In this document: piece by piece, positions 1-64,000 of the stretch
How the letters are laid out: each line of letters starts with the position of its first letter
How positions within the stretch are numbered: the first letter of the stretch is position 1
Origin: Pseudomonadota bacterium
GTDB lineage: Bacteria; Pseudomonadota; Alphaproteobacteria; RF32; CAG-239
Direction: 5' to 3'
Length of the DNA stretch: 64,000 bases
Assembly (NCBI GenBank): GCA_018362935.1
Contig: JAHALQ010000007.1
Coordinates: 512-64,511 of the forward strand
Made by a program: the position numbers and the translations under genes
Notes under the pieces: model-generated
What the model was told of the DNA's origin: nothing
The model's database searches: none
The model's input: the letters and a program-made list of their open reading frames with translations, nothing else

Positions 1-888
1 CTGACCAAAAAAGGCACACCGACCATGGGCGGGCTGCTGATTTTGGGCGCTTCAATTTTAAGTATGCTGGTTTGCAGCGACTTAACCAATTCTCTGGTAT
101 GGATATGCGTTTTAGTTTTGCTGGTTTTCGGGTTTGTCGGATTTGCGGATGACTATGTCAAAGTCACCAAACAGACGGCCAATGCCATGACGGCCAAAAT
201 GAAACTGTTTTTGCAGTTTTCAACGGCATTAATTGCGGTCGGCGTGATTTCTTATCAGATGCCGGAAAATGAACGCTTTATTTTAAATTTTCCTTATTTT
301 ATGAACTTTATAATTGATTTGTGGTGGTTTTATGTGCCGTTTGCCATGGTGGTTATTGTCGGCAGTTCCAATGCGGTCAATCTGACCGACGGTCTGGACG
401 GTCTGGCTTCCGGTCTGTTGGTGATTGCCTTTGCCGTATTTATGGTTTTTGCCTATGTTGCAGGTTCGGATTTTGTCAGCGAATATTATCTGCTGCCGGT
501 GCCGCATGCCGCCGAAATTGCAGTTGTCTGCGCGGCGGTTGCCGGTTCATGTCTGGGCTTTTTGTGGTTTAATTCCGCGCCGGCAAAAGTGTTCATGGGC
601 GATACCGGTTCTCTGGCGGTCGGCGGTCTGCTCGGCACTGTTGCGGTCATCCTCAAACAGGAAATTTTGCTGGCGATAGTCGGTTTTGTTTTTGTGGCCG
701 AAGCGCTTTCGGTCATGATTCAGGTTTTCTGGTTCAAACGCACCGGCGGCAAAAGATTTTTCAAAATGGCGCCGATTCATCATCACTTTGAACAATGCGG
801 CTGGCCGGAAACCCGGGTGGTTATCCGTTTTTGGATTATCGGGACGGTTTTGGCGGTTATCGGCCTGCTGGCATTACAAATGAGGTAA
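1..888 (+). CDS. mraY: phospho-N-acetylmuramoyl-pentapeptide transferase MraY, 5' end cut by window edge
   Basis: The frame is open from nt 1 (LTKKGTPTMGG). NAVNLTDGLDGLA and HHHFE motifs and a polytopic membrane profile fit MraY, and the gene heads the dcw cluster. Confidence 0.92.
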   Translation: MTKKGTPTMGGLLILGASILSMLVCSDLTNSLVWICVLVLLVFGFVGFADDYVKVTKQTANAMTAKMKLFLQFSTALIAVGVISYQMPENERFILNFPYFMNFIIDLWWFYVPFAMVVIVGSSNAVNLTDGLDGLASGLLVIAFAVFMVFAYVAGSDFVSEYYLLPVPHAAEIAVVCAAVAGSCLGFLWFNSAPAKVFMGDTGSLAVGGLLGTVAVILKQEILLAIVGFVFVAEALSVMIQVFWFKRTGGKRFFKMAPIHHHFEQCGWPETRVVIRFWIIGTVLAVIGLLALQMR

Positions 889-897
889 ACATAAAAG

Positions 898-2025
898 ATG
901 ATAAGCTTTTCGAGAAACAGCCGCAGTATATTTGCAAATTGGTGGTGGACAATAGACAAAGTCCTGTTGCTGATGTTTGCGATTGTCATTGTTCTCGGGG
1001 CTTTTCTGACCTTTTCGGCCAGCCCGTCGGTGGCCAACCGCATCGGCTACGGCAGTTTTCATTTTGTCAAAAAACAGATGCTGTTTCTGCCGGCGGCAGT
1101 TGCGGGAATGCTTTTTCTGTCGATGCTCTCGCTCAAAAATATCCGCCGCATTGCCATTTTGGGATATGCGGCAACTATTCTGCTGATGTTTCTGACATTG
1201 TTTATCGGCGTGGAAAACAAAGGCGCGACGCGCTGGATTTCGATTTTCGGGTTTCAGCTGCAGCCGTCGGAGTTTGTCAAGCCGCTGTTTGTGATGGTAG
1301 CGGCGCTGTTGTTTGAGGCCGGAAAAAAATATCAGGATTTTCCGGGAATGCTGTTATCTGCCGGGCTGTATGTGCTGACCGCGGTTTTGCTTTTGGCGCA
1401 GCCGGATATCGGAATGTGTATCGTTGTCAGCGTCATTTGGTGTTTTCAGTTGTTTTTGGCCGGGCTGCCGCTGGCGTTTGTGTGGCTGCTGGCCGGCGCG
1501 GGATTGGTCGGCGCCGTCGGAATTTATGCCTTCTTTCCGCATGCGCAGGCGCGTATTGTACAGCTGTTTTCTTCCGAGCTCAGTTATCAGGTCAAAAAGG
1601 CGATGGCCGCTTTTGAAAACGGCGGCTGGTTCGGCGTCGGTCCCGGAGAGGGCGTTGCCAAACTGCATATCCCAGATGCGCATACCGACTTCATTTTTGC
1701 GGTGGCTGCCGAAGAATACGGCATGGTCTTCTGCCTGATTATCGTCGGCTTGTTTGCGGCGATTGTCATCCGCACCATGCTGTTGTCATGCCGCGAAAAC
1801 AACCTGTTTATCATTTTGGCGTCTTCCGGGCTGGTGGCCAGCTTTGGGCTGCAGGCCATTATTAATATGGCCTCGACCTTGCATATTGCGCCGACCAAAG
1901 GCATGGCGCTGCCGTTTATTTCATACGGCGGTTCGGCATTGCTTGGTACGGCAATCGGCATGGGGATGCTGCTGGCAATTACGCGCAAGAACGTTCACGC
2001 GGAGGACAAAGATGAAGAATACTGA
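898..2025 (+). CDS. ftsW: SEDS-family peptidoglycan polymerase FtsW
   Basis: Multi-TM protein with the PTKGMALPFISYGGSALL signature. It lies between mraY and murG. Confidence 0.9.
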   Translation: MISFSRNSRSIFANWWWTIDKVLLLMFAIVIVLGAFLTFSASPSVANRIGYGSFHFVKKQMLFLPAAVAGMLFLSMLSLKNIRRIAILGYAATILLMFLTLFIGVENKGATRWISIFGFQLQPSEFVKPLFVMVAALLFEAGKKYQDFPGMLLSAGLYVLTAVLLLAQPDIGMCIVVSVIWCFQLFLAGLPLAFVWLLAGAGLVGAVGIYAFFPHAQARIVQLFSSELSYQVKKAMAAFENGGWFGVGPGEGVAKLHIPDAHTDFIFAVAAEEYGMVFCLIIVGLFAAIVIRTMLLSCRENNLFIILASSGLVASFGLQAIINMASTLHIAPTKGMALPFISYGGSALLGTAIGMGMLLAITRKNVHAEDKDEEY

Positions 2026-3121
2026 TAAAAAACCGTTGATTATCCTGACGGCGGGCGGTACCGGCGGACATGTTTATCCGGCGGAATCACTGGCCGAGGA
2101 GCTGGAAAAACGCGGCTATGACCTGATGCTGATCACCGACTGCCGCGGCAAAGACAATTATAAAGGCCGGCTTGGCCAAATGCCCAACGTGGCGGTGTGG
2201 TCGGGCGGTGTGGTCGGCAAGTCCAGATTATTCAAAATCAGAAGTTTGTTAAAGACTTGTATCGGAATTGTGCAGGCGTTGTTTGTGCTATTGCGGCATA
2301 AGCCGGTCTGCGTTGTCGGTTTCGGGGGTTATGCTTCATTTCCCGCTTGTATGGCCGCTTTGCTGTCGGGGACGGACTTGGTTTTGCATGAGCAAAATTC
2401 GGTGATGAGCCGCACCAACCGTTATTTGTGCAGATATGCTTCTTTGGTGGCGCAAAGCTTCCGCAATGTCAAATATGCGCCGGAAGGACGCAGATGTGTA
2501 TTGTGCGGCATGCCTGTACGCGCCAATATTGTGGCGGCCGGCGATAAAGAGTATCCGCCGCTGAATGACGGCGATAAGATGCAGATTCTGGTCTTGGGCG
2601 GGAGCCAGGGTGCCAGAATTTTCGGCGAGGTCATGCCGCAGGCCGCAGCTCTGCTGGCGCCGGAAATCCAGTCAAGGCTGAAAATCTATCAGCAATGCCG
2701 CAAAGGCGAAGAACAAAAAATTACCAAAGCTTATGCGGAGACATCGTGCGAAATCGTGGTCAGCCATTTTTTTGAAAATATGGCAGAATTATATGCCGGA
2801 TGCCATTTGGTTATTTCGCGTTCGGGAGCTTCTTCGGTATCGGAAATTGCCGTGGCCGGCGTGCCTTCGGTTTTGGTGCCTCTGCCGACGGCAGCTGACG
2901 ACCATCAGACTTCAAATACCCGGGATTTGGCCGAAACAGGGGGAGGAATTATGATTTTGCAGAACGAGTTTGAGGCGCGGAAAGTTAAACAAATTATTGA
3001 AGATTTGTTTAATAATTACGGAAAACTGCGCAAAATGTCGGACAATGCCAAAAAGGCCGGTATTAAGGATGCGGCAAAACGTTTTGCCGATGCGATTGAG
3101 AAAGAAGTTGTCAAAGCATAG
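2012..3121 (+). CDS. murG: UDP-GlcNAc:lipid I N-acetylglucosaminyltransferase MurG
   Basis: N-terminus is MKNTDKKPLIILTAGGTGGHVYPA with a GT28 fold pattern. The start is set at ATG 2012, because the longer ORF-track model from 1754 overlaps ftsW in another frame. Confidence 0.9.
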   Translation: MKNTDKKPLIILTAGGTGGHVYPAESLAEELEKRGYDLMLITDCRGKDNYKGRLGQMPNVAVWSGGVVGKSRLFKIRSLLKTCIGIVQALFVLLRHKPVCVVGFGGYASFPACMAALLSGTDLVLHEQNSVMSRTNRYLCRYASLVAQSFRNVKYAPEGRRCVLCGMPVRANIVAAGDKEYPPLNDGDKMQILVLGGSQGARIFGEVMPQAAALLAPEIQSRLKIYQQCRKGEEQKITKAYAETSCEIVVSHFFENMAELYAGCHLVISRSGASSVSEIAVAGVPSVLVPLPTAADDHQTSNTRDLAETGGGIMILQNEFEARKVKQIIEDLFNNYGKLRKMSDNAKKAGIKDAAKRFADAIEKEVVKA

Positions 3122-3132
3122 GGAGAAAAGCA

Positions 3133-4056
3133 ATGTTTGGTTTCGGGTGCAAAAAAAATGACTTGGTGGAGCTGCTGCCTGAAGTGCGCGGCCGGTATCT
3201 GTGTAATGTACCGCTGTCAAAACATACCTGGTTCGGGGTCGGCGGTCCGGCCGAAGTGATGTTCTATCCCGAAGATGACAAAGATTTGGAATGGTTTATG
3301 CGGACAAAGCCCTATAATCTGCCGATTTGCGTTATCGGCGGCGGTTCCAACCTGCTGGTGCGCGACGGCGGCGTTCCCGGGGTGGTCATCAAACTGGACA
3401 GCAAATATTACCGCCGCTTTGAGCTTAGCGAAGGGCTAATTACCTGCGGCGCGGGCATGCGCAACGGCGATTTGAAAAAAATTATGCTTGAAAACAATCT
3501 CGGCGGTTTGGAATTCTTGGTTTCGATACCGGGGCACCTCGGCGGTTCAATCAAGACCAATGCCGGCTGTTTCGGCAAAGAGGTCAAAGACGTGCTTGTC
3601 AAGGTGACGATTGTCAACGGCGAGGGCGAATTGCGCGATGTTCCTGCCGAAGAACTTACTCTGGGGTATCGCAGCAGCTGTTTTCCCGATGACTGGATTA
3701 TCACGTCGTTGACGTTTAGGACAGAACCGCAGGAAGCGGAGAAGACCAAACAGATTATTGCCGAGCAGAAGGCCTATCGCGAGAAGTCCCAACCGCACAA
3801 TGTGCGCACGGCCGGGTCGACGTTCAAGAATCCGGAGGGGCTGCGCGCCTGGGAGCTGATAAAAAAATCAGGCTGCGCGGATTTGCATATTAACGGTGCG
3901 AGAGTTTCGGACAAGCACTGCAATTTTTTGGTGAATACCGGAAAAGCGACGGCGCATGATTTGGAAACGCTCGGCGAAACGATTGTTCAAAAGGTTAAAG
4001 AACATACGTCTATTACTTTAGAATGGGAAGTCAAGCGTCTGGGTATCCGTAAATAA
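3133..4056 (+). CDS. murB: UDP-N-acetylenolpyruvoylglucosamine reductase MurB
   Basis: FAD-binding N-terminal region (GGGSNLLVRD), a GSTFKNP motif and dcw context. Confidence 0.9.
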   Translation: MFGFGCKKNDLVELLPEVRGRYLCNVPLSKHTWFGVGGPAEVMFYPEDDKDLEWFMRTKPYNLPICVIGGGSNLLVRDGGVPGVVIKLDSKYYRRFELSEGLITCGAGMRNGDLKKIMLENNLGGLEFLVSIPGHLGGSIKTNAGCFGKEVKDVLVKVTIVNGEGELRDVPAEELTLGYRSSCFPDDWIITSLTFRTEPQEAEKTKQIIAEQKAYREKSQPHNVRTAGSTFKNPEGLRAWELIKKSGCADLHINGARVSDKHCNFLVNTGKATAHDLETLGETIVQKVKEHTSITLEWEVKRLGIRK

Positions 4057-4950
4057 ATGGCAGAGCAAGCATTAAACATAACCGAAGAAATCAAGAAACC
4101 GGCGCCGGATAATCCGGAGAACATCGTGCGTCCCGAGAAAGAGTGGCCATGGCGTCTGGCCGGCAGCCTCGGCGTATTGCTGTTTATTGCTTTTTGGGCG
4201 GGATTAGTGCTGACGCTCAAAAACGATTTGGTCAACAAAAAAATCGAAACATGGAAAAACGGCTTTTACGACTGGGCGGCGGAACAGGGGTTTGTGCTGG
4301 ACGATGTTCTGGTTTCCGGACGCGATAAAACCTCAAAAAAAGAAATAAATGATTTGCTTGCTTTGAAACGCGGCGACAATATTCTTAAAATTGACGTTTA
4401 CGATATTAAACAAAAACTTGAAAAACTGCCGTGGGTGCGCGAAGTTACCGTTCATAAAAGCTATTTTCCGAATGTGGTGCATATTGAAATACAAGAAAAA
4501 GAAGTCAAAGCGATTTGGCAGATTAATGAAAAATTTTATCCGCTGGATGCCGAAGGAAAAGTGATTGAGGCGGAGTTCCATATCAGCGAGCCGATTTTGC
4601 TGATTGTCGGTTCGGGTGCGCCGGAAAATTTCAAAAATCTCATGGAAGCGCTTAATGACGGCAAATATGACTATCTGGACAAAGTGAAGGTTGCCAATTT
4701 TATTTCCGGGCGCCGCTGGAATCTGATTCTTAATGACATTCGCGAAGGCATAACCGTGAAGCTGCCGGAGGAGAATATCGGCGAAGCCTGGAAAAAATTG
4801 TTGAAACTAAATGAAACAAAAGGGATTTTTAAGCGTAAATTAACCATCATCGATTTAAGATTACCTCATAAGATTGTGGTAAAAATCCGCAAAGCACGCC
4901 GTTCCGGAGAAAGCGGGCCTTTGAAGCCGGTTGCGGAGCACCAGATTTAA
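4057..4950 (+). CDS. ftsQ: cell division protein FtsQ
   Basis: A single TM segment is followed by a POTRA-like region. The gene sits directly upstream of ftsA. Confidence 0.8.
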   Translation: MAEQALNITEEIKKPAPDNPENIVRPEKEWPWRLAGSLGVLLFIAFWAGLVLTLKNDLVNKKIETWKNGFYDWAAEQGFVLDDVLVSGRDKTSKKEINDLLALKRGDNILKIDVYDIKQKLEKLPWVREVTVHKSYFPNVVHIEIQEKEVKAIWQINEKFYPLDAEGKVIEAEFHISEPILLIVGSGAPENFKNLMEALNDGKYDYLDKVKVANFISGRRWNLILNDIREGITVKLPEENIGEAWKKLLKLNETKGIFKRKLTIIDLRLPHKIVVKIRKARRSGESGPLKPVAEHQI

Positions 4951-4973
4951 ATGAGCAAAGGATGTAAAAAAAC

Positions 4974-6233
4974 GTGACACATTCGTTTAACAGAGCCACC
5001 ACTATTGCCGCCCTTGATATCGGGTCTTCCAAGGTATGCTGTGTTATTGCCAAAATGAGCCGCGACCGCAAGATTAACATTGCCGGTTACGGCTACAATG
5101 CATCCAAGGGTATAAAAAACGGCGTGGTGACGGATATTAACCAGGCGACACTGTCGGTCTGCAACGCGGTGGAAACGGCCGAGCAGATGGCGAATGAGCG
5201 GATTGACCGCGTGATTGTCAATATCTCCGGCGAAAAAATCAAAAGCGTGATTAAAGAATCTTCAATTACGCTCAACAAAAATCGTCCGGTTAACGAAAGC
5301 GACCTCATGAAAGTGGTCGAAAAAGGCATCCATAAAATTAATGTCGAAGGCTGCGAACTAATACACTGCCTGTCAACCAATTACCGGCTGGACGGCGGCG
5401 AAGAAATCAAGGACCCGCGCAATATATTCGGCGAAACGCTGTCGGTGGACATTCTGCTCGGATTGGTGCCGGACATCCTTTATCGCAATGTGGCAACGGT
5501 TATTGAAAACGCACATCTGGAAATTGCCGGCAAAACTTTTTCGTCCTATGCTTCGGGTCTGTCGTGCCTGGTTGATGACGAGCGCGAACTCGGCGCGACG
5601 GTGATTGACATGGGCGGCGGTACAACCTCGATTGCCAGTTTCCGGCATGGCTACCCGGTATATTTCGGCGCAATTCCGGTCGGCGGCAACAACGTTACCA
5701 ATGACATAGCCTATGGGCTGACAACGTCTTTCTCACATGCCGAACGGCTGAAAACGCTGCACGGATGCGCTTTTCTGACAACCCAGGATAATTTGGAAAC
5801 GATTAATGTTTATCCGGTCGGCGAGGAAGACGACAGCTGCATTAAACAAATTCCGCGGGCGGATTTGATAAGCATTATAACCCCGAGAATCGAAGAAACT
5901 TTTGAGATGGTCAACCGCAAACTGGCGGAAGTCGGACTGCACAACGTTTCGTCGCATCGGGTGGTGCTGACCGGCGGCGCCTCGCAACTGCCCGGCGTGC
6001 GCGAAATTGCGTCGATGGTGCTGGACAAACAGGTTCGCCTCGGGCGTCCGAAAAATATTCTGAATCTGCCTGACGAATTGTACAGCCCGGCTTTTTCGAC
6101 ATGCATCGGCATGCTGTTGTTTGTGTTGAATTCGCCCGAGCGCAAACCCGGCAAAATCGTCAATAAGCCGGCGGTTTCGGGCAACGGCGTCGGCGCGCAG
6201 ATAGCCTCATGGCTTAAGATACTTTTTTCTTAA
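4974..6233 (+). CDS. ftsA: cell division protein FtsA (actin-like ATPase)
   Basis: ALDIGSSKV and DMGGGTTS phosphate-binding motifs. The start is GTG and the gene precedes ftsZ. Confidence 0.92.
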   Translation: MTHSFNRATTIAALDIGSSKVCCVIAKMSRDRKINIAGYGYNASKGIKNGVVTDINQATLSVCNAVETAEQMANERIDRVIVNISGEKIKSVIKESSITLNKNRPVNESDLMKVVEKGIHKINVEGCELIHCLSTNYRLDGGEEIKDPRNIFGETLSVDILLGLVPDILYRNVATVIENAHLEIAGKTFSSYASGLSCLVDDERELGATVIDMGGGTTSIASFRHGYPVYFGAIPVGGNNVTNDIAYGLTTSFSHAERLKTLHGCAFLTTQDNLETINVYPVGEEDDSCIKQIPRADLISIITPRIEETFEMVNRKLAEVGLHNVSSHRVVLTGGASQLPGVREIASMVLDKQVRLGRPKNILNLPDELYSPAFSTCIGMLLFVLNSPERKPGKIVNKPAVSGNGVGAQIASWLKILFS

Positions 6234-6356
6234 CGCGGGTACGGTAGATTTTTTCTGCAAATAAATCTTAAAAACGTTTTCTTGGTAACGAAACCTTAAG
6301 GTATTTCGTTCTATCCTGTGTTTAAGTAAAAACAGGATTTGGGAGTAAGAAATACC

Positions 6357-8054
6357 ATGTCAATCAAGTTAGCCGTACCAGACAAAACAATGATGCAGTT
6401 GAAACCGCGGATTTCGGTTATCGGAGTCGGCGGCGGCGGCGGAAACGCCGTTAACAACATGATTGCCCAGAATCTGGAAGGCGTTGATTTTATTGTTGCG
6501 AACACGGATGCCCAGGCATTGGAAAATTCCAAGTCTAGCCGCCGGATTCAGCTCGGTTTGCAAACGACCAAAGGGCTTGGCGCCGGTGCGCGTCCGGAAG
6601 TCGGCAAAATGGCCGCCGAGGAAGCCCGAGAAGAAATCGAGCGCGAACTTGAAGGCGCCAATATGGTGTTTATTACCGCCGGTATGGGCGGCGGCACAGG
6701 TTCCGGCGCGGCTCCGGTGGTGGCAAAAATAGCCAAAGAAAAAGGAATTCTTACTGTCGGCGTGGTGACCAAGCCTTTTCAGTTTGAGGGTAAAAAGCGT
6801 TATCAGACGGCCGAGACCGCTCTTGAGAATTTTACAAGGGAAGTTGACAGCATTATCGTTATTCCCAACCAAAATCTTTTTAGAATCGCCGACAAAAACA
6901 CGACGCTGGTTGATGCTTTTGTCATGGCTGACAATGTCTTGTATGCCGGCGTACGTTCGATTACCGATTTGATGATGATGCCGGGGCTGATTAACCTCGA
7001 TTTTGCCGATATCAAGGCGATTATGGAAGACAAGGGCAAAGCGATTATGGGCACCGGCGAAGCCGAGGGCGAGGACCGCGCGATTAAGGCGGCTGAGCAG
7101 GCTTTGGCCAATCCGCTGCTGGATGATTGCTCAATGCGCGGCGCCAAAGGCGTATTGATTAACATTACCGGCGGCAGCGATGTCAAGTTGTTTGAAATTG
7201 ACGATGCAGCCAACCGTATCAAAGAAGAAGTCGACGAAGAAGCCAACATTATTTTCGGCTCGAGCTTTGACGAGAGCCTGGGAGATAAAATCCGCGTTTC
7301 AATTGTCGCTACCGGCATTGAGGACGGTAAAGCCCAAAAGGCGCCGGTTAACAAACCGGTTATTGCGCCGAGCTATGTTGAAGAAAGTTTTGTGAAGGTT
7401 GATGCTGAACCTTCTGCTCCAAATGTCAATCTGCAAGAGAATTTGGAGGCCTTCTCGGCTGTGAAGAGTGATTTAGCCCCCGAGCAGCTTGACGAAGTTA
7501 TTGATAAAGCAACGGCCGCTTCCCTTTCGGAAGATGCCGAAGACGAAGACGTTGTCAGTGTCGCTGCGGCGCCGGAGGCCGAGCCGGAAGTCAAGTTTGA
7601 TGATTTTGATTCTCTGGAAAAATCCAGCGTCATAGAAGAGCTGCCGAACGCTTCCTCTTTGTTTAAAGCTATTATTAATAAGCCGGACGGTATGAGCGAA
7701 GAAGAAATGCTTGAAAACGCCATACCCTCAAGCGAAAGCGTCTTTAAGGCCAAGACAGCTGTTCGCACGGTTGAAGAAGAACCTGAATTATTTCCCGAAC
7801 ACAATCCTTTGAAGACAACTTCCCGCAAACAGGAAGATGTTGAAGAACTGATTGTCAGTGATGAAGAGAAATATACGCGCACGCCGACTTTTATTGAGCG
7901 GGTGACGGGTTTCTCGATTGCCAAAAGAAACCAGAAAAAACAAAAGGAAGCCGAACGCAAACAAGAGCCGGTCAGCCCGAGTTTTTCTGATGACGATTTT
8001 GGGCAGGAAGACAGATTGAACCTTGAAATTCCGTCATTCCTGCGCAGGAAATAA
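6357..8054 (+). CDS. ftsZ: cell division GTPase FtsZ with long acidic linker
   Basis: [13 protein letters not shown] and [10 protein letters not shown] tubulin signatures. An acidic linker of about 230 aa ends in the C-terminal peptide [10 protein letters not shown]. The start is placed at the ATG after a GGGAG-type RBS. Confidence 0.95.
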
Positions 8055-8075
8055 ATTATTAAGTTGTAAACCAGC

Positions 8076-8105
8076 AAAAACCCCGCTTCAAAGCGGGGTT
8101 TTTTG
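8076..8105. terminator. bidirectional intrinsic terminator between ftsZ and the XRE gene
   Basis: AAAAA-CCCCGC-ttcaaa-GCGGGG-TTTTTT. Confidence 0.85.
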
Positions 8106-8138
8106 TTATGATAAAATTGGAATTACACGGGAAATCGA

Positions 8139-8522
8139 TTATTTTTTGTATTTTAACAGAATGTTGATTTGATCATTTATCATTTGCAATGTTTTGTCAT
8201 CGGCTTTTTGTAGCTTATTGATTATAACTTCCAGTAACGGCGGATAGTCAGGATTGTCTGGCTGAAGCTTTTCTATTCCATTATAGGGATATACTTTTTT
8301 TAATGCTTCAGGCAAATCAAAGCCTGCACTAATTGAAAGCTCCATCATAGTTGAAAGAGTAGGATTTTGTTTTAATGCTTCAATATTCAAAATTGAGCTG
8401 TCGCTTATACCTGTTTCTTTTGAGATTTTATAGGTGCTGATGTTATTTTGTTTTCTCTGGTTCTTAAATGCCAAAATAATTTTATTTACGAGGTTTTTAT
8501 ATTTTCTTTTATTGTTCAGCAT
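8139..8522 (-). CDS. XRE-family helix-turn-helix protein, orphan, AT-rich
   Basis: HTH segment ISTYKISKETGISDSSILNIE. The local composition is much more AT-rich than the flanks. Confidence 0.6.
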   Translation of the reverse strand: MLNNKRKYKNLVNKIILAFKNQRKQNNISTYKISKETGISDSSILNIEALKQNPTLSTMMELSISAGFDLPEALKKVYPYNGIEKLQPDNPDYPPLLEVIINKLQKADDKTLQMINDQINILLKYKK

Positions 8523-8713
8523 TATTAATGACCCATAAAATTGTTATTATATGCTACTATAAATTATCATCACAATATCTTATATCTTTGTGTAATATGT
8601 TATATGTTTACAGAGATATGGTGCTGTATGCCGGTTATGCAATTATCCTCATATTTTGCACATCCGTATTGACTTTCCCCGGAAATTGCCAAACAAAGCT
8701 ATCGTCAACTTAT

Positions 8714-9445
8714 TTAAAACAGGCTGCCCTGCGCCGTGGACGAAAGCGAGACAATTGCTTCTTTGACAATGTTGATTGTTATGGCATGTTTGCGTTCCAG
8801 CGAGATGTTGTCAATTTCCTCGACCAATTTGCGCGCATAGGAAAATGAACGCTGCATGTTGCCGAGCATGTAATTGATAACTTCCGGCGTCGGCAGAATC
8901 TGGCGGTCGTCAAACAGTTTGACGAGTAATGCGGACAACAGGTCGTCGTCCGGGGTTTTTATCTCTATGGCCGGCAGAATGTTCAACCGCGAGCGCAGGT
9001 CGGGCAGGGTAATGTTCAGGCGCGCCGGCGCTGCCGACGAAGTAAAAAGTATATTGCCGCCTTCGTCGCGGTAGAGGTTGTATATATGAAACAAAGCTTC
9101 CTGATTTGTCAGTTTTTCAAGGTTTTCGATTATCAGGCATTTGTGCTCTTCAAAAGCTTTGCGGATATAAGCCAAGTCCAGAAACTCGGCGCGAACCGAC
9201 GGAACCTTATACGGGTGTTCGGTCAGGCGGGCGACGTTGGTGGCAAACACGTTGGCCAGATGCGTTTTGCCGCAGCCTTCCGGGCCGTAAATGCAAATTC
9301 CGAAATAAGGCCAGTCCGGCCAGCGGTCAACCAGCGACACCGCTTCGGCATTGCAGTCGGCAACCAGAAAGTCCTCGCGCCCGAGGCTTTCACGGTGCGG
9401 AAAATCGAGGGCAAACTGCCGGGATGTCGAAAGGCTGCGCGTCAT
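8714..9445 (-). CDS. hdaA: DnaA-related regulatory inactivator HdaA
   Basis: AAA+ Walker A GPEGCGKTHL in a protein of about 240 aa, with a DnaA domain III-like sequence. Confidence 0.8.
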   Translation of the reverse strand: MTRSLSTSRQFALDFPHRESLGREDFLVADCNAEAVSLVDRWPDWPYFGICIYGPEGCGKTHLANVFATNVARLTEHPYKVPSVRAEFLDLAYIRKAFEEHKCLIIENLEKLTNQEALFHIYNLYRDEGGNILFTSSAAPARLNITLPDLRSRLNILPAIEIKTPDDDLLSALLVKLFDDRQILPTPEVINYMLGNMQRSFSYARKLVEEIDNISLERKHAITINIVKEAIVSLSSTAQGSLF

Positions 9446-9447
9446 GT

Positions 9448-12099
9448 TTAACTCTCTTTGGTTACGTCAAAAACCTTGGCAGTCAGGTCGCCGAGGCTGT
9501 ATGGTTTGGTAATAAAGTCGAAATCGTCGAAATTGTCAAGTTCCTGGCGGACAATTTCTTCGGAATAGCCCGAGGCCAGAATAACCTTGATGTTTTTGAG
9601 CCTTTCTTTGACGATTTTGGTCAGTTCGGCGCCGCTGATGCCGGGCATGACCATATCGGTTATCAGGAGGTCGAATTTATCATCTTTTTTGAGATGGTCA
9701 AGGGCGTTCTCTCCGGAATTGCAGCCGACGACGTCATAGCCTTTTTTCTTGAGCGCGCGGACGGCAAAACTGCGAACCGAATCTTCGTCTTCCACAAAAA
9801 GAATGCGAATCTGCCGGCTGTCTTTTGACGAAGCGGCATGCGAACGGTCGATGGCATTGGAAACGTTCAGACCCATAATGATTTTCTGATTTACATTCAA
9901 CGGCGCGCTGATTTTTTCCTGTACGCGCAGGATTGTCTGCCCCGCTTTGTTGGTCACAATTTCGCGGTCGTTTTCATTATCTTCTTCGGGTTTTTCTTCA
10001 AAACGCGGCAAGTGGATTGAGAATGTTGTGCCGATGCCGACGGCGCTGTCGACGGTAATATAGCCTTCGGTCTGGCGGACAATGCCGTAGACCATGGCCA
10101 GACCCAGCCCGGTACCCGAACCGACAATGTTTTCCTTGGTGGAGAAGAAGGGGTCAAAAATCCGGCTCATGTTTTCCGGCGGGATACCGCAGCCGCTGTC
10201 TTTGACGTCGATAACCACAAATTCGCCGGGCTTGATTTTATCGTCGCCGAACTGGAAACTTTCTTTCAAAACATGGGTACGGGTCGAAATATACAATGTA
10301 CCGTCGCCGTTCATGGCGTCCTTGGCATTGACAGCCAGATTGATGATTACCTGCGACAGCTGTACCGGGTCGACCTTGACATAACCCAAATCCGACTGGT
10401 GATGAATTTTGAGGGTGATTTTTTCGCCCAGGATGCGTTTAAGCATGTGCGAAAGCTCGGCAAAGCTGTCGGTAATGTCAATCAGCTTAGGCTGCAAAGG
10501 CTGCTTGCGCGAAAAGGCCAGCAGCTGGCGCACGAGGCTGGCGGCACGGTTGGCATTCTGTTTGATTTGGATTAAATCTGCAAACGAAGGATCGCCGACG
10601 CCGTGACGCTGCAAGAGCAAATCGGTAAAGCCTATCATGGCGGTCAGCAAGTTGTTAAAGTCGTGCGCCACGCCGCCGGCCAGCTGTCCGACAGCCTGCA
10701 TTTTCTGCGCCTGGGCAAACTGCTGTTCCAACGAGCGCTGCTTGGTGGCGTCAATCAGGTAAAGCACAAAGCCCAAAGCTTCGCCGTTACCGGCACTGTG
10801 AAATCGTTGCATGCTGCTGACGTAAATGGTGGTAATTAAATCCGGGCGCGCCGCATTGAGGCGGATGTCCATATTGAGCGACAAAGACGGATCTGCGCGC
10901 AGCCGGGCACAGATTGCACAAAACTGTTCTTTCTCGGCGGCATTGAGCAAATCGGGCATAATCTTGCCTTTGGGGTGAGCCGCCGCGCGGGTATCAAAAA
11001 ACTTGGCGGCTGTGGCGTTGGCCTCGCCAATGATGTAATTGTCATCGGTAAAGACGATGCCGACCGGCGAATTGTTGAACAGCCAGCTGATTTTGTCCGT
11101 GGCCTGCTCCAACTCGGCTTCAAGCCGGTTGGTGCTGGGCAGGCGGCCGATAACGGCGCCGCGCATTTTGATTTTCTCGTCTTCGCGGTAGTTGTTCTGA
11201 AAAACATAGGCCTCGGCCACTTCGCCGCGGCCGGTCAGAAAATGCAGTTTTCCCTGCCATGCATCTTTCTTTTCGGGAAACAGCGAATTCGGCGCCAGAA
11301 ACTCATCCAGCGCGCGGCCGTTGAGGCTGCCTTCTTCGGCATTGAGAAATTCGGTAAAGTTGTGATTAACGTATTCAAAACGATAGTCTTTATCTACCGT
11401 GTACAGCCCAATCGGCATATAGTCGAGAAAATCATGAAGCTGGGCACATTCTTCGCGAAAAACCTGCTCCATGTTTTTTTGAGCGGTTATATTGTTAACG
11501 GCCCAGTAAAAATAAGTTTCCTTCTGTATTTTCTTAATCGAAAAAGCGCCTTCAAAAATCTGCGGTTTTTTTAGATACATCGGGCGCAGAGAAACTTCAT
11601 ACCATTCCAGCCCGTTGAATATCCGGTCGGCTTTGGAGTGCAGCGACAACGAAAGGACAACTTTCTCGGCGCTGAGGTTCTTGTGGGCGGTCTTAAGGCG
11701 CTGGAGAGCGTTTTTGTTGGTCGGACCTTCGGCCAGATTTTTTTCAAGAAAACGCAATACGGCATTTTGTTTAAACAGTTCTTTGGCCGGGTCGTTCTGA
11801 ATAATCGGCTCGCCTTTCGGGGTTTCGATACGTTTGGCCTTGAAGTCGCTGCGGATGATTTCATTGGCAAATCCGCCGTAACTGATGGCCGCTTCGCCGG
11901 CATCAAGCGTTTTAATTGTCAGCAGCAGGCAATAACTGGCGCAGGCGGCGCACAAAGCCACAAGATGCAGATAATAGGCAGGGTACAGGAAAAAAAGTAT
12001 AATCAGCGTTGTCAGCCCGACCAGCGAAAACGCCAGTTTGACAAGGCAGGACTGAAGCTGTTTGTCGGGTCTATTGTTGATTTTTGAGTTGCATAACAT
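9448..12099 (-). CDS. cckA: hybrid sensor histidine kinase, CckA-like
   Basis: N-terminal TM pair, PAS repeats, H-box [11 protein letters not shown], an HATPase G-boxes region and a C-terminal receiver ([11 protein letters not shown]...[11 protein letters not shown]). Confidence 0.75.
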
Positions 12100-13144
12100 A
12101 TCCGATTACCTCTGCGACAGCTTTAAAATGTTCTTCCGGAATGGTTTGGTCAAGTTCGGTGGACGCAAAAAGGGCGCGTGCCAGGGGCGGATTTTCGACA
12201 ATCGGCACTTCGTTCTCTTCGGCAACGGCCTTGATTCTGAGCGCAACGTTGTCAATACCCTTGGCTGTGACCTTCGGGGCATCCATTTCGTTCATCTTGT
12301 ATTCAAGCGCAACCGCATAATGGGTCGGGTTGACGATGACAACGTCCGACCGCGGCACGGCTTCCATCATACGGTGACGGGCGCGTTCAAGGCGAACCTG
12401 GCGGATACGGGATTTGACCAGCGGGTCGCCTTCCATTTGTTTGTATTCGTCTTTGACTTCCTGTTTGGTCATGCGCAGTTTTTTCAAATGGCTGTATTTC
12501 TGGTAGGCATAGTCGGCCAGAGCGATGACCAAAACCGCAATAACCACGGTAAACAGAAGCAGAACGACAATCTTATGAATAAATTTGAGAATAGCCATGG
12601 TTTCCATGCTCGGCATCAGCTCGACTTTGCCGAGATAGGGTTTGACAACCAGCAGGGCAATAAAAGATATGACGGTAATCTTTATTATACCTTTGAGAGC
12701 GTCGATAATTTTTTTCATATTAATAAAGTTGGTCATTGCCGAAAAAATATTCAGCTTGTCCCATTTCGGTTCAAGTTTTTTGGGCGCATAAATGAAACCG
12801 GTCTGGGCAATGCTGGCAAGGACGCCGAGCGAAATGAATATGACAAAGGGAAAACCCATGATTTTAAATAAACCGAACGCCGCCGCGATGAGAAGCTTTT
12901 GGAAATTCTGCGGCGTGACTTCAACAGAGGTTGCGTTTTCGAGAAAACCGATGCTCGATGCGTAAAACCATTTCATCATCAAAGGCAGCAGCAGCCAGAT
13001 GACGAACAGCATGCCGAGCAGCATCAGGAAGCTTTTGGCATCCTGTGATACGGCAACGTCACCTTCTTCTTTGGCTTTGCTGATTTTCCGTTCCGAAGGT
13101 TCTTCGGTTTTGGAGGCTTCGTCTTCTTCTTCGGGAGTGACCAT
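12071..13144 (-). CDS. flhB: flagellar export apparatus protein FlhB
   Basis: N-terminal SERKISKAKEEGDVAVSQD, an NPTH autocleavage motif (VIVNPTHYAVAL), and a position after fliR. Confidence 0.92.
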   Translation of the reverse strand: MVTPEEEDEASKTEEPSERKISKAKEEGDVAVSQDAKSFLMLLGMLFVIWLLLPLMMKWFYASSIGFLENATSVEVTPQNFQKLLIAAAFGLFKIMGFPFVIFISLGVLASIAQTGFIYAPKKLEPKWDKLNIFSAMTNFINMKKIIDALKGIIKITVISFIALLVVKPYLGKVELMPSMETMAILKFIHKIVVLLLFTVVIAVLVIALADYAYQKYSHLKKLRMTKQEVKDEYKQMEGDPLVKSRIRQVRLERARHRMMEAVPRSDVVIVNPTHYAVALEYKMNEMDAPKVTAKGIDNVALRIKAVAEENEVPIVENPPLARALFASTELDQTIPEEHFKAVAEVIGYVMQLKNQQ

Positions 13145-13157
13145 TCTTTAATCCTCC

Positions 13158-13919
13158 CTAACGCAGAAACTGCTGTAAGCCGTCTTCAAAATATTTGGTA
13201 AACCAGATAATCATAACCGGCGTGGTAATGAAAAGCAGGCCCAGACCGAGATATATCTGTAACGGCAGTGACAGGAAAAAGATGTTAAGCTGCGGCATGA
13301 GGCGCGAAACCAACCCGATGCCGCTGTAAAAAACAATGGTAAAAGCAATAAAAGGCGAGCCGATTTTGAAACCGATGACAAATGACTGGTTAAACGAACG
13401 GCTGAGATTGTCGGCAAAATCGCCGAACGGCAGTTTGGACGATACCGGCAGCAGGGTGTAACTGTCGATGACGGCGCTGATCATCAGGTGGTGCAGGTCG
13501 GTCAGAAATATAACCGTTAAGGCGACAATACTCAAAAAGGTTTCAATAACAATTGACTGGTTTTGCGTTGCCGGGTCAAAAATCTGGGCATTGCCGAAAC
13601 CGATTGCCTGACCGGCCACAAAACCGGCTAAATTCAGAGCTGTGAACAGAATTCGCATGACCAAACCGATAAACAGGCCGACGACAATTTCCGACAGGAT
13701 GTATTGGATGAAGAGCAGGGTGTTTTGCGGCTGCGGCGGCAGGTGGGGCGCAATCAGCGGCATAAGCACCAGCGACAAGGCCAGCGCGACGGACAGGCGT
13801 ACCTGCGTGTTGACATAAGAACTCATAAAGCCCGGCATTATCATTAATGCCGAGCCAAGGCGCAGAAACACCATTAAAAAGGCATACATATTTATACTGA
13901 TGAGTTGTTCCATGCGCAT
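13158..13919 (-). CDS. fliR: flagellar export apparatus protein FliR
   Basis: Polytopic membrane protein of about 250 aa located between fliQ and flhB. Confidence 0.85.
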   Translation of the reverse strand: MRMEQLISINMYAFLMVFLRLGSALMIMPGFMSSYVNTQVRLSVALALSLVLMPLIAPHLPPQPQNTLLFIQYILSEIVVGLFIGLVMRILFTALNLAGFVAGQAIGFGNAQIFDPATQNQSIVIETFLSIVALTVIFLTDLHHLMISAVIDSYTLLPVSSKLPFGDFADNLSRSFNQSFVIGFKIGSPFIAFTIVFYSGIGLVSRLMPQLNIFFLSLPLQIYLGLGLLFITTPVMIIWFTKYFEDGLQQFLR

Positions 13920-14182
13920 TATCCGCCGGCTATTTTACTGAACAGGCTTTCGGTCAGCGTGCGCATTTGCCCGAGCATAAACGGAAAAAGCAGAATAATC
14001 GCGATAAAAACGCTGATGATTTTGGGAACGAAAGCGAGAGTCATTTCCTGAATCTGGGTCAATGCCTGAAAGATACCGATAATCAGCCCGACAAACAGCG
14101 CCACCAGCAAAACCGGCGTCACCACTTTGAGGAGAGTGAATACGGCGTCGCGCGATATGTCTAAAACTTCAATTTCATTCAT
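13919..14182 (-). CDS. fliQ: flagellar export apparatus protein FliQ
   Basis: 87 aa with two TM segments and an FliQ-like sequence (ALTQIQEMTLAFVPKI). Confidence 0.88.
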   Translation of the reverse strand: MNEIEVLDISRDAVFTLLKVVTPVLLVALFVGLIIGIFQALTQIQEMTLAFVPKIISVFIAIILLFPFMLGQMRTLTESLFSKIAGG

Positions 14183-14187
14183 GGGCG

Positions 14188-15300
14188 TTACTCAAGAGGG
14201 GTTTGTTTTTCAAAATAAAAATGGTTTTGCAAACCGGTAAAAAAGACGCCGTCAAAACCGGTAAGTAAAATATCCTTAAAGTGTTTCGAAATAATACGGC
14301 GCCAATTTTCGTTCCAATATTCGGCGATGACGCCGTTTGCATCGACAAACGAGCGGCGAACCAGCCACGAGGGGCTGCCGACTTTCCAGCGGCGATCCCA
14401 GAAATAGTCTTCGGGCGTTGCTTCAGATACGTTCATTGCGGCAATCAACAGCCGCCGTCCGCCGTTTTTTTTGAACTGAAGCATGCGGATATCATCCGGG
14501 CTGAAACGCTGGCGGGCGTGAAACAGCGGATTGATGACAAGGATATCATAATTGGTGTTGCCGATTTCTCTGACAAAATCATCTTTAGACGTATACCTGC
14601 TGTCGTCGGTCATTATCAAAATGTTCCTGGCATCGGCAACCTCATAGACGTTTTTGGCCGAATCGTTAATTATCGGTTGTGACGCAATGTCATTAAAGGC
14701 ATGTTCGCGTTTTTCAAATGCATATAATAATTTTTTATCAAGTACCGAGCGGACAATGGCGCGGTCCATATCATCAGTTGTCGGGCAGTAGTCGATGCTG
14801 ATCAGCCCGAGACTGTTGTTGAAAGTAATGTTTTGTTCTTTGCCGCTGCCGCAGTACAGGCTGTTGACGGCCACGGCATCGACCGAATGCAGGTATTTGT
14901 ATTCGGGCGTGTCCGGTTTTGGTTCTTTGGGAATTTCATTTTCCCGGGAAAGAAAAGTGGTATCTTCGATGCTGCCTTTTTTGCGGCGGGAAAGATTGTA
15001 TCCGTCGCGCGCGTCTTCCCAGGCGCTGCGGTACAATAATTCCTGCCCTTCGTGGGTGATGATTTTGAAATTCGGGTTGTTCTTTTTGGCATAATCAATC
15101 AGCATTTGCAGATTTTCGCGCATGTCGGCGCGATAGTTGCGAATCTGCAACGGCAGATATTTTATGTCGAGGATTTTCTCTTCTGCCGTATAGGGATTGG
15201 CGCTGTCAAAACCATATACCCCTGCTGCGGCCGAACCGGCGGCAGCCAGAGTTGTCAGAATGGCGGACAAAGCCGCGTATTTCAGCCTAAGTAACAACAT
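14188..15300 (-). CDS. secreted GH114/TM1410-like putative endo-alpha-1,4-polygalactosaminidase-family glycosidase
   Basis: Signal peptide, and a C-terminal ...YWNENWRRII...GFDGVFFTG pattern recalled from the Glyco_hydro_114 (TM1410) family. Confidence 0.5.
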   Translation of the reverse strand: MLLLRLKYAALSAILTTLAAAGSAAAGVYGFDSANPYTAEEKILDIKYLPLQIRNYRADMRENLQMLIDYAKKNNPNFKIITHEGQELLYRSAWEDARDGYNLSRRKKGSIEDTTFLSRENEIPKEPKPDTPEYKYLHSVDAVAVNSLYCGSGKEQNITFNNSLGLISIDYCPTTDDMDRAIVRSVLDKKLLYAFEKREHAFNDIASQPIINDSAKNVYEVADARNILIMTDDSRYTSKDDFVREIGNTNYDILVINPLFHARQRFSPDDIRMLQFKKNGGRRLLIAAMNVSEATPEDYFWDRRWKVGSPSWLVRRSFVDANGVIAEYWNENWRRIISKHFKDILLTGFDGVFFTGLQNHFYFEKQTPLE

Positions 15301-16906
15301 CGGCCTGGTGTTTTCCTGTCCTTTCGGGAATTTCCGAAACAGCCATGGCTATTTTGAAAATCTCGGTTAACATTTTAAGCGGATCCTCGCTGAGGCTGGT
15401 TTTGCTGTAACGTTCCAGATAAACGCGGATGGTGGCGCCTGACGAACCGGTTCCCGACAGGCGGAAGACAATGCGCGAACCGTCGGTAAAACGAATAACC
15501 AGGCCGTTCTTGGTGGAACTGTGGTCAACCGGGTCGTTATAGACAAACGCGCCGGCATCGGCAACCGTAAAGCCTTCGAGCGTTTTGCCGGGAAGCTCGG
15601 GCAGGCGGGTTTCAAGGTCGGCCATCAGCTTGTCGGCAACAGCGGTGTCTACGCCTTCAAAATCAAAGCGGACATAATAGCTGCGACCGTATTTCTGCCA
15701 GTGTTCGCGGGTGATATCTTCAACCGATTTGCCGGTGGCGGCAATGATATTCAGCCAGAACAGCACCGCCCATATGCCGTCTTTTTCGCGGATATGCGAT
15801 GAGCCGGTTCCGAAGCTTTCTTCGCCGCAGAAGGTAATCCGGTTGGAATCCATGAGATTGACAAAGTATTTCCAGCCGGTCGGCACTTCATAATAGCCGA
15901 TGTCGTGCGCTTTGGCAACGCGTTCGACCGCGGTGGATGTGGCGGCCGATTTGGCGACGCCGTAAATGCCGTCTTTATAAGCCGGAATCAGATTAAAATT
16001 GTCTGTAATGATGGCCAGGCTGTCGCTCGGTGTGACAAAAAAGCTTTTGCCGAGAATCATATTGCGGTCGCCGTCACCGTCGTTGGCCGCGCCGAAATCT
16101 GCCGCTTTGTCCGAGAACATAAAGTCAACCAGCTCTTTGGCATAGACCATGTTGGGGTCGGGATGCAGGCCGCCGAAATCGGGCAGCGGGCGGTAATTGA
16201 CAACCGAACCTTTCGGCGCGCCGAGCAGTTCTTCAAAGATTTTGAGAGCATATGGCCCGGTAACGGCGTTCATGGCGTCAAAACGCATGGTGAAACCGTT
16301 TTGGAACAATCTTTTGATGGCCGGGAAGTCAAAAATCTTCTGCATCATTTCGACATAGTCTTTGACCGGGTCTATAACTTCAATCTGCATGCCGCAGAGT
16401 TCCTGCGTGCCGAGTTTGGACAAGTCTATATCGGCAGAATCGCAGATTTTGTATTCTTTGATATTGAGCGTTTCCTGATAAATCTTGTCGCTGACGGAAC
16501 TCGGAATCTGTCCGCCGCTGGCGTTGGAATATTTGATGCCGAAGTCGCCGTTTTCGCCGCCGGGGTTATGCGAGGCGGAGAGGATAAAACCGCCGTCGGC
16601 CTTGTTTTTAAGAATTACGTTGGAGCCTGCCGGCGTGGACATAAAACCGTTTTGGCCGACAATCAGTTTGGCCGCGCCGTTGGCTGCCGCCATTTTGATG
16701 ATTTTCTGAATGGCTATGTCGTTATAAAAACGCCCGTCGCCGCCGACAACAAAAGTTTTGCCTTTCATATCGCCGATAACGTTGAAGATGCTTTGCATAA
16801 AGTTCTCGACATAGTTCGGCTGAACAACAACTTTGGATTTGCGGCGCAAGCCCGCCGTCCCCATTTTTTGATCTGTAAAAGGTGTCGTCGCGACTGTTTT
16901 AATCAT
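15287..16906 (-). CDS. pgm: phosphoglucomutase (alpha-D-glucose phosphate-specific)
   Basis: Active-site SASHNPGG, a metal loop DGDGDRN and a length of about 540 aa. Confidence 0.92.
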   Translation of the reverse strand: MIKTVATTPFTDQKMGTAGLRRKSKVVVQPNYVENFMQSIFNVIGDMKGKTFVVGGDGRFYNDIAIQKIIKMAAANGAAKLIVGQNGFMSTPAGSNVILKNKADGGFILSASHNPGGENGDFGIKYSNASGGQIPSSVSDKIYQETLNIKEYKICDSADIDLSKLGTQELCGMQIEVIDPVKDYVEMMQKIFDFPAIKRLFQNGFTMRFDAMNAVTGPYALKIFEELLGAPKGSVVNYRPLPDFGGLHPDPNMVYAKELVDFMFSDKAADFGAANDGDGDRNMILGKSFFVTPSDSLAIITDNFNLIPAYKDGIYGVAKSAATSTAVERVAKAHDIGYYEVPTGWKYFVNLMDSNRITFCGEESFGTGSSHIREKDGIWAVLFWLNIIAATGKSVEDITREHWQKYGRSYYVRFDFEGVDTAVADKLMADLETRLPELPGKTLEGFTVADAGAFVYNDPVDHSSTKNGLVIRFTDGSRIVFRLSGTGSSGATIRVYLERYSKTSLSEDPLKMLTEIFKIAMAVSEIPERTGKHQADVVT

Positions 16907-16998
16907 ATTTTTTCCTCTTGTTAATTAAATAAATTATGTGCCAAAGTTTAACACTGCGGCATATAAAAACAAGCTTTAATATTAACTTATCAGAGTGT

Positions 16999-17799
16999 TT
17001 AGGGGCAGATGAACTCGGCCAGATTTTTAATTTCGATTTTGGCGGCAAGGTGGGAGGTCGTCATCCGGCGGTTGAGTCCGGGCTGATTCATATCGAGGAC
17101 GGTCAGCCCTTCCAAAAACAGCTCCCGGTATATGACGCGGTCTTTGAGGCCGTGGCAAAAACGGAAACCGTAAATTTTGCCGATATTTTCCAGATGTTCA
17201 AAAACAAAGTCCTTGTTGCGCGAGCGAGTCGCCGAAATTTTGTTGCCGCAGACAATCCAGTTAAGATAATTTTTGCCGTGGGCGGCAAGGAACTTTTTGG
17301 TTTCCCAGACAAAATCGGCATAATGTCCCGGCGCTTTGACGCGGGATGTCGCCACGTCGATATCGGCTATGGCTCCCATGTCCACCAAACTGTCTGTCAT
17401 CGGCGTAATGAGGGTGTCGGCATATTGGTGCGCGGCTTCAAAAAGATAATTGCGGCTGCCCGGAGTGTCAATAATGAGTGCGTCATAGCGGCCGCGGATA
17501 TCCATAATCAAGTCATGTATCCGGTTAAGGTCATCGGGAATTTTGGCATAATCTGCAGACGGTTTGACAATATAGTGCTCGGGGATGCCGAGATGAAGGC
17601 CGTTTGCGGTGCAAAAATTCTTGCGGTTCTGCACATACTTGCTCAAAGAACCCTGTCTTCCGTCAAAATCCATGGTGGCAATCGAAAAACCCTCATTGAG
17701 GAGTTTTATAGCGAGGTGCATGGCAATTGTCGATTTGCCGGTGCCGCCTTTTTCGTTGCCGATGACGATTATGTGGGCATGTGGGTTTTTGTCAGACAT
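16999..17799 (-). CDS. mipZ: ParA-type division-site positioning ATPase MipZ
   Basis: Deviant Walker A VIGNEKGGTGKST, and DRVIYRELF...GLTVLD, which closely resembles Caulobacter MipZ. Confidence 0.8.
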   Translation of the reverse strand: MSDKNPHAHIIVIGNEKGGTGKSTIAMHLAIKLLNEGFSIATMDFDGRQGSLSKYVQNRKNFCTANGLHLGIPEHYIVKPSADYAKIPDDLNRIHDLIMDIRGRYDALIIDTPGSRNYLFEAAHQYADTLITPMTDSLVDMGAIADIDVATSRVKAPGHYADFVWETKKFLAAHGKNYLNWIVCGNKISATRSRNKDFVFEHLENIGKIYGFRFCHGLKDRVIYRELFLEGLTVLDMNQPGLNRRMTTSHLAAKIEIKNLAEFICP

Positions 17800-19001
17800 T
17801 ATTGATGTTCAGCCATTGCAAGTTGATGAATCGGGTTTGATGCAACAACAATACACGATTTATTTTTTCTTTTCAAATCATTACAGGTTTTATCCGCCTG
17901 ATTTTTTTTCAGGCCGACCAGCTTTGAACGATAAATAACGGCAGCGCCTTTGGCGGCGGCTTCGATATCAATCTGGGCTTTTTGAAGATATTGGGCTTTC
18001 AGGCCTTTGCGAATCTGCATGGCATAGTTGCGGGCTTTGGCATAATTGGAAAATGCGCCGACCTGCACACCCCAGCGGGCATCATTGCCTTCGGCCGAAG
18101 CCGATGCGGCCACAGAAGCGGAATCTTCCGCTGCCGCCGTTGTTTTGGCATAGAGCACCGGTTTTTCGATATTATCGGCCAGAGCCAGCTTATGGAGCCC
18201 GCTGCTCATCAGAGAGGCAACCTTGCGGTCGCGCTGTTTGAGCGTGTTGTGTCCCATGGTTACGGCAATAACGCGGTTGCCATCGCGTTCGGCCGAGGTG
18301 ATGATATTGTATCCGGCCGCGTTGGTAAAGCCGGTTTTCATGCCGTCGGCGCCTTTGAACGTTTTGAGCAGATGATTGTGCGTATACATGGTGCGCCCCT
18401 GCCAGGTGAAGCTTTTGGTAGCAAACAGCTTGTAATACTGCGGATAATGGTGGTACATGGCGGCGCCGAGAATCGCCATGTCGCGGGCGGTAGTTTTCTG
18501 CAGGCGGTTGGGCAGGCCGGAAGCGTTTTTGAAAGTCGTGTTTTTCATGCCGAGTTCACGAGCGACTTTGGTCATGGTCTGTGCAAAATTTTCTTCGCTG
18601 TAGCCGATACCTTCGGCCAGAACAGAGGCACAGTCGTTGGCGGATTTGACAATCAGCGCCATAACTGCGTCGCGGACAGTAATTTTGGAACCGGGTTTGA
18701 GGCCGAGTTTGGACGGCGAGCGATTGGCGGCATTACGCGAGACAGTGAGTTTGTCCGTCATTTTAAGGCGGCCGCTTTCGAGTTCGCCGAAAGTGATATA
18801 AAGGGTCATTAATTTGGTTAGTGACGCCGGATAGCGCAGTTCATCGGCATTATTGGACGCAAGCACCTTTCCGGAATGGGCATCAATAATGATGGACGAC
18901 TGGGTGCGCGCCGCAGAAGCCGGCTGCATTCCGCAAAATGCCAAAACAGCGGCGAAGGCGGTATATTTAAGTAATGAGTAAAATCTGTTTCTGGTGTTCA
19001 T
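17799..19001 (-). CDS. D-alanyl-D-alanine carboxypeptidase (PBP5/6, S11) with C-terminal SPOR domain
   Basis: Signal peptide, SxxK (PASLTKLMT), SxN (VKSAND) and KTG (MKTGFT) motifs. The C-terminal WGVQVGAFSNYAKARNYA stretch is SPOR-like. Confidence 0.88.
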   Translation of the reverse strand: MNTRNRFYSLLKYTAFAAVLAFCGMQPASAARTQSSIIIDAHSGKVLASNNADELRYPASLTKLMTLYITFGELESGRLKMTDKLTVSRNAANRSPSKLGLKPGSKITVRDAVMALIVKSANDCASVLAEGIGYSEENFAQTMTKVARELGMKNTTFKNASGLPNRLQKTTARDMAILGAAMYHHYPQYYKLFATKSFTWQGRTMYTHNHLLKTFKGADGMKTGFTNAAGYNIITSAERDGNRVIAVTMGHNTLKQRDRKVASLMSSGLHKLALADNIEKPVLYAKTTAAAEDSASVAASASAEGNDARWGVQVGAFSNYAKARNYAMQIRKGLKAQYLQKAQIDIEAAAKGAAVIYRSKLVGLKKNQADKTCNDLKRKNKSCIVVASNPIHQLAMAEHQ

Positions 19002-19127
19002 TGCTCGGGTTCTTACACTTCTGTTACGGCCAATTTCTTTAAGTCTAGACCGAAAAAGGAAATAAATTGTTAATTTAAAATTGAAAAAACAAGGTTAATA
19101 ATTTTTTTTGGCAAGTCTATTTTTAAC

Positions 19128-19156
19128 TTGACTTTGTATTTTAATCTATGTAGTAA
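19128..19156 (+). promoter_or_regulatory. sigma70-type promoter for tRNA-His
   Basis: TTGACT-17 nt-TAGTAA, ending about 17 nt before the tRNA 5' end. Confidence 0.55.
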
Positions 19157-19172
19157 TTTGGTGATATCCGAT

Positions 19173-19250
19173 GGCGAATGTAGCTCAGTTGGTTAGAGCG
19201 CTGGTTTGTGGTACCAGATGTCGTGAGTTCGAATCTCATCATTCGCCCCA
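19173..19250 (+). tRNA. tRNA-His (anticodon GUG) with genome-encoded G-1 and CCA
   Basis: The cloverleaf was folded by hand: acceptor GCGAATG/CATTCGC, an extra 5' G opposite C73, D arm GCTC/GAGC, anticodon loop TTGTGGT, T arm GTGAG-TTCGAAT-CTCAT, and a 3' CCA. Confidence 0.93.
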
Positions 19251-19251
19251 T

Positions 19252-19281
19252 AAAAAAGCCGTCCGTCAGGGCGGTTTTTTT
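19252..19281 (+). terminator. intrinsic terminator after tRNA-His
   Basis: GCCGTCC-gtca-GGGCGGT stem (two G-U pairs) followed by a T7 run. Confidence 0.75.
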
Positions 19282-19311
19282 ATGGAAACTTTTGCTAACA
19301 GGGGGGTAACG

Positions 19312-19917
19312 ATGCGCCAGAGAAATTTTCATTTTGTTATAACCGGCGGTTCATGTTCGGGAAAAACCAGTTCTCTTCCGATTTTGAAGAAACGGCTGAC
19401 GGCAGAAGGATATACAGTGATTGTTTCGCCGGAAACGGGTACCGATGTTTATATTTCCGGACTGACGCCGGATAATCTGCCGTGGGAAGTTTTTCAATCA
19501 ATTATTGTCGAGCGGACCCTCATAAAAGAAAAAACAATCAGAAAAGCTTTGGAGTATATTCGAAAACCGACGGTAGTATTGTACGATAGAGGAATTTTTG
19601 ACAATAAGGTTTATTTGGGGAACAATGAAAAATTTAACGAAATTTTGGGTGGTTTCGGCGTTTCTGAGGAAGAATTGATGCGTCGTTATGACGCCGTTTT
19701 TCATATGAAGACAACAGCCGCGCAAAATGATTATACCACCGAAAATAACGAAGCGCGGTTTGAAAATGCGGAGACGGCGTTGATTTATGACGAGAAAGTT
19801 CTTCAAGAATGGTCAGCACACCATTATTTGAAGATTATCGGAAATTTTCCGGCTTTTGAAGACAAGCTCGATAAATTGTATCAGGAAATAATGTTTTTTA
19901 TTTCACAAACCAATTAA
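19312..19917 (+). CDS. AAA_28/NadR-like P-loop ATPase
   Basis: Walker A ITGGSCSGKTS. The start is at ATG 19312 after AGGGGGG, and the upstream part of the ORF-track model overlaps the tRNA. Confidence 0.65.
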   Translation: MRQRNFHFVITGGSCSGKTSSLPILKKRLTAEGYTVIVSPETGTDVYISGLTPDNLPWEVFQSIIVERTLIKEKTIRKALEYIRKPTVVLYDRGIFDNKVYLGNNEKFNEILGGFGVSEEELMRRYDAVFHMKTTAAQNDYTTENNEARFENAETALIYDEKVLQEWSAHHYLKIIGNFPAFEDKLDKLYQEIMFFISQTN

Positions 19918-21284
19918 TACGGAGCGGGTTTCGTTTTGTTTTTTGGTGCGCAGGTTTCCTTAAGGCTTTTTTCGTCTGCCATGCGAAGTTTCTTGTTTTT
20001 CTTGATGATTTCCGCAATGACTTCAGGCAGGTTCACAATGCGGTTTTTGGTAAAGCGCAGAATTTCGACCTGATTTTCCGCGCCGCAGATAAAGTCTTTG
20101 ATGCGGATGCCGTGACGGATGTCGGACTTGATTGTCAGAATAATATCTGTATTTTCAATATCCAGTCTGATGTCCTGGGGATTAATATGCCCGCTGAAAT
20201 AAATCGTGTCTTTGCCGCCTTTTTCGATAATCGTGTCAAAACCGTCATACAATCGGTAGAGATAGACATCATCTCCCGTGCCGCCGACAATGGTGTCGTT
20301 ATAATCGCGGGCAAAAAAGATGTTGTTTTCTGTGGAGGGGCGCAAAACATCTGCTTTTCCGGTTCCGCCGGTGACCATTTTTCCAAAATCGCGAAGATTG
20401 ATATCCGGGATAATCCCGTTAAGTTTTTTGACTCTTTTACGAATTTGGGCGGCGTCTTCATCCATTGAAATTATACTGTTCATTTCTTCCAGCCATAGCA
20501 TGGTTTCAATCCGGCCGTAATCCTGATAAAATTGTTTGATGACTTTATCAAGGCTGTCGGCGTCGGACAAATCGACATTGAGGCTTGCAGACAATATATT
20601 GCGGGCTGCTTTGTCCGTATCAAACATCAAAATTGTCGAAAGCAGGCTGTTCTGTTCAAACGAGCTTTGGTAGAAGCGGACGCTTGCGCTGCTGTGAAAA
20701 AACAGCAGTTTGCCGGCATAAGACGACGCGTCTTTATATGCATCCAGCAGGAAAGGCGCCGAAGCGATGTGCGGCGCCGTGGTAACGTCTTTGCCGGTGT
20801 GCGTGCCGCGGTAAGACTCGTTTAAAACTTTTTCCAGAAACGCCAGTCTGCGGGCATCGCCGATATAATTGACGCCGTCTTCTGACTTGCGGGAATCCGG
20901 CTTGATTTTTTCCACACCGGCCCAGCGGAACAAGATGTCATCAAGCAAGGCCAAACGCTGCATGTATTCCGGCTCTTCAATAAAATCTGAAACGGCTCTG
21001 CCCAGACCGTTCGGGTCTTTTTGCATGGCAGAGCGCAGCTCGGGAAGTCCGGCAAAGTTTATGGCATTGCGCATCGGCATAGCGGTCAGCCGCGGCGAAA
21101 ATTCCTGCGGTTTGCCGATAAATCGGGCAGGAATTGCAAAACCGGCCTTCTGCCGCGGCGGGACAGAGAACGGCACGGCCGGCCGCAGCGGCATGAAGTA
21201 CATCCGATACAAATCATAACTTATGTATCCGCCGACAATAAGGACAACGCTGATAAGAATGATTTTCCAGTCTTTTTTAGTCAT
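19914..21284 (-). CDS. membrane-anchored protein with RTX-type calcium-binding repeats
   Basis: N-terminal TM segment, plus GGTGKAD...GGTGDDVYLY...GGKDTIYF nonapeptide-like repeats near the C-terminus. Confidence 0.55.
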   Translation of the reverse strand: MTKKDWKIILISVVLIVGGYISYDLYRMYFMPLRPAVPFSVPPRQKAGFAIPARFIGKPQEFSPRLTAMPMRNAINFAGLPELRSAMQKDPNGLGRAVSDFIEEPEYMQRLALLDDILFRWAGVEKIKPDSRKSEDGVNYIGDARRLAFLEKVLNESYRGTHTGKDVTTAPHIASAPFLLDAYKDASSYAGKLLFFHSSASVRFYQSSFEQNSLLSTILMFDTDKAARNILSASLNVDLSDADSLDKVIKQFYQDYGRIETMLWLEEMNSIISMDEDAAQIRKRVKKLNGIIPDINLRDFGKMVTGGTGKADVLRPSTENNIFFARDYNDTIVGGTGDDVYLYRLYDGFDTIIEKGGKDTIYFSGHINPQDIRLDIENTDIILTIKSDIRHGIRIKDFICGAENQVEILRFTKNRIVNLPEVIAEIIKKNKKLRMADEKSLKETCAPKNKTKPAPY

Positions 21285-21347
21285 GGCGGCAGCTTTCTAT
21301 AATGAAAAAGATATAGGGATTATTTCATGAATATCAGAATTTGGCAA

Positions 21348-21378
21348 TAAAAAAGCCCTCCATGCGGAGGGCTTTTTA
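21348..21378 (-). terminator. intrinsic terminator downstream of adhE
   Basis: AGCCCTCC-atgc-GGAGGGCT flanked by A and T runs. Confidence 0.85.
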
Positions 21379-21382
21379 GGTT

Positions 21383-24007
21383 TTAGATTTTGCCTTCATA
21401 GGCTTTGAGGTAAATTTCCTCGATTTCTTTAATCAGCGGATAGCGCGGATTGGCGCCGGTGCACTGGTCGTCAAAGGCCAGCTCCGACAATTCGCTCAAA
21501 CCTTCTTTAAAGGTTTTTTCATCAACGCCGGCTTCGCGGATAGACATCGGAATGCCGATTTCTTTTTTAAGCTGCTGAATGGCTTTGATGAGATTTTTAA
21601 CCTTTTCGTCGTCATTCTTGCCGCCGAGGCAGAGCATTTCGGCAATCTCGGCATAACGGCGTTTGGCCTCAGGGTAATGATACTGCGAGAAAATACCCTG
21701 TTTGGTCGGCTTGTCGCTGGCGTTGAAATCAATCACCTGGCAAATCAGCATGGCGTTGGCGACGCCGTGAGCAATGCCGTACGCGCTGCCCAGCTTATGT
21801 GCCAGCGAGTGGCAGATACCCAGAAAGGCCTGCGCAAAGCAGATGCCGGCCATGGTGGCGGCATAATGCATGTTCTCGCGCGCCTGCGGGTTGTTGGCAC
21901 CGTCATTGACCGATTTGGTCAGGTTGGCGAATATCATCTGTATCGCTTCTTTGGCAATACCCTGAGTGAACGGCGTGGCCAAAATGGAAACATAGGCTTC
22001 CAGCGCATGGGTCAGAGAGTCGATGCCCGAAGCCGCCGCCAGGCCGCGCGGCATGGTTTTGACCAAATCCGGGTCGATAATCGCCATGTTCGGGGTCAGG
22101 GCATAGTCGGCAATTGGATATTTGATGTGGGTATCCGAATCGGTAATGACTGCAAAAGGCGTGACTTCCGATCCGGTGCCGGAAGTGGTCGGAATGGCGA
22201 CCATCGTTGCCTTTGAGCCTAAATCCGGGAAAGTGCAGATACGTTTGCGGATATCCATAAAGCGCATGGCGAGGTCATGGAACGAAACTTCGGGATGTTC
22301 ATACATCAGCCAGACGATTTTGGCCGCGTCCATCGGCGAGCCGCCGCCCAGCGCGATAATCACGTCGGGTTCGAGGTTGCGGACAATTTTGAGCGCGTTT
22401 TCAATTGTCGCAGTGTCGGGGTCGGGGTTGACGTTGGAGAAAATCTGATAGGCGATATCGAGTTCCTCAAGCACGCTGGTGATTTTGTCGGTATAGCCCA
22501 GGCCAAACAACGGTTTGTCGGTGATGATAAAGGCTTTCTTCTTGCCTTTAAGCTCGCGCAGGGCAAAACCGGTCGCGCCCTGTTTGAAATAAATTTTGGG
22601 CGGTACTCTGAACCACAGCATGTTTTCTCTTCTTTCGGCGACTGTTTTGATGTTAACCAAATGTTTTACTCCTACGTTTTCGCTGGCCGCATTTCCGCCC
22701 CATGAGCCGCAGCCCAGCGTGAGGGAAGGGTCCAGCCTGAAATTGTACAAATCTCCGATACCGCCCTGCGAAGACGGGGTGTTAATCAGGATACGCCCGG
22801 TATCCAGCTGGCTGCTGAAATATTTGATGCGGTCCTGATTATGTTCGGCGGTGTATAAAACCGAAGTGTGCCCGCGTCCGGCAAAATGTACCAGCTCGGC
22901 GGCGTCGGAAACGGCGTCTTCAAACGAAGACGTCTTATACATGGCCAAAACCGGAGAAAGTTTTTCAAAAGAGAAGGGCTCTTCGGGGCCGATTTTGCAG
23001 ACTTCGCCGATTAAGACTTTGGTTTCCGCAGGAACTTTTATTCCGGCGAGTTCGGCAATTCTGCAGGCCGGCTGCCCGACAATGGCGGAATTGAGTTTGC
23101 CGTCCTGAATGATGGTTTGGGCAACTTTTTCTTTTTCTTTTTTATTGAGGATATATGCGCCGCGGTAAGCGAATTCTTCTTTAACGGCGTCGTAAACATC
23201 CTTGTGGACGATAACCGACTGTTCGGAAGCGCAAATCATGCCGTTGTCAAAAGTTTTGCTCATCAGTACTGAGCTGACGGCCATCTTGATGTCGGTGGTT
23301 TCATCAATAATTGCGGGTGTGTTGCCGGCGCCGACGCCAAGAGCCGGTTTTCCGGAGCTGTATGCCGCCTTGACCATGCCGGGGCCGCCGGTAGCAAGAA
23401 TCATGGCAATGCCTTCGTGTCCCATAAGGTGCTGGGTCAAATCAATGGAGGGTTCGTCAATCCAGCCGATGATGTGTTCGGGCGCGCCGGCTTTGACGGC
23501 GGCGTCCAAAAGCAGTTTGGCCGTGTATACGGTCGATTTTTTGGCACGGGGATGAGGTGAAAAAATGATGCCGTTGCGGGTTTTGAGCGCAATCAGGGTT
23601 TTGAAAATGGTCGTTGATGTCGGGTTGGTTGTCGGGATGACGCCGGCTATGACGCCAATCGGTTCGGCGACTTTGGTATAGCCGTTGGTCGCATCGTGCT
23701 CAATAACGCCGCAGGTGCGGGCATCGCGGTATTTGTTATAGATTTCTTCGGCGGCAAAATGGTTTTTTATGACTTTGTCTTCAACAATGCCCATGCCGGT
23801 TTCTTCCACCGCCATTTTGGCAAGCGGAATGCGGGCGTCGTTGGCAGCCAGCGCGACAGCTGCAAAAATTTTGTCGACTTGTTCCTGCGAATAGGCGGCA
23901 AAAACTTCCTGCGCGGTTTTAACGCGGTCGATTACAACGTTCAAATCATCAATTGTCGAGGTTTCCCCATACGTTTCGGCTTGCGGGCCTTCTTTTTTCA
24001 GTTTCAT
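21383..24007 (-). CDS. adhE: bifunctional acetaldehyde-CoA/alcohol dehydrogenase AdhE
   Basis: About 874 aa with an N-terminal aldehyde dehydrogenase half and a C-terminal Fe-ADH half (GGGSPMDAAK, histidine-rich metal site). The start is at MKLKK after AGGAGATG. Confidence 0.93.
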   Translation of the reverse strand: MKLKKEGPQAETYGETSTIDDLNVVIDRVKTAQEVFAAYSQEQVDKIFAAVALAANDARIPLAKMAVEETGMGIVEDKVIKNHFAAEEIYNKYRDARTCGVIEHDATNGYTKVAEPIGVIAGVIPTTNPTSTTIFKTLIALKTRNGIIFSPHPRAKKSTVYTAKLLLDAAVKAGAPEHIIGWIDEPSIDLTQHLMGHEGIAMILATGGPGMVKAAYSSGKPALGVGAGNTPAIIDETTDIKMAVSSVLMSKTFDNGMICASEQSVIVHKDVYDAVKEEFAYRGAYILNKKEKEKVAQTIIQDGKLNSAIVGQPACRIAELAGIKVPAETKVLIGEVCKIGPEEPFSFEKLSPVLAMYKTSSFEDAVSDAAELVHFAGRGHTSVLYTAEHNQDRIKYFSSQLDTGRILINTPSSQGGIGDLYNFRLDPSLTLGCGSWGGNAASENVGVKHLVNIKTVAERRENMLWFRVPPKIYFKQGATGFALRELKGKKKAFIITDKPLFGLGYTDKITSVLEELDIAYQIFSNVNPDPDTATIENALKIVRNLEPDVIIALGGGSPMDAAKIVWLMYEHPEVSFHDLAMRFMDIRKRICTFPDLGSKATMVAIPTTSGTGSEVTPFAVITDSDTHIKYPIADYALTPNMAIIDPDLVKTMPRGLAAASGIDSLTHALEAYVSILATPFTQGIAKEAIQMIFANLTKSVNDGANNPQARENMHYAATMAGICFAQAFLGICHSLAHKLGSAYGIAHGVANAMLICQVIDFNASDKPTKQGIFSQYHYPEAKRRYAEIAEMLCLGGKNDDEKVKNLIKAIQQLKKEIGIPMSIREAGVDEKTFKEGLSELSELAFDDQCTGANPRYPLIKEIEEIYLKAYEGKI

Positions 24008-24091
24008 ATTTTCATCTCCTAAATGTGCCCGAATCAGCCGGGGCACAAAACATTACTACCCTATCATGAAAATACAAAAGAATGGTTAATA

Positions 24092-24541
24092 TCAACGATT
24101 GCGGCGGTTTTTTCGGCGCTCGATGCGTTCCTGGATTTTTTTGGCACGGCGGTCGGCGCGTTCTTTGGCTTTTTTCTGGAAGCGGGTCAGATTTTCCTGT
24201 TCGACGACCGCGTTTTGCTTTTGTTCTTCGACTTTGTCGATTTCTTCTTCTATGGCTTCTTTCTGGAAGCGCGAAGCCCTTTCGCGGCGTTCTTCGATTT
24301 TTTCCTGTTCTTTGCGGGCGCGTTCTTCGGCGCGTTCAATCGCTTTTCTGCGTATCCGTGTGTCGGCGTTTTTTTTCTGTTCTTCAAAAGCCTGTTCGCG
24401 GGCGAGGCGCTTTTGTTCCTTGGCGGTGAGAATTTGTTCTTCAACGCTGGCGCCGGTGAGCGAAACGGCTTCTTCGGCATGCAGCATTAACGGAGCCAGC
24501 GCGGCGGTTGCCGCCATTATTCCGCAGAAATAAATTTTCAT
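24092..24541 (-). CDS. secreted, highly charged Glu/Lys/Arg-rich repeat protein
   Basis: GGAGG RBS, signal peptide MKIYFCGIMAATAALAPLMLHA, then KE/RE-rich coiled sequence with RFQK repeats. Only the last 150 codons of the 332-aa ORF-track model look genuine. Confidence 0.55.
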   Translation of the reverse strand: MKIYFCGIMAATAALAPLMLHAEEAVSLTGASVEEQILTAKEQKRLAREQAFEEQKKNADTRIRRKAIERAEERARKEQEKIEERRERASRFQKEAIEEEIDKVEEQKQNAVVEQENLTRFQKKAKERADRRAKKIQERIERRKNRRNR

Positions 24542-24609
24542 TTTTACCTCCTTGACAGGAAAAACAAACACTTTGTTATATATAAACCAATTTTTTGCGA
24601 ACAACAAGT

Positions 24610-24973
24610 TGACTATTGGGCGGCTGGTGATAAAGTGCATAAAAAATAAGAAACCCTGGCGCATCACTGGGAATTTCCTGGCGGCAAGCAGGAAGAGGGG
24701 GAAACCCTGCCGCAGGCGCTCCGCCGCGAATTGCGCGAGGAGCTGAATATTGAAGCCGTCGTCGGTGATTTTTTTATGCAGTCGGTTTATGATTATGATT
24801 TCGGACAAATTCAAATGAACTGTTTTTGGGTCAGGCTGCGCGACGAAAACGGCGAAGTCCGTTCCAATGAGCATGAAGAAACGGCATGGGTTACTCCGGC
24901 GGAATTGAAGAATTACCGTTTTGCGCCGGCTGACATTCCGGTTGTCGAAGCTTTGAGCAAAATAAATCTCTAA
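24610..24973 (+). pseudogene. NUDIX (MutT-like) hydrolase, frameshifted or N-terminally eroded
   Basis: An intact NUDIX box, WEFPGGKQEEGETLPQALRRELREELNIE, and C-terminus lie in one frame, but a TAA at 24647 closes that frame 7 codons upstream of the box. The MutT-like N-terminal beta strand (LVIKCIKNKK) is in another frame. Confidence 0.5.
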
Positions 24974-25029
24974 TATTGAAAATCCGAATATACCGATTAT
25001 ATCCCGTTTGAGAAGAAAGCGGGGGTAAG

Positions 25030-26280
25030 ATGAAATATCGTCTGGCGGTGTTGATTTTTTTAGCTGCGGCATTAAGCGGATGCGCTTCATTTCGCCGTAA
25101 TCTGGTTAATCTGGTGGTCGATGCCAAAGAAAAGCCTTTGACGCGCTGCGAAATCAGCGGCTTTGAGTATCAGGGGCTGGCGGACAAGGTCGAGCGCAAG
25201 CCGGTTTTGAAAGTGTTGATGGTACACGGCGTGGGGACGCATTATCCCGGCTATTCCGCGCGGCTGCAGGAAAATCTGGCAAAACAGATGAAGCTTGAAG
25301 TAAGTTCACAGCTGCCCAAAAACATCAGCCTTCTGGATCCGCAAGACCATAAAACTTATCTTGGGAATCTGCGCATTACCTATTGGCAGAATCGCGACAA
25401 GACCAAAAATATGCTGTTTTACGAACTGACGTGGTCGCCGATTACAACTCCGGAAAAACAGATTATCGCTTTTGACACAACCGAACAGTATACCAAATTC
25501 CGGGTGCCGTTTAACAATGAGATGAAGATATTTTTGGACAATACGCTGCCGGATCCGATGTTTTATCTGGTTGACAAGCGCGATTTGATCTTAAATTCCA
25601 GCAAGCAGTCGATTTGCTGGATGCTCAAGACCGACTGGGACAATATTCCCAATAACCAGGAGTTGAGCTGTTATTTAAGCCCCCGACAGGAAATACGCGG
25701 ACTGGCTGACCAAAATCTCGGCTTTATCACCCACAGCCTCGGCAGCGAGATTGTTATGGACGCTCTGTTGAATATCTCGGAACAGGTATCGCGGGCAGAG
25801 GCGAAGGAAAATATTGCCAAACTGCAAAACAAAGAACTGACGGTCTTTATGCTGGCGAACCAGCTGCCGATTCTGGCCATCGGGCGCCCGCTGCCGAAAG
25901 TGCACGGACAGATTGATTCATACTGTACGCCGGGCGGAAAGAATTACCGGCGGCGGATTTTCAAAGCGGTCAACGTTGTGGCTTTTTCCGATCCCAACGA
26001 TTTGCTCAGTTATGCGATTCCGCAGGGATTTGTAAACGAATATATCGACTCGCGCATCTGCCCGCAGGTGACCAATGTTTCGGTCAATGTAGCGCCGGAG
26101 ATTATGGCGTTCGGCCTGGGTTTTGTCAATCCGGTTGACGCACATACCGCTTATGACAACAGTAAAAAGGTGATTAATCTGATTACGCACGGAACCACGG
26201 ATTTTGACGCGGATAAATTTTTGGAAGAAAAATGCTATTTTGTCGAACTTAAAAAAGACCGCAATATGAATCGGCGTTGA
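25030..26280 (+). CDS. lipoprotein, putative alpha/beta-fold esterase/lipase
   Basis: Lipobox LSGC, a GxSxG-like nucleophile elbow (THSLGSE) and a VLMVHGVG oxyanion-like segment. Confidence 0.5.
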   Translation: MKYRLAVLIFLAAALSGCASFRRNLVNLVVDAKEKPLTRCEISGFEYQGLADKVERKPVLKVLMVHGVGTHYPGYSARLQENLAKQMKLEVSSQLPKNISLLDPQDHKTYLGNLRITYWQNRDKTKNMLFYELTWSPITTPEKQIIAFDTTEQYTKFRVPFNNEMKIFLDNTLPDPMFYLVDKRDLILNSSKQSICWMLKTDWDNIPNNQELSCYLSPRQEIRGLADQNLGFITHSLGSEIVMDALLNISEQVSRAEAKENIAKLQNKELTVFMLANQLPILAIGRPLPKVHGQIDSYCTPGGKNYRRRIFKAVNVVAFSDPNDLLSYAIPQGFVNEYIDSRICPQVTNVSVNVAPEIMAFGLGFVNPVDAHTAYDNSKKVINLITHGTTDFDADKFLEEKCYFVELKKDRNMNRR

Positions 26281-26348
26281 GCCTTGATTTTGCAAATTTG
26301 GCGATTACATCGGAAACGTTATATTAAATTTTGAGGAAGGAAACAAAT

Positions 26349-26654
26349 ATGAAAAAATACGTGTTCGGATTGGCAGTACTGTTGGCGGCAGCCGGCTGTA
26401 CAAATTCGGTCGAAGTTAAAAACGAGCTTGAATACAAGTGCGGCAGCCAGGTTATCCGGAGCGAAGTTCTGGACGACAATTCAATGATTGTTCACATGAA
26501 CGGCGTCAATTATGTTTTGACAAGGGTCGCATATCCGGACGGAACGCGTTATGAAAATCTGGTTTCGCGGGTTTCTCTGACCGCAACAGACGGCGGTACT
26601 TATCTTGCTGTCAACGGCGTTAACTATCCGATGTGCGAAGAAATTATGCGCTAG
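26349..26654 (+). CDS. small lipoprotein, MliC-like (lysozyme-inhibitor fold) candidate
   Basis: Lipobox AAGC. About 100 aa, with Cys residues near both ends and a central GTRYEN pattern recalled from the MliC family. Confidence 0.4.
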   Translation: MKKYVFGLAVLLAAAGCTNSVEVKNELEYKCGSQVIRSEVLDDNSMIVHMNGVNYVLTRVAYPDGTRYENLVSRVSLTATDGGTYLAVNGVNYPMCEEIMR

Positions 26655-26740
26655 TTTTTGCGGTCCGGCAGCATAGCCGTTATTTATTGCCATAAAAACA
26701 AATTCGTACTACAATATGACAATAAACAGGAGAATGGCTA

Positions 26741-27460
26741 ATGCTGCCGACGACCGAAAAATATCGTTATGTGACGGAAGGCAATCAGGAGCGCGCCGTC
26801 GCGCTGGAAAAGGATCAGCGCATCTATGCACAAGCGGTTGACCTGCACGGCAGCGTTGATGAAAAAGCGGTTGCCGAACTTGAAAAAACGCTTGCCCCGT
26901 TATTGGAAAAACAAACCGCGCTGCTGAAAAGCGGGCGGGTTCCGGACGCCAGAAAAATTGAGGCTGAAATCAGTGTCCGGCTAAAAGAAACAGCTCCCGA
27001 CACTGTCAAAAAACTGCTGCCGGACAATGCTGACCAAGACGGCCGCGACGCGCGAAAAATTTTGTCTTATGTTGTGGCGACGGCGCTGGTCAATTATGTC
27101 AACAAAGACATTTATGACGGCGTTTCGCATGAAACGGACAAAGACGGCAATACGCGCCTGCGGGAATTGGAACCGTGGGAAAAAACTTTTAAGAATTATC
27201 TGCTTTATTCGCTGAATCGGGCGGCTGACGGTTATCTGCCGGAAGAAGAGCGTCCCAGACCGCCGGAAAGGAACGGCGACCAGGTCTTGCGCAGCGTACA
27301 GGAAGAAAAAATCAAAAACGACGCGGTAATCCGCAAGAATTTCAGCAATCCGAAAAATCGGAAGAAAGCCATGAAAACGGCCGAGAAAAAAGGTCGCCCG
27401 CTGACTGAAAAAGAAATTAAGGTCATGAAACTAAAAGCTGCCGGCGGTCAGGGCAAATAA
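26741..27460 (+). CDS. hypothetical protein (charged, no signal peptide)
   Basis: Long ORF with coding-like composition that is followed by a terminator. No family was recognised. Confidence 0.5.
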   Translation: MLPTTEKYRYVTEGNQERAVALEKDQRIYAQAVDLHGSVDEKAVAELEKTLAPLLEKQTALLKSGRVPDARKIEAEISVRLKETAPDTVKKLLPDNADQDGRDARKILSYVVATALVNYVNKDIYDGVSHETDKDGNTRLRELEPWEKTFKNYLLYSLNRAADGYLPEEERPRPPERNGDQVLRSVQEEKIKNDAVIRKNFSNPKNRKKAMKTAEKKGRPLTEKEIKVMKLKAAGGQGK

Positions 27461-27490
27461 AAAAGCGTTACTTGAAGTAACGCTTTTTTA
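27460..27490. terminator. bidirectional intrinsic terminator
   Basis: AAAAA-GCGTTACT-tga-AGTAACGC-TTTTTT. Confidence 0.8.
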
Positions 27491-27666
27491 TTTTCCGACA
27501 GATTGCTTAATTCTTCCATATAGCGGCAACGCCCGAAAGGCAAACCACCCGGTCTTTGGTCAGTTTTCTGTTTGATGCTTTTTGCAGAGCCGGCAGCAAT
27601 TCCTCGGGAGCGTCATGCTGTATTTCAGGCCGTTCCATGTCCGTGAACATTTTCGTAATAAGGTAG

Positions 27667-27939
27667 TCAGTCGTCGAAGCGGTCAAACAGCATTTTAAGC
27701 TCTTCAATTTTTTTGTCTTTGTCCGCATCGGTAAAAGACTGAGCAACGCAGTGCTGCAAATGCTTTTTGAGAATATTGGATTCGACGGCTTTGACAGCGG
27801 AGCGGACAGCGCGCAGCTGGGTGATGATGTCGGGGCAATAGCGTCCGTCTTCAATCATCTTCTTCACGCCTTCAATCTGGCCGCTGATACGGTTGAGCCG
27901 CGGCATATTTTCCATATGGCAGGGGGCGTTGTCGGTCAT
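27667..27939 (-). CDS. csoR: CsoR/RcnR-family metal-sensing repressor (CsoR-type C-H-C ligand pattern)
   Basis: RLNRISGQIEGVKKMIEDGRYCPDIITQLRAVRSAVKAVESNILKKHLQHC. Cys in YC plus H-x3-C gives the Cu(I)-CsoR fingerprint. The start is at MTDN (ATG 27939). Confidence 0.8.
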   Translation of the reverse strand: MTDNAPCHMENMPRLNRISGQIEGVKKMIEDGRYCPDIITQLRAVRSAVKAVESNILKKHLQHCVAQSFTDADKDKKIEELKMLFDRFDD

Positions 27940-27952
27940 AAGGGTATCCGCC

Positions 27953-28066
27953 TTACTTGCTGCCGGAACATTTGTCGCCGCAATGGCAGTTGGTGCCGTC
28001 ACATTGGCAGTTGTCTCCGCACTGGCAGTCTTCACAAGTGCATTTGGGATTGTTGCATTTAGACAT
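27953..28066 (-). CDS. 37-aa cysteine-rich metallothionein-like peptide (not in ORF track)
   Basis: Hand translation gives MSKCNNPKCTCEDCQCGDNCQCDGTNCHCGDKCSGSK, with 10 Cys. AAAGGAG lies 7 nt upstream of the ATG, and csoR starts 13 nt after the stop. Confidence 0.7.
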   Translation of the reverse strand: MSKCNNPKCTCEDCQCGDNCQCDGTNCHCGDKCSGSK

Positions 28067-28110
28067 TGTAAACTCCTTTTAATTTGATTATACCTCGCAT
28101 CTGTATTCTA

Positions 28111-28139
28111 TTAATATACCACATGGGGGTATGTGTCAA
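28111..28139 (-). promoter_or_regulatory. sigma70 promoter with embedded CsoR-type operator
   Basis: The minus strand reads TTGACA-catacccccatgtggta-TATTAA. The 17-nt spacer holds the dyad ATACC-N7-GGTAT within ATATACCACATGGGGGTAT. Confidence 0.65.
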
Positions 28140-28277
28140 GCCGTTTATTGTGCAAATTGTACGGCAATACGTTTTATGGTTGACAAATAATACGGTTATG
28201 TTTAACTAAAAACAGTTTTTTTTATATTTAATTCATCTTATTGACCTTAATCTAATTGATTTTATATCTAAATTTTT

Positions 28278-29123
28278 ATGTCAACACAAAAATTGATTCA
28301 CGTTCCGTACGTGAAAACCCAAGCAGAAGAGGTTTCTCTTCTTGAGACCGGCAGTTTTTCTGCCCAAAGGCAATATATCCTCTGGTATGGTTTCCAATCC
28401 CGGCAGGGACAGATTATGTTCGCAGACAGCGGTTTTAGCGAGCTTATCCGCATGCAAAATCTTTTTTACGGTCAGTGGTGGTTTTCCGAGGCAAGACAGA
28501 TACTTTGCCGGCGCGGATTGCTTTCGCCGTTGTCTGAGGAAGACGAGCAACAGCAGAGACGCGCATTTAAAAACTGGCTGTACAACTGTCTGCATGCGCC
28601 CCGCGGCAACGAAGCCGCTTATGGCAGGATGCAGTTCTACGGTATGGCTGGCGATGTGATGTTCCCCCCCGCTGTCAGCGAAGAAGAACAGCTGCGGTGG
28701 CTGGATGAGAAAAACATCGAGAAGATATCTTCTTATACCGGCCGCTGGAAAGGAAAAGCCGCCGTTAGGTTTCTGCAAGAAGCGCCGGAAGAATCCGTAT
28801 TTTTTCAGCTCCACTACCGGTTGCTTAAAAGGCCGGAAGAGCAATACGCTCTGGCGCAGCGCGACATCAGCAACGGGGAAAACAATCTGATTTGGTTTTA
28901 TTTTTCCAGTTACAGAGCGTTTCCCGAGGTTCAGGCTCTGCTTCGCGATTATGATGCGAACCTGTGGCGCCGGATGGTTATGGTTAATTACGGCTGGGAT
29001 TTTGAATTTGAGCGCAAATTCGGCAGCCTTAAAGCTTGGCAGGAAAAATTGTCAGAAAATTATTCGATGCTGGCGCATTGCCCGATTGAGGATATCCGGC
29101 AGTTGCTGCACGGCATAGAGTAA
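28278..29123 (+). CDS. hypothetical Trp-rich protein
   Basis: 281-aa ORF followed by a strong terminator. No family was recognised. Confidence 0.5.
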   Translation: MSTQKLIHVPYVKTQAEEVSLLETGSFSAQRQYILWYGFQSRQGQIMFADSGFSELIRMQNLFYGQWWFSEARQILCRRGLLSPLSEEDEQQQRRAFKNWLYNCLHAPRGNEAAYGRMQFYGMAGDVMFPPAVSEEEQLRWLDEKNIEKISSYTGRWKGKAAVRFLQEAPEESVFFQLHYRLLKRPEEQYALAQRDISNGENNLIWFYFSSYRAFPEVQALLRDYDANLWRRMVMVNYGWDFEFERKFGSLKAWQEKLSENYSMLAHCPIEDIRQLLHGIE

Positions 29124-29132
29124 TACGTACCG

Positions 29133-29166
29133 CAGCCTTATAGTCTAATGACTATAAGGCTGTTTT
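29133..29166 (+). terminator. intrinsic terminator
   Basis: A 13-bp stem, CAGCCTTATAGTC-taat-GACTATAAGGCTG, followed by TTTT. Confidence 0.85.
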
Positions 29167-29248
29167 AATAAGTATAAGAAAAACTTGTGTTTGGGATACA
29201 GATGTCGTATTGTATGCATAATTGTAACGATACTGAAGATTGGGCGGC

Positions 29249-30139
29249 ATGATTTATCCGAGTTTAAAATATCTCTCTGACTTTGACGTGTATCTGGTAG
29301 ATGCCTACGGCCCTTTTGTCGGCGCTTCCGGCGTTTCGCAGACGGCGATTCAGGTTATGGCCGATTTGGTCGCCGCGGGCAAAAAAGTCTGCGTTTTATC
29401 CAATGGTTCGGAACTGGCCGCAGACGCCGTGAACAGCTATCACAAGAAAGGCCTGTTGGCCGGAGTGCATTTTAACGGGTTTATGACTTCCGGGCAATTT
29501 ACCTATGAGGCGATTCAGAAGCGGGAGCTGCCGGTTTTGGGAACGAAATTCTTTGTATTTGGGACGGCTAATTTTAAAAAGCCGGAAAAGCTTCCCACGA
29601 TTTTTAAGGGGTCTGCCTATTCGGTTGTCGACAAGGTTGAAGAAGCTGATTTCGTTTACTGCGGCATTCCGCAAATCAACGGCGAAGACAGGCTGGAAAT
29701 GACCGATTTTCTGCCGGGGCTGGCGGAAATAAAAAAAGCCGGGTTGGCGCTTGTCTGCGCGAATCCCGATTTGCGCGCCAACGAAGGCGGCCGGTTTGTT
29801 GTCCGGCAAGGGCTGGTTTGCGAGACTTATGAGAAAATGGGCGGACGGGTTGTGCGTTACGGCAAGCCTGACGCGCGAATTTTTGACCGGATTTTGTCCG
29901 GGTATGACGTTGCGCGCGAACGCGTGCTGATGATCGGTGACACTCTGGGAACGGATATTCTCGGCGCCAACCGGGCGGGCATAAAATCCTGTCTGGTTTT
30001 AGACGGCGGTATGACGGAATACGCGCTCAAACAAAAAGGGCAGGCTGTTACGGAAGAAAACGTCATGGCTTTTATAAATGCCCAGAACGCGGTTCCTGAT
30101 TATATCTGCCGGCGCATGAGCGAAGCGGCGCTTTTTTAG
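29249..30139 (+). CDS. HAD-superfamily class IIA hydrolase
   Basis: DxYG motif I (YLVDAYGPF), motif II SN(G), and motif IV IGDTLGTD. Confidence 0.7.
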   Translation: MIYPSLKYLSDFDVYLVDAYGPFVGASGVSQTAIQVMADLVAAGKKVCVLSNGSELAADAVNSYHKKGLLAGVHFNGFMTSGQFTYEAIQKRELPVLGTKFFVFGTANFKKPEKLPTIFKGSAYSVVDKVEEADFVYCGIPQINGEDRLEMTDFLPGLAEIKKAGLALVCANPDLRANEGGRFVVRQGLVCETYEKMGGRVVRYGKPDARIFDRILSGYDVARERVLMIGDTLGTDILGANRAGIKSCLVLDGGMTEYALKQKGQAVTEENVMAFINAQNAVPDYICRRMSEAALF

Positions 30140-30271
30140 CTTTCGGGAAACTTTGAACAGCGCTTTTGGCAAGGGCAGTTATTGTTTTTTTAACAGTTAT
30201 GCCGGCAGAGAGCTTGTATCTTTAATTTTCAATCATATATCGCTTATATCTTTATTAACCGGCGGGGAAAA

Positions 30272-30901
30272 ATGGATTACCTAAACGTATCGCTGCGCAT
30301 GCTGATGGCTTTTATCCTGGTGCTGATATTCTTCCAGTTTTCGGGTAACAAGCGCCAGTTTTCACAAATGACCAGTTTTGATTTGGTGAGCAATTTTATT
30401 TTGAGCGCTATTTTCGGCGGTTATTTGTTTGACAGTGAAATTTCGTGGCTCGGGTTTGTGTCGGTCATTACGGTGTATTTTGTTTTGAACGGAATCATTA
30501 ATTATCTGGCGAAAAATACGGCATGGGGCAGAGGGATGATTGTGGGAACGCCGACAGTTATTATTGATGACGGAAAGATAAATATTAAAAATCTGAAAAA
30601 AGCCAATATGAATATGCTGGACTTTATGTCTTTGCTGCGGGCTAAAAAAGTTCATTCGCTCAAAGATGTGAAACTGGCGCAGATTGAAATCGGCGGCGCG
30701 CTGACCGTGCGGCTTAAAGGCGAACAAAATTATGCGATGACGCTGATTGAAAACGGCAAAATTAATCAGGAGAATCTTAAACAGGCCCGAAAATCCAAAA
30801 CCTGGCTGCTGAAAGAACTGAAAAAACGTCGGACGAAGCCCGAAGACGTCTTTTTTGCCCAATGGCAGAATGATGATCTGTATCTGGTAAAATTTCAATA
30901 A
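30272..30901 (+). CDS. DUF421/YetF-family membrane protein
   Basis: An N-terminal TM bundle and a C-terminal soluble half resemble YetF-like proteins. Confidence 0.55.
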   Translation: MDYLNVSLRMLMAFILVLIFFQFSGNKRQFSQMTSFDLVSNFILSAIFGGYLFDSEISWLGFVSVITVYFVLNGIINYLAKNTAWGRGMIVGTPTVIIDDGKINIKNLKKANMNMLDFMSLLRAKKVHSLKDVKLAQIEIGGALTVRLKGEQNYAMTLIENGKINQENLKQARKSKTWLLKELKKRRTKPEDVFFAQWQNDDLYLVKFQ

Positions 30902-30912
30902 CACAACGGCAT

Positions 30913-31803
30913 TTATGCAATGTTTTTGATAAGCTGCTTATAGTAGTCCAAAGCTGTTCTGACTTTGGGAATATCTTTTATAAAACGCTGGGAAGTCAGG
31001 TAGACAGTCGCAAAGGATGCGCATTTTAATTGATCCAGGTGCACCAGTCCGGGGCGGTTTTTGGCAAAATGCAGCGGCATAACCGCTATTCCGCAATTAT
31101 TGGCGACCAGTTCGGTTATGACAAACGCGCTGTTGGATACAAACGGTTTTCGGTCGGTGGGGAAAAATGCAGAATTACCGTTTTCGATTCTGTTCCAATT
31201 GTCCTTTTTGAGAACCAGACGGTGATTCTGAATGAGGTCTTCTTCGTTCTGGGGCGCGGGGTGCGCGGCGAGATAGCACGCGGACGCAAAGTAACCGCAG
31301 GGAATTTCGCGGGAAGCGATAATAACGATATCGTGGCCCGAAGGAATGCCGTAGCTCAGGCAGATGTCGTATCCAAGATTGACGATGTCCGGGGTGCTGT
31401 CAAATGTGTCAATAATTATATTGAGATTGGGGTAAGCGCTGTAGAATTCCTGAATTTTACGCATTTGCAGGCTGTAACGTATGTTTTTGTCATAGGCAAT
31501 GCGGATTTCGCCGCTCAATGTGTCGGTTCGGGCTATTTGTGCCGAGTATATCTGGTAGAGGCAGTTTTTCAGCTGTTCCGCAAGCAGTGCCAGTTTTATT
31601 CCGTCCGGGGTCAGCGAACAACCGCGTTCAGTGGTGGAAACCAGCTTGGCGTTGAATTCTATTTCCAGATAAGAAAGGTATTTGTTCAGAGTATCGACGG
31701 AGGTATTCAACGCCTTGGCTGTTCCGGCTTTGGAGGTATGTCTTTTTATCGAGCCGAGTATCATCAGGCCTTCCAGTATTGTTTTATCTTTTTTATTAAA
31801 CAT
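30913..31803 (-). CDS. LysR-family transcriptional regulator
   Basis: N-terminal wHTH (SKAGTAKALNTSVDTLNKYLSYLE) and a LysR substrate-binding-length C-terminus. It is divergent from adiC. Confidence 0.85.
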   Translation of the reverse strand: MFNKKDKTILEGLMILGSIKRHTSKAGTAKALNTSVDTLNKYLSYLEIEFNAKLVSTTERGCSLTPDGIKLALLAEQLKNCLYQIYSAQIARTDTLSGEIRIAYDKNIRYSLQMRKIQEFYSAYPNLNIIIDTFDSTPDIVNLGYDICLSYGIPSGHDIVIIASREIPCGYFASACYLAAHPAPQNEEDLIQNHRLVLKKDNWNRIENGNSAFFPTDRKPFVSNSAFVITELVANNCGIAVMPLHFAKNRPGLVHLDQLKCASFATVYLTSQRFIKDIPKVRTALDYYKQLIKNIA

Positions 31804-31995
31804 TGTGATTGTTCCATGTGTAAATATCTAAGGTTGTAAAAGTGTCGAAAAATCAAAAATTTACCAAAGTACAATACAAAATATTAACCGTAGTTTTTTG
31901 ACAGAACAACGATTTTCTTCCAAATATGCAACGAAAATTAATCTCGCATATTATTAATACAACTTATGGTTTATTTTGCTTGTTGTAAAGTCCGG

Positions 31996-32030
31996 AAAAT
32001 TTATATGATGACCAATAAAATATAAATTTT
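31996..32030. promoter_or_regulatory. perfect 11-bp inverted repeat in the LysR/adiC intergenic region
   Basis: AAAATTTATAT-N13-ATATAAATTTT, about 145 nt upstream of the adiC start. Confidence 0.45.
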
Positions 32031-32174
32031 TCAATCTGCCACGATGACGCAAGTTTATGTCAGCGGCGGCGTTTTAAAATGCTGCTGCTTCAGACGAGGC
32101 GTTTTTTGCGGGTGCGGACTGGAAAAGTTTTAAACAAAGCTTATCTATCTGGAAAATATCAGAGAGAGGTAACC

Positions 32175-33653
32175 ATGGATAATGACAGTAACAAAATCGG
32201 CGTGGTTCCGGCAACTTTGCTGGTCGCCGGAAATATGATGGGATCGGGCGTGTTTATGCTGCCGGCGAATCTGGCGGCTATCGGGTCAATTGCGGTGCTG
32301 GGCTGGCTGGTAACAATCGTCGGCGCCATAGCTTTGGCGCTGGTGTTTTCCAAACTGACACAAATCTATACCGCGGCGGGCGGCCCGTATGCCTATACGC
32401 GCAAAGCATTCGGCGATTATATGGGGTATCAGACCAATCTGGTCTATTGGCTGGCCAATGTTATCGGCAATGTGGCGCTGGTGGTGGCCGGTCTTGGCTA
32501 TCTGACGCCGTTTTTTCCGTCCTTGCGTGATCCGCTGGTCATGGCGCTGGGGCAGATCGGCATTATCTGGCTGCTGGTTTACGCCAATATTCTGGGGCCG
32601 AAAACTGTCGGCCGGATTCAGAGCTTTACGACCATGCTGGCTCTGGTACCGATTATCGGCGTGGCGTTGCTCGGGTGGTTCTGGTTCCATCCGCAGACCT
32701 TTATGGAGGGGTGGAACGTTTCGGGCAGCAGCGACGTTTCAGCTTTGGGGATGACGCTTAATTTTACACTGTGGGCATTTATCGGCGTTGAGAGCGCTTC
32801 GGTGTCGACAGCCGTGGTTAAAGATCCGGCCAAAAACGTGCCGATTGCGACGGTGGTCGGTGTTCTGTTGGCGGCTGCTTGCTATATTCTCAGTTCTTCG
32901 GCAATTATGGGTATTATTCCCAATAAAGAGCTGATTGTTTCAGCCGCGCCGTTTTCAGACGCCGTGACGGTTGCCTTGGGGCCCGCAGCCGGAAAAATTG
33001 TCGCTTTTTGTGCGGCGGCGGGCTGCCTCGGGTCACTCGGCGGCTGGACGCTGCTGGTCGGGCAGACGGCGCAGGCTGCGGCGAATGACGGTTTGTTCGG
33101 CAACGTGTTTGCCAAAGTCAACAACCGCTGTGTTCCGTCGGCCGGTTTGGCGATTGTGGCGGGGTTGATGACGCTTCAGGTTTTGGCGACGATGTCGCCG
33201 ACAGCTGCGGAGCAATTCGGCAAAATTGCTTCCATTGCAGTAATCATGACGCTGCTGCCGTATATTTATTCATCCGTTGCGATTAAAATTCTCGGGCGCG
33301 ACAAAATGAACCGGCACCAGCTGACTTTCTATACGATTGTCGGCCTGATTGCTGCGGTCTACTGCATGATTGCGATGATCGGTTCGGACGCGCAGCAGAC
33401 CCGGTGGGCGCTGATGTTTGTGATTTCGACAATCATTTTTTACGAAATGGCGGTCAACCGCAAGCTGGATATGCAAGAGCAAAATACCCGCCCCGGCGGC
33501 TGCGTGCCCTGCTGGGTCAGACATCTGACGCTGATTGTGACAATTGTGGCTTTGGCCGCGATGTTCTGGGTTTCGGTCGGGCGTTATGACAAAGGGGATT
33601 TGCGAACACGCGGTTCGTATCACCGGATTGTACAGGAATTACACGATAAATAA
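32175..33653 (+). CDS. adiC: arginine:agmatine antiporter (APC family)
   Basis: Near-colinear resemblance to recalled E. coli AdiC (KIGVVPATLLVAGNMMGSGVFMLPANLA..., GVESASV, CAAAGCLGSLGGWTLL). RBS is GAGAGAGG. Confidence 0.85.
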   Translation: MDNDSNKIGVVPATLLVAGNMMGSGVFMLPANLAAIGSIAVLGWLVTIVGAIALALVFSKLTQIYTAAGGPYAYTRKAFGDYMGYQTNLVYWLANVIGNVALVVAGLGYLTPFFPSLRDPLVMALGQIGIIWLLVYANILGPKTVGRIQSFTTMLALVPIIGVALLGWFWFHPQTFMEGWNVSGSSDVSALGMTLNFTLWAFIGVESASVSTAVVKDPAKNVPIATVVGVLLAAACYILSSSAIMGIIPNKELIVSAAPFSDAVTVALGPAAGKIVAFCAAAGCLGSLGGWTLLVGQTAQAAANDGLFGNVFAKVNNRCVPSAGLAIVAGLMTLQVLATMSPTAAEQFGKIASIAVIMTLLPYIYSSVAIKILGRDKMNRHQLTFYTIVGLIAAVYCMIAMIGSDAQQTRWALMFVISTIIFYEMAVNRKLDMQEQNTRPGGCVPCWVRHLTLIVTIVALAAMFWVSVGRYDKGDLRTRGSYHRIVQELHDK

Positions 33654-33661
33654 AGGAGAAA

Positions 33662-35962
33662 ATGATGACAGAGGAAAAAAATCCGCTGGGTTTTAAGGTA
33701 CTGATGATTTATGACGGGGTTGATGAAAATAACGCCAATGCCCGTAAAATTCAGGCATTGAAGAGCGACCTGGAAGAAAAAGACATACAAGTTGTTATTG
33801 CCCAGTGTTATAATGACGCGGCGGCGGTTATCCGCTCCGACCCGACAGTGGAATGCGTGCTGCTGAATTTAGATGACGATCCGGATCATCATTTCGGGCA
33901 CAGCGTACGCATGCTCAAACTTATCCGCAGCCGCAACGAAAACGTACCGGTTTTCCTGCTGGCGTGCCGGACGGTAGCGTCGGGCGTTCCGGCGGATATT
34001 CTTGACAAAGTCAATGACTTTATCTGGATTTTGGAAGATACGTCTGATTTTATCGCCGGGCGCATTGTTGCGGCCATCAGGCGGTATCGCGAGTATATTC
34101 TGCCGCCGATGTTTAAGGCTTTGGTTAATTTTTCAAAGGTGCATGAGTATTCATGGCACACGCCGGGGCATACCGGCGGCACCGCTTTTTTGAAGTCGGC
34201 GGTCGGGCGTTCGTTTTTTAATTTTTTCAAAGAACCGGTCTTCCGGTCGGATTTGTCAATTTCGGTGGGCGAGCTTGGGTCATTGCTTGACCATTCCGGC
34301 CCTATCGGCGAAAGCGAAAAATATATCAGCCGCGTTTTCGGTTCCGACCGCAGCTATACGGTAACCAACGGTTCGTCGACATCCAACCGGGTAATTTTAA
34401 TGTCGAGCGTGACCCGCAATCAGGTGGCGCTGGTTGACCGCAACTGCCATAAATCGGTGGAGCAGGGGCTGACGATGTGCGGCGCGGTGCCGTCGTATCT
34501 GATTCCTTCGCGCAACCAGTACGGCATTATCGGCCCGATTAAGCCCGAGCGTCTGACGAAGGAAGCCGTGGCGCAGAGCGTTTCGGAAAATGCCCTGGTC
34601 AAAGACGGCGTGAACAAGCAGCCGGTGCATGCGGTGGTTACCAATTCGACCTATGACGGTTTGTGCTATAATATCAACCGGGTAAAAGAACTGCTGGGCG
34701 AGAGCGTCGACCGGCTGCATTTTGACGAGGCGTGGTACGGCTATGCCCGGTTTAATCCGCTTTACTGCGAACGTTTTGCCATGTGCGGGGATATCACCGA
34801 ATATGACCGCAGCGGCCCGACGGTCTTTTCGACGCAGTCGACCCACAAACTGCTGGCGGCTTTTTCGCAGGCCTCGATGATTCATATCCGCGAGGGGCGC
34901 AAGCCGATTGACCATAAGCGTTTTAACGAATCTTTCATGATGCATGCCTCGACTTCGCCGTTTTATCCGATTATCGCGACAAATGACATCAGTGCGGCAA
35001 TGATGGACGGCCCGCAGGGGCAGGCGCTGACCGAAGACAGCATCCGGGAAGCCATCGCTTTCAGGCAGACCGTGGCGCATCTGCACGCAGAAATGAAAGA
35101 CAAAGGCGACTGGTTTTTCGATATTTGGCAGCCGGATTATGTCCTTGATGCCAAGAGCGGGCAGAAAGTGCCGTTCTATGAGGCAGAGGAAGAACAGCTG
35201 GCCAATGACCCGTCAGCCTGGTATCTGCGCCCGAATGACGAATGGCACGGTTTCGGGGATATTGAGGAAGGCTATTGCATGCTCGACCCGATAAAAGTAA
35301 CCGTCGTCACACCGGGCATGGGCAAAGATGCCGTTTTGGAAGGTTCTGGAATTCCGGCCGCGCTGCTGACTTCTTATCTGGATAACCGCGGCATTGTGGT
35401 GGAAAAAACGCAGGATTTTACGGTGCTGTTTTTGTTTTCTCTCGGTGTTACCAAGGGAAAATGGGGGACGCTGCTCAACGCTTTGTTTGCTTTTAAGAAA
35501 GATTATGACAACAATACCCCGCTGGAAAGGGTGCTGCCGAAAGTCGTTGCCGACAATCCCGAGCGTTATCTGAACATGGGGCTGAAAGATTTGGCCGACG
35601 AAATGTTTGCCAAGATGAAGGAACTGCAAATGACCAAGGCGCTGGCCGAAGGTTTTGCGGTATTGCCCAAACCGGATATGACGCCGGTTGAGGCTTATGA
35701 GCAGCTGGTATTAAATAATATTGAATCGGTGACGCTTAATGAGGCATCCGGTCGGACGGTGGCAACCGGCATTGTGCCTTACCCGCCCGGAATTCCGCTG
35801 CTGATGCCGGGTGAGAACGCCGGGGATGCCGACGGCCCGCTGCTGGGGTATTTGAAAGCTCTGGAAGCTTTCGACCGTTATTTTCCGGGCTTTGCGCATG
35901 ATACGCACGGCGTGGAACGCGATTCCGACGGCAATTATGAAATTATGTGCCTGAAGAGATAA
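33662..35962 (+). CDS. adiA: biodegradative (acid-inducible) arginine decarboxylase, Orn/Lys/Arg decarboxylase family
   Basis: 766 aa with a wing domain, a PLP region (STHKLL) and strong resemblance to recalled E. coli AdiA (DFIWILEDTSDFIAGR, HFDEAWYGYARFNP, PYPPGIP). Confidence 0.85.
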   Translation: MMTEEKNPLGFKVLMIYDGVDENNANARKIQALKSDLEEKDIQVVIAQCYNDAAAVIRSDPTVECVLLNLDDDPDHHFGHSVRMLKLIRSRNENVPVFLLACRTVASGVPADILDKVNDFIWILEDTSDFIAGRIVAAIRRYREYILPPMFKALVNFSKVHEYSWHTPGHTGGTAFLKSAVGRSFFNFFKEPVFRSDLSISVGELGSLLDHSGPIGESEKYISRVFGSDRSYTVTNGSSTSNRVILMSSVTRNQVALVDRNCHKSVEQGLTMCGAVPSYLIPSRNQYGIIGPIKPERLTKEAVAQSVSENALVKDGVNKQPVHAVVTNSTYDGLCYNINRVKELLGESVDRLHFDEAWYGYARFNPLYCERFAMCGDITEYDRSGPTVFSTQSTHKLLAAFSQASMIHIREGRKPIDHKRFNESFMMHASTSPFYPIIATNDISAAMMDGPQGQALTEDSIREAIAFRQTVAHLHAEMKDKGDWFFDIWQPDYVLDAKSGQKVPFYEAEEEQLANDPSAWYLRPNDEWHGFGDIEEGYCMLDPIKVTVVTPGMGKDAVLEGSGIPAALLTSYLDNRGIVVEKTQDFTVLFLFSLGVTKGKWGTLLNALFAFKKDYDNNTPLERVLPKVVADNPERYLNMGLKDLADEMFAKMKELQMTKALAEGFAVLPKPDMTPVEAYEQLVLNNIESVTLNEASGRTVATGIVPYPPGIPLLMPGENAGDADGPLLGYLKALEAFDRYFPGFAHDTHGVERDSDGNYEIMCLKR

Positions 35963-35965
35963 TCA

Positions 35966-35990
35966 GAAGCCCCGGTACGGGGCTTCTTTT
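35966..35990 (+). terminator. intrinsic terminator after adiA
   Basis: GAAGCCCCG-gta-CGGGGCTTC followed by TTTT. Confidence 0.88.
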
Positions 35991-36069
35991 GTATCTGCTA
36001 GACAAATTTATGTTGAATGTTAATTTTTATCCGTTTATACTTTCAGTTGCGGAAAGCCGCATATTATTA

Positions 36070-36258
36070 TGTCACACGAGGTTTTTCAGACCTGGTATTC
36101 TACATAGCCTAAAGAGTAGGTGTGAAACACTTAGGCAACTCCAATGTCATATACGGAGGAGTGCCTGAACTAAGTGTGCTTGCATAACGAATAAGGGCAA
36201 CACCAATACCGTGTCTGAAACCTCCTCCACCTTAAATCTTAAGGTGGAGTTCGTTTTC
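36070..36258 (+). ncRNA. structured RNA candidate of about 185 nt (6S-like rod with central bubble, or 5' leader/attenuator of the XRE gene)
   Basis: Long-range closing helix GAGGTTTTTCAGAC(36078-91)/GTCTGAAACCTC(36213-24). Apical helix CACTTAGGCAACTCC...GGAGGAGTGCCTGAACTAAGTG. Terminal 10-bp hairpin CTCCACCTTA-aatct-TAAGGTGGAG followed by TTCGTTTT. Confidence 0.4.
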
Positions 36259-36278
36259 CAATGATACAGGAGGTTGCC

Positions 36279-36752
36279 ATGCAGCAAACAAAACGGACTG
36301 GGACTATCTTGCATTCAAATAATTCAACCAATATTGCCCGCGGGAAAAAATCAGGCGCTCTGCCTCATCCCGCGGATATTTATGTCGGCAAACGGGTGCG
36401 GCTGATGCGAAAACTGCTCGGCATGAGTCAGGCAGAGCTGGGCGCATTGTTGGGTGTCACTTTTCAACAGATACAAAAATACGAGCACGGCGCCAACCGC
36501 ATCAGCGCGGGACGGCTTTATGACTTGAGCCGGGTAATGCGGGTGCCGGTCGGTTTCTTTTTTGAAAATATGAATAACGGAAGTTTATCGTGCGAGGATG
36601 CTTCGGCTGATTGGCAAACCGGAGCGGGAGCGGATAATCTGCTTTATGACAATGAATATCTGGGGATATTTTCGGCTTATCGCAAGCTCAAAAATCCGGA
36701 ACTGCGGCAGTGTCTGCGGCGTTTGATTGTTTTGCTCGGGTGCGGCAATTGA
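36279..36752 (+). CDS. XRE-family transcriptional regulator
   Basis: HTH segment LGMSQAELGALLGVTFQQIQKYEHGANRIS. AGGAGG lies 7 nt before ATG 36279. Confidence 0.8.
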   Translation: MQQTKRTGTILHSNNSTNIARGKKSGALPHPADIYVGKRVRLMRKLLGMSQAELGALLGVTFQQIQKYEHGANRISAGRLYDLSRVMRVPVGFFFENMNNGSLSCEDASADWQTGAGADNLLYDNEYLGIFSAYRKLKNPELRQCLRRLIVLLGCGN

Positions 36753-36866
36753 AACATTTTGAAACTTAATGTTTTAATAAGTTATTGTTTTATTAATATT
36801 TTCTGAATAGACTGTTAGCGTTAATAGTTACCAAACATATTAGCACAACTTTTAAGGAGAAACTTT

Positions 36867-37664
36867 ATGAACTATAGAACTATCCTCTTGGCTTCCGCCG
36901 CAGTCATGTTTGCCGGTTCGGCTGTGGCTGCTGATTTGACCAATCCCTTTTATTTGCCGGGACAGGGCAAACTGACTTCCGATACCAAAATCGATTACCG
37001 TCGTACCGAATTTGACCATTCTGACGCCAAACTTGATGCATGGCGCGCGACAGAAGAGGTTGCTTACGGCGTAACCGATAATTTTGCCGTCATCGGCACG
37101 CTTGGCAATGATTTTGACACCGAAGGCGCTTATAACAACGACCATAACTTTGATTATAAACTCGGTGCGGCTTATAACTTCAGCAAGGATAATGTTCTGG
37201 CTCAGGTAAAAGCTTCTTATTATACATTCAATCCCAAGGATTATCTCGGCCACAGGGGTGTTGATGCCCGTTGGCAGAAATACATCAACGGCGAGGTTAA
37301 ACTCGGTTATGATATGGGTGAAGGTCTGACCCCCTATGTTTCTTATGGTTTTGAAGGCCAGGTCGATCAGGCTGACCGCGCGTTTTATCAGACCGCTTTT
37401 GCCGGTGTCCACAAATTTGCGGGCAACTGGGCAGTTGACGGCGGCCTGCGTTATGACTTCTATACCGACGGCAAAAACGCCAATGCGCTTTATGCCCAGG
37501 CCGAAGTCGATTATTATCCGTATGAAAAGTTAGCTCTCGGCGTTTACGGCGATTATTATCTGGCCGGAAACGAAGCTGACGTCAGACCGCTGAGCTATGC
37601 CGGCGACTTGAAAAAACTGGATACGGATTACACCGTCGGCGTCAGAGCCAAAGTTGAATTCTAA
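36867..37664 (+). CDS. outer-membrane beta-barrel protein
   Basis: Signal peptide ending AVA-AD, alternating beta-strand pattern, and a C-terminal ...VRAKVEF. Confidence 0.7.
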   Translation: MNYRTILLASAAVMFAGSAVAADLTNPFYLPGQGKLTSDTKIDYRRTEFDHSDAKLDAWRATEEVAYGVTDNFAVIGTLGNDFDTEGAYNNDHNFDYKLGAAYNFSKDNVLAQVKASYYTFNPKDYLGHRGVDARWQKYINGEVKLGYDMGEGLTPYVSYGFEGQVDQADRAFYQTAFAGVHKFAGNWAVDGGLRYDFYTDGKNANALYAQAEVDYYPYEKLALGVYGDYYLAGNEADVRPLSYAGDLKKLDTDYTVGVRAKVEF

Positions 37665-37681
37665 TTCAGGTTCGATTTAAT

Positions 37682-37711
37682 AAAAGGCTTCCCATAAGGG
37701 AAGCCTTTTTT
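37682..37711. terminator. bidirectional intrinsic terminator
   Basis: AAAA-GGCTTCCC-ataa-GGGAAGCC-TTTTTT. Confidence 0.85.
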
Positions 37712-37727
37712 AGCGGCACCTGCTTTT

Positions 37728-38747
37728 TTATTTTAAGTATTCCTGAAAAAAACGTGTTATTTTGTCAAACGGGATAACATCAATTTTATCGTACAAATCT
37801 GTATGATTAGCGTTGGGAATAATCATGAGTTCTTTATTATCGCCGGTCAATTTTGTATAAGCGTCTTCGCTGAAATAGCGGCTGTGGGCATTTTCGCCGT
37901 GCAGCATCAAGACGGCGCTTTTGATTTCGTCGCTGTATGCCAGAATCGGCATATTGATAAACGATAAGGATGATGTCATATTCCAGCCGGTGTTTGAGTT
38001 TTTGGAATGTTTATGATATCCGCGGGGCGTTTTGTAATAATCGTAGTAGTCTTTGACAAATTGTGGCTCGTTTCCTGCCAGCTTGTCGGGAAGCCCGGCT
38101 TCGGCGGCATAGGTTCCCGATTTGAAGTCTTCGGTGCGCTGGGCATTGAGTTTTTCTTTGAGCTTATAACGGTCTTCTTTGCTCATGGCATCGAAATAGC
38201 CGTTGGCATTTACTCTGCTCATGTCATACATGGTCGAAGTAACAACCGCTTTGATTCTGGTATCCATTGCGGCAGCATTTAGGGCAAAGCCGCCAAAACC
38301 GCAGATGCCGATAATGCCGATTTTGTCAGCGTCAACATTGTTTTGAACGCTTAAAAAGTCAACGGCGGCAGAGAAGTCCTCGGTGTTGATGTCAGGAGAT
38401 GCCACAAGGCGGGGTTTGCCGCCGCTTTCTCCGGTGTAAGAAGGGTCAAAAGCCAAAGTTATAAAACCGCGTTCGGCCATGGTTTGGGCATAAAGTCCGG
38501 AAGATTGTTCCTTAACTGCGCCAAACGGGCCGGATACGGCCAGTGCCGGAAGTTTTTCGGCGGTTTTGTTTTTGGGTGTATATAAGTCGCCGACAAGTTT
38601 TATGCCGTAACGATTGTTAAAACTGACCTTACGCACATCGACTTTATTGCTTTTTTTGAATGTTTTGTCCCATGAACAGCAGGATGTATATGTCCATATT
38701 GCGGCAGCCGCGCCCGTGATAATTAGCAATGACAATAGAATTTTCAT
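37728..38747 (-). CDS. membrane-anchored/secreted alpha/beta hydrolase
   Basis: GxCxG nucleophile elbow (GICGFGG), a dienelactone-hydrolase/X-Pro-peptidase-like layout, and a start at MKILLS after GGAGAAAAAC. Confidence 0.65.
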   Translation of the reverse strand: MKILLSLLIITGAAAAIWTYTSCCSWDKTFKKSNKVDVRKVSFNNRYGIKLVGDLYTPKNKTAEKLPALAVSGPFGAVKEQSSGLYAQTMAERGFITLAFDPSYTGESGGKPRLVASPDINTEDFSAAVDFLSVQNNVDADKIGIIGICGFGGFALNAAAMDTRIKAVVTSTMYDMSRVNANGYFDAMSKEDRYKLKEKLNAQRTEDFKSGTYAAEAGLPDKLAGNEPQFVKDYYDYYKTPRGYHKHSKNSNTGWNMTSSLSFINMPILAYSDEIKSAVLMLHGENAHSRYFSEDAYTKLTGDNKELMIIPNANHTDLYDKIDVIPFDKITRFFQEYLK

Positions 38748-38781
38748 GTTTTTCTCCTCTTTGTAAATGAAAATATAATAT

Positions 38782-38812
38782 ACCATAATCTTTGGAGTTA
38801 ACTCTAAGTCAA
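38782..38812 (-). promoter_or_regulatory. MerR-type promoter (19-nt spacer with dyad) for the hydrolase gene
   Basis: The minus strand reads TTGACT-tagagttaactccaaagat-TATGGT. The spacer carries the dyad TTAGAGTTAACTCCAA. Confidence 0.5.
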
Positions 38813-39031
38813 GATATTTTTTTATTTGTGGTAAAAATTGTTATTTAATGCTGGTGGAATATTTTTCACACACCCCGTTCTAAAGCTGCGTCCCGATTTC
38901 GAACCCAGGGTTCAAGTCCCGGGGATAATCCCAACGGGACTGCGCCGCTACGAAAGGCGTTGCCTTTCTACTTGCGCGAACAACTAAGTGTTGCCGCGGA
39001 TGAATCTGTAAGAAGAAAGATGGATTTACAT

Positions 39032-39345
39032 AACTGGGATTCCGGGATTAATCGGGATTTTCGGGGACATATTGGGATAAGCCATTTATAAGAACGTCAA
39101 TTCTAGCACCGTTTACAGCCCGTTTAAATGGCATTTTAAAGGTCAAAAATTTTCTGCGATTAATCATCGGCAATAATTAAGTAATGTGAAAAATGGTTTT
39201 GCCTGATGATAAAATGGTTTTACATAAAGAAAAACAATAAAATAAGTATAAACAACGTAATAGTATCTATCTTTGTGAAATGTCTTTTTAAAACTGGGAT
39301 TTAAAAATGCCTATTTTAAATCCCAGTTAGGTATTAACTGGGATT
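39032..39345. repeat. left-end repeats: AACTGGGATT x4 and a phased GGGAT array
   Basis: AACTGGGATT occurs at 39032, 39292 and 39336, and inverted at 39319-39328. GGGA(T/C) motifs start at 39036, 39044, 39054, 39064 and 39074, giving a spacing of about 10 bp. Confidence 0.6.
39292..39328 (-). terminator. 15-bp perfect hairpin downstream of the repressor gene
   Basis: AACTGGGATTTAAAA-atgccta-TTTTAAATCCCAGTT, 42 nt beyond the repressor stop. The T-tract is weak. Confidence 0.4.
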
Positions 39346-39369
39346 CATTTATTAAAAAGTTTAGACAAA

Positions 39370-39975
39370 TTAAGCTTTACAAATAGCTGCTTTAACCTGT
39401 CCGACAATGTGCAATAATTCTTCTTGCTCAATGTCCCAAGGTGCGTATTCAGCATTTAATGAGATGGCTTTTAATTTATCACCGGCAAGTTGAAGCTTTT
39501 TTATAAAACAGCTGCCATCATATTCAAAAGCATACATACCGTCATTTACAAATTGCCGTACACTCATATCCAATACAGCGATATCTTTGTCATATAGACG
39601 TGGCTGCATAGAATCACCGCGTACTTTTACACCGGCAGCAAACTTTTTCGGAATACCGTATATATCAAAAAAATCTTCAGGAAGAACTAAAGTTGAAATA
39701 ATATTTTCTTGAGAAATAATTGATCCGCAACCTGCAGAAAACTCTACGTCGTAAATATTAATTGTATTTTCGGTTTTATTAATCTGACCTGTTAATACCC
39801 AGTTAATGTCAATACCACTTTGTGCCAAGTTAGAAAGAACTTCTCCGCCTGGCAGACTGTTACCAGCCTCATAACCTTCCCAACTCTTTTTGTGGCACTT
39901 TGCTAAGATTGCCATGTTTGATTGGCTAAGTCCCAGATTTTCTCTAATTTTTTTAAGTCGCTCACCAACTGTCAT
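39370..39975 (-). CDS. prophage repressor (XRE HTH + S24 LexA-like peptidase domain)
   Basis: N-terminal HTH (LGLSQSNMAILAKC) and a C-terminal S24 pattern (VRGDSMQP...K). It is divergent from ner and A. Confidence 0.85.
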   Translation of the reverse strand: MTVGERLKKIRENLGLSQSNMAILAKCHKKSWEGYEAGNSLPGGEVLSNLAQSGIDINWVLTGQINKTENTINIYDVEFSAGCGSIISQENIISTLVLPEDFFDIYGIPKKFAAGVKVRGDSMQPRLYDKDIAVLDMSVRQFVNDGMYAFEYDGSCFIKKLQLAGDKLKAISLNAEYAPWDIEQEELLHIVGQVKAAICKA

Positions 39976-40100
39976 AAAATTTTTCCCAAAAAAACCAATA
40001 AAGGATAAAATATTTCTTGACTACGATAAAATTTTATCCTAAGGTGAATTATCGTTTCGCTAATAGTAACATAAAAAACGAAAATTTAAAGGAAATTTTA
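39976..40100. promoter_or_regulatory. early control region (operators, divergent promoters)
   Basis: A 10-bp inverted repeat, AGGATAAAAT(40002-11)/ATTTTATCCT(40031-40), brackets TTGACT-17 nt-TAAGGT. The ATAAAATTTT motif is repeated. Confidence 0.55.
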
Positions 40101-40304
40101 ATGTGGGATAAGGCCAGAATAAAAATTGAACTGATTAAAAGGGGTTCAAATTTTACTAAAGCCGCGCTGGATGAGGATTTATCATCCGGTGCATGCCGAA
40201 CTGCTTTAGTAAAACCTTTTCCTGCCGGCGAAAGAGCTTTGGCAAAAGCCTTAGATATCTCTGTTGAAGAGTTATTCCCGGAACGTTATCGGGAGGCTAA
40301 ATAA
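40101..40304 (+). CDS. ner: Ner-like DNA-binding early regulator
   Basis: WDKARIKIELIKRGSNFTKAALDEDLSSGACRTALVKPFPAGERALAKALDISVEELFPERY matches the recalled Ner/Nlp pattern. Confidence 0.8.
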   Translation: MWDKARIKIELIKRGSNFTKAALDEDLSSGACRTALVKPFPAGERALAKALDISVEELFPERYREAK

Positions 40305-42418
40305 TGGAAAATTATTTTAGCGCCAAACAATTAGAAGCATTACATTTGACAAGCCTGCCGTCATGCAAGCGATTGATCAATATAAAAGCGACAAAGGAAA
40401 ATTGGCCATTTCGAGCCCGCAAAGGTAAAGGTGGCGGTCGAGAATATAATATTAATGATTTACCAGCTGAAGTACGGTCTGAGTTTTTAGCTAGAAAACA
40501 AAGAAATAAAGAAGAAAAAGTTCATGAAAAGCAAGAAGAAGCAATCGCGTCTTTATTAAAACTCCAAGACGGACAGCTTCAAAAAGCTTATATTCGTGAA
40601 CGAATTGTTCAAGATTATATTATGTTTAAGAAAAGTAGCGGCTTAAGTCATACAAAAGCCAGAGCGGAGTTTTGTGCAAGTTTTAACGATAAAAAGATAC
40701 TTCCTGATAATTCTATCCGTGCCGTTGTCAATAATATTTGTGAAAGAACCTTATTTAATCTGGAAAAAAACTATGAAACAATGGGATTGGCAGGCTTAGC
40801 CGATAATTATGGCAATCGTAAAGGAGCCAGCAAGGTTGAGAGCCGCCCCGAAATTAAGGAGCTAATTTTAGGTCTAATTTATTTTAATCCGGATATTAAA
40901 TGTCACTTAATAATGCGTGGACTCCGAACAAGATACGGTTCAAAGAATCTTCCGTCTTATCGAACGATCCAGAACTGGGTTGCTAAATGGAGACATGAAA
41001 ACGAATCAGTTCTTTTGGCAATTAAAAATCCGGATGCGTGGCGGAATAAGTATCAATCGGCGACCGGTTCTCAGTCTGAAAATATTACCCGCCTTAATCA
41101 GCGTTGGGAATATGACAGTACCCCAACCGATATAATGTTAAATGATGGCAGCCGCCATAACATCGTTGGAGTGATAGACGTATATTCCCGTCGTTTGAAA
41201 TTGTTGGTTTCGAAAACGTCTAATACTCAGGCCGTAACATCCATAACCAGAGCTTGTCTTCTCGAGTGGGGTGTACCTGAAGAGGTGAAGACGGATAACG
41301 GTGCAGACTATGCATCTAAGCACATGAGAAGAGTTTTTGACAGTCTGGAAGTTCGGCAGATATTCTGTCAGCCGTTTACTCCGGAAGGCAAGCCCCATAT
41401 TGAACGAGTGTTTAAGACCTTTTCACATGATGTTTTAGAAATCCTTCCCGGATATATCGGTCATAATGTTAGTGACCGTAAAAATATTGAATCGAGAAAG
41501 TCTTTTGCCGATCATATTATGGGAAAGGCCAAAAATCGGACAGCGGAATACTTGTCTGCAGAAGAACTGCAAGAATTTTGCGATAAGTGGATTGAAAACT
41601 ATTATATGCAAGAACCGCACCGCGGATTAAATAATAAAACACCTCAGTCAATGGTAGACGGTTACAACGGTGAAGTGCGCCGGATTAAAAATGAACGGGC
41701 GCTTGATATACTGCTTTTGCCAACCAGTGGTGACGGTATTCGTACCGTTACTAAAAAAGGCATTGCAATTGAAAATGCTTATTACGACAGCAACGATTTG
41801 GGATTATATATCGGCAAGCAAGTTAAGGTTCTGTATTCTGAAGCAGAGTGGGGCAAAATATATGTATTTACTCCCGAAAGTAAATTTATTTGTGAGGCCT
41901 TTTGTCCGGAACGCAGCGGTATTTCACGTTCAGAAGTTGCTTCAGCCAAAAAGTCACTGCAAAAACGCCTTATCTCCGAGAGTAAGCAGATTATTAAAGG
42001 TTACAGCAAAAAATATATGGTCAAAAACCTTGCTCAGGAAATTGTTAATCAAAAAATTGATAACAACCCGGATATTCTCGCATTTCCTAAAACCGAAGTT
42101 TCTTATGAATCTCGTTTTTTACAAGAGGCAGAAAATATCCTGGCTTCAAAACAGGAAATGCCGGCCAGCCGTAATCTAACCGTTGAAGAACAAAATGTAC
42201 TTGAACAGGCCGAAAAAGCACGGAATGACAATGTTGTCAGCATGCCGGCGACCATTTTGTCCCAAGAAAGATACAAGCATTGGAAAGACCTTAATCAGCG
42301 TTTTCTTAAAGGTGAACGTTTAACAGAAAACGAAAGAAATTTTTATGCCAATTACAAAGAAAGTTCCGATTTTCAGACTCAAGAATTACTTGATGAACTG
42401 GGAATAGGAGCCGTGTAA
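40304..42418 (+). CDS. Mu-type DDE transposase A
   Basis: 704 aa with an N-terminal Mu-type DNA-binding region and an rve-like core (WEYDSTPTD...DVYSRR...TDNGADY...PHIERVF). Confidence 0.9.
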   Translation: MENYFSAKQLEALHLTSLPSCKRLINIKATKENWPFRARKGKGGGREYNINDLPAEVRSEFLARKQRNKEEKVHEKQEEAIASLLKLQDGQLQKAYIRERIVQDYIMFKKSSGLSHTKARAEFCASFNDKKILPDNSIRAVVNNICERTLFNLEKNYETMGLAGLADNYGNRKGASKVESRPEIKELILGLIYFNPDIKCHLIMRGLRTRYGSKNLPSYRTIQNWVAKWRHENESVLLAIKNPDAWRNKYQSATGSQSENITRLNQRWEYDSTPTDIMLNDGSRHNIVGVIDVYSRRLKLLVSKTSNTQAVTSITRACLLEWGVPEEVKTDNGADYASKHMRRVFDSLEVRQIFCQPFTPEGKPHIERVFKTFSHDVLEILPGYIGHNVSDRKNIESRKSFADHIMGKAKNRTAEYLSAEELQEFCDKWIENYYMQEPHRGLNNKTPQSMVDGYNGEVRRIKNERALDILLLPTSGDGIRTVTKKGIAIENAYYDSNDLGLYIGKQVKVLYSEAEWGKIYVFTPESKFICEAFCPERSGISRSEVASAKKSLQKRLISESKQIIKGYSKKYMVKNLAQEIVNQKIDNNPDILAFPKTEVSYESRFLQEAENILASKQEMPASRNLTVEEQNVLEQAEKARNDNVVSMPATILSQERYKHWKDLNQRFLKGERLTENERNFYANYKESSDFQTQELLDELGIGAV

Positions 42419-42527
42419 TCAAAAGTTGTCCGCAAGCTGCAACCTGCGGACAACCCAATTAACATCAGGAGTCCCTACGCCAATAGACAACTCCTGAAAC
42501 TATAACCGAAATTATAGAGGATTAATA

Positions 42528-43271
42528 ATGTCAGATAATATACAAAAAGTCAATAACATCGCAGCATTACAGAATGTTGCAATCATCTTGTTAGCTATAA
42601 AAAAGGCTATGAATAGGCCGGATTATCTTCCCGGTCTTGTGGTTGTTCACGGTCCGAGCGGTTACGGTAAAACCATGGCGTCAAGCTATGCCGCAGCCAA
42701 TTTGAAAGCTTATTTCGTTTCTGCCAAGGCAATTTGGACAAGAAAAACAATGTTGCAGGCTATTCTTGACGAGATGGGAATTCCAGCAAGCAGAACAACC
42801 GCTGAAATGTTTTCTCAAGTTTGTGAAGAATTATCTTGTTCTGGCAAGCCGCTCATCATTGATGAATTTGATTATTGCGTCGATTGCAAAGGACTGATGG
42901 CGTTAACCCGTGATATATATGACAGTTCAGAGACACCTATAATTTTAATAGGTGAGGAAATGCTACCGGCTAAATTAGCACGTGAAGAGCGTTTTCATAA
43001 CCGGATTTTAGACTGGATACCGGCGTTGCCGGCAAGTTTGGAAGACGCGGTAAAACTTCGTACACTCTACTGCGATAAAGTTAAAATTGCCGATGACCTT
43101 TTACAAAAGGTTTGGCAGATATCGGAAGGCCGCGCCCGTCGAATTGTTGTTAATTTGAACAAAATTCAAGATACCATATTAGCCGAAGGCCAAAATGTTG
43201 TTGATCTTAAAGATTGGGGAAAACGTGAGCTTATTAAAGGTGAAGCTCCGGCAATCAGGAGGCTGTCATAA
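42528..43271 (+). CDS. MuB-like AAA+ transposition target-capture ATPase
   Basis: Walker A HGPSGYGKT and Walker B LIIDEFD, immediately after the transposase. Confidence 0.85.
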   Translation: MSDNIQKVNNIAALQNVAIILLAIKKAMNRPDYLPGLVVVHGPSGYGKTMASSYAAANLKAYFVSAKAIWTRKTMLQAILDEMGIPASRTTAEMFSQVCEELSCSGKPLIIDEFDYCVDCKGLMALTRDIYDSSETPIILIGEEMLPAKLAREERFHNRILDWIPALPASLEDAVKLRTLYCDKVKIADDLLQKVWQISEGRARRIVVNLNKIQDTILAEGQNVVDLKDWGKRELIKGEAPAIRRLS

Positions 43272-43852
43272 TGTTGGAAACAGGAAGAAAGCCCGTCAGT
43301 GTTGCGCCCAAAAACCGAAAAATGGTTTGGAAAGTTATCAGAGAATTAAAACATTTTACAATTCGTGATATTGAGGACAGAACTAAAATCCAGCCTAGAA
43401 CAATAACTTCTTATTTGCAGGCGTTAGAACGTGCCGAGATTATTGATAAGAGAGCTGTTTATCAACCGAACAGAGGTTGTTTGCGAACAAATGAATATAA
43501 TCTTCTGAAAGATTTGGGCGCAATGGCTCCGGTCGTCAACAAAGCAGGGAAGCTTATTGAAGATACTCATCAATCAAGAATCTGGCGTGCCATCCGGATA
43601 TTAAAGAATTTTACATTAAAAGACATTGTGGCAACCGCTTCTCAAGATAATGACCCGGTTTCACTCACGGCTGCTGATCAATATTTGAATTATCTGAAAA
43701 AAGCAGGATACCTCGTCAAAAGAAATAACGAAAAAGTCTTTCATCTTGTTTCATCAATGAACAAAGGGATTCAGGCTCCGCAAATTCAACGCATCAAGCA
43801 GATCTATGATCCAAATATTGATGTCGTAGTCTGGAATAGTGAGGAGGCCTGA
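43271..43852 (+). CDS. early protein with two tandem winged-helix-like repeats
   Basis: Internal duplication: MVWKVIRELKHFTIRDI...YLQALERAEII versus RIWRAIRILKNFTLKDI...YLNYLKKAGYLV. Confidence 0.6.
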   Translation: MLETGRKPVSVAPKNRKMVWKVIRELKHFTIRDIEDRTKIQPRTITSYLQALERAEIIDKRAVYQPNRGCLRTNEYNLLKDLGAMAPVVNKAGKLIEDTHQSRIWRAIRILKNFTLKDIVATASQDNDPVSLTAADQYLNYLKKAGYLVKRNNEKVFHLVSSMNKGIQAPQIQRIKQIYDPNIDVVVWNSEEA

Positions 43853-43853
43853 C

Positions 43854-44216
43854 ATGTCAGCAATTGAAACCGCTAAACAATATTGGGGCGAATCTTTGCC
43901 GGACTGGATTGAGGTACTTGCAAACGAAGCTGATAAAACTTCCCAAAATAAAATTGCTTATAAAATCGGTAAATCATCGGCTGCCATAAGCCAAATCTTA
44001 AAAAAATCTTATCCGGGCACGATTGCCAATCTTGAAGCAGCCGTTCGCGCCAACCTGATGAATGGCAGCCATGACTGTCCGTTTTACGGTACGATTTTAA
44101 TTCGGGAATGCTTGGATGTACAGTCCCGTCCGTTCAGTAACTCAGGAAATCCAACCAAAATCAGACTTTTCAAAGCCTGCCGCAACTGTATACACCACAA
44201 AAAACAAGGAGAATAA
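43854..44216 (+). CDS. early protein, putative HTH DNA-binding
   Basis: GAGGAGG RBS, HTH-like QNKIAYKIGKSSAAISQILK, and C-terminal Cys residues. Confidence 0.5.
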   Translation: MSAIETAKQYWGESLPDWIEVLANEADKTSQNKIAYKIGKSSAAISQILKKSYPGTIANLEAAVRANLMNGSHDCPFYGTILIRECLDVQSRPFSNSGNPTKIRLFKACRNCIHHKKQGE

Positions 44217-44219
44217 ACT

Positions 44220-44420
44220 ATGCTGTCACAAGATGCCAAAAACTTAACCAATTCAATTCGTGATCTTCAACATAAAGCCGAACAAATGGCTCACGTTTTG
44301 GATTGTATCAAAATCAATCTTCAAAGTCTGGCCGACAGTTTAACTGTCTTAGAGCGCAATACGATTGTCAGTCAGCCTTCAGAAAGGCCTACTTATGAAG
44401 ATTATCAAAACATTGCCTGA
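44220..44420 (+). CDS. hypothetical early protein (coiled-coil-like)
   Basis: 66-aa ORF packed in the operon. Confidence 0.4.
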   Translation: MLSQDAKNLTNSIRDLQHKAEQMAHVLDCIKINLQSLADSLTVLERNTIVSQPSERPTYEDYQNIA

Positions 44421-44501
44421 TTGCTTAAGCAGTCAGACAAAAAACCGATTGCTGGCAAGAGCAATCTTTAATGTAACCCCCAGAAGAAAAGGAAAATTAA
44501 A

Positions 44502-44750
44502 ATGTCAGAAACTGAAGTTGGCGGCATTGCTGCTGATCGTCTGCGTTCTCTTGTTGAGCGCATTGAACGGCTAAATGAGGAGAAAGCTGCGCTTGAAAGC
44601 GATATCCGCGATATTTTTGCAGAGGCCAAATCTGCCGGCTTTGACGTTAAAATTATACGCGAAGTTATTAGGCTGCGCAAAATGAACGCTGCCGACCGTG
44701 ATGAGCAGGAAAGTTTGCTCGAAATCTATCGTAAAGCTCTGGATATATAG
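44502..44750 (+). CDS. DUF2312/GapR-family small DNA-binding protein
   Basis: LRSLVERIERLNEEKAALESDIRDIFAEAKSAGFDVKIIREVIRLRK is the classic DUF2312 pattern. Confidence 0.8.
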   Translation: MSETEVGGIAADRLRSLVERIERLNEEKAALESDIRDIFAEAKSAGFDVKIIREVIRLRKMNAADRDEQESLLEIYRKALDI

Positions 44751-44759
44751 GAGAAAGCA

Positions 44760-45398
44760 ATGACAGAAATAAACGAAAACGAATACCTAACCGACGCTGA
44801 AGGTCGTTTGGTACCGATTAAAATGATTAAAGATATCGACCGGCAACGCGACAATCTGGTGAAAGAATATATAGCTAAGGCAAAAGCTTTGTCTGCCAGT
44901 ATTCAGCGTTTCAAAACCGAGAGCTTTAACGATGTGGCTGCGCATATCAGTTTGGCTGCCGAAAAATATAATCTCAAAATAGGCGGGGAAAAAGGAAATG
45001 TGACGCTGATGAGTTATGACGGGCAGTATAAAATAATCCGTTCAGTCGCTGAAAAGCTTGATTTTAACGAAAGTCTGGCCGCCGCTAAGATTATGATTGA
45101 TAATTGTATCAGCAAATGGTCTGCCGGCGTTAATCAGCATCTGAAGGCCCTGGTAACCAGAACTTTCAAAACTGACCGCGAAGGCAAGATTTCAACGGTT
45201 AAGGTTCTGGATCTGATGACGGTTAAAATTAATGATGACGAGTGGCAAATGGCGATGCAGGCCTTGTCGGACAGTATGTCGGTCAGTTCTACCAAATCAT
45301 ATATTCGGTTTTACGAACGTCAGGTTGACGGCAGCTATAAGGCCATACCTCTGGACATTGCTGCCGATTTTCAGATTTCGCCGGCTAACTCCAAATAA
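44760..45398 (+). CDS. DUF3164-like Mu-type early protein
   Basis: Size, position and sequence are reminiscent of the DUF3164 proteins of Mu-like prophages (from memory). Confidence 0.5.
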   Translation: MTEINENEYLTDAEGRLVPIKMIKDIDRQRDNLVKEYIAKAKALSASIQRFKTESFNDVAAHISLAAEKYNLKIGGEKGNVTLMSYDGQYKIIRSVAEKLDFNESLAAAKIMIDNCISKWSAGVNQHLKALVTRTFKTDREGKISTVKVLDLMTVKINDDEWQMAMQALSDSMSVSSTKSYIRFYERQVDGSYKAIPLDIAADFQISPANSK

Positions 45399-45469
45399 AC
45401 AGTAAACACTATAGGCGAAACGGCGGTGTCTTTATCCGCCGTCTGCGGAAGATTAACCACTCCGCACTG

Positions 45470-45943
45470 ATGAGCCAGGTTAAACAAATGACAAAAAGAG
45501 AAATGACACAAGAACGCAAGATTTTACTGGGGAAGATTCACATAGCCAAGAAAGCTTTAGGTCTTGATGAAGATACCTATCGGTCAATCATTTTTGCTGC
45601 AGTTGGCAAAAACAGCGGCAAAGACTGCACAGACCGTCAGTTGCTTAAGATTGTTAAAGCCTTTGAAGCTAAAGGTTGGAAGCATCGAAAAAATCCGAAC
45701 CAATACCGCAAAGTTCCGACCGGACGGGCAGATTTGGAAAAAATCTATGCGTTATGGGGAAGGTTGCAGGATATGGGCGTTGTAAAGTCGACAAATCTGG
45801 TTGACCTGGATAAATGGGTCAGTCGGATGACCGGAGGTAAACGCAGTTCTGCTCAATTTCTTGAAGAAAGCTGGGCGCAAAAGATAATCGAGTGTCTGAA
45901 ACAATGGATCGCCCGCGAGGAAAGGAGAGGGCACAATGAATAA
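45470..45943 (+). CDS. GemA/gp16-like protein (DUF1018)
   Basis: KIHIAKKALGLDEDTYRSII...DCTDRQLLKIVKAFEAKGW pattern. Confidence 0.7.
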   Translation: MSQVKQMTKREMTQERKILLGKIHIAKKALGLDEDTYRSIIFAAVGKNSGKDCTDRQLLKIVKAFEAKGWKHRKNPNQYRKVPTGRADLEKIYALWGRLQDMGVVKSTNLVDLDKWVSRMTGGKRSSAQFLEESWAQKIIECLKQWIAREERRGHNE

Positions 45944-46364
45944 CTTTACCGGTGTTTTGGCTGACATTGAAAATGTTATCGGCACCGCCGCCACTCTCCA
46001 GCTGGTAAAAGAACGCGGCGGCACCAAAATAAATATTCCTAAAAAACCGACCGAAAAGTGTCAATTGGTTCAGATTATCGGATTGTCGTTGGCGGAAAAG
46101 CTCAGTTTGGAATTTGGATCCGGAGAAGTTTTAATTCCGATGGGGCATTTCAAAGGCATGGGCAGAAAGAAGGTCTTAGCGGCTCAGATGCTTGAACAAG
46201 GATTAAGCAGCAATAAGATTGCTGCAGAGCTGGATATTCACGAAAGAACTGTCCGGCGGGTGAAAGAAAAAAACTACTTAGGATTACCCCTCATTGAATA
46301 TATTGAAGAACAAGAAAGGAAAGAAAAAGAACATGGGAAAAGTTGTTGCCACACTCACGCTTGA
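45936..46364 (+). CDS. Mor/C-family transcriptional activator
   Basis: Mor-like N-terminus (VIGTAATLQLVKERGGTKINIPK) and a C-terminal HTH (LSSNKIAAELDIHERTVRR). Confidence 0.7.
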   Translation: MNNFTGVLADIENVIGTAATLQLVKERGGTKINIPKKPTEKCQLVQIIGLSLAEKLSLEFGSGEVLIPMGHFKGMGRKKVLAAQMLEQGLSSNKIAAELDIHERTVRRVKEKNYLGLPLIEYIEEQERKEKEHGKSCCHTHA

Positions 46365-46536
46365 GTGTTTTACGGATCATAAAGGGAATCTCGAGATGCA
46401 TTATGTATCCGATTATTCCGACCAGATAAAAGAAGAACATAAAAAAGCGTGTCAAACTATTTTTAGAATTGTCAGAGATTCGTTTGAATTTGACATTGCT
46501 ATGGCCGCGCAAACTCAAAATATCACCAGACAGTGA
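46333..46536 (+). CDS. hypothetical small protein
   Basis: 67-aa ORF overlapping the mor 3' end. Confidence 0.35.
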   Translation: MGKVVATLTLECFTDHKGNLEMHYVSDYSDQIKEEHKKACQTIFRIVRDSFEFDIAMAAQTQNITRQ

Positions 46537-46543
46537 GGAAATA

Positions 46544-46741
46544 ATGACACCAAATGATAATAATATGCCCCGCGGGCAGGTTCCGGCGACGATATTAAAA
46601 GACAGTGAGCGCCAACCCTGCGAAATCTGGACCCGTGTTATGGGCTACTTCCGCCCGCTGTCAGAGTTCAATATCGGTAAAAAATCCGAATTTTTTAGCC
46701 GAAAATATTTTAAGGAAAGTAAAACGCACAAACAAAAATAA
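46544..46741 (+). CDS. 65-aa stand-alone NrdD C-terminal glycyl-radical-motif protein
   Basis: GAGGAA RBS. CEIWTRVMGYFRPLSEFNIGKKSEFFSRKYF parallels the recalled NrdD C-terminus TRRVCGYLG...FNAGKQEEVKRR. Confidence 0.6.
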   Translation: MTPNDNNMPRGQVPATILKDSERQPCEIWTRVMGYFRPLSEFNIGKKSEFFSRKYFKESKTHKQK

Positions 46742-46786
46742 TCTTTCGGCAGATTGAAAAATTATTCTGTTTTATTTTGATGTATA

Positions 46787-47221
46787 TTATTTACTGACCA
46801 TCATCACAACAAGATTACCAACAATATTGAACGAAAATGTTTTATCTTCAATTATAGTTTTTTGTTGAGATTTTGTAGCTGCTTCTACAAAACAATTACC
46901 AAAAAATTCGGATGCTTTTTCTGAATCGTCTACCAGTTGAGGGAGGACAATTGTTGCGTTTAGCATTGCTTCTTGCGAAAGAACTTTGTCTTTATTTGTG
47001 TCAATCGCAAACATTACGCCTTTAACGTTGTTGTTTTCTGTTGTTATCAGAACTTTTGCAAGTTCGTTCTTTGTGCCTGTGTAAGTATTGGTTTCGGGAT
47101 TAAATTCAAAGGTATAGTTACGGTCTTCCAAAAGTTTTTTAAATTCGTTGACAGCAACATCTTTTGCCCACGCATTGAAACTAAAACAAATTGAAGTAAG
47201 GAATAAGAGTATTTTTTTCAT
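46787..47221 (-). CDS. secreted protein encoded by a reverse-strand AT-rich moron
   Basis: GGAGG RBS and signal peptide MKKILLFLTSICFSFNAWA. It is the only minus-strand gene inside the prophage body. Confidence 0.6.
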   Translation of the reverse strand: MKKILLFLTSICFSFNAWAKDVAVNEFKKLLEDRNYTFEFNPETNTYTGTKNELAKVLITTENNNVKGVMFAIDTNKDKVLSQEAMLNATIVLPQLVDDSEKASEFFGNCFVEAATKSQQKTIIEDKTFSFNIVGNLVVMMVSK

Positions 47222-47330
47222 AAAACAGCCTCCGTTAAAATAAGCAAAGATTAAAATAATAGCAGGGATAAGTAAATAAAAATTATTGAAATATTAACCT
47301 CTGTCGGTTAACCTGAAAGCCTAAAAACAT

Positions 47331-47498
47331 GATTACAGCGGCTTTCGCACCCGTCAGATTTGCGATTTTTTTTGTATCTGCAATGTGGCGGATGAGAGCT
47401 GAAAATATATTGAATATCAGCCAAAGCCTACTGTAATCGGCTTTTAGTGAGTCCGCCACCTCTCAAATTTGCGTGGCAATTTCTAAGAAAGATTACAG
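47331..47498. repeat. three copies of GATTACAG in the promoter region of the Rha-like gene
   Basis: Direct copies at 47331-38 and 47491-98, and an inverted copy at 47431-38. The flanking ...ATTTGCG segments are also repeated. Confidence 0.45.
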
Positions 47499-47500
47499 AT

Positions 47501-48151
47501 ATGAAAAATTTAGTTCAAATATCAAATAATAACCAGTTAACCACCACCAGTTTAAAGATTGCTGAAATATTTGGTCGGCAACATAAGCATATTTTAGAAA
47601 ATATACAACATTTTGAAATTCCAGCAGATTTTATTCAGCCGAATTTTCGGCCGATTAAATATGTTGATAAAAAGGGGCGTGAACAAAAGATGTATGAAAT
47701 CACCCGTGACGGTTTCACGCTGCTGGCGATGGGCTTCACCGGCAAAAAAGCGATGCAGTTCAAAATCGACTTTATCAAGGCTTTTAACGCGATGGAGGCG
47801 GAGCTTTTAAACCGCGCCGCTCTTAAAAAGCCCACTTTTGCCGAAACATTGCTCGGGAGTCGTGAGCTTAAAAAGGAAAATCAGGCGCAAAAAGCGCTCA
47901 TTGCCGATATGTCGGCAGAACTCTTAAAATCCCGCCCGCTTTGGTGTCGGGTGTTAAAATATAAACGGCTGGGGCTCTCGACTGCCGAGGTGGGCAAATT
48001 GGTAGGACGTTCTCGTGCTTCGGTCAAGCTCTATTGCGCCGCTTTGCGTAAATATGGCCTTCTTAATCCGTTGCCGCAACCGGCCGAACAATTGGTGCTA
48101 AATTTTAGTGCGGCGGAAACCATCCCCGGCGTTGTTTTTGCGGGAGAATAG
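47501..48151 (+). CDS. Rha-family phage regulator with C-terminal HTH extension
   Basis: NNQLTTTSLKIAEIFGRQHKHILENI is Rha-like. The C-terminal LGLSTAEVGKLVGRSRASVKLY is HTH-like. Confidence 0.65.
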   Translation: MKNLVQISNNNQLTTTSLKIAEIFGRQHKHILENIQHFEIPADFIQPNFRPIKYVDKKGREQKMYEITRDGFTLLAMGFTGKKAMQFKIDFIKAFNAMEAELLNRAALKKPTFAETLLGSRELKKENQAQKALIADMSAELLKSRPLWCRVLKYKRLGLSTAEVGKLVGRSRASVKLYCAALRKYGLLNPLPQPAEQLVLNFSAAETIPGVVFAGE

Positions 48152-48153
48152 TC

Positions 48154-48342
48154 ATGCAGATACTTTTGAATGCTGATCGCCGCGAAGCTGTTGATGAGCT
48201 TAAACAATTGTTATTAGTTGTTGCCCGCGCGTTGGATACTCAGAACAACACCAGCAGTTTGGAATTGACCAACGCCGAGGCGGTGGCCTTGTGCTGTTTC
48301 GTAGATGATATTGCCAAAGCGCTGCCGCAATTATGCAAATAA
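48154..48342 (+). CDS. hypothetical small protein
   Basis: 62-aa ORF that is translationally packed. Confidence 0.4.
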   Translation: MQILLNADRREAVDELKQLLLVVARALDTQNNTSSLELTNAEAVALCCFVDDIAKALPQLCK

Positions 48343-48434
48343 TTGAAAGCCTGTTTACAGCTTTATCAATAGAACTGGCGCTGGCGGTTCTGTTTTTCGG
48401 TTGGTTTAACATCAACATCTTGGATCTGTTTTAA
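48333..48434 (+). CDS. 33-aa hydrophobic peptide (not in ORF track)
   Basis: MQIIESLFTALSIELALAVLFFGWFNINILDLF. Its ATG overlaps the preceding stop, and it is the last ORF before the operon terminator. Confidence 0.3.
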   Translation: MQIIESLFTALSIELALAVLFFGWFNINILDLF

Positions 48435-48438
48435 TTTG

Positions 48439-48465
48439 AACCGGGGCATTGTCCCCGGTTTTTTC
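48439..48465 (+). terminator. intrinsic terminator closing the early/middle transcription unit
   Basis: CCGGGG-cattgt-CCCCGG followed by TTTTTT. Confidence 0.85.
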
Positions 48466-48519
48466 TGCATGGTCTCCTTCTTGGGTATGTATTTAATTAT
48501 CATTAAATACATACTAAAG

Positions 48520-48540
48520 GCAACGCGGACTCTTGTCCGC
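48520..48540 (+). promoter_or_regulatory. late-promoter dyad, copy 1 (upstream of lysis cassette)
   Basis: GCAACGCGGAC-TCTT-GTCCGC. A TAATAT -10-like hexamer starts about 31 nt from the dyad centre. Confidence 0.5.
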
Positions 48541-48611
48541 TGTCACTTTGTCGTTGGGTTGGTTAATATCATCTTCATACCGAGGATGAAGAGAACAAAG
48601 GTAAAGATGAT

Positions 48612-49010
48612 ATGATTAAGACCGCTCAAGGCAAAATTTTATTTTCCGACAAAGAACTGGCCTGCCGCCATTGCGGCCAACTGATTCTTGCTCCAGGTTT
48701 TGCGGAAAAACTGCAGGAATTGCGCCTTGAGTTCAATCTGCCGATGACGTTGAGTTCCTGCTGCCGCTGCAGCGAACACAATCGGCGGGAGGGCGGCAAT
48801 GCCGGCTCTTTCCATTTGACTGATAATGCAAAGTGGAAAGTCCCCGGAACCTGCGCCATCGATGTTGTACGCCGGGGTGCCGAATATGACCGAAAATTAC
48901 TGGCAACAGCCCTCAAGCTTGGCTGGAGCGTCGGCATTGCCAAAACCTTTATTCATCTTGACCGCCGTTCAGATTACACCAGCCTCAAAGCAGCCTTATT
49001 TACGTATTAA
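48612..49010 (+). CDS. peptidase M15-family endolysin
   Basis: SxHxxGxAxD-type zinc site (SEHNRREGGNAGSFHL...AIDV) and the size typical of M15A phage endolysins. Confidence 0.75.
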   Translation: MIKTAQGKILFSDKELACRHCGQLILAPGFAEKLQELRLEFNLPMTLSSCCRCSEHNRREGGNAGSFHLTDNAKWKVPGTCAIDVVRRGAEYDRKLLATALKLGWSVGIAKTFIHLDRRSDYTSLKAALFTY

Positions 49011-49029
49011 CCCAACCAAGGAGGATGTT

Positions 49030-49239
49030 ATGCCTGAAAATAAAACAGAAAATTCATTAACAAACTGGAAGTCGAAGACCGTCATCGGTTCCGTGGTGGC
49101 GGTGGTCTGCGGCGTTTTGAGCTTCTGCGGAATTGACATTGCCGCCGATACCCAGTCGGTTATTACCGACAATCTGGCCTCAATCGGCGCTGCCATCGGC
49201 AGTTTGTTCGGAATCTATACCGCGCTTAAAGGAAAATAG
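49030..49239 (+). CDS. holin-like small membrane protein
   Basis: GGAGGA RBS and two hydrophobic segments, directly after the endolysin. Confidence 0.5.
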   Translation: MPENKTENSLTNWKSKTVIGSVVAVVCGVLSFCGIDIAADTQSVITDNLASIGAAIGSLFGIYTALKGK

Positions 49240-49240
49240 T

Positions 49241-49450
49241 GTGGTTGATGTCGTGGACATTGCCCAGGAGGATCTCGCCGGTTTTTCCGATTGGCTTGTC
49301 AAAAGCCGTCGGCAGCGGCAAAAACTCCGGCAAAGCCGTTGTCGGTGTGAAAAATGCGGCGAGATTATTCCGGCGGCGCGTCGGCGTGCCGTGCCGGGCG
49401 TAAAGTTATGTGTTGACTGCCAGGAGGAGGTTGAACGTGGCAATCGTTGA
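49241..49450 (+). CDS. TraR/DksA-family C4 zinc-finger protein
   Basis: CEKCGEIIPAARRRAVPGVKLCVDCQ. The start is GTG. Confidence 0.7.
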   Translation: MVDVVDIAQEDLAGFSDWLVKSRRQRQKLRQSRCRCEKCGEIIPAARRRAVPGVKLCVDCQEEVERGNR

Positions 49451-49745
49451 TTTTGTGCAAAATAATTCAAACTTCTTGATTTGGATTTTGGGCGGTTTTT
49501 CCGGTTGGATTTGGTGGAGCTTGAAGAAACGTTTTGCAACCAAGGAGGATTTAAAAGCCGTTTCGACACGGGTAGACAAGGTTGAACAGAAGGTTGCCGA
49601 TATGCCGGGGTTGAAAGATTTTCACAAAATGCAAATCACCATCGAGCACATGGCCGGAGTTCAGAATGAACAAAAGGCAATTCTTCAGCGGGTTGAAAAA
49701 ATATTAGACCGCCAGCAGGATTATTTAATGAGCAAGGAAAAATAA
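49437..49745 (+). CDS. DUF2730-like membrane protein of Mu-type phages
   Basis: AGGAGGAGG RBS with a GTG start. An N-terminal TM segment is followed by a coiled coil. Confidence 0.5.
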   Translation: MAIVDFVQNNSNFLIWILGGFSGWIWWSLKKRFATKEDLKAVSTRVDKVEQKVADMPGLKDFHKMQITIEHMAGVQNEQKAILQRVEKILDRQQDYLMSKEK

Positions 49746-49747
49746 CA

Positions 49748-50047
49748 ATGGCTTATCAGGATTTTATCACCGAAGACCGCCGCTTGGCCGAGCTTCGATT
49801 TTTGGCAGAAGACAATGATTACAGCCTTAATGACAGCGTGATGCAAACCGCACTCGGGTTGATTGGCCACAACATCAGCCGCGATGTTATTCTGGCGGAT
49901 TTTTCTTTTCTGGCGGATTTAGGGCTGATCAGAATTGAAAAGGTCTTGAACGGTCAAGTTACGGTGGCACATCTGACCGGACGCGGCGAGGATGTGGCGA
50001 AAGGCCGGACAACCGTTCCCGGCATCAAGAAACCCAGACCGGAGTAA
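49748..50047 (+). CDS. conserved Mu-like phage protein, function unknown
   Basis: 99-aa ORF preceding the small terminase-like gene. Confidence 0.45.
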   Translation: MAYQDFITEDRRLAELRFLAEDNDYSLNDSVMQTALGLIGHNISRDVILADFSFLADLGLIRIEKVLNGQVTVAHLTGRGEDVAKGRTTVPGIKKPRPE

Positions 50048-50051
50048 ACCA

Positions 50052-50579
50052 ATGGCCAGAAACTCAAGCATTGACCGGCTGCCTTCCGAAATTCGCGAAA
50101 AGATAGGGCAGTTGCGGCGTGACGGCAAAACCATAGACGAGATTTTAAACAAACTCAAAGAGCTGGATGTTGACATATCACGTTCGGCGTTGGGCCGTCA
50201 TTGCAAGCAGCTTGAAGAAGTTTCAAAATCAATCCGACAATCGCGGATTGTGGCCGAGGCGTTGGCGAAAAACTTCGGCGATGAGGGCGAAAACAAGGTC
50301 AGCCAGGTCAATATTGAATTGATGCACTCACTTATTTTAAAAATGATGGTTAATAACGACGGCGAAACTATAACAATGGACAGTAAAGACGCCTTTTTTA
50401 TGGCCTCCAGTTTGCAAAAACTTGTCCAAGCCTCCAAACAGAACGTCGAAAACGTCATCCAGCTGCGCCGTGAGTTTGCCGAGAAAGCGGCACAAATTGT
50501 CGACAAAGCCGGCAAGAAAAAAGGCATATCGGCGGAAAACCTTGATTTTATCAAACGCGAAATTTTCGGGATCGTCTAA
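50052..50579 (+). CDS. DUF3486 / Mu gp27-like small terminase subunit
   Basis: RNSSIDRLPSEIREKIGQLRRDGKTIDEILNKL pattern, upstream of the large terminase. Confidence 0.7.
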   Translation: MARNSSIDRLPSEIREKIGQLRRDGKTIDEILNKLKELDVDISRSALGRHCKQLEEVSKSIRQSRIVAEALAKNFGDEGENKVSQVNIELMHSLILKMMVNNDGETITMDSKDAFFMASSLQKLVQASKQNVENVIQLRREFAEKAAQIVDKAGKKKGISAENLDFIKREIFGIV

Positions 50580-50581
50580 AA

Positions 50582-52096
50582 ATGGAAGAGTTTCAGCCGG
50601 ACAAAGTTTTTCTATCTTATCAACAGCTTTTAAGCAAAACCGCTATTAGCTCGCCGGTAACGGTAGTTGAGAAGTCGCGCCGAACCGGTTATTCCTGGGC
50701 GGCGGCCGCAGTTGCCGTGTTTGTGACCTCTCCGGCCGAAAAGGCGCAAACGACTTATTATATGGGTTACGATTATGAAATGGCTCGCGAATTCATCCAG
50801 TATGTCGGCGAATGGGCCAAAAAAATCGGCGAAGCCTGTTCCGAGGCGGAAGAATATGTTTTCAAAGATCCGGATAATCCGGACAAGGATATTAAAGCCT
50901 TCCGGGTTACCTTTGCCAACGGCAAAGAAGTTGTTGCGCTGCCGTCGGTTGCCCGGGCATTGCGCGGTAAGCAGGGTTTTGTCATTATTGACGAGGCTGC
51001 TTTCCATGATGATTTGAAAGAGGTCTTAAAAGCCGCGTTTGCGCTACTGATTTGGGGCGGCCAGGTTTTAATCATCTCTACCCACAACGGTGAAGACAAC
51101 CCGTTTAACGAACTGATTAAAGACATCCGCGCCGGCAAAAGTCCTTATAAGCTTTTGCGTTGCACTTTTGACGATGCCCTGCGCCAGGGGCTTTATAAGC
51201 GGATTTGCCAGAAGCAGGGCAAAGAGTGGAACCGGGAAGCCGAAGAACAGTGGAAAGCGGACATTTATAAATTTTACGGCGATTCGGCCGCTGAAGAGCT
51301 GGACTGCATTCCGGCCAACGGCTCGGGAAATTATTTCAGCCGTTTGATTATAGAACAATGTATGCTTTCCGATATTCCGGTTCTGGAACTGTCCGTCAAG
51401 CCGGAATTTACCGCCGAGCCGTCAGAAACCCGGGTTCAGTTTGTCAAAGACTGGATAGAAGACAATTTACAGCCGGTTATCGAAACAATGAACCCGAATC
51501 TGCCATCCGGTTTTGGCTTTGACTTCGGCCGTTCCGGCGACCTCTCGGTTTGTGCGGTGTTGCAGGAAGACGCCGGTTTGAATTTGAAGACCGCCTTTGT
51601 GTTGGAAATCCGCAATATGCCGCATGAACAGCAATGGCAAATCGCGGACTATATTACCGCACATCTGCCGCTTTTCCGTTTCGCCGCCTATGATGCCCGC
51701 GGCAACGGTTCCTATCTGGCGGAAGTCGCATGTCAGAAATACGGCGCTGCCGCGGTCGAAGAAGTGATGCTGTCCACGCAATGGTACAGCCAGAACATGC
51801 CCAAAGCCAAAGCATATTTTGAAGAAAAGCGGGTCAGCTTGCCGCGCAATGCCAACATTTTGAACGATTTTAAGATTGTTAAGCTGGCTAAGGGCGTGCC
51901 GACGGTGGCCGACGTTCGCACCAAGGACGATAAAGGCAACAAACGCCACGGCGACAGCTGCATTGCCTTTGTTTTAGGAATCTATGCCATGAGTCGGGAG
52001 GGTATGCCGGTTTATGAAGGCGCCATGAGTAAAAAAGATTTGCATGACACCGATGACGACGAAAATGAGTTTGAATTTGCTGAAGGAACTTACTGA
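50582..52096 (+). CDS. terminase large subunit (Mu gp28-like)
   Basis: 504 aa with a Walker A-like region (KSRRTGYSW), a Walker B (VIIDEAAF) and a nuclease half. Confidence 0.85.
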   Translation: MEEFQPDKVFLSYQQLLSKTAISSPVTVVEKSRRTGYSWAAAAVAVFVTSPAEKAQTTYYMGYDYEMAREFIQYVGEWAKKIGEACSEAEEYVFKDPDNPDKDIKAFRVTFANGKEVVALPSVARALRGKQGFVIIDEAAFHDDLKEVLKAAFALLIWGGQVLIISTHNGEDNPFNELIKDIRAGKSPYKLLRCTFDDALRQGLYKRICQKQGKEWNREAEEQWKADIYKFYGDSAAEELDCIPANGSGNYFSRLIIEQCMLSDIPVLELSVKPEFTAEPSETRVQFVKDWIEDNLQPVIETMNPNLPSGFGFDFGRSGDLSVCAVLQEDAGLNLKTAFVLEIRNMPHEQQWQIADYITAHLPLFRFAAYDARGNGSYLAEVACQKYGAAAVEEVMLSTQWYSQNMPKAKAYFEEKRVSLPRNANILNDFKIVKLAKGVPTVADVRTKDDKGNKRHGDSCIAFVLGIYAMSREGMPVYEGAMSKKDLHDTDDDENEFEFAEGTY

Positions 52097-53616
52097 TGTT
52101 TAACCTGATTAAAAGCTATTTAAATAAAAAGCTGCTGACTTCTAATGAGGCCGGCAGTCCGATCATGGGCGTGCGCGACCAGCTTAATTCCAATCCGGGA
52201 ACCAACTTAACGCCGGTTAAACTGGCGCGTATTTTAAGAGATTCCGGCGAAGGTGATATCTTGGAATTGATGGAACTGGCGGAAGAAATTGAGGAAAAAG
52301 ACCTTCAGTATCAAACCGTTTTAAGCACCCGCAAGCGGACCGTCGCGCAGCTGGACATTTCGGTCGAGCCGGCAGACGATACCCCGGCGGCCAAGATGCA
52401 GGCCGATTTTGTTAAAAGTTTTCTCAACCGTGATACGCTGGAAAGCGAGATTTTTGATATGCTGGATGCGGTCGGCAAAGGTTTTTCGGTCACTGAAATT
52501 ATATGGGAAACCTCCAGCAGCCAGTGGATGCCGAAGTCCTTAAACTGGGTTGATCCGCGATGGATTACTTTTCGGCAAAACGATCTGTCCCGACCTTTGT
52601 TAAAGGTGGAGGGCGGTTACAAAGAGTTGACGCCTTTTAAATACATCTATACCACCATTAAGGCCAAATCCGGGCTGGATATCCGCGGCGGTCTCATCCG
52701 CGGCATCACCTGGGCCTATTTGTTCAAGAACTTTTCGCTCAAAAACTGGGTTTCTTTTCTGGAAGTCTACGGTCATCCGTTTCGGGTCGGCAAATATGGC
52801 AGAAACGCCACCGACAAAGACAAACGCAATTTGCTGCGCGCAGTTCTCAATCTTGGCGCCGATGCTGCTGCCATCGTGCCGCAGGATATGCTGATCGAAT
52901 TCATTAAAAATGAAACCGGTTCCGGCGGCGCGGCTTTCAAAGACCATGCTTCCTATTTTGACCAGGCGATTTCAAAAGCGGTTTTGGGGCAAACCACCAC
53001 CACCGACGCCATTTCGGGCGGCCATGCCGTCAGCCAGGAACACAACGAAGTCCGCATGGATATCGCCAACTCCGACGCCCGCCAGCTGGCTGCGGTTTTG
53101 AACCGCGATCTGATCCGGCCGATGATAGACCTTAATTTTGGGCAACAAAAGGCTTATCCGAAACTGCATATCGGCAATCCGGAAACCGAAGACACTTCCA
53201 AACTGACCGAAAGCGTGGCGCGTTTGATGCCCTACGGCTTTACGGTTTCGGCCAAGCAGCTGCGTTCCAAACTGGGCTTAAATGCCCCGGAAGACGCCGA
53301 TGACGTTTTCGGACAAAGCGGCGGCTTTTCTCAACTGCCGGCGTTTAATCAGGCCTTAAACAAACCTTTAAAGCCGGTTAACAGGGATTTTATTGATGAC
53401 CTCGGCGATGACGAGCTGAAAGAATGGCAGCCGAAAGTTGAACCGGTCAAAAAAAAGATTGAAGAACTGATTGCCCGGCTGCTGGATGAGGGCAAAAGCC
53501 TGGAAGACCTGGAAAAAGAGCTGACCAAGTTGGAAGTTTCGCCGGACGAGTTGGCACAAAGTCTGGCAAAAAACTCAATGGCCGCCTATCTGACAGGGCT
53601 TAAAGATGTCGAATAA
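52096..53616 (+). CDS. portal protein (Mu gp29-like, DUF935)
   Basis: 506 aa, placed between the terminase and the F-like gene. Confidence 0.8.
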   Translation: MFNLIKSYLNKKLLTSNEAGSPIMGVRDQLNSNPGTNLTPVKLARILRDSGEGDILELMELAEEIEEKDLQYQTVLSTRKRTVAQLDISVEPADDTPAAKMQADFVKSFLNRDTLESEIFDMLDAVGKGFSVTEIIWETSSSQWMPKSLNWVDPRWITFRQNDLSRPLLKVEGGYKELTPFKYIYTTIKAKSGLDIRGGLIRGITWAYLFKNFSLKNWVSFLEVYGHPFRVGKYGRNATDKDKRNLLRAVLNLGADAAAIVPQDMLIEFIKNETGSGGAAFKDHASYFDQAISKAVLGQTTTTDAISGGHAVSQEHNEVRMDIANSDARQLAAVLNRDLIRPMIDLNFGQQKAYPKLHIGNPETEDTSKLTESVARLMPYGFTVSAKQLRSKLGLNAPEDADDVFGQSGGFSQLPAFNQALNKPLKPVNRDFIDDLGDDELKEWQPKVEPVKKKIEELIARLLDEGKSLEDLEKELTKLEVSPDELAQSLAKNSMAAYLTGLKDVE

Positions 53617-54748
53617 TTTTGTCCCCAAAGAAGTTTTAGCTTTTCTGCAACGCAAAAAATTAAAGCCGACCGATCATTGGACCGATCTTTGGCACGGCGA
53701 GCATGCCCGCTATTTTACGGTAGCCCGCTCGGTTTATGCCGATATTGTCAATGATGTCTATAACGAGGTGGTAAAAGCGATTGCCGAGGGCAGTACACTG
53801 AAGACTTTTCAAGAGCGGTTAACCCCGATTTTGCAGACAAAAGGCTGGTGGGGCAGGGCGGAGGACGGCGTACAACTCGGTTCGCCGCGACGATTACGCA
53901 CAATCTATGATACTAATTTACGAACTTCTTACGCCGCTGCCCGCTGGGAACGGATCCAGCGACGCAAAAAGTCGCGGCCGTATTTGCGGTATGTCTGCGT
54001 ACTGGATGAGAAAACACGCGCCGAGCATCGCCGCTGGCATGGTCTGATTTTACCGGTTGACGATCCGTTCTGGTCAACGCACTATCCGCCCAACGGCTGG
54101 CATTGCCGTTGTATGGTTCAGCAGGTCAGTAAAGAAGATATCGACGCCAACGGCTGGACGGTCGGCGAAAGTCCGGAAGAAAGCTATCGCAGCTGGGAAA
54201 ATACCGCCACCGGTGAGGTCAAGCAAATACCGGTCGGCATCGCTCCTGGCTTTGATTATAATGTCGGAGTGGCTAATTTGCGGGTCAAAGCTCGTGAGCA
54301 AGTGGCGGAAAAGCTTAGAAAAATCAATCCGGCCATTGCCGCAACCGCTGTTAACAGGCTTGTGCGCTGCGAAGATTTTGCTGATTTTTATAAAAATCCT
54401 CAGGGTTATTTTGCAGTAGGTGTTGTAGACAACATAATTAAACAGGCCTTAAAGGCCGAAGCGTCCGTTTGCTGTCTGTCTGACGAAACACTGCTTAAAA
54501 ATCAGGAACATCACCCGGATTTGACAATTGATGATTATAGATTGATGAACCATGTTCTGAGCGATTATGATATTTTAGTGCAGGATACCGCCAAAAGCGT
54601 GGTTGCGGTCAAAAAGATTGCCGATAAAAATTATTGGCTGGCGGTGAAAGTCACCCGCAAAGGCAACGAAATTTTTACGACGACGTTTCACTTGGCAGAA
54701 GACCGTCAGCTGCGCAAACTGATGACCAAAGGAAAGCGTTTAAAATAG
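53606..54748 (+). CDS. MuF/SPP1 gp7-family head morphogenesis protein with C-terminal extension domain
   Basis: Core motif PPNGWHCRCMV. Residues from about 250 to 380 form a separate predicted domain. Confidence 0.8.
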   Translation: MSNNFVPKEVLAFLQRKKLKPTDHWTDLWHGEHARYFTVARSVYADIVNDVYNEVVKAIAEGSTLKTFQERLTPILQTKGWWGRAEDGVQLGSPRRLRTIYDTNLRTSYAAARWERIQRRKKSRPYLRYVCVLDEKTRAEHRRWHGLILPVDDPFWSTHYPPNGWHCRCMVQQVSKEDIDANGWTVGESPEESYRSWENTATGEVKQIPVGIAPGFDYNVGVANLRVKAREQVAEKLRKINPAIAATAVNRLVRCEDFADFYKNPQGYFAVGVVDNIIKQALKAEASVCCLSDETLLKNQEHHPDLTIDDYRLMNHVLSDYDILVQDTAKSVVAVKKIADKNYWLAVKVTRKGNEIFTTTFHLAEDRQLRKLMTKGKRLK

Positions 54749-54827
54749 AAAAAGAAGTGTGGCAGAGCTGGACACTTCTGCACGCGAGCACCGCCAGGCG
54801 GGTCTACGGCCTCCAGATTCACCGTGT

Positions 54828-54856
54828 TTCACACTTCTTATACTCTATCATATAAT
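54828..54856 (+). promoter_or_regulatory. near-consensus sigma70 promoter for the inserted membrane-protein gene
   Basis: TTCACA-17 nt-TATAAT. Confidence 0.55.
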
Positions 54857-54989
54857 AGCAAAACAAATTTTTCAAGTTTTTAATTCATTTTTCAAAAAGC
54901 CGTTTTTATAAGCCTTAGACAATCAACTTTACTTTTTAGGGGTAAAGTTATATAAGTAACGCAATTGATTAATCTACCCCATTTAAAGG

Positions 54990-55688
54990 GTGTTTAACGA
55001 AAGCGTTAAGATGAAAGAAAAAAACGAGCTAACTCCTAAAAGTGACGAACAAATCCAAAAAGAAGCAAGAGAAGAGGTTGTTAAGGCTTTAACTTATTAC
55101 AGAAACACGTTTGGAGAAGAATATGCAAATATATCTTCCGAGCTTGTTAATTTTACTGACAGAATTTATCAGAATATTCAATCGGCGATTAATTATGCTT
55201 TTTTATTAAACAGTGGCGCGGCGGCTGCTCTTTGCAGTATGCTAAACGGTCATGATTCATTAGTCTGTAGTTTGCTTTTTTTCTTTGCCGTAGGAATAAT
55301 TTTGACCTCCGTATCTTTAGGTCTTATTTCTACATCTCGTTCTTATTATTTAGAGTATCTAACAGTAGAAAAAGAACGTTTTAACGGAATGCTCTACTTA
55401 TTGGACAAAGAGATTGAAGATGAAACCTTTAAACCGCAAGAAACGGTATGCTTTGAAAAAGTTGAAGAATATTTTGGCAAAAGTTCCGATCTGGAAGAAT
55501 CATATAAGAAATATCAGAATTTTTCAAGAAGAGCCGTTATCGCAGCCTTTGTTGTTTTTTTTGTGACTTTTTTCATAGGACTTTTTACCTTTGCTCAAAG
55601 TTCAGTTCCAAATCAGCAAATCTCCTATTCCGATTTATCTTATCCGGGCGTTCAAATTACCCCGCTTCCCGTAACAAAACCTAACTAG
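54990..55688 (+). CDS. three-TM membrane protein in accessory cassette (start GTG 54990 or ATG 55011)
   Basis: AT-rich ORF with hydrophobic segments AINYAFLLNSGAAAALCSML, LVCSLLFFFAVGIILTSVSLGLI and AVIAAFVVFFVTFFIGLFTFA. Confidence 0.6.
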   Translation: MFNESVKMKEKNELTPKSDEQIQKEAREEVVKALTYYRNTFGEEYANISSELVNFTDRIYQNIQSAINYAFLLNSGAAAALCSMLNGHDSLVCSLLFFFAVGIILTSVSLGLISTSRSYYLEYLTVEKERFNGMLYLLDKEIEDETFKPQETVCFEKVEEYFGKSSDLEESYKKYQNFSRRAVIAAFVVFFVTFFIGLFTFAQSSVPNQQISYSDLSYPGVQITPLPVTKPN

Positions 55689-55717
55689 GTTTTGTTTAAA
55701 CCAATTCTTTAACAAAA

Positions 55718-55738
55718 GCAACGCGGACACCTGTCCGT
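55718..55738 (+). promoter_or_regulatory. late-promoter dyad, copy 2 (upstream of protease/scaffold gene)
   Basis: GCAACGCGGAC-ACCT-GTCCGT. A TATGTT hexamer starts about 32 nt from the dyad centre. Confidence 0.5.
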
Positions 55739-55774
55739 CTATTTAAATACCCTCTATCGGCCTATGTTGAAAGC

Positions 55775-56836
55775 ATGACCGATACACGTTTTTACATATC
55801 TCACAATGCTTTGCAGCTGGCGCTCAATCCGGACAATTCGGTGCCGGATGAAGTGCAGCTGCTTCCCTACGGCAAAATCAAAGGCCGCGACGGCCGCAAA
55901 TTCGCCATGTTCGACATTGCGGCGGTCATTTCCAATACGCTTAAATGGTACAACCCCGATTCCGGTTCTGACAAGTTGGATCTGGTAATTGATTATGAAC
56001 ATCAGACTTTGTTTACGGACAAAAACGGCGCACCGGCGCCGGCAGCAGCCTGGATTAAAGAACTGGTAAACAAAGGTAAAGATGGTCTTTGGGGTAAAGT
56101 CGAATGGACGGACAGAGCCAAAAAGCAAATTGCCGGGCGGGAATATCGCTATTTGTCACCGGTGTTTCGTCATGACGAAAAAGGTAATGTTCTTGCCTTG
56201 ACTTGTGCCGGATTGACAAATTACCCGAACCTTGAATTACAAGCGTTCAACAAATCTAACCTTAACAATCAGGAGGACAAACAAGTGGATATACTTGCAA
56301 AACTCATTCAGCTGTTAGGTTTGCCTGAGAGTTCCAGCGAACAAGATGTTTTTGATGCCGTAACCCAGCTGAAGTCAGCCGGCGGACAGGCCTCATTGAA
56401 CAAAATCGCCGGACTTTTAGCAACTGCAGCAGATGAACAATCAATCATTACTGCCATCAATAAGCAAAAGGCGGAAAGCGTCGACGCGACTAAATATGCT
56501 GCTTTGAGCCAGCAGATTACCGAACTCAAAGAGCAGGTTGCCGCCAATAAAGCGGAATCTGCCGTCAGTCAGGCAATTGCCGACGGTAAGTTGATACCGG
56601 CCTTAAAAAACAATGCCTTGGCTATTCACAAAAGCCTGGGCGAAGCGGCCTTTAACGACTTTGTCGCCAAAATGCCGCAGTTGGCACTGAACAAATCCGA
56701 TGCCCCGACCGGCACTCCGCCGGCCAGCGAAGGCAGTCTGACCGGTGTTGAACTGGCCGTATGCAAAGCTTTGGGCATCTCGCAAGAGGATTATAAGAAA
56801 ACCTTAAAACAGGAGAAAGAAGATGCCGCAGTTTAA
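55775..56836 (+). CDS. Mu gpI-like head protease/scaffold protein
   Basis: VQLLPYGKIKGRDGRKF N-terminal pattern, an Ala/Gln/Lys-rich scaffold-like C-terminus, and a position before the major head gene. Confidence 0.75.
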   Translation: MTDTRFYISHNALQLALNPDNSVPDEVQLLPYGKIKGRDGRKFAMFDIAAVISNTLKWYNPDSGSDKLDLVIDYEHQTLFTDKNGAPAPAAAWIKELVNKGKDGLWGKVEWTDRAKKQIAGREYRYLSPVFRHDEKGNVLALTCAGLTNYPNLELQAFNKSNLNNQEDKQVDILAKLIQLLGLPESSSEQDVFDAVTQLKSAGGQASLNKIAGLLATAADEQSIITAINKQKAESVDATKYAALSQQITELKEQVAANKAESAVSQAIADGKLIPALKNNALAIHKSLGEAAFNDFVAKMPQLALNKSDAPTGTPPASEGSLTGVELAVCKALGISQEDYKKTLKQEKEDAAV

Positions 56837-57185
56837 TGCAGAAGAAAGACAAGGCCGAACGGCGGTCTTTACCCTCAAAGCCGACGAAAAAGTCTATGAG
56901 GGCGAAATCGGCACGATTGACGCGACCGGCGTTGCCGTTGCTGCCAAAGCCGCCGCCGGCCTAAAAGCCTTTGGCCGGATTGAACAGATTGATGGCGGCT
57001 CTGTGACCATGAAAAAAGGCTGTTTTAAGTATCAGAACTCTGCCACTGACGGCTTGACCGTCGCAGACATCGGCAGCGACTGTTACATTGAAGACAGCTG
57101 CACCGTCTGCAAAACCGCAACCGGAAAATCCAAAGCCGGCACTGTCTTCCTGATTGAAGATTCTGCCGTTTGGGTCAAATTTTAA
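56823..57185 (+). CDS. small head-associated protein (DUF2190-like)
   Basis: 120 aa, between the protease/scaffold and major capsid genes. Confidence 0.4.
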   Translation: MPQFNAEERQGRTAVFTLKADEKVYEGEIGTIDATGVAVAAKAAAGLKAFGRIEQIDGGSVTMKKGCFKYQNSATDGLTVADIGSDCYIEDSCTVCKTATGKSKAGTVFLIEDSAVWVKF

Positions 57186-57199
57186 GAAGGAAAACACTG

Positions 57200-58090
57200 A
57201 TGAAACTTAATTCAGACACATTAAAAGCGCTTAACACCGCTGTAAAAACCATTTTCCAGAGCGCATTTTCCGGAGCAAAAACCGAATATCAGAAAATTGC
57301 GATGGTGGTGCCGAGCAACAAAGGTTCCAATACTTATCCGTGGCTGGGCAACTCGTTTAACCTGCGTGAGTGGGTCGGAGAGCGCGTTATCCAAAACCTC
57401 AAAGAATATGACTACACCATCAAAAACAAAAAGTACGAAGGTACGGTTGCCATTCCCGAAGAGGCCATCGAAGACGATGACATCGGTTTGTATAATCCGC
57501 TTATTGCCAATATGGGCGATGCCGCGGCCAAACATCCGGATGAATTGATTTTCGGGCTTCTCAAAGCCGGAACATCAACCCTTTGCTATGATAAGCAGAA
57601 TTTCTTCGATACAGACCATCCGGTGCTGCAGGACGGCAAAGAAGTTTCGGTTTCCAACTATAAGACCGGCAGTTCCGCCGCCTGGTATTTGCTGGATACC
57701 TCGCGCCCGGTCAAGCCGCTGATTTATCAGAAACGTAAGGAATACAGCCTGATCAAGAAAGACGGCGAGAAAGACGATAACCGTTTCTGGGAAGGCAAAG
57801 TTGTCTATGGTACCGACGGCCGCGGCAATGCCGGGTTCGGTTTCTGGCAGATGGCCTATTGCTCAAAAGAAGACCTGACTGCCGCCAACTTCGAGGCTGC
57901 TTATGCCGCGATGTGCTCTTTCAAAGGCGACAACGGCAAGCCGCTCGGCATCCGTCCGACCGTCCTGGTGGTGCCGCCGTCACTCCGCTCCAAGGCAAAC
58001 AGCATTGTCACCGCTGACAAACTGGCTAACGGTGCCGACAACCCGAACAAGAATCTGGTTGAAGTCATGGATACCACTTGGCTGGCTTAA
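57200..58090 (+). CDS. major head subunit (Mu gpT-like)
   Basis: About 297 aa. Position and sequence fit the gpT family (YPWLGN..., VLVVPPSL). Confidence 0.8.
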   Translation: MKLNSDTLKALNTAVKTIFQSAFSGAKTEYQKIAMVVPSNKGSNTYPWLGNSFNLREWVGERVIQNLKEYDYTIKNKKYEGTVAIPEEAIEDDDIGLYNPLIANMGDAAAKHPDELIFGLLKAGTSTLCYDKQNFFDTDHPVLQDGKEVSVSNYKTGSSAAWYLLDTSRPVKPLIYQKRKEYSLIKKDGEKDDNRFWEGKVVYGTDGRGNAGFGFWQMAYCSKEDLTAANFEAAYAAMCSFKGDNGKPLGIRPTVLVVPPSLRSKANSIVTADKLANGADNPNKNLVEVMDTTWLA

Positions 58091-58101
58091 GGAGAAATCA
58101 T

Positions 58102-58488
58102 ATGGCGAAAATTGTTGATGGATATGATTTTAGCGGCAAATCGCTGCTGATTACCGCCAAGGTTGACGGCTTTCGCCGCGGCGGCTGCCGCCACTCGGCA
58201 ACCGAGACTTTGCGTTCGGTTGATGAGTTCAGCGATGAACAGCTGGGTCAGATCTTGGCCGAAAGCGGCCAAAACCTGATTGTCAAAGTGGTTGAAGTGA
58301 AAGGAATGGAAGGCGGCGGCCAGCCGCCCGCCGTTCCGGAGAACGCTCTTAAACTGGTTAAAGCGGCGATTGCCGAGCTGGAAGCTGCCGGCGACAAAAT
58401 TAACGTTGCCAACCTGACGGCTAAAGCCGGTTTTAAGGTCTCCGGCGCATTAAAAGACCAGGCTATCGCTGAAATGGCAGAAAAATAA
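58102..58488 (+). CDS. FluMu gp35/HI1506-like protein
   Basis: N-terminal LLITAKVDGFRRGG pattern, a position after the capsid gene, and a helical C-terminal tail. Confidence 0.45.
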   Translation: MAKIVDGYDFSGKSLLITAKVDGFRRGGCRHSATETLRSVDEFSDEQLGQILAESGQNLIVKVVEVKGMEGGGQPPAVPENALKLVKAAIAELEAAGDKINVANLTAKAGFKVSGALKDQAIAEMAEK

Positions 58489-58500
58489 GGAAAACAGGGC

Positions 58501-58917
58501 ATGTATGCAAACAAGGAAGATTTGATAAAACGCTTCGGCGAACGGGAAATTGTGGCTTTGGCCTCCAATGACGAAGAAATTATTGTTGATTCGGTCGTTG
58601 ATACAGCTTTGTCTGACGCCGAAGAGCTTATCAATTCTTACGTTGCGGTCAAATATGCCCTGCCTTTAACCACCGTTCCGGCTGCATTGAAGCGCATCTG
58701 CTGCGACTTTGCCCGCTATTTCATGTACAAGGAGGTGATTCCGGAGGAAGTTGAAAAAACATACGAACGCAACCTGACTTTTCTGAAAGACATTGCCCGC
58801 GGCGTGGTCGTGCTGGGCAATGCCGAGACGGGACAAACCCCCGAACAGGCGGGAGACGTGATTTATTCCGGCAGTGCCGACCGCTTGTTTTCTCACAAAC
58901 AGCTGAAAGGTTTCTGA
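58501..58917 (+). CDS. DUF1320 / Mu gp36-like head-tail connector protein
   Basis: MYANKEDLIKRFGEREI... pattern with the expected size and position. Confidence 0.65.
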   Translation: MYANKEDLIKRFGEREIVALASNDEEIIVDSVVDTALSDAEELINSYVAVKYALPLTTVPAALKRICCDFARYFMYKEVIPEEVEKTYERNLTFLKDIARGVVVLGNAETGQTPEQAGDVIYSGSADRLFSHKQLKGF

Positions 58918-58918
58918 T

Positions 58919-59350
58919 ATGGTAAGCGTCAGCGCAAAATTTAAAGAGTTGGACAAGTATATTGAGAACTTCAAAAGCCTTAATGATGAGGCCAAAGAGA
59001 ACCTGAACGACCACATTGCCGGCGTTTTGGAAAGTTCTACCGTTCGGCGTTTTGAAACTGAGAAAGATCCGGAAGGCAAAAGCTGGAAGCCTAACCTTCG
59101 CGGCGGCAAAATTCTAACGCTGCACGGCTATTTATGCGGCAGCATTATCGGCCAGGCCACCAAAGATTATGCCGAAGTCGGTTCGGTACTGGAGTATTCG
59201 CGTATTCATCAGGAAGGAGGCGTGATTCAATTTGTTAAGAAAAAAGGCTCTGTCACCATGCCGGCGCGTCCTTACTTGGGCGTTTCAAAACAGGACAAAG
59301 CCGCTATCGGCCGCGTGATCGAAAGTTTTATTAACGGAGCTTTATCATGA
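58919..59350 (+). CDS. virion morphogenesis protein (Mu gpG / P2 gpS family)
   Basis: Size, position and the ...PARPYLG motif. Confidence 0.6.
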   Translation: MVSVSAKFKELDKYIENFKSLNDEAKENLNDHIAGVLESSTVRRFETEKDPEGKSWKPNLRGGKILTLHGYLCGSIIGQATKDYAEVGSVLEYSRIHQEGGVIQFVKKKGSVTMPARPYLGVSKQDKAAIGRVIESFINGALS

Positions 59351-59931
59351 CTCGGCCTTTTGAAAATCCGATTTTAAGCATTGAAAAAGCCATCATTGCC
59401 AGGCTGCAAAAAGCCGTTGATGACGGTCTGCTCGGGTATAAAATTCCGGTTATAGCCTCTTATGCCGGAGAGGGCGACGACGATATCCCGCATCTTATCA
59501 AAACCCGCAGTCCCGCGGTTTGGGTTACCTACAGCGGTGAAGAAGCGTCACAGATCGGCAGCAAAGATGTCAACGCCTATTTTATGCTGATCATCTATGT
59601 ACGCAACAACCGTTCGGAAAATGCCGCCCGCGAAGGTTCGCTTAACCACGCCGGCGCTTATCAGTTAATCAGCGACCTTAAAAAGCTGCTGATTAAGCAA
59701 GATCTGGGTCTGCCGATCGAACCTTTTGCTTTTATTGAAGCCAAGCCGATTATCAACGCCCGGTTGGAGAAATACTATACCACCATGTTCGGTTTACGCT
59801 TCAAAACCCTGTACACCCAACCGGCTTCAAACAAGCCCTATGCGGAACTGTCCGATTTCCTGCGTGTCAAAGGCAAATGGATTATCGGCCAAAATGAACA
59901 AGAAGTTTTATTTAACGTTAACAAGGAGTAA
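59347..59931 (+). CDS. DUF1834 / Mu gp37-like protein
   Basis: Assigned from position and size in the Mu tail-proximal block. Confidence 0.5.
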   Translation: MTRPFENPILSIEKAIIARLQKAVDDGLLGYKIPVIASYAGEGDDDIPHLIKTRSPAVWVTYSGEEASQIGSKDVNAYFMLIIYVRNNRSENAAREGSLNHAGAYQLISDLKKLLIKQDLGLPIEPFAFIEAKPIINARLEKYYTTMFGLRFKTLYTQPASNKPYAELSDFLRVKGKWIIGQNEQEVLFNVNKE

Positions 59932-59934
59932 CCG

Positions 59935-60108
59935 ATGCCAAAAATTTTTGTAAAACCGGCAAAAGACGACCTGAAGGTCTATAAACCCGACATGACCGTT
60001 CTTTCCGCCAACGGCGAACCCGTCGAAGATAATATCTACTGGCGGCGCCGCCAACGTGACAACGAAATTGTCATTGAATCTGTTAAACCTGCCAAAAAAG
60101 GAAAATAA
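59935..60108 (+). CDS. 57-aa Mu gp38-like (DUF2635) protein, not in ORF track
   Basis: Hand translation gives MPKIFVKPAKDDLKVYKPDMTVLSANGEPVEDNIYWRRRQRDNEIVIESVKPAKKGK. AAGGAG RBS, immediately upstream of the sheath gene. Confidence 0.6.
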   Translation: MPKIFVKPAKDDLKVYKPDMTVLSANGEPVEDNIYWRRRQRDNEIVIESVKPAKKGK

Positions 60109-60109
60109 C

Positions 60110-61579
60110 ATGGTACAATCTATAGATTATGATGAAATCACCCAGACCCGGGTTCCCGGCGCCTATTGCGAGATAGACAATTCTCTGGCCAATCGGGGCT
60201 TGTCCGGCAAACCCTCAGCCGGGCTGCTGATCGGGCAAAAGCTGGCCGGGTTGTTGGAATACAACAAAATTTCCGGACTGATTAACAATGCCGATCAGGT
60301 TATTCCGTTGGCAGGCGAGGGCTCCGAACTGCATCGCATGGCCAAAGCTTGGTTCAAAAATAACAAACAAAGCAAGCTTTTTATTATCGCGGTTGAACAG
60401 ACCGAAGGCACGGCAGCCGTTTATCATCTGGCTGTTACCGCCGCTCAGGTCAAAGCCGGTATGGTCAATTTGATGATCGGCGGTAGCCATGTTCGGCTGA
60501 CAATCAACGAAGGTGACACCGCCGCCGAAATTACCACGGCGCTGATTGCCAAAATTAACGCTAATGCCATGCTTCCGGTTACGGCAGCCACGGTTGCCGA
60601 AAAAGATGCTGAGATTGATCTGACGGCCAAGCATAAAGGTGACAACGGCAATTTTATTGACATTCGGCTCAATTATTATGACGGCGAAACCACGGCCGAC
60701 GGCGTATCGGTAGCCGTTAGTCAAAAAACCAACGGTGCCGGCAATGCCAGTCTGGCCGATACAATTGCGGCCATCGGCGATTTTTACGCGCCGACGATTG
60801 TTTCTTCTTATACCGATGCCGCCAATATCCGGTTGTTGAAAGAAGAAATCAAACGCCGCTTTGGGGCGATGGTCAATAATGAAAGCTCTGTTTATATGGT
60901 GTTTAAAGGCACTTTAAGCGAAATGTTAAACAAAGTTGAGGGTGTTAATCACCAGTGCTTCAGCGTCATGATGGACTATAAAAGCCCGAATATGCCGGAA
61001 GAACGTGCAAGCGCTTATGCTGCCGTTTCGGCAATCGAGTTCCAGAAAGATCCGGCGCGCCAGATTGCCGGTTTGGAACTGGTCGGCGACCTGCCGGCTC
61101 AGGAAGAACTGAGCGCCGAGGAACGCAATATGCTGCTTGAGGCCGGGGTTGCCACGGTCAAAGTTAATGCGGACGGTTGCACCATCATTGAACGCGAAGC
61201 GACCACATATCGCAAAAACAGTGTCGGTGCCACCGATACCAGCTATTTTGACATGACCACCACCCAGACCGTCATTTATCTGCGTTATTCGTGGAAAGAA
61301 CGGATCCAGCAGAAATTCCAGCGCTGCAAACTGGCGGGCGACGATTACGAAGTCCAACCGGGACAGAAAATTGTCACGCCGAAGGTCTTGACCGGCGAAA
61401 TTATCGCTTTGGCCGAAGATTGGCTGGCGGCAGGGCTGATTGAAGATATCAGCGGCTTTAAGAACACCATTCTTACCATGCTGGATGCCAATGATACCGA
61501 ACGGCTCAATCAACTGCTGCAGCCGAACCCAATAAACAACCTGCGCATTGCCGCCGGTAAACTGCAATTTGTTTGTTAA
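60110..61579 (+). CDS. contractile tail sheath protein (Mu gpL-like)
   Basis: About 490 aa. The N-terminal ...TRVPGAYCEID pattern is typical of sheath proteins. Confidence 0.85.
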   Translation: MVQSIDYDEITQTRVPGAYCEIDNSLANRGLSGKPSAGLLIGQKLAGLLEYNKISGLINNADQVIPLAGEGSELHRMAKAWFKNNKQSKLFIIAVEQTEGTAAVYHLAVTAAQVKAGMVNLMIGGSHVRLTINEGDTAAEITTALIAKINANAMLPVTAATVAEKDAEIDLTAKHKGDNGNFIDIRLNYYDGETTADGVSVAVSQKTNGAGNASLADTIAAIGDFYAPTIVSSYTDAANIRLLKEEIKRRFGAMVNNESSVYMVFKGTLSEMLNKVEGVNHQCFSVMMDYKSPNMPEERASAYAAVSAIEFQKDPARQIAGLELVGDLPAQEELSAEERNMLLEAGVATVKVNADGCTIIEREATTYRKNSVGATDTSYFDMTTTQTVIYLRYSWKERIQQKFQRCKLAGDDYEVQPGQKIVTPKVLTGEIIALAEDWLAAGLIEDISGFKNTILTMLDANDTERLNQLLQPNPINNLRIAAGKLQFVC

Positions 61580-61593
61580 AAAGGAACCTGTAC

Positions 61594-61956
61594 ATGAACA
61601 TGAATCCAAATATGAAGTATGGCGAAGGAACGCTGAAAGCCGACGGCGAAAACATTGAAATGATGGATATCAGTTATTCGCTGAACGGAAAAGTCCGTAC
61701 CGCTACCGATAACGGGCAGGGCTATACCACCCAAACCAAAGGCGGCTGGGTAAAAGGAAAAGTTCCGATGCGCCCGGGCCTTTCAATCGAAAAACTTAAA
61801 GCCATGGATGACGTGACCGTGGTTTGGGATCTCGACACCGGTCAAACCTATACTGCTGCCCATGCCTGGTTGGAGGGTGAACCGGAAGTCGTCAAAGACG
61901 GCTTTGAAGTTCAGTTCGGTTACAAAAAAGCCAACGAAATCGTCACGGGAGCTTAA
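61594..61956 (+). CDS. tail tube protein (Mu gpM-like)
   Basis: About 120 aa, directly after the sheath gene. Confidence 0.7.
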   Translation: MNMNPNMKYGEGTLKADGENIEMMDISYSLNGKVRTATDNGQGYTTQTKGGWVKGKVPMRPGLSIEKLKAMDDVTVVWDLDTGQTYTAAHAWLEGEPEVVKDGFEVQFGYKKANEIVTGA

Positions 61957-61959
61957 GAG

Positions 61960-62307
61960 ATGAATCAACAATTCACTTTAAAAGACGGCCTTAAAAACGG
62001 CAGTGAAACGCACAAAGACGTGGAGATACGGGCACTGACGGCCGGTGATATCATAATCGCCAACGAAAAAAGCCGCGAAGTCTTTTTGACGCCGCAGGGA
62101 CCGATTCTGATGTGTCCGAGTGACAAAGTTATGATCGAAGTACTTTGCCGGGTCATTACCAAATTCGGCGACCTGAAAATGCCTTTGAGTAAAGAAGAGT
62201 TTTATAAGCTTTCGCTTACCGATTTTGACATTTTAACCGAAAAATATCTTGAAATGCGGGAGAAGTCGGACCTCGACGCCCTGGGGCGAGATAGTCAGCC
62301 GCTATAA
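61960..62307 (+). CDS. tail assembly chaperone (short form)
   Basis: Located between the tube and tape-measure genes. Confidence 0.65.
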   Translation: MNQQFTLKDGLKNGSETHKDVEIRALTAGDIIIANEKSREVFLTPQGPILMCPSDKVMIEVLCRVITKFGDLKMPLSKEEFYKLSLTDFDILTEKYLEMREKSDLDALGRDSQPL

Positions 62308-62446
62308 TGACACGCTGGATCTGGTGTTGGTAGCGGCTCGTACCCTGCATTTCTCCGAAACCGAGATTCTGGATATGCCGCTTTCCCGCGTTATCCGTTA
62401 TCTTCAAAACCTAAACAAACTGAAAGACAAATATCAATGGCTGTAA
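62249..62446 (+). CDS. frameshift extension of the tail assembly chaperone (+1 frame)
   Basis: The ORF lacks its own ATG and RBS, overlaps the last 59 nt of the chaperone gene in the +1 frame, and ends at the tape-measure start. Confidence 0.5.
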   Translation: MKCGRSRTSTPWGEIVSRYNDTLDLVLVAARTLHFSETEILDMPLSRVIRYLQNLNKLKDKYQWL

Positions 62447-64000
62447 AAGACCTGAAAGCATCGTTTAAGCTGGATTTAATCGGCAATTTGTTCGATAAGA
62501 CCCAGCAGCTTTCCAACCGGCTGGCTCGCATGGGCCAGACCGGCAGCCGCAGCGCGTACTATTTGTCAAAAAGTTTGCAGGCTGCCGATATGGGCTTAAA
62601 CAAGCTGGCCAACCGCTACACCGGTTTTATTACCGGTGCCGGCGGAGCGATGGCGGTTCGCAATGCCGCCAGCCTGGAACTGCGCCTGACCCGCTTGGGT
62701 ATTCAGGCCGAAATCAGTCAGGATGAGGTTAATCAACTTAATAATGAGATCTATCGCATTTCACAGCTGCGGGACATCAATATCAATCCGGACGAGCTTT
62801 TGGCTTCGGTTGAAAAGATTGTCAGCAAAACCGGCAATCTCAAATTTGCTGAAGATAACCTCCAAAATTTGGCCTATACCATTTCCGCCACCGGTGCCGC
62901 CGGTAACGATGTCGGCGCCATGGCAGCGGATTTGTTTGAAAAGTTTAACATTAAAGACGCCAATCAGATGATTGCTACCTTGGGAATGCTGGTTAATCAG
63001 GGCAAGGCAGGCGCTTTTGAACTCCGCGATTTGGCAACACAAGGCGAAAGAGCAACTTCGGCTTACGGGCAAATGGGCAGAACCGGTGTCGAAGCTGCTG
63101 CCGAAATGGGTGCCATGTTGCAAATGGCTCGCAAAGCCACCGGTTCGCCGGAGCAGGCCGCCACCTCTCTGGAAGCTTACATTCGCAATCTGAATGCTAC
63201 CGAAAAACGTGCCAAACTGAAAAAAGCCGGTATTCGGCTAATGGATCCGGAAGATCCGAAACGCATGCGTTCGGCGATAGATATTGCCAAGGATTTAATT
63301 CGGCTGACAAAAGGCAATGTTGAGAAAATCGGCAGTGTGATTGATGCCGAAGGAATTAAAGCCCTCAACGCGATGATTATCGAATACAAACAGACCGGCG
63401 CGTTTGAGACGGTTGACAGCTTTGTCAACATCAGCCGTGAAAGTAAAGGTCTGTTAGAAGATTCCGCCCGTATTGCCGGTACGCTTGACAGTTCCATGAC
63501 CTCTTTAAAAACCGCATGGACGGCCTTTGCCAACCGCAATCTGGCGGAACCGATCCAAAAACTGGCCAATGCCCTCAATCGTATTCAACCGGAGCAGTTG
63601 GACAAATGGCTGAAAAACGCCGCAAAGATAGCGGTTACCATCGGTACGCTGGCGGTTGCCAACAAAGCCCGCCACGGTGTGATGGGAATTATGGACTTTT
63701 TCAGGTTCTCCGCTGTCAAAGGCGGTGGTGCCGGTTCAATTCTTGGTGCCCTCGGTTCCGGCGCGCGGCCGATTCCGGTTTATGTGGTTAACGGCGGGGC
63801 TTTCGGCGCGGCCGGTATGGCCGATGGATTCGATATGTTGGGCGGCGGCGGAAAAAACGGCAAATTCGGCAAAGTCGGGCGGTTTATGGCGCGGCACCGC
63901 CGCTTGGCAAAATTAGCCGGGTATGGCGGCAAAGCTCTGAAGTACGGCGGCAAAGCCTTGGGGATTGCCGGCATGGCCTATTCGGTCTATGAACTGATAC
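62437..64000 (+). CDS. tail tape measure protein, 3' end beyond window (not in ORF track)
   Basis: Frame 1 is open from ATG 62437 to the window end, checked by hand. The sequence is helical and Ala/Gly-rich, with a Gly-rich, hydrophobic segment near 63.7 kb. Confidence 0.8.
   Translation, partial: MAVKDLKASFKLDLIGNLFDKTQQLSNRLARMGQTGSRSAYYLSKSLQAADMGLNKLANRYTGFITGAGGAMAVRNAASLELRLTRLGIQAEISQDEVNQLNNEIYRISQLRDININPDELLASVEKIVSKTGNLKFAEDNLQNLAYTISATGAAGNDVGAMAADLFEKFNIKDANQMIATLGMLVNQGKAGAFELRDLATQGERATSAYGQMGRTGVEAAAEMGAMLQMARKATGSPEQAATSLEAYIRNLNATEKRAKLKKAGIRLMDPEDPKRMRSAIDIAKDLIRLTKGNVEKIGSVIDAEGIKALNAMIIEYKQTGAFETVDSFVNISRESKGLLEDSARIAGTLDSSMTSLKTAWTAFANRNLAEPIQKLANALNRIQPEQLDKWLKNAAKIAVTIGTLAVANKARHGVMGIMDFFRFSAVKGGGAGSILGALGSGARPIPVYVVNGGAFGAAGMADGFDMLGGGGKNGKFGKVGRFMARHRRLAKLAGYGGKALKYGGKALGIAGMAYSVYELI

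Follow-up and report, generated by a model that had tools for sequence, protein, structure and literature searches.

The 64-kb stretch of DNA analysed here (the window) carries on its minus strand a promoter with two putative operators, followed by two short genes, one coding for a cysteine-rich peptide of 37 residues and the other for a repressor of the CsoR/RcnR family. The features assigned to this locus, together with the grounds for each assignment, are the following:

28134..28139, minus strand: -35 element TTGACA (sequence reading; TTGACA or a close variant precedes the operator in nearly all of 37 aligned loci)
28116..28132, minus strand: putative operator O1, ATACCCCCATGTGGTAT, an exact ATACC-N7-GGTAT that fills the -35/-10 spacer (dyad search and conservation)
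28111..28116, minus strand: -10 element TATTAA, 17 nt after the -35 element (sequence reading)
28090..28106, minus strand: putative operator O2, ATACAGATGCGAGGTAT, with one mismatch (dyad search; a second site is present in 22 of the 37 loci)
28073..28079, minus strand: Shine-Dalgarno AAAGGAG of the peptide gene (sequence reading; AAGGAG-like and at equal distance in relatives)
27953..28066, minus strand: metallothionein-like peptide gene, 37 aa (ORF reading, conservation and pN/pS)
27667..27939, minus strand: csoR, 90-aa CsoR/RcnR-family repressor (PF02583, E 2e-28)
27667..28035, minus strand: spurious 122-aa ORF (csoR frame prolonged beyond its ATG, through the peptide gene, to an upstream GTG)

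Reading of the minus strand from the ATG at 28066 to the TAA at 27953 gives the peptide MSKCNNPKCTCEDCQCGDNCQCDGTNCHCGDKCSGSK, in which 10 of the residues are cysteines (27%) arranged with CxC/CxxC spacing and one is a histidine. The product weighs 3.9 kDa, shows a GRAVY of -1.0 and lacks both aromatic (Phe, Tyr, Trp) and aliphatic residues. The initial annotation had proposed exactly this gene, including its Shine-Dalgarno sequence, and both were recovered; the GGAG of the latter ends 6 nt before the start codon. Since an in-frame TAA lies five codons upstream, the ATG at 28066 is the sole possible start. The ORF track shows instead a 122-aa ORF, which had been described as overlapping the peptide gene out of frame with its first 32 codons. 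This is indeed the case, as the ORF consists of the csoR frame and 32 additional upstream codons beginning with GTG. It was rejected as a real gene, being merely an upstream extension of the csoR frame. The N-termini of CsoR proteins in relatives begin near a conserved P-x-H-x-E-N-[MI]-P-R-L-N-R segment.

Over the 22 codons shared by the peptide family, the pN/pS ratio amounts to 0.12 in frame, as compared to 2.2 in the +1 frame, while the +2 frame contains stop codons. In comparisons of the peptide gene with its nearest relatives, 12 of 15, 10 of 15 and 7 of 8 changed codons were synonymous. The shared core reads M-x-K-C-x-N-P-x-C-x-C-x-x-C-x-C-G-x-x-C-x-C, with Cys columns that are invariant or almost so across the alignment and with the conserved non-Cys residues N-P and G-D-N. 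The gene has been called by a gene caller in a Logan assembly, and the only name given to any of its 59 database relatives is “hypothetical protein”. The peptide gene is real, under purifying selection and largely missed by annotation tracks.

It had been suggested that conservation of the cysteine pattern and linkage to csoR be looked for in relatives. Besides the conserved core, this search revealed that in 46 of 53 related loci from gut bacteria a Cys-rich ORF precedes csoR on its strand, the peptide being free in 40 of them and fused to a SnoaL domain in the remaining 6. Orthologues were found at 36 genome loci and 80 metagenome loci. The length of the family members ranges from 37 to 145 aa and varies by whole hexapeptide CxCGxx modules, a mode of growth typical of animal metallothioneins. 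On two independent contigs (P0036 and L100) the peptide and CsoR are fused in one ORF, and about one third of the distinct family members are stand-alone genes without a CsoR operator. The hosts are gut Alphaproteobacteria, to which the organism of the window belongs, and Gastranaerophilales; the csoR/operator linkage spans two phyla. The family is widespread in human and animal gut metagenomes, and histidine residues are common among its members.

An ORF this short, located 13 nt upstream of csoR, might also be non-functional as a metal binder and represent a csoR leader (uORF) or, as some modified peptides typically arise from Cys-rich precursors, give rise to a modified or secreted peptide. 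We regard this as highly improbable. A leader peptide was rejected because non-Cys residues are conserved, the length changes in whole modules up to 145 aa, stand-alone copies exist and the peptide is fused to SnoaL and CsoR; moreover, neither an attenuator structure nor a terminator was found between the peptide gene and csoR. Likewise, the absence of a signal peptide and of any maturase, radical-SAM peptide enzyme or transporter as a constant neighbour led us to reject a modified-peptide precursor or a secreted defensin-like peptide.

The peptide matches no Pfam or NCBIfam family. The initial annotation placed it nearer to the fungal Cu-metallothioneins than to MymT or SmtA, a view of which only the second half stood. 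The model of the SmtA/BmtA family (PF02069, Metallothio_Pro) gave no match at E up to 10 with either the window peptide or 32 family members, and SmtA was absent from the PDB matches of a profile search with the peptide family. The comparison with MymT yielded an hhalign probability of 1.3% over 5 columns. The weak likeness that does exist is not to fungal proteins but to Drosophila family 5, mollusc and sea-urchin metallothioneins. The PDB matches to the family profile are metallothioneins only (6qk5, E 0.014; 1qjl, E 1.4), and the main Pfam signal is a sub-threshold match to Metallothio_5 in 17 of the 32 members, the best score of which, 14.6 bits (E 0.02-0.035), falls short of the cut-off of 25. 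The rest of the Pfam signal consists of two single-member matches to other metallothionein families, and none of the eukaryotic models Metallothio_5, Metallothi_Euk2 and Metallothio scored above its gathering threshold with any of the 32 members.

The peptide resembles the eukaryotic CxCGxxCxC metallothioneins (Drosophila MtnA/Metallothio_5, Littorina Cd-MT 6qk5 and sea-urchin MTA 1qjl) in size, Cys content and CxC-G-xx-CxC spacing, and these proteins are its only weak database matches, all of them below family thresholds. The N-terminal C-x-N-P-x-C motif, however, is specific to the present family. Convergence of low-complexity Cys patterns is the likeliest explanation of this resemblance. 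The operational traits of a metallothionein, namely low mass, very high Cys content, CxC/CxxC spacing and the lack of aromatic residues, are all present. The AlphaFold model of the peptide contains no regular secondary structure (mean pLDDT 69, pTM 0.32), and a Foldseek search with it against the PDB returned no match; such a model of low to moderate confidence is consistent with a metal-dependent fold, but is otherwise uninformative. A rubredoxin or zinc-ribbon domain was rejected as well, because the peptide has no hydrophobic core.

The SmtA/BmtA–SmtB systems also combine a metallothionein gene with an adjoining gene for its metal-sensing repressor, and their peptide, too, contains histidine. 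The fold of SmtA, however, is zinc-finger-like and includes aromatic residues, and the repressor of SmtA is a member of the ArsR/SmtB rather than of the CsoR family, in addition to which the present peptides do not match PF02069. The bacterial metallothioneins covered by reviews of 2020 and 2025 comprise the SmtA/BmtA family and MymT only. The peptide seems to belong to a so far undescribed family of metallothionein-like metal sponges in bacteria.

The second gene starts at the ATG at 27939, 13 nt past the TAA of the peptide gene, and its stop codon ends at 27667. In agreement with the initial annotation, which had recognised a 90-aa CsoR/RcnR repressor with the Cys...His-x3-Cys pattern of the Cu(I)-sensing CsoR proteins, its product scores 99 bits with PF02583 (Trns_repr_metal; E 2e-28), for which the gathering cut-off is 22.8. 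Among the NCBIfam models RicR matches best, although below its cut-off, and the closest relative of solved structure is the Cu(I) CsoR 4m1p (E 8e-18), in alignment with which the ligand residues coincide. Cys35, His60 and Cys64 (x-C-H-C) align with the ligands of both 4m1p and S. lividans CsoR 4adz, while Tyr34-Cys35 corresponds to the Y-C of 4m1p and Glu80 to its Glu; InrS has Pro-Cys in place of Tyr34-Cys35. In M. tuberculosis CsoR, a Tyr before the first Cys and a Glu about 20 residues after the His form the allosteric second shell. The RLNR motif of helix 1 is found at residues 14-17. RcnR and InrS carry a His at the N-terminal ligand position, and RcnR has another one at the fourth position. 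The window repressor, in contrast, has Asp3 at the former (11 positions before the RLNR arginine) and Cys64 at the latter. His8 is conserved throughout the sensor clade, including the CopA-linked sensors. By its aligned residues, the repressor carries the pattern of a Cu(I)-type sensor.

The promoter had been proposed as TTGACA-17 nt-TATTAA with the dyad ATACC-N7-GGTAT in its spacer. This arrangement was confirmed and its layout is kept in 37 of 37 aligned loci; the promoter scan demanded a T at hexamer position 6, hence TATTAA was not listed by it. The predicted likeness of the dyad to CsoR operators was borne out too, as O1 fits the experimentally defined operator TAC-N9-GTA / ATATACCCCTNAGGGGTATAT (PMC3902906). 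The exact dyad is found once in the 64 kb, where chance would give 0.02 (2 of 100 shuffles). O2 follows 26 bp after O1, inside a second promoter-like pair, TTAATA-16-TATAAT (28114..28087). O1 and O2 are the only matches in the window at up to one mismatch, a count which by itself is not significant (0.92 expected).

An operator is present within 120 nt upstream of the peptide ATG in all 37 loci, typically ∼64-70 nt away, and a second one follows at ∼37-42 nt in 22 of them. Altogether, 61 operator matches were found in 4.4 kb upstream of peptide genes versus 4 in the other 209 kb, an enrichment of ∼700-fold, and most of them cluster at two preferred distances from the ATG. In a metagenome scan anchored on the peptide, every csoR-linked peptide gene with upstream sequence had an operator, and the sole peptide gene that had one without a downstream csoR ORF was the fusion locus L100, so that, one locus excepted, an operator is present or absent according to whether csoR adjoins. 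A chance dyad was ruled out because the exact site is so rarely expected, both sites lie in one promoter and the enrichment is so strong. The dyad is a conserved putative operator of the published CsoR type.

The locus shares with the canonical CsoR–copZA systems of B. subtilis, Geobacillus and Streptomyces lividans the sensor fold, the C-H-C ligands, the Tyr/Glu second shell, the RLxR motif of helix 1 and a promoter-overlapping TAC-N9-GTA operator with a C/G tract. What differs is the controlled gene, which in those systems encodes an efflux ATPase and a chaperone and here a putative thiolate sponge. The terminator scan detected no terminator directly after csoR.

The locus is best read, with a probability of roughly 0.7, as a two-gene autoregulated metal-stress operon, in which the metallothionein-like peptide gene precedes csoR and the products serve as thiolate sponge and sensor. 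Without metal, CsoR tetramers would sit on both O1, in the -35/-10 spacer, and the downstream O2, and RNA polymerase would be blocked. Once cytosolic Cu(I) rises, Cys35, His60 and Cys64 would capture it where the subunits meet, the second shell formed by Tyr34 and Glu80 would transmit the change, and the repressor would leave the DNA. The operon would then be transcribed and the 37-residue peptide would fold round the metal, its 10 cysteines forming a metal-thiolate cluster with a capacity that, by analogy with other metallothioneins, may be ∼6-8 Cu(I) or 3-4 divalent ions. The peptide would buffer the metal in the cytosol rather than export it, and csoR, being on the same transcript, would restore repression as soon as free metal falls. 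In this scheme we infer the metal binding of the peptide, copper as the inducer, the co-transcription and the stoichiometry.

A parallel with RicR and MymT had been drawn in the initial annotation, and it is supported as an analogy. In M. tuberculosis, RicR represses the metallothionein gene mymT (PMC3944814), and that pair likewise combines a CsoR-family copper repressor, a palindromic promoter motif and a small (∼4-5 kDa) Cys-rich cytosolic peptide. In addition, RicR controls its own expression, as is predicted for the present repressor, and the mymT gene, too, was at first not annotated (PMC3944814; PMC7558416). However, mymT and ricR are separate loci, whereas the present peptide and repressor genes would form one bicistronic operon. 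Furthermore, the peptides show no sequence similarity, the present ones constituting a modular family of 37-145 aa hosted by gut Alphaproteobacteria and Gastranaerophilales.

As had been stated, the window offers no CopA or CopZ partner: DKTGT and GMxCxxC motifs are absent from all frames of the 64 kb, therefore it contains neither a P-type ATPase nor a CopZ-like gene. Copper genes are nevertheless found beside the same type of sensor elsewhere. Distant sensors that are 47-65% identical and bear the same operator adjoin a CopA-type ATPase (TIGR01511, 603 bits) and a copper-resistance multicopper oxidase (TIGR01480, 655 bits) in non-gut relatives (L059-L073). Because of the Cu(I) residue pattern and these same-clade sensors, copper is predicted to be the most likely, though not a proven, inducer.

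Among the gut relatives a different partner appears. In about nine of them the gene for the same sensor directly adjoins that for a CDF exporter. This exporter has HxxxD/HxxxD sites and an N-terminus rich in His, and among the NCBIfam models it best matches that of the zinc transporter ZitB (168 bits, versus 87 for DmeF). Six of these loci are peptide–CDF–csoR operons with the peptide gene first (L010, L036, L038, L044, L048, L049) and three are CDF–csoR pairs (L031, L046, L051). As sensor and operator would control a ZitB-like CDF in several relatives, a response to zinc, cadmium or thiophilic metals in general is possible, the architecture being the same and the peptide a Zn/Cd-thionein. Of the family members, those of the CDF-linked operons come closest to the window peptide (∼76%). 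In L021 a Cd/Zn-type P1B-2 ATPase is encoded ∼1 kb upstream of the peptide gene, the corresponding place in L012 and L018 being taken by the C-terminal fragment of a homologous ATPase, and the frequent histidines of the family recall zinc-binding SmtA. We consider this reading rather unlikely, since the window sensor has the x-C-H-C ligands, Tyr and Glu of Cu(I) sensors without the N-terminal His of RcnR and InrS, and the same operator and sensor clade are tied to CopA-type ATPases and multicopper oxidases in the non-gut relatives. In addition, 7 of 8 CDF-linked sensors have C-T/S-D at the Cys ligand where the window sensor has C-P-D/E, and two have lost the Tyr. To our knowledge, no natural Zn-sensing member of the CsoR family has been described.

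The combination of an RcnR-like regulator and a CDF has been described before, as DmeRF (PMC6044271); DmeR–DmeF is a Co/Ni system. In comparison with it, the present sensor has Cys instead of His as the fourth ligand, the CDF is more ZitB-like and there is no CDF in the window. InrS, a CsoR-family protein with a Cys/His site, binds Zn(II) and Cu tightly and can respond to Zn(II) in vitro (PMC4235346), and FrmR becomes a Zn/Co sensor through the exchange of one residue (PMC4235346, PMC4528141).

The CsoR family also includes persulfide and formaldehyde sensors, one of its members, TTHA1953, controls sulfur oxidation (PMC10318464), and FrmR is among the PDB matches of the window repressor. The pair could accordingly be imagined to sense and buffer non-metal thiol-reactive stress (persulfides, electrophiles or oxidants) in the manner of CstR or FrmR, with the peptide as a sacrificial thiol sink, and an MBL-fold hydrolase gene does follow csoR in nine relatives. 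That protein, however, matches a generic metal-dependent hydrolase and not persulfide dioxygenase, and the operator and sensor clade are linked to copper genes. Moreover, the repressor has His60, at which position the 7mq1 chain, in our view a CstR-type protein, has Asn. Such a role is thus very improbable, if somewhat less so than that of a leader or precursor.

The locus offers a compact and testable sensor–operator–effector module. The peptide family would add a third bacterial metallothionein family, unrelated in sequence to SmtA/BmtA and MymT, and its occurrence as peptide alone, peptide with CDF, SnoaL fusion and sensor fusion offers natural variants for the study of metal specificity. 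It may also provide a marker of copper or zinc exposure of the gut microbiota, for example through feed supplementation. Furthermore, the locus is a warning for annotation, in which ORF size cut-offs systematically hide shorter genes of metal homeostasis.

Since ZitB-like CDF exporters would be under its control too, the sensor may have a general role in the sensing of soft metals (Cu, Zn, Cd). More speculatively, and with low confidence in the whole of it, the peptides may constitute an undescribed modular class of bacterial metallothioneins, probably shared horizontally by gut Alphaproteobacteria and Gastranaerophilales, under a CsoR-type sensor that is perhaps a generalist of this kind rather than specific to copper. 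If true, a generalist sensor would be the first natural CsoR-family regulator of zinc/cadmium detoxification, in hosts relying on sequestration rather than on CopA/CopZ efflux.

Reading of the minus strand over 27500-28400, together with the full ORF listing, bore out the cysteine-rich peptide gene proposed in the initial annotation, along with its Shine-Dalgarno sequence, the promoter with a dyad in its spacer, the repressor gene (csoR) 13 nt downstream and the larger overlapping ORF. The product, MSKCNNPKCTCEDCQCGDNCQCDGTNCHCGDKCSGSK, is 37 aa long (3.9 kDa, GRAVY -1.0), with 10 Cys and 1 His; aromatic and aliphatic residues are absent. Since a same-frame TAA lies five codons upstream, ATG 28066 is the sole possible start. 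The features read from the sequence and the ORF listing are as follows:

28139..28134, minus strand: -35 hexamer TTGACA
28132..28116, minus strand: first operator (O1), the exact dyad ATACC-N7-GGTAT, held by the promoter spacer
28116..28111, minus strand: -10 hexamer TATTAA, after a 17-nt spacer
28106..28090, minus strand: second operator (O2), a dyad copy with one mismatch 26 bp downstream of the first, inside a promoter-like pair TTAATA-16-TATAAT
28079..28073, minus strand: AAAGGAG ahead of the peptide start
28066..27953, minus strand: peptide gene, ATG to TAA, 37 codons
ATG 27939 to a stop codon ending at 27667, minus strand: csoR ORF, 90 aa, opening 13 nt past the peptide stop
27667..28035, minus strand: 122-aa ORF, the csoR frame extended by 32 upstream codons to a GTG and spanning the peptide gene

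A genome scan with the repressor as query and one genome per species yielded 80 loci, mostly from uncultured gut Alphaproteobacteria labelled Azospirillum sp. or Azospirillaceae at NCBI, with a few Gastranaerophilales and, more distantly, Micavibrio and Rickettsiales-like organisms. Of the 53 loci whose sensors are closest, 40 have a free Cys-rich ORF of 37-145 aa upstream of csoR on the same strand, and 6 have in that place a Cys-rich N-terminus joined to a SnoaL domain; neither was found in the other 7, of which two offer too short an upstream stretch for a judgement. Across 37 sequences the N-terminal 22 residues (M-x-K-C-x-N-P-x-C-x-C-x-x-C-x-C-G-x-x-C-x-C) form an ungapped alignment, the Cys columns being invariant or nearly so. 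Over these core codons pN/pS is 0.12 in the peptide frame, with pS near saturation, versus 2.2 in the +1 frame, and the +2 frame is riddled with stops. Synonymous changes account for 12/15, 10/15 and 7/8 of the codons that differ between the window gene and its three closest relatives, and a gene finder predicted the identical 37-aa product on a Logan contig with identical neighbours. Given the conserved core, the frame contrast, the synonymous excess and the gene call, the peptide gene is protein-coding and under purifying selection.

The linkage to csoR is recurrent across assemblies, also in a metagenome scan which used the peptide family as query and was thus free of csoR bias. Here csoR lies within 1.5 kb in 38 of the 69 peptide-anchored loci with room downstream (by distinct peptide, about 19 linked and 9 unlinked). 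All csoR-linked peptide genes whose contigs extend upstream have the operator; where no separate csoR ORF lies downstream, it occurs in L100 alone, in which peptide and CsoR form a single ORF (125 aa, starting at 2001 of a 34.9-kb contig). A second, independent contig encodes the 109-aa P0036, and in both ORFs the peptide stands in frame at the CsoR N-terminus, which is strong evidence for a functional link. These ORFs are natural sensor–sponge fusions or else products of stop-codon loss. Gastranaerophilales, which belong to another phylum, likewise carry the peptide–csoR pair and both operators. Co-transcription of the two genes is suggested by the 13-nt gap, by the fusions found in nature and by there being neither promoter nor terminator between them.

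Several variants of this arrangement were observed. L013-L016, L019 and L025 encode a 173-aa protein (e.g. L019, 934-1455) in which ∼35 metallothionein-like residues with 11-12 Cys precede a SnoaL-like domain (PF07366); two operators stand ahead of the gene, and csoR and an MBL-fold hydrolase gene come after it. A stand-alone variant, MGKCNNPNCQCEDCQCGDNCQCGKDC..., very common in the human gut (139 index blocks of the assembly collection), has neither a CsoR operator nor an adjacent csoR in its loci (L084-L086, L128-L153), and lies ∼2.3 kb from a resolvase gene in L084-L086, the three loci with neighbours listed. Directly after csoR in the window, a 47-aa ORF (27507-27650, minus strand) with no Pfam match shares 45% identity (E 8e-13) with the C-terminal third of a 125-aa post-csoR ORF in L001 (3402-3779), and is perhaps either a third small gene or what is left of a truncated one.

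Across the 64 kb the exact dyad has a single occurrence, against 0.02 expected, and at ≤1 mismatch the window contains only O1 and O2. All 37 aligned loci keep the layout of TTGACA, 1-2 bases and ATACC-N7-GGTAT running into the -10, and 22 of them carry a second ATACC(C)-N-GGTAT ∼26-30 bp further on. At ≤1 mismatch, 61 dyads fall in the 4.4 kb upstream of peptide genes versus 4 in the other 209 kb; the arms are invariant and the centre variable, as is typical of a phylogenetic footprint. The likeness to CsoR operators noted earlier holds, the dyad fitting the consensus ATATACCCCTNAGGGGTATAT of the experimentally characterised Streptomyces lividans operators, in which TAC-N9-GTA arms are essential (PMC3902906). 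Divergent from the operon (28278-29123, plus strand) lies a gene whose 281-aa product matches nothing in Pfam; homologues also adjoin the pair in L004, L012 and L018.

The repressor belongs to the CsoR family (PF02583, E 2e-28), its best NCBIfam match being RicR with a score below that model's cut-off. The closest solved relative is Cu(I)-bound Geobacillus CsoR (4m1p, E 8e-18), followed by InrS and S. lividans CsoR. Tyr34-Cys35, His60-x3-Cys64 and Glu80 align with the CsoR ligands and second shell, in keeping with the proposed Cu(I)-type pattern. In InrS the first of these pairs reads Pro-Cys, and in the 7mq1 chain Asn stands in place of His60. Helix 1 carries RLNR, the RLxR form reported for CsoRs (PMC3902906).

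Copper is the most likely inducer of the operon (probability roughly 0.6-0.65). The residue pattern of the sensor counts for it, as do the more distant sensors of the repressor scan (47-65% identical). These have the same operator directly ahead of them and open operons that include a CopA-type ATPase (CPCALGLATP; TIGR01511, 603 bits, above cut-off), a multicopper oxidase for copper resistance (TIGR01480, 655 bits) and periplasmic CopZ-like proteins. In the window itself DKTGT and GMxCxxC are missing from every frame, so it encodes no P-type ATPase or CopZ-like partner, as the initial annotation held. Against a simple copper story counts the cation exporter (CDF) encoded in peptide–CDF–csoR operons (L010, L036, L038, L044, L048, L049) and CDF–csoR operons (L031, L046, L051); its N-terminus is rich in His, it carries HxxxD/HxxxD sites, and its best match is ZitB (168 bits vs 87 for DmeF). 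So does a Cd/Zn-type ATPase ∼1 kb upstream of the peptide gene in L021 (TIGR01512 above cut-off, TIGR01511 below), C-terminal fragments of a homologue of which occupy the same position in L012 and L018, as does the Zn(II) binding in vitro by Cys/His sites of the CsoR family, whose metal selectivity in the cell is relative (PMC4235346, PMC4528141). A zinc, cadmium or broad soft-metal response comes second and is rather unlikely; similarly improbable is the more novel reading in which this CsoR-family protein naturally serves as a generalist for soft metals or as a zinc/cadmium sensor.

Other genes accompany these sensors. CsoR-controlled operons repeatedly encode small membrane proteins whose first helix bears vicinal cysteines (HFVCCGVPAL or LICCALPAL), much as in MerT/MerF, and which match no Pfam or NCBIfam model (L034/L035, about 2597-2950; upstream of csoR in L060, L066, L076, L078 and L080). 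In seven loci (L008, L009, L012, L018, L021, L026, L029) the gene directly 3' of csoR, in the same orientation, putatively encodes a 785-aa FeoA–FeoB-like ferrous iron transporter, as judged by eye from the sequence. In L012 and L018 the 281-aa-protein homologue sits between the ATPase fragment and the peptide gene.

With copper as inducer, apo-CsoR tetramers on O1 and O2 would block the promoter until Cu(I) at Cys35/His60/Cys64 released them; the bicistronic transcript would then supply peptide, sequestering metal in thiolate clusters, and more repressor, restoring repression once free metal falls. Of this scheme, the existence of the gene, its linkage to csoR, the conserved operators and the type of sensor are established; metal binding by the peptide, the identity of the inducer and the stoichiometry are what we infer.

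By its sequence properties the peptide answers to the operational definition of a metallothionein, metal binding being predicted. No model in Pfam or NCBIfam matches it. When 5.8 billion clustered proteins were searched with a profile, 59 relatives emerged, with no Pfam domain save the CsoR domain of P0036 and with "hypothetical protein" as the sole name among them; HMMER, run exhaustively on 1.84 billion representatives, gave 29 with E ≤1e-3. In the PDB as a whole the family profile picked up two chains and no others, each a metallothionein: Littorina Cd-MT 6qk5 (E 0.014) and sea-urchin MTA 1qjl (E 1.4). Sub-threshold matches to Metallothio_5, the Drosophila family, were found in 17 of 32 members, the only other Pfam matches being one-member hits to two further metallothionein families. 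With possibly inexact comparison sequences, hhalign put the probability at 77% for Drosophila MtnA and at 1.3% for MymT. As first suggested, the family is distinct from both MymT and SmtA/BmtA; the weak resemblance is to animal metallothioneins, not to fungal ones in particular, stays below family thresholds and is probably convergent. The AlphaFold model has no regular secondary structure (mean pLDDT 69), and a Foldseek search with it found nothing. Family length changes by whole CxCGxx modules, up to the following extreme expansion in the L011 peptide slot:

L011, 2532-2969: 145-aa protein with about 22 tandem CKCGE[GD] hexapeptides and 46 Cys; operators at 2463 and 2490, csoR at 3004

Four eukaryotic-looking representative-library matches (P0060, P0061, P0062, P0076) are long proteins with up to 11 tandem modules CGNPSCKCPTCECGTGCTCGVS..VVCDPCK, having the core C-x-N-P-x-C-x-C-x-x-C-x-C-G in common with the bacterial family; in all except the short P0076 the modules precede a RYxRQ...VLVVGAGGLG segment resembling the start of MoeB/ThiF/UBA4 enzymes.

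In its logic the operon resembles SmtB–SmtA and, as already proposed, RicR–MymT of M. tuberculosis (PMC3944814), and its sensor and operator are members of the CsoR family. Reviews of 2020 and 2025 name SmtA/BmtA and MymT only as bacterial metallothioneins; in agreement with the initial suggestion of an undescribed class, the peptide is of no described family.

Follow-up and report, generated by a model that had tools for sequence, protein, structure and literature searches.

The 65-codon open reading frame (ORF) at positions 46544 to 46741 of the window, by which we mean the whole stretch of 64,000 nucleotides of alphaproteobacterial DNA that was analysed, encodes a protein that is by sequence a member of the small-subunit family of a split class III anaerobic ribonucleotide reductase (RNR). 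The reading that we favour, and to which we give slightly better than an even chance, is that the ORF would be a functional copy, maintained by a phage, of the small glycyl-radical subunit of this two-piece enzyme, and that it would serve the enzyme of the host. This reading is built on the homology of the product to the C-terminus of the reductase protein NrdD, the splitting of NrdD in relatives of the host, the orphan status of the gene in the window, its recurrence in phages, and purifying selection under which the glycine of the radical loop has been conserved. The gene and the elements that adjoin it are the following.

46333 to 46536, + strand: 67-aa ORF upstream of the mini-subunit gene, from the gene call on Logan contig L001; without a Pfam family
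46535 to 46540, + strand: GAGGAA ribosome-binding site of the mini-subunit ORF, read from the sequence
46544 to 46741, + strand: 65-aa orphan NrdD glycyl-radical mini-subunit, MTPNDNNMPRGQVPATILKDSERQPCEIWTRVMGYFRPLSEFNIGKKSEFFSRKYFKESKTHKQK, from the ORF list, the Pfam NRDD match and the family of small homologues
46595 to 46711, + strand: conserved 39-codon core, LKDSERQPCEIWTRVMGYFRPLSEFNIGKKSEFFSRKYF, from alignment A1
46643 to 46645, + strand: GGC codon of Gly34, the predicted glycyl-radical residue in RVMGY, from the Pfam and NCBIfam matches and the Thermotoga maritima alignment
46787 to 47221, - strand: convergent 144-aa ORF with a signal-peptide-like N-terminus, MKKILLFLTSICFSFNAWA, from the ORF list; without a Pfam family

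The frame runs from an ATG at 46544 to a TAA at 46739-46741 (198 bp), and its position, its length, its translation and its GAGGAA site are all as the initial annotation had given them. Three bases separate GAGGAA from the ATG, and the site shares bases with the TGA stop (46534-46536) of the 67-aa ORF, so that the two genes look translationally coupled, in a layout typical of coupled operons; the 67-aa ORF is not conserved beside the mini-gene in other phages. Because the convergent ORF bounds the 3' side, the mini-gene is the last gene of its transcription unit. Nothing convincing was found in the way of a terminator or promoter beside the ORF. The convergent ORF itself is a possible moron, situated between the early/middle genes and a pRha-type gene at 47447-48151.

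The homology of the product to NrdD, which had been recognised by eye and was said to include the glycine of RVxGY and the FNxGK tail, is confirmed by a significant match to the Pfam family NRDD (PF13597; E=5.7e-7, 29.0 bits, gathering cut-off 26.2), in which ORF residues 23-56 are aligned with profile positions 531-562 of 562, the extreme C-terminus. Four NCBIfam equivalog models of NrdD match over their last ~30 positions, with scores far under the full-length cut-offs, as is expected for a fragment, and the profile of the family aligns weakly (E~0.2) with the C-terminus of Thermotoga maritima NrdD (4coi/4u3e, residues 617-645 of 651), the Gly34 loop RVMGY being placed opposite RIVGY. The Gly_radical family of the type found in pyruvate formate-lyase (PFL) and GrcA (PF01228 / IPR011140) gave no match to the ORF even at E<=10, NRDD being the only family reported. 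Only ~35 of ~560 profile positions are covered, and the ATP-cone, the barrel, the catalytic cysteines and the zinc ribbon are absent from the ORF, the barrel and the zinc ribbon having been recorded as missing from the outset. A PDB search with the single ORF sequence found no match, and PHROGs yielded just one weak match, to an unannotated family; the phage GenBank collection held no DNA near-identical to the ORF, and the sole tblastn matches in it were the C-termini of full-length phage NrdD genes.

Small proteins like the one in the window are nonetheless abundant. A homologue search produced 819 clusters (90% identity) of proteins of 54-113 aa, all with an NRDD match, and a profile search of 1.84 billion representatives produced 4328 50%-identity representatives at E<=1e-3 and 1075 clusters at E<=1e-10, the best 150 matches all being 54-152 aa long; these numbers are far beyond chance. 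The small-subunit family consists of proteins of 55-90 aa with the core ERQPCE[IV]WTRVMGYxRPxSxFNxGK, and the window protein is its top-scoring member, with 17 of 17 invariant positions present. All of these residues lie in the 39-codon core (E22, R23, Q24, C26, E27, W29, R31, V32, M33, G34, Y35, R37, P38, S40, N43, G45 and K46 in alignment A1), and Gly34 is invariant in 35 of the 35 relatives aligned there. Cys26 (46619-46621), in ERQPCE[IV]W, is likewise invariant across all small subunits in the alignment, and an equivalent is present in fused phage forms of NrdD (GEACEVW), right after the last CxxC of the zinc ribbon; since the first zinc pair of the large subunit is CxxH and not CxxC, Cys26 might join in metal binding or in the docking of the subunits. 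An AlphaFold2 monomer model computed from a 35-sequence alignment has a mean pLDDT of 59.9 and is helical where the hairpin loop is expected, a low-confidence result that lends no structural support; a peptide whose folding depends on its partner would be expected to give a model of this kind.

In most cellular genomes that have a member of the family, the small gene lies between nrdG and an nrdD gene for a protein of 675-698 aa with ATP-cone and NRDD domains; this order was present in 63 of 80 and in 74 of 79 genome loci in the two sets retrieved. The large nrdD ORF, in which the RVxGY loop is missing, ends just past the zinc ribbon (...FSICPKHGYISGEHKFCPLCDEE...stop), and the segment that it lacks, ERQPCE[IV]WTRVMGYxRPxSEFNxGKK, is encoded by the small ORF. 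A natural single-chain NrdD that occurs on phage contigs (L311) reads ...FSICPNHGYLAGEHFVCETCGEACEVWTRVMGYFRP..., that is, the C-terminus of the large subunit followed by the core of the small one, and because this fused protein is both parts joined, the small proteins correspond exactly to the glycyl-radical segment. The gap between the large and the small gene is 31 nt in the metagenome-assembled genome (MAG) RGIG4730, 63 nt on L003 and 142 nt in Cupriavidus necator, the reading frames vary among taxa, and the small ORFs have their own start codons and ribosome-binding sites. An origin of the split in sequencing, frameshift or assembly artefacts was considered and rejected on the strength of these varied gaps and frames and separate starts and ribosome-binding sites, together with the recurrence of the arrangement in hundreds of species. 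By the evidence of these gene sequences, class III RNR is naturally split in these lineages.

The distribution of the three-gene arrangement is wide. On the pHG1 replicon of C. necator H16 (L093, 1771-4847) it comprises H16_RS32680 (676 aa), H16_RS32675 ('nrdD', 66 aa) and the activase gene; it is also found on L003 (5874-8892), in Bradyrhizobium, in Massilia, Janthinobacterium, Castellaniella and many other Burkholderiales and Nitrosomonadales, and in gut Alphaproteobacteria. The small ORF is present on Ralstonia, Paracoccus and C. metallidurans replicons as well, and many of these copies adjoin or overlap an annotated activase or nrdD gene. Pseudomonas aeruginosa is not among the best 80 genome loci. 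The original pHG1 record lists its small ORF as 'Oxidoreductase'; RefSeq, in which both pieces of NrdD receive their names automatically, now calls it nrdD. The nrdDG genes of pHG1 are reported to be required for anaerobic growth on nitrate when B12 is not provided (PMC2864759).

The splitting of NrdD alters how the window ORF is to be understood. The initial annotation described it as a stand-alone piece of NrdD, which stands as far as homology is concerned; what does not stand is the implied fragment of a single-chain enzyme, since the NrdD of the host lineage is itself naturally in two pieces. The host, a gut alphaproteobacterium, was placed through adhE, which had been reported in the window and lies at 21383-24046 on the - strand, in flanking host DNA. 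The closest relatives of its product are from uncultured gut Alphaproteobacteria, with 95% identity in MAG RGIG4730 from roe-deer rectum and 88% in 'Proteobacteria bacterium CAG:495'. RGIG4730 has the large nrdD gene at 1962-4019, the small gene at 4051-4257 and nrdG at 4276-4974 of one contig (L182, 1962-4974), and the same arrangement is present in CAG:495 and E40_bin9. Genomes of the host clade thus encode both nrdD and nrdG, and, judging from the nearest species representative, the host itself is predicted to carry the nrdD-small-nrdG locus. The host DNA of the window also contains an amino-acid permease paired with an Orn/Lys/Arg decarboxylase (32079-35962), a typical acid-resistance module of the host, and a PAS/histidine-kinase/receiver hybrid is encoded at 9448-12099 (- strand).

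The copy in the window is not placed between a glycine-less nrdD and nrdG, and no similarity to the large NrdD or to NrdG was detected anywhere in the 64 kb; it is an orphan in a prophage, whose genes to the left of the mini-subunit gene are the following.

39370 to 39975, - strand: S24-peptidase/HTH repressor at the left prophage end (Peptidase_S24 and HTH_19)
40304 to 42418, + strand: Mu-type transposase A (HTH_Tnp_Mu_1, rve and Mu-transpos_C domains)
42528 to 43271, + strand: MuB-like AAA+ transposition ATPase (AAA_22/TniB matches)
44502 to 44750: GapR-like DNA-binding protein (PF10073, E=3e-32)
44760 to 45398: DUF3164 protein, from the prophage gene table
45470 to 45943, + strand: GemA homologue (PF06252, E=1.8e-26)
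45936 to 46364, + strand: HTH regulator in the Mor position (HTH_23/GerE matches; synteny with L002 and L255-L258)

Transposase A, the B-type ATPase, GemA, the Mu portal and Mu F occur in conserved order, so the element is a Mu-like transposable prophage, and the temperate phage that had been proposed is borne out by a gene set identified with Pfam. The GemA-Mor block is syntenic with that of a mouse-gut prophage (L002), in which the counterpart of the GapR-like protein is 80% identical, and with Mu-like contigs from IMG/VR (L255-L258). The mini-subunit gene stands at the end of this same-strand early/middle (GemA/Mor) block, and the lysis genes and Mu-type head genes lie beyond the 46787-47221 ORF. 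The visible part of the prophage contains no RNR genes. Mu is not known to degrade host DNA and is therefore dependent on de novo synthesis of dNTPs by the host.

The core of the phage protein is 77-85% identical to those of the host-clade small subunits, and the 17 family-invariant residues, including Gly34, are kept. The two types differ outside the core. The small subunits that the operons of the host clade encode (L175-L254) end in ...[IV]AAE in all 77 cases, with a CxC motif just before the end in 35, and this tail is found neither in the window protein nor in its relatives of the phage type (0 of 46), which are marked by the signature RPLSEFN. The absence of the tail indicates that the phage type is a diverged lineage and not a simple copy; such a protein may be regulated, may be bound or may behave differently from the host subunit. 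The operon copies of betaproteobacteria are also without the AAE tail, so function does not in general depend on it.

These differences bear on the question, posed when the ORF was first described, of whether the protein is a spare part or a decoy. As a decoy, or dominant-negative inhibitor, the phage peptide would bind the host NrdG or the large subunit non-productively and lower class III RNR activity, which could, for instance, halt replication of the host or keep rival phages out. The main support for such a function is the lack of the tail that is invariant in the host clade, to which can be added the conserved N-terminus peculiar to the phage type, NDxNMPxGQI, as a sign that the copies are not interchangeable; conservation of the binding core would be needed by a decoy likewise. 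The betaproteobacterial operon copies, however, are equally tail-less, a shutdown of RNR would harm a Mu-like phage which uses host dNTPs and has no RNR of its own in the visible part of the prophage, and the glycine and all of the invariant residues are retained in nearly all viral orphans, although a pure blocker could lose the glycine. We consider a decoy improbable. Since a divided NrdD is the natural state both of the host lineage and of hundreds of further species, the phage gene is a paralogue, in orphan position, of a gene for a normal enzyme subunit, and for a protein of this descent a role as replacement or extra radical subunit is mechanistically simple, which makes the decoy the weaker option. 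The most likely function is to provide the large NrdD of the host with an additional or substitute radical subunit, activated by the host's NrdG; of the two roles originally proposed, it is thus the first that is preferred.

The survey of viral relatives demonstrates that the orphan state is common. The proteins most similar to that of the window, with identities of up to 87%, have in common both RPLSEFN and NDxNMPxGQI, and the members of this group for which context is available occupy the same slot in Mu-like prophages (L002/L013, L255-L258). More broadly, relatives were found on 83 viral contigs in IMG/VR, 80 of which were retrieved for context. The small ORF has no nrdD or nrdG detected in the surrounding DNA (up to 10 kb on each side) on 56 of the 80, and five of these 56 orphans are Mu-like; RVMGY is kept in nearly all. 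A fused full-length NrdD is encoded on 18 of the 80, mostly with a recognisable adjoining nrdG, and the other 6 have a separate small ORF with the large nrdD and/or nrdG elsewhere in the locus (adjacent in 5). Some Mu-like phages encode the mini-subunit with a C-terminal extension of ~50-65 aa, for a total of 113-130 aa (L257, 9968-10360; protein P0059).

Orphans also occur in other prophage positions in bacterial genomes, one adjoining a phage integrase (L045) and two following phage lysozyme or lysis genes (L046, L053), and in the genome UBA6411 one copy lies in the operon (L065) and another in a prophage (L053), their cores being 90% identical. In the prophage of L046 a reverse transcriptase (RVT_1, 3798-4910), which may belong to a diversity-generating retroelement, is encoded upstream of the lysis genes. 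The moron-like positions of these copies, and the coexistence of two such similar cores in UBA6411, would suit a function in lysogenic conversion, in which low-level production of the phage radical subunit would speed the recovery of the lysogen's class III RNR after exposure to oxygen in the gut. The gene in the window and the other Mu-like copies, on the other hand, belong to the early/middle unit, where they come after GemA and the Mor-position regulator; a separate promoter for the mini-subunit gene was looked for and not found, and the early/middle unit of Mu is repressed in the lysogen. A benefit to the lysogen is accordingly regarded as unlikely for this gene, and expression during lytic development remains the preferred reading.

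Whatever the timing of expression, the protein sequence has been maintained. Among seven Mu-like copies the 39-codon core has a pN of 0.05-0.22 against a pS of 0.54-1.0, at which synonymous sites are saturated. The core is under strong purifying selection, which argues that the ORF is translated, as had been supposed. A few viral copies are disrupted, two by an in-frame stop within the core (L286 and L289 from IMG/VR, around 10001-10135, TRL*RCMGY) and two by truncation or degeneration (L333 and L334), which may reflect either decay of the copies or errors in sequencing.

Chromosomal orphans form a further group. In L047 (6007-8398), L068 and L079 the small gene is situated between atpC and the gene for a conserved protein of 630-679 aa, with clpB next in line in L047 and L068. 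The 630-679 aa neighbour has no Pfam or NCBIfam match, and the possibility that its 679-aa form is a divergent NrdD was rejected, because it has neither a family match nor any similarity to NrdD.

The position of these three chromosomal genes, far from any nrd gene, raises the question of whether the peptide has been recruited to another partner or role, such as another glycyl-radical enzyme or a regulator, while the few disrupted viral copies suggest that it could be a decaying remnant. The core argues against both: it is under strongly purifying selection, and its residues, including those that are specific to NrdD and not of the PFL type, are invariant across operon and orphan copies. In addition, no neighbour is conserved beside the phage copies, and the chromosomal neighbour, as described above, resembles neither NrdD nor any known family. 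Recruitment to another role, or decay, is judged very unlikely.

The favoured explanation, a working subunit that the phage supplies to the host enzyme, can be set out as a sequence of steps. In the host lineage the enzyme is made up of a ~685-aa NrdD large subunit (with ATP-cone, catalytic barrel and zinc ribbon but without the glycine loop), a ~65-aa subunit bearing the RVMGY loop and the FNxGKK helix, and the radical-SAM activase NrdG. The Mu-like phage, which replicates with host dNTPs and has little room to spare in its capsid, would express its own 65-aa version during lytic development, from the end of the early/middle (GemA/Mor) block. The host NrdG would install the radical on Gly34 of the phage peptide, and the peptide would dock into the host large subunit and hand the radical to the active-site cysteine. 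Additional copies of the peptide would raise or restore RNR activity and so provide dNTPs for replicative transposition, at a cost of only 198 bp. Glycyl-radical proteins are cleaved by oxygen at the radical glycine (PMC8683613), and since the cleavage is at this residue, a split enzyme would lose only its 7-kDa piece, and activity should return once new peptide is supplied. In this manner the phage probably supplements or replaces that part of the host's dNTP-synthesising enzyme which is sensitive to oxygen.

Several known systems resemble parts of this arrangement. Class III NrdD (PF13597; T4 and T. maritima structures) has the RVxGY loop and the FNxGK segment in common with the window ORF, which differs from it in having no catalytic domains and in its location in a prophage, away from any nrdD or nrdG. 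The operon-encoded small subunits (H16_RS32675; RGIG4730 L182 4051-4257) belong to the same family and have the same length and invariant core, with 64-85% core identity, whereas the window copy is an orphan with an N-terminus specific to the phage clade and without the ...AAE/CxC tail of the host clade. The closest functional analogy is to E. coli GrcA/YfiD and phage T4 Y06I, which are likewise small free-standing glycyl-radical domains; they are of the PFL-type Gly_radical family and ~127 aa long, however, so that the window ORF is an analogue and not a homologue. The activase of the host acts on both YfiD and Y06I, and either protein can rescue PFL that oxygen has cleaved (PMC8683613). In 2021 these two were the only validated spare parts, although the existence of others was speculated upon (PMC8683613), and in a 2026 review formate lyases were still the sole glycyl-radical enzymes with identified spare-part proteins, both sources leaving room for such parts in further enzymes of this type; the comparison with GrcA/YfiD that was drawn in the initial annotation is reasonable in the light of these reviews, in which spare parts are validated for PFL only. 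There is also a difference in mode of action, in that GrcA/YfiD and Y06I mend a cleaved single-chain enzyme, while the NrdD targeted here is already without a covalent radical domain, and for this reason the window protein would be no less an ordinary subunit than a part for repair.

A C-terminal functional module encoded by a separate adjacent gene is also seen in the split class II RNR NrdJa/NrdJb of Pseudomonas aeruginosa, which differs from split NrdD in its class and its adenosylcobalamin chemistry, and in that NrdJb is a large folded domain. We know of no phage-borne orphan copies of NrdJb. A search of the accessible literature found no paper describing a split NrdD or a free glycyl-radical protein of the NrdD type, and a large RNR phylogeny left out sequences of fewer than 400 residues, so that the small-subunit family was invisible to it. 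Class III RNR, spare-part glycyl-radical proteins and phage auxiliary metabolic genes are already known kinds; the two-piece NrdD, together with the orphan subunit borne by phages, seems to have had no earlier description or test.

The family would be the class III RNR counterpart of GrcA/YfiD and exists in two forms, as the subunit of a split enzyme and as a phage orphan. A consequence for annotation is that the 'NrdD' of split genomes has no radical site unless the small ORF is counted. Because the split form is present in genetically tractable denitrifiers and plant-associated bacteria, including C. necator H16, Paracoccus, Ralstonia and Bradyrhizobium, the question is directly testable. 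A broader proposal, which we advance tentatively and hold to have somewhat less than an even chance of being correct, is that class III RNR in much of the Proteobacteria would be a machine for repair by replacement, in which a durable catalytic subunit is combined with a cheap, disposable and separate glycyl-radical peptide, and that many kinds of phage would have captured the peptide alone as a means of controlling dNTP synthesis in the host, or of keeping it going, while oxygen levels fluctuate. If this proposal is true, these proteins would be the first spare parts, or autonomous radical cofactors, of any glycyl-radical enzyme apart from pyruvate formate-lyase, and the phage gene would be the smallest known auxiliary metabolic gene for nucleotide supply. 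With this family, phage auxiliary metabolic genes would gain a 198-bp route to the dNTP supply of the host in anoxic habitats such as the gut.

Follow-up and report, generated by a model that had tools for sequence, protein, structure and literature searches.

Transposable phages carry a region termed RGP G, which is low in GC and contains anti-CRISPR genes (PMC4378225). The phage Mu record for the G-I interval annotates a central strong gyrase cut site, a terminator and the late promoter P_I. MuF polymorphic toxins are usually accompanied by putative immunity genes that are small ORFs (<150 aa) immediately downstream (PMC5576092; Jamet et al. 2017). Hammerhead and twister ribozymes are reported to show the strongest association with Mu-like phage genes, and intergenic regions of this kind yielded three further ribozyme classes (PMC10085705).

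The locus considered here lies within a Mu-like prophage in the window, the whole 64,000-nucleotide stretch of DNA that was analysed, and occupies the interval between a MuF head gene and the next head operon. A housekeeping protein marks the host as an uncultured gut alphaproteobacterium; neither Neisseria and Haemophilus uptake sequences nor over-represented k-mers pointed to a host. It is reasonably probable that this interval is a composite of three units of different history, namely an RNA gene, an accessory slot and a conserved right block. Like RGP G, it is a low-GC accessory region in the head-gene block, its contents vary between close relatives and HTH genes are associated with it in relatives (g9/aca1 in the case of RGP G). 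As with the acr-aca locus, the slot lies just upstream of the protease/scaffold gene, ending 107 nt before gene I; the Pseudomonas RGP G locus sits just upstream of that gene too. Unlike acr-aca, the cargo is a 225-aa polytopic membrane protein (two or three spans) and not a small soluble Acr of about 50–150 aa. In a further departure from acr-aca and RGP G, this phage is without an HTH (Aca) gene, a conserved RNA gene flanks the slot, and the slot is positioned between F and I, because gene G has moved downstream in this clade (58919-59350). The site resembles the Mu G-I interval in being the junction of two late head operons, here with a 107-nt block bearing a palindrome and a hairpin at about 43–46% along the prophage. 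Unlike this phage, Mu has overlapping F and G genes with no RNA motif between them.

The cargo also shares features with morons and exclusion proteins such as HK97 gp15, P22 SieA and lambda RexB, in that it is optional, deviates in composition, has a promoter-like site and encodes a fast-diverging inner-membrane product, although it has no detectable sequence or fold similarity to any of them. The promoter-like site belongs to a conserved block, and a palindrome and a hairpin were found but no canonical plus-strand terminator. The neighbouring gene resembles those of the MuF polymorphic toxins and PBECR polyvalent proteins, since its product is a temperate-phage head protein of the MuF type that is extended at the C-terminus by a nuclease-like part. 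Unlike the MuF toxins of PMC5576092, it is not followed by a small immunity ORF; its constant neighbour is a structured RNA, most likely on the opposite strand. Like lambda OOP RNA, RatA and SR4, this would be a small RNA gene with its own predicted promoter, convergent with its partner and ending at or over the partner's 3' end. Unlike them, the motif overlaps MuF by only a few nucleotides, and its four-way junction and pseudoknot would be needless for simple antisense pairing. In contrast to type I toxin–antitoxin systems, the partner is a 380-aa head protein and not a small membrane toxin. [quoted passage not shown]

Layout of the gap and its flanking genes

The gap and its borders contain the following features.

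53606..54748, plus strand: MuF (gp30-like) head protein, PBECR3-like in its C-terminal domain; the RNA motif directly adjoins the stop codon of this gene
54863..55667, plus strand: variable accessory slot, the actual AT-rich insert, without similarity to relatives except for segments common to L011
55668..55774, plus strand: conserved right block ahead of gene I, found in every close relative irrespective of slot content
55673..55696, no strand assigned: perfect 24-bp palindrome, AACAAAACCTA AC TAGGTTTTGTT, an inverted repeat with the cargo stop codon (55686-88) inside it
55724..55737, no strand assigned: conserved GC hairpin CGGACACCTGTCCG, terminator-like only on the minus strand
55775..56836, plus strand: Mu-type head protease/scaffold gene I (Pfam Mu-like_Pro, E=9.5e-78), which opens the next head operon

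The preliminary description of this DNA had recognised a gap of about 1 kb between the MuF stop at 54748 and the protease gene at 55775, and Pfam matches bear out both ends. It had also held that the whole 1 kb lay outside the conserved head module, which proved wrong. Comparison with close relatives divides the gap into a conserved left block of about 115 nt (54749-54862), a variable part (approximately 54863-55667) and a conserved right block of about 107 nt (55668-55774), and every close relative keeps the two outer blocks, even where the site is empty. GC content across 54800-55700 is 0.32–0.36 compared to about 0.5 in the flanks. In Pfam the MuF protein matches Phage_Mu_F (E=8e-27), and among PHROGs its match is PHROG 220, 'minor head protein and DNA pilot'; its C-terminal domain (aa ~270–380) exceeds the threshold for Pfam PBECR3 (E=1.5e-7, 31.8 bits against a cut-off of 30). 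By this profile match the domain would be of the toxin type and nuclease-like.

The right block is 83–87% identical to those of L011–L014, L182 and L183, and shows 0 differences in 86 nt to that of L001. Its palindrome is conserved in L011–L014, L183 and L187 and is not a canonical intrinsic terminator on the plus strand. A role for the palindrome as a repeated late-activator site was rejected, as it is unique in the 64-kb window. The hairpin varies in its loop (T/A) whilst its stem is kept. No canonical plus-strand terminator was detected between MuF and the cargo ORF, nor after the ORF, where only the palindrome and the hairpin are found. By analogy with the terminator and P_I annotated between G and I in Mu, the right block is probably where leftward and cargo transcription stop and where transcription of the I operon begins.

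A conserved structured RNA motif at the end of MuF

The left block is largely taken up by a structured RNA motif, with helix coordinates given on the plus strand.

54753..54838, minus strand (most likely functional strand): conserved structured RNA motif of about 86 nt, from covariance model and covariation
54753-61/54830-38: helix P1
54762-66/54777-81: helix P2
~54791-94/54798-801: helix P3
54805-09/54822-26: helix P4
54768-72 (CTGGA) with 54812-16 (TCCAG): 5-bp loop-loop pseudoknot between P2 and P4

A GC-rich inverted-repeat element of about 90 nt had been noted at this position and the repeat does exist, with its right arm, CACACTTCTT, at 54830-54839, one base to the left of where it had been placed. 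The competing inner hairpin proposed with it (ACACTTC) is not conserved, being missing in L183. The architecture is regular across copies, with P1 closing the motif, hairpins P2–P4 arranged around a four-way junction, and the loops of P2 and P4 paired to each other.

A single 15-mer recovered 29 copies of the motif and a covariance model then raised this to 68; the distinct copies number 65. The window copy scores 70.7 bits against model R1 (E=4.5e-15). The distinct copies derive from prophages belonging to over 10 phyla, along with two cultured phages, SuMu of Haemophilus parasuis (motif at about JF832915:17306-17403) and Mannheimia 3927AP2 (about KP137440:16720-16830). These last two were reached only by protein search followed by the covariance model, and nucleotide queries with the locus or the motif gave no match among GenBank phages. 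Tandem copies occur in L188, L191, L232 and L038, and no second copy is present in the 64-kb window.

The proposed pairs are formed in 94.5% of cases across the 65 distinct copies, compared to 41–48% in slid controls. Compensatory double changes are seen at 22 of the 28 pairs (408 doubly changed cells), and none of 500 shuffles reached the observed values. The covariation score of 0.561 compares with 0.137 in shuffles and with no more than 0.114 in slid controls, in an alignment that was fitted by the covariance model and for which part of the sample was picked by conserved words. At least nine complementary variants of the pseudoknot occur among the copies (CUCCC/GGGAG, CUGGA/UCCAG, CUGCC/GGCAG, CUCUC/GAGAG, CUCGA/UCGAG, CUCCA/UGGAG, CAGCC/GGCUG, CUCGC/GCGAG and CUCAC/GUGAG), and P4 covaries in the two cultured phages. 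Folded by itself, the 90-nt element does not stand out (z = -1.4); the case for the RNA comes from comparison among copies.

We found this motif described nowhere and it is absent from Rfam. Searches of Rfam 15 on both strands gave no match to the window copy at E<=10, six other copies gave nothing at E<=1 or E<=10, and ARAGORN found no tRNA at the motif. Identification as a tRNA or as a known ribozyme or riboswitch was rejected on this ground. A coding extension of MuF, by stop readthrough or by a -1 frameshift at TTTAAAA, was also rejected: phages differ in the frame that the invariant 15-mer takes with respect to the MuF stop, and no slippery site is conserved.

Nearly every copy of the motif sits at the stop codon of a MuF gene whose product has a PBECR3-like C-terminus; the divergent partner L071 has this domain too. 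MuF genes with other C-termini (Mu, L009, L006–8) are without the motif. Of the 29 copies recovered first, 25 follow an ORF for a MuF homologue and 19 precede gene G. In most copies the motif begins between -6 and +6 nt from the MuF stop; it overlaps the MuF ORF by only 0–6 nt, and gene G begins 24–50 nt past it, with 24 nt in many phages. What follows the motif varies, and may be G, I, an HTH gene, a membrane-protein gene or nothing. L012 and L013 have an additional gene that separates MuF from the motif. Stand-alone PBECR3 genes next to the motif in L217 and L196 were set aside, as they lack a start codon and look like frameshifted MuF genes in MAGs; hence they are not independent evidence. 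The RNA belongs to the phage backbone, and its structure, conservation and gene association are established. The association with PBECR3 could simply reflect common descent of one phage lineage.

Probable strand, promoters and ends of the RNA

Two promoter-like sites and a U-rich tract surround the motif.

54740..54752, minus strand: U-rich tract UUUUCUAUUUUAA directly after P1, which overlaps the MuF stop codon and may mark the 3' end of the RNA
54847..54875, minus strand: sigma-70-like RNA promoter, with -35 TTGAAA (54875-54870), a 17-nt spacer and -10 TATGAT (54852-54847), matching consensus at 10/12
54828..54856, plus strand: near-consensus promoter TTCACA-17-TATAAT, 11/12 match

The RNA is most likely transcribed leftward, antisense to MuF, as judged from base-pairing statistics and promoter placement. 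When the helices are read on the MuF-sense strand, 49 A.C and only 6 G.U combinations are encountered, a wobble asymmetry that favours the minus strand. The consensus structure is lower in energy on the antisense strand in 40 of 65 copies (p~0.02). Against this assignment, the base of P4 shows an invariant U.G on the MuF-sense strand alone. A -10 hexamer (>=5/6) lies 4–10 nt before the motif in 31 of 64 copies on the minus strand, against 5/64 on the other strand and 2–7/64 at control offsets, and a good -10 box is thereby found in only about half of the copies. An equivalent minus-strand promoter, TTGATT-17-TATAAT, is present in L183, L011 and L012. In this phage the predicted start lies at about 54840, 1–2 nt ahead of P1. 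At least five U residues occur in the 8 nt after the motif in 22 of 64 copies on the minus strand, a feature that is not universal. The RNA would start near 54840 from its own sigma-70 promoter and would finish close to the stop codon of MuF. Our leading guess is that it would be a partner or regulator of the MuF nuclease-like domain. There is no doubt that the sense strand is transcribed as well, because gene G starts 24 nt after the motif in many phages.

The plus-strand site corresponds to the near-consensus sigma70 promoter reported earlier at 54828-54856, which was confirmed at 11/12 positions. The 64-kb window has two sites with at most one mismatch from consensus, of which this is one, against 0.30 expected by chance, although the match is less surprising than this whole-window statistic implies because the region is AT-rich; its -35 is also partly forced by conserved RNA nucleotides (UUU plus P1). 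Its -35 overlaps P1 of the RNA and its -10 overlaps the -10 of the RNA promoter, so that the two promoters sit back to back. The promoter had been assigned to the inserted cassette but it is located in the conserved left block, outside the insert, and the empty-site relative L183 keeps TTCACC-17-TATAAT at the same block. It follows from this position that the cargo did not bring the promoter.

The accessory slot and its membrane-protein gene

The suggestion that the F-I junction is an accessory hotspot was upheld, with five states among relatives whose MuF proteins are 63–85% identical. The slot is empty in L183/L184/L185, L187 and L188, carries an HTH gene only in L014 and L182, and carries an HTH gene with a membrane protein in L011 and L101. 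In L012 and L013 a 437/455-aa gene is found along with an HTH gene, the 437-aa orphan gene lying upstream of the RNA. A membrane protein alone is found in the window, L001 and L002. The HTH genes of the relatives are of the HTH_3/XRE type and lie directly upstream of gene I. The absence of an HTH partner that had been remarked upon is correct for this phage, where the ORF list and Pfam reveal no HTH ORF in 54749-55774, but it does not extend to most relatives, which have an HTH gene in the slot. Nor is the membrane gene found at this site in all relatives, the same site being empty or differently filled. By its presence/absence pattern, base composition and promoter-like site, the membrane gene can be classed as a moron-type accessory gene.

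55011(ATG)..55688, plus strand: orphan 225-aa membrane-protein gene, with an alternative GTG start at 54990 giving 232 aa
54925..54949, plus strand: leader hairpin AACTTTAC / GTAAAGTT upstream of the membrane gene
55194-55247: weak, marginal span, aa ~62–79, proposed from the positive-inside rule
55257-55328: strong membrane span, aa 83–106, from hydropathy of the 225-aa form
55530-55601: strong membrane span, aa 174–197, from hydropathy of the 225-aa form
55614-55685: conserved C-terminal tail QQISYSDLSYPGVQITPLPVTKPN of the membrane protein, with QISxSDLSYPGVQITP

The ORF is real, because 225 codons remain open at 34% GC, changes relative to L001 lean towards synonymous (9 synonymous versus 7 non-synonymous) and a related family shares the tail. 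The gene is called at ATG 55011 in L001 and L002, and 33 nt of its leader (54927-54959) match the one in front of the L011 membrane gene at 85% identity. An ORF of 225–232 aa with three TM segments and no known family had been described; the ORF and its orphan status stand, whereas only two of the spans are strongly hydrophobic. The protein probably has three spans, and the predicted topology is N-in/C-out in the inner membrane, on which the tail faces the periplasm.

No significant match was found in Pfam, PHROGs or PADLOC, and no relatives outside the same phage were found in sets of 5.8 billion and 1.84 billion proteins, the shared C-terminal tail excepted. The protein matches were P0001 (97%) and the tail-only P0122; a further candidate from a representative search, P0123, is a low-complexity repeat protein and was discarded. 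The family P0122/P0124/P0125 shares the tail, with the remainder diverging to 38–52% identity, and hhalign between the window protein and the L011 family aligns only TM3 and the tail. A single-sequence AlphaFold2 model is all-helical at low confidence (pLDDT 63.7), and a Foldseek search of the PDB with it returned only generic long-helix bundles (E>0.08), which is uninformative. The membrane gene would be transcribed from the rightward promoter and presumably also by read-through of the late transcript. Its product is most likely a lysogen-expressed superinfection-exclusion or defence determinant acting at the membrane, as far as sequence features can indicate.

Alternative explanations

The preliminary description envisaged the whole gap as one inserted cassette with promoter, leader and gene. 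On such a view the GC-rich repeat would mark the left boundary, as an insertion scar, a MITE-like terminus or a cis-regulator of the cassette. The three elements do lie side by side, with the -35 running into the repeat's right arm, but the element and the promoter region are present at empty slots (L183, L187) and also in distant Mu-like phages where G comes directly after, and in L012 and L013 an extra gene separates MuF from it. Moreover, the element displays covariation of the RNA type instead of transposon-end features and is single copy in the window. The GC-rich element is hence no part of a cassette, and the empty-site relatives already refute this model, to which we give next to no credence. 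A rather unlikely explanation is that the RNA acts on the MuF-sense strand within the late polycistronic mRNA, either as a self-cleaving ribozyme of a new class or as a cis element that couples MuF termination to the next gene. The start of the motif near the MuF stop in most copies, with G 24–50 nt after, suits such a role, as do the certain late transcription of that strand, the invariant U.G that closes P4 on it, the tandem copies (L188, L191, L232, L038) and the ribozymes reported near Mu-like phage genes (PMC10085705). The 49 A.C versus 6 G.U in variable helices, the positioned -10 box and the slightly more stable antisense fold all favour the other strand, however, no Rfam ribozyme model was matched, and the inconstant downstream gene argues against a role tied to one downstream cistron. 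A fuller version of the guessed partnership with MuF is speculative and its probability is low: the RNA would be a dedicated cloverleaf-like partner of MuF PBECR3, its four helices and loop-loop contact being in the style of D-loop and T-loop, which inhibits the domain, acts as a decoy or is co-packaged with the injected head protein, and the slot would be wired to it via back-to-back, mutually exclusive promoters.

For the membrane protein, the earlier suggestion that it is an immunity protein, shielding the producer cell from the PBECR3 nuclease-like domain of MuF, draws on the small putative immunity ORFs that usually trail MuF toxin genes (PMC5576092) and on the fact that this MuF exceeds the Pfam PBECR3 threshold. 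Co-occurrence fails, however, as L014, L182 and L183 have 81–85% identical MuF-PBECR3 proteins without such a gene. Furthermore, the gene product is a polytopic protein of 225 aa, encoded 262 nt further downstream, beyond an RNA gene and promoters, and the invariant neighbour of this MuF type is the RNA and not a protein. From colicin, CdiA and barnase immunity proteins, a membrane-embedded inhibitor is not expected for a cytoplasmic RNase-type domain, and we consider the immunity function very improbable. A late lytic role, such as holin-like timing or an anchor for assembly or release, would be served by read-through from the head operon instead of expression from the prophage. It would accord with the late-gene orientation, the position between two late operons and the failure to detect a plus-strand terminator between MuF and the ORF. 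The gene is nevertheless dispensable, because it is absent from close relatives, the phage lysis genes sit elsewhere, upstream of the terminase, and a near-consensus host-type promoter directly precedes it. Fast divergence with a conserved, predicted periplasmic tail also suits a conflict function better than assembly, making a lytic role unlikely. The membrane protein might also be an abortive-infection effector that forms pores, of the 2TM/SLATT type, which in relatives would be under the control of the neighbouring HTH repressor. This is suggested by the L011 cousin P0122, which matches PADLOC 'Effector 2TM' (E=6e-6) and is preceded by an XRE-type HTH gene. The two proteins have a similar layout, in which a helical N-terminal region is combined with a TM hairpin bearing an FLLN(G/S)xAA motif. 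Yet PADLOC has no match for the window protein (E<=10) or for P0124 and P0125 (E<=1), there is no Pfam SLATT match, this phage has no cyclase or sensor partner and no HTH gene, and hhalign joins the two families only over TM3 and the tail. This identity is distinctly unlikely, and an exclusion or defence determinant is the reading that we retain.

Biological significance

The junction ahead of the protease gene acts as an accessory hotspot outside Pseudomonas as well, here in an uncultured gut alphaproteobacterium, where it holds HTH regulators and fast-evolving membrane proteins and not known anti-CRISPRs. With such cargo, the slot is therefore worth mining for new exclusion or anti-defence functions. 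The motif at its left edge is a widespread RNA family that is new to Rfam, spread over prophages of more than 10 phyla and two cultured Pasteurellaceae phages, and it shares a genomic neighbourhood that has already given three ribozyme classes. As the constant neighbour of this MuF type, this conserved pseudoknotted RNA is a testable candidate for control of the PBECR3-like domain. An equally new alternative is that it represents a new class of self-cleaving ribozyme. If the partnership is true, the RNA would serve as an 'immunity' or cofactor for a phage-delivered toxin domain, a type of module that has not been described so far.

Gene order and the interval between MuF and protease I

The Mu-like prophage occupies the window from about 39 kb onward and runs from the repressor and transposase genes to those for the terminase, portal, MuF, protease I and major head protein. 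Its early region (39000-48000) is markedly AT-richer, with a GC content of 0.34-0.45, than the late region and host flank, which lie at about 0.5. Outside the prophage the matches are to MAGs of uncultured gut Alphaproteobacteria, the top one being a roe-deer caecum MAG at 89% protein identity. The homologue of Mu gene G follows a gp36-like gene in the window clade rather than lying between F and I as in Mu, so that F and I are direct neighbours with a 1026-nt gap between them (54749-55774). L-numbers denote relatives' loci on phage or prophage contigs.

Features of the F-I region (window positions; strand where assigned)
53606-54748: MuF (gene F), with a Phage_Mu_F domain and a C-terminal PBECR3 domain, the latter barely over the Pfam threshold
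54753-54838: predicted structured RNA motif
54875 to 54847, minus strand: predicted RNA promoter, TTGAAA-17-TATGAT, predicted start about 54840
55011-55688: cargo ORF, 225 aa
55673-55696: perfect 24-bp palindrome containing the cargo ORF stop codon, unique in the window
55775-56836: gene I, Mu-type protease
58919-59350: homologue of Mu gene G, assigned to PF05069 (Phage_tail_S family) in L001

An accessory hotspot with a conserved backbone

The GC dip, inverted repeat, promoter and ORF that the preliminary description reported are all found in the gap, with the right arm of the repeat at 54830-54839, one base to the left of its original placing. That description was largely right in what it observed, and its reading of the junction as a hotspot carrying a moron is supported; the interpretation of the whole as a single inserted cassette fails. 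Among MuF relatives at 63-85% identity, drawn from IMG/VR and assemblies, the interval is empty or variously filled, which bears out a true accessory hotspot.

States of the F-I interval in the window and its relatives
369-396 nt: gene-free (L183/184/185, L187)
773 nt: gene-free (L188)
About 1 kb: single XRE-type HTH gene (L014, L182)
1026 nt: membrane protein only (window, L001, L002)
1.8 kb: HTH gene and 230/231-aa membrane protein (L011, L101)
2.4-2.5 kb: 437/455-aa orphan gene and HTH gene (L012, L013)

Boundaries within the window gap were set by alignment and blastn. The left block (54749-54862) is conserved, its first 90 nt being 92% identical to the empty-site phage L183, and the right block (55668-55774) is kept in every close relative at 83-87% identity; the roughly 800 nt between them were found, by alignment and blastn against the close relatives, in the window phage alone. 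The GC-rich element and the promoter region, which had been counted as part of the insert, belong to the conserved left block and are backbone. Between the window and L001 (9739-10764) the gap differs by 2-3%, as against 6-10% in the flanking core genes for MuF, protease and portal, which suggests a recent recombinational exchange or sweep of the region; the differences fall as 16/678 in the ORF, 8/262 in the leader, 1/86 in the RNA and 0/86 in the right block.

In L012 (5146-6513) and L013 (3437-4750) the 437/455-aa orphan gene, whose product has no Pfam or PADLOC match, separates the MuF stop from the RNA motif, a placing that indicates a second insertion point, on the RNA's other side. In relatives the slot directly 5' of gene I is taken by XRE-family HTH genes of two types, 110 aa and 170-175 aa long (L011 5558-6085, L012 6937-7449, L013 5172-5504, L014 5558-5890 and L182 6034-6546). 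Ahead of them runs a long leader containing a strong hairpin of 12-13 bp (CTCCACCTTT...AAAGGTGGAG), and this layout may be likened to that of aca genes.

A widespread structured RNA behind MuF

The GC-rich element is a conserved and widespread predicted structured RNA with a pseudoknot, supported by covariation. A 15-mer common to the window, L011 and L014, AGATTCACCGTGTTT, gave 83 matches in IMG/VR, about one-third with the same extended context, and so 29 distinct copies in Mu-like contigs, including one (L016) whose MuF is just 32% identical to that of the window. Every copy parses as P1 (7-9 bp), P2 (5 bp), ACGCGAuC, P3, yC, P4, UUU and the return strand of P1, where P3 is a variable hairpin, P4 is UACGG/CCGUG, and 5 nt of the P2 loop pair with 5 nt of the P4 loop to form the pseudoknot. 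A covariance model built from 15 copies located the motif in L012 and L013, 3' of the extra 437-aa gene, and in all newly added clade members, with two tandem copies in L188. The same model scored every one of the 46 species-representative genomes recovered by a looser pattern, which include Desulfobacterota, Beta- and Alphaproteobacteria, Nitrospirota, Bacteroidota, Chlorobiota, Campylobacterota and others.

Across 65 distinct sequences, standard pairs fill 94.5% of pair cells, compared with 41-48% when the partners are slid, and compensatory changes occur in 22 of 28 pairs. The pseudoknot is 98% paired in at least nine complementary versions, being CUGGA/UCCAG in the window clade and CUCCC/GGGAG in the majority of copies. 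P4 is invariant in the word-selected sample, yet covaries in two cultured phages; the cultured-phage copies, in Mannheimia vB_MhM_3927AP2 (47.8 bits) and Haemophilus SuMu (32.9 bits), lie in regions unannotated in both records. A reduced variant is found 3' of MuF in L003, L005 and Ochrobactrum phage POA1180. Tandem copies occur in L188 (5641-5727 and 5732-5818), L191 (6146-6235 and 6378-6467), L232 (594-684 and 766-855) and L038 (4329-4414 and 4423-4509, the second degenerate). No Rfam 15 family matches any tested copy on either strand, and a full-text literature search with the core sequence gave no paper.

A coding extension of MuF was rejected, as the invariant core does not keep one frame with respect to the MuF stop from phage to phage. 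The -1 frame relative to MuF is open across the whole motif in the window (54634-54855, plus strand, a 73-aa ORF), with TTTAAAA before the MuF stop; this is judged coincidental, since neither frame nor slippery site is conserved in other phages.

Strand and promoters

The motif is probably read from the strand opposite MuF, to judge from base-pair asymmetry, promoter placement and folding energy. When the variable helices are read MuF-sense, the non-Watson-Crick cells comprise 49 A.C against 6 G.U, the pattern that an RNA encoded on the opposite strand leaves. On that strand, 31 of 64 copies carry a -10 hexamer (TATAAT, TATACT or TATATT, at least 5/6 matches) that stops 4-10 nt short of the start of P1, against 5/64 on the sense strand and 2-7/64 at control offsets, and many copies have good -35 boxes as well (e.g. 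TTGACA-16-TATAAT in L220). The consensus structure is also slightly more stable antisense (lower energy in 40/65 copies, p~0.02). Action on the MuF-sense strand is a live rival to this antisense reading, for late mRNA certainly includes that strand, which also keeps an invariant U.G. In the window UUUUCUAUUUU comes after P1 and overlaps the stop codon of MuF.

The rightward promoter, TTCACA-17-TATAAT, matches the sigma-70 consensus at 11/12 positions and is one of just two window sites with 17-nt spacing within one mismatch of it, where 0.30 are expected by chance; the other (TTGACA-17-CATAAT, 26101-26129, minus strand) lies in the host part. Its -35 (54828-33) is made of the UUU junction and the first bases of P1, and its -10 (54851-56) overlaps that of the RNA promoter (54847-52), so that the two predicted promoters stand back to back and would probably not be occupied together. 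Empty-site L183 has a rightward promoter-like site at the same place (TTCACC-17-TATAAT), and L011 and L012 have a weaker one about 40 nt further right.

The cargo membrane protein

The cargo ORF has no significant match in Pfam, PHROGs or PADLOC. Its sole match among 5.8 billion proteins, 97% identical, belongs to the same phage as found in two Logan assemblies; when 1.84 billion representatives were searched exhaustively with HMMER, a single further protein appeared, one that has the last ~65 residues in common with it. Hydropathy indicates strong membrane spans at aa 83-106 and 174-197 and a weaker one at aa ~62-79 (225-aa form), and the distribution of positive charges favours a three-span topology, N-in and C-out. 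The structure model is of low confidence and gave no informative fold match.

Its best conserved part is a C-terminal tail, QI(S/F)xSDLSYP(G/N)VQI, common to the window protein and P0122, P0124 and P0125, related proteins of the L011-type membrane family. Outside the tail these three fall to 38-52% identity and cannot be aligned with the window protein. Since only the last 4-5 codons fall in DNA conserved in phages without the gene, the tail is conserved at the protein level. The PADLOC '2TM effector' match of P0122 is absent in its homologues and in the window protein. Between the window and L001 the ORF has 9 synonymous and 7 non-synonymous differences, and its leader hairpin (54925-54949) also occurs in the leader of the L011 membrane gene.

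The description that fits the gene best is that of a moron-type accessory membrane protein, for which a lysogen-expressed exclusion or defence role appears most plausible. The proposal that it is an immunity partner of MuF was rejected on the ground that the gene is missing from close relatives carrying the same MuF.

The right block

The GC hairpin in the 107-nt right block scores as terminator-like on the minus strand only, and the palindrome lies ~43-46% along the ~36-kb prophage. The equivalent place in phage Mu, the G-I gap, holds the central strong gyrase cut site, a terminator and the late promoter P_I. By this analogy, the right block is probably where one transcription unit is set apart from the next and the I operon begins.

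Association of the RNA with MuF

Of the 29 copies first found, 25 lie at the end of a gene homologous to MuF, and the MuF C-terminal domain is detectable in 32/68 upstream ORFs with a single-sequence query. Pfam places PBECR3-like domains in motif-adjacent MuFs, that of L071 included despite its very divergent N-terminal domain. The motif is absent at Mu F (MuF_C domain), L009 (PBECR2) and the short MuFs of L006-L008. A minority of copies do not lie behind MuF (L234 6553-6642, L209 5641-5732, L068 1466-1563); there the upstream ORF resembles a dihydroorotase/amidohydrolase, amidase or endolysin-like protein, and these may represent rearranged or degraded prophages, or other contexts.

The surroundings of Mu-like phage genes have been noted as places where self-cleaving ribozymes are concentrated (PMC10085705), and proteobacterial MuF proteins frequently have uncharacterised C-terminal extensions (PMC5576092). 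Whereas MuF toxin genes usually have small immunity ORFs directly behind them (PMC5576092), the constant neighbour in the window phage type is an RNA. The co-occurrence of motif and MuF-PBECR3 could come from function or from shared descent. It is this RNA, of which no description was found and which had been taken for a cassette boundary, that is the most interesting item of the interval.
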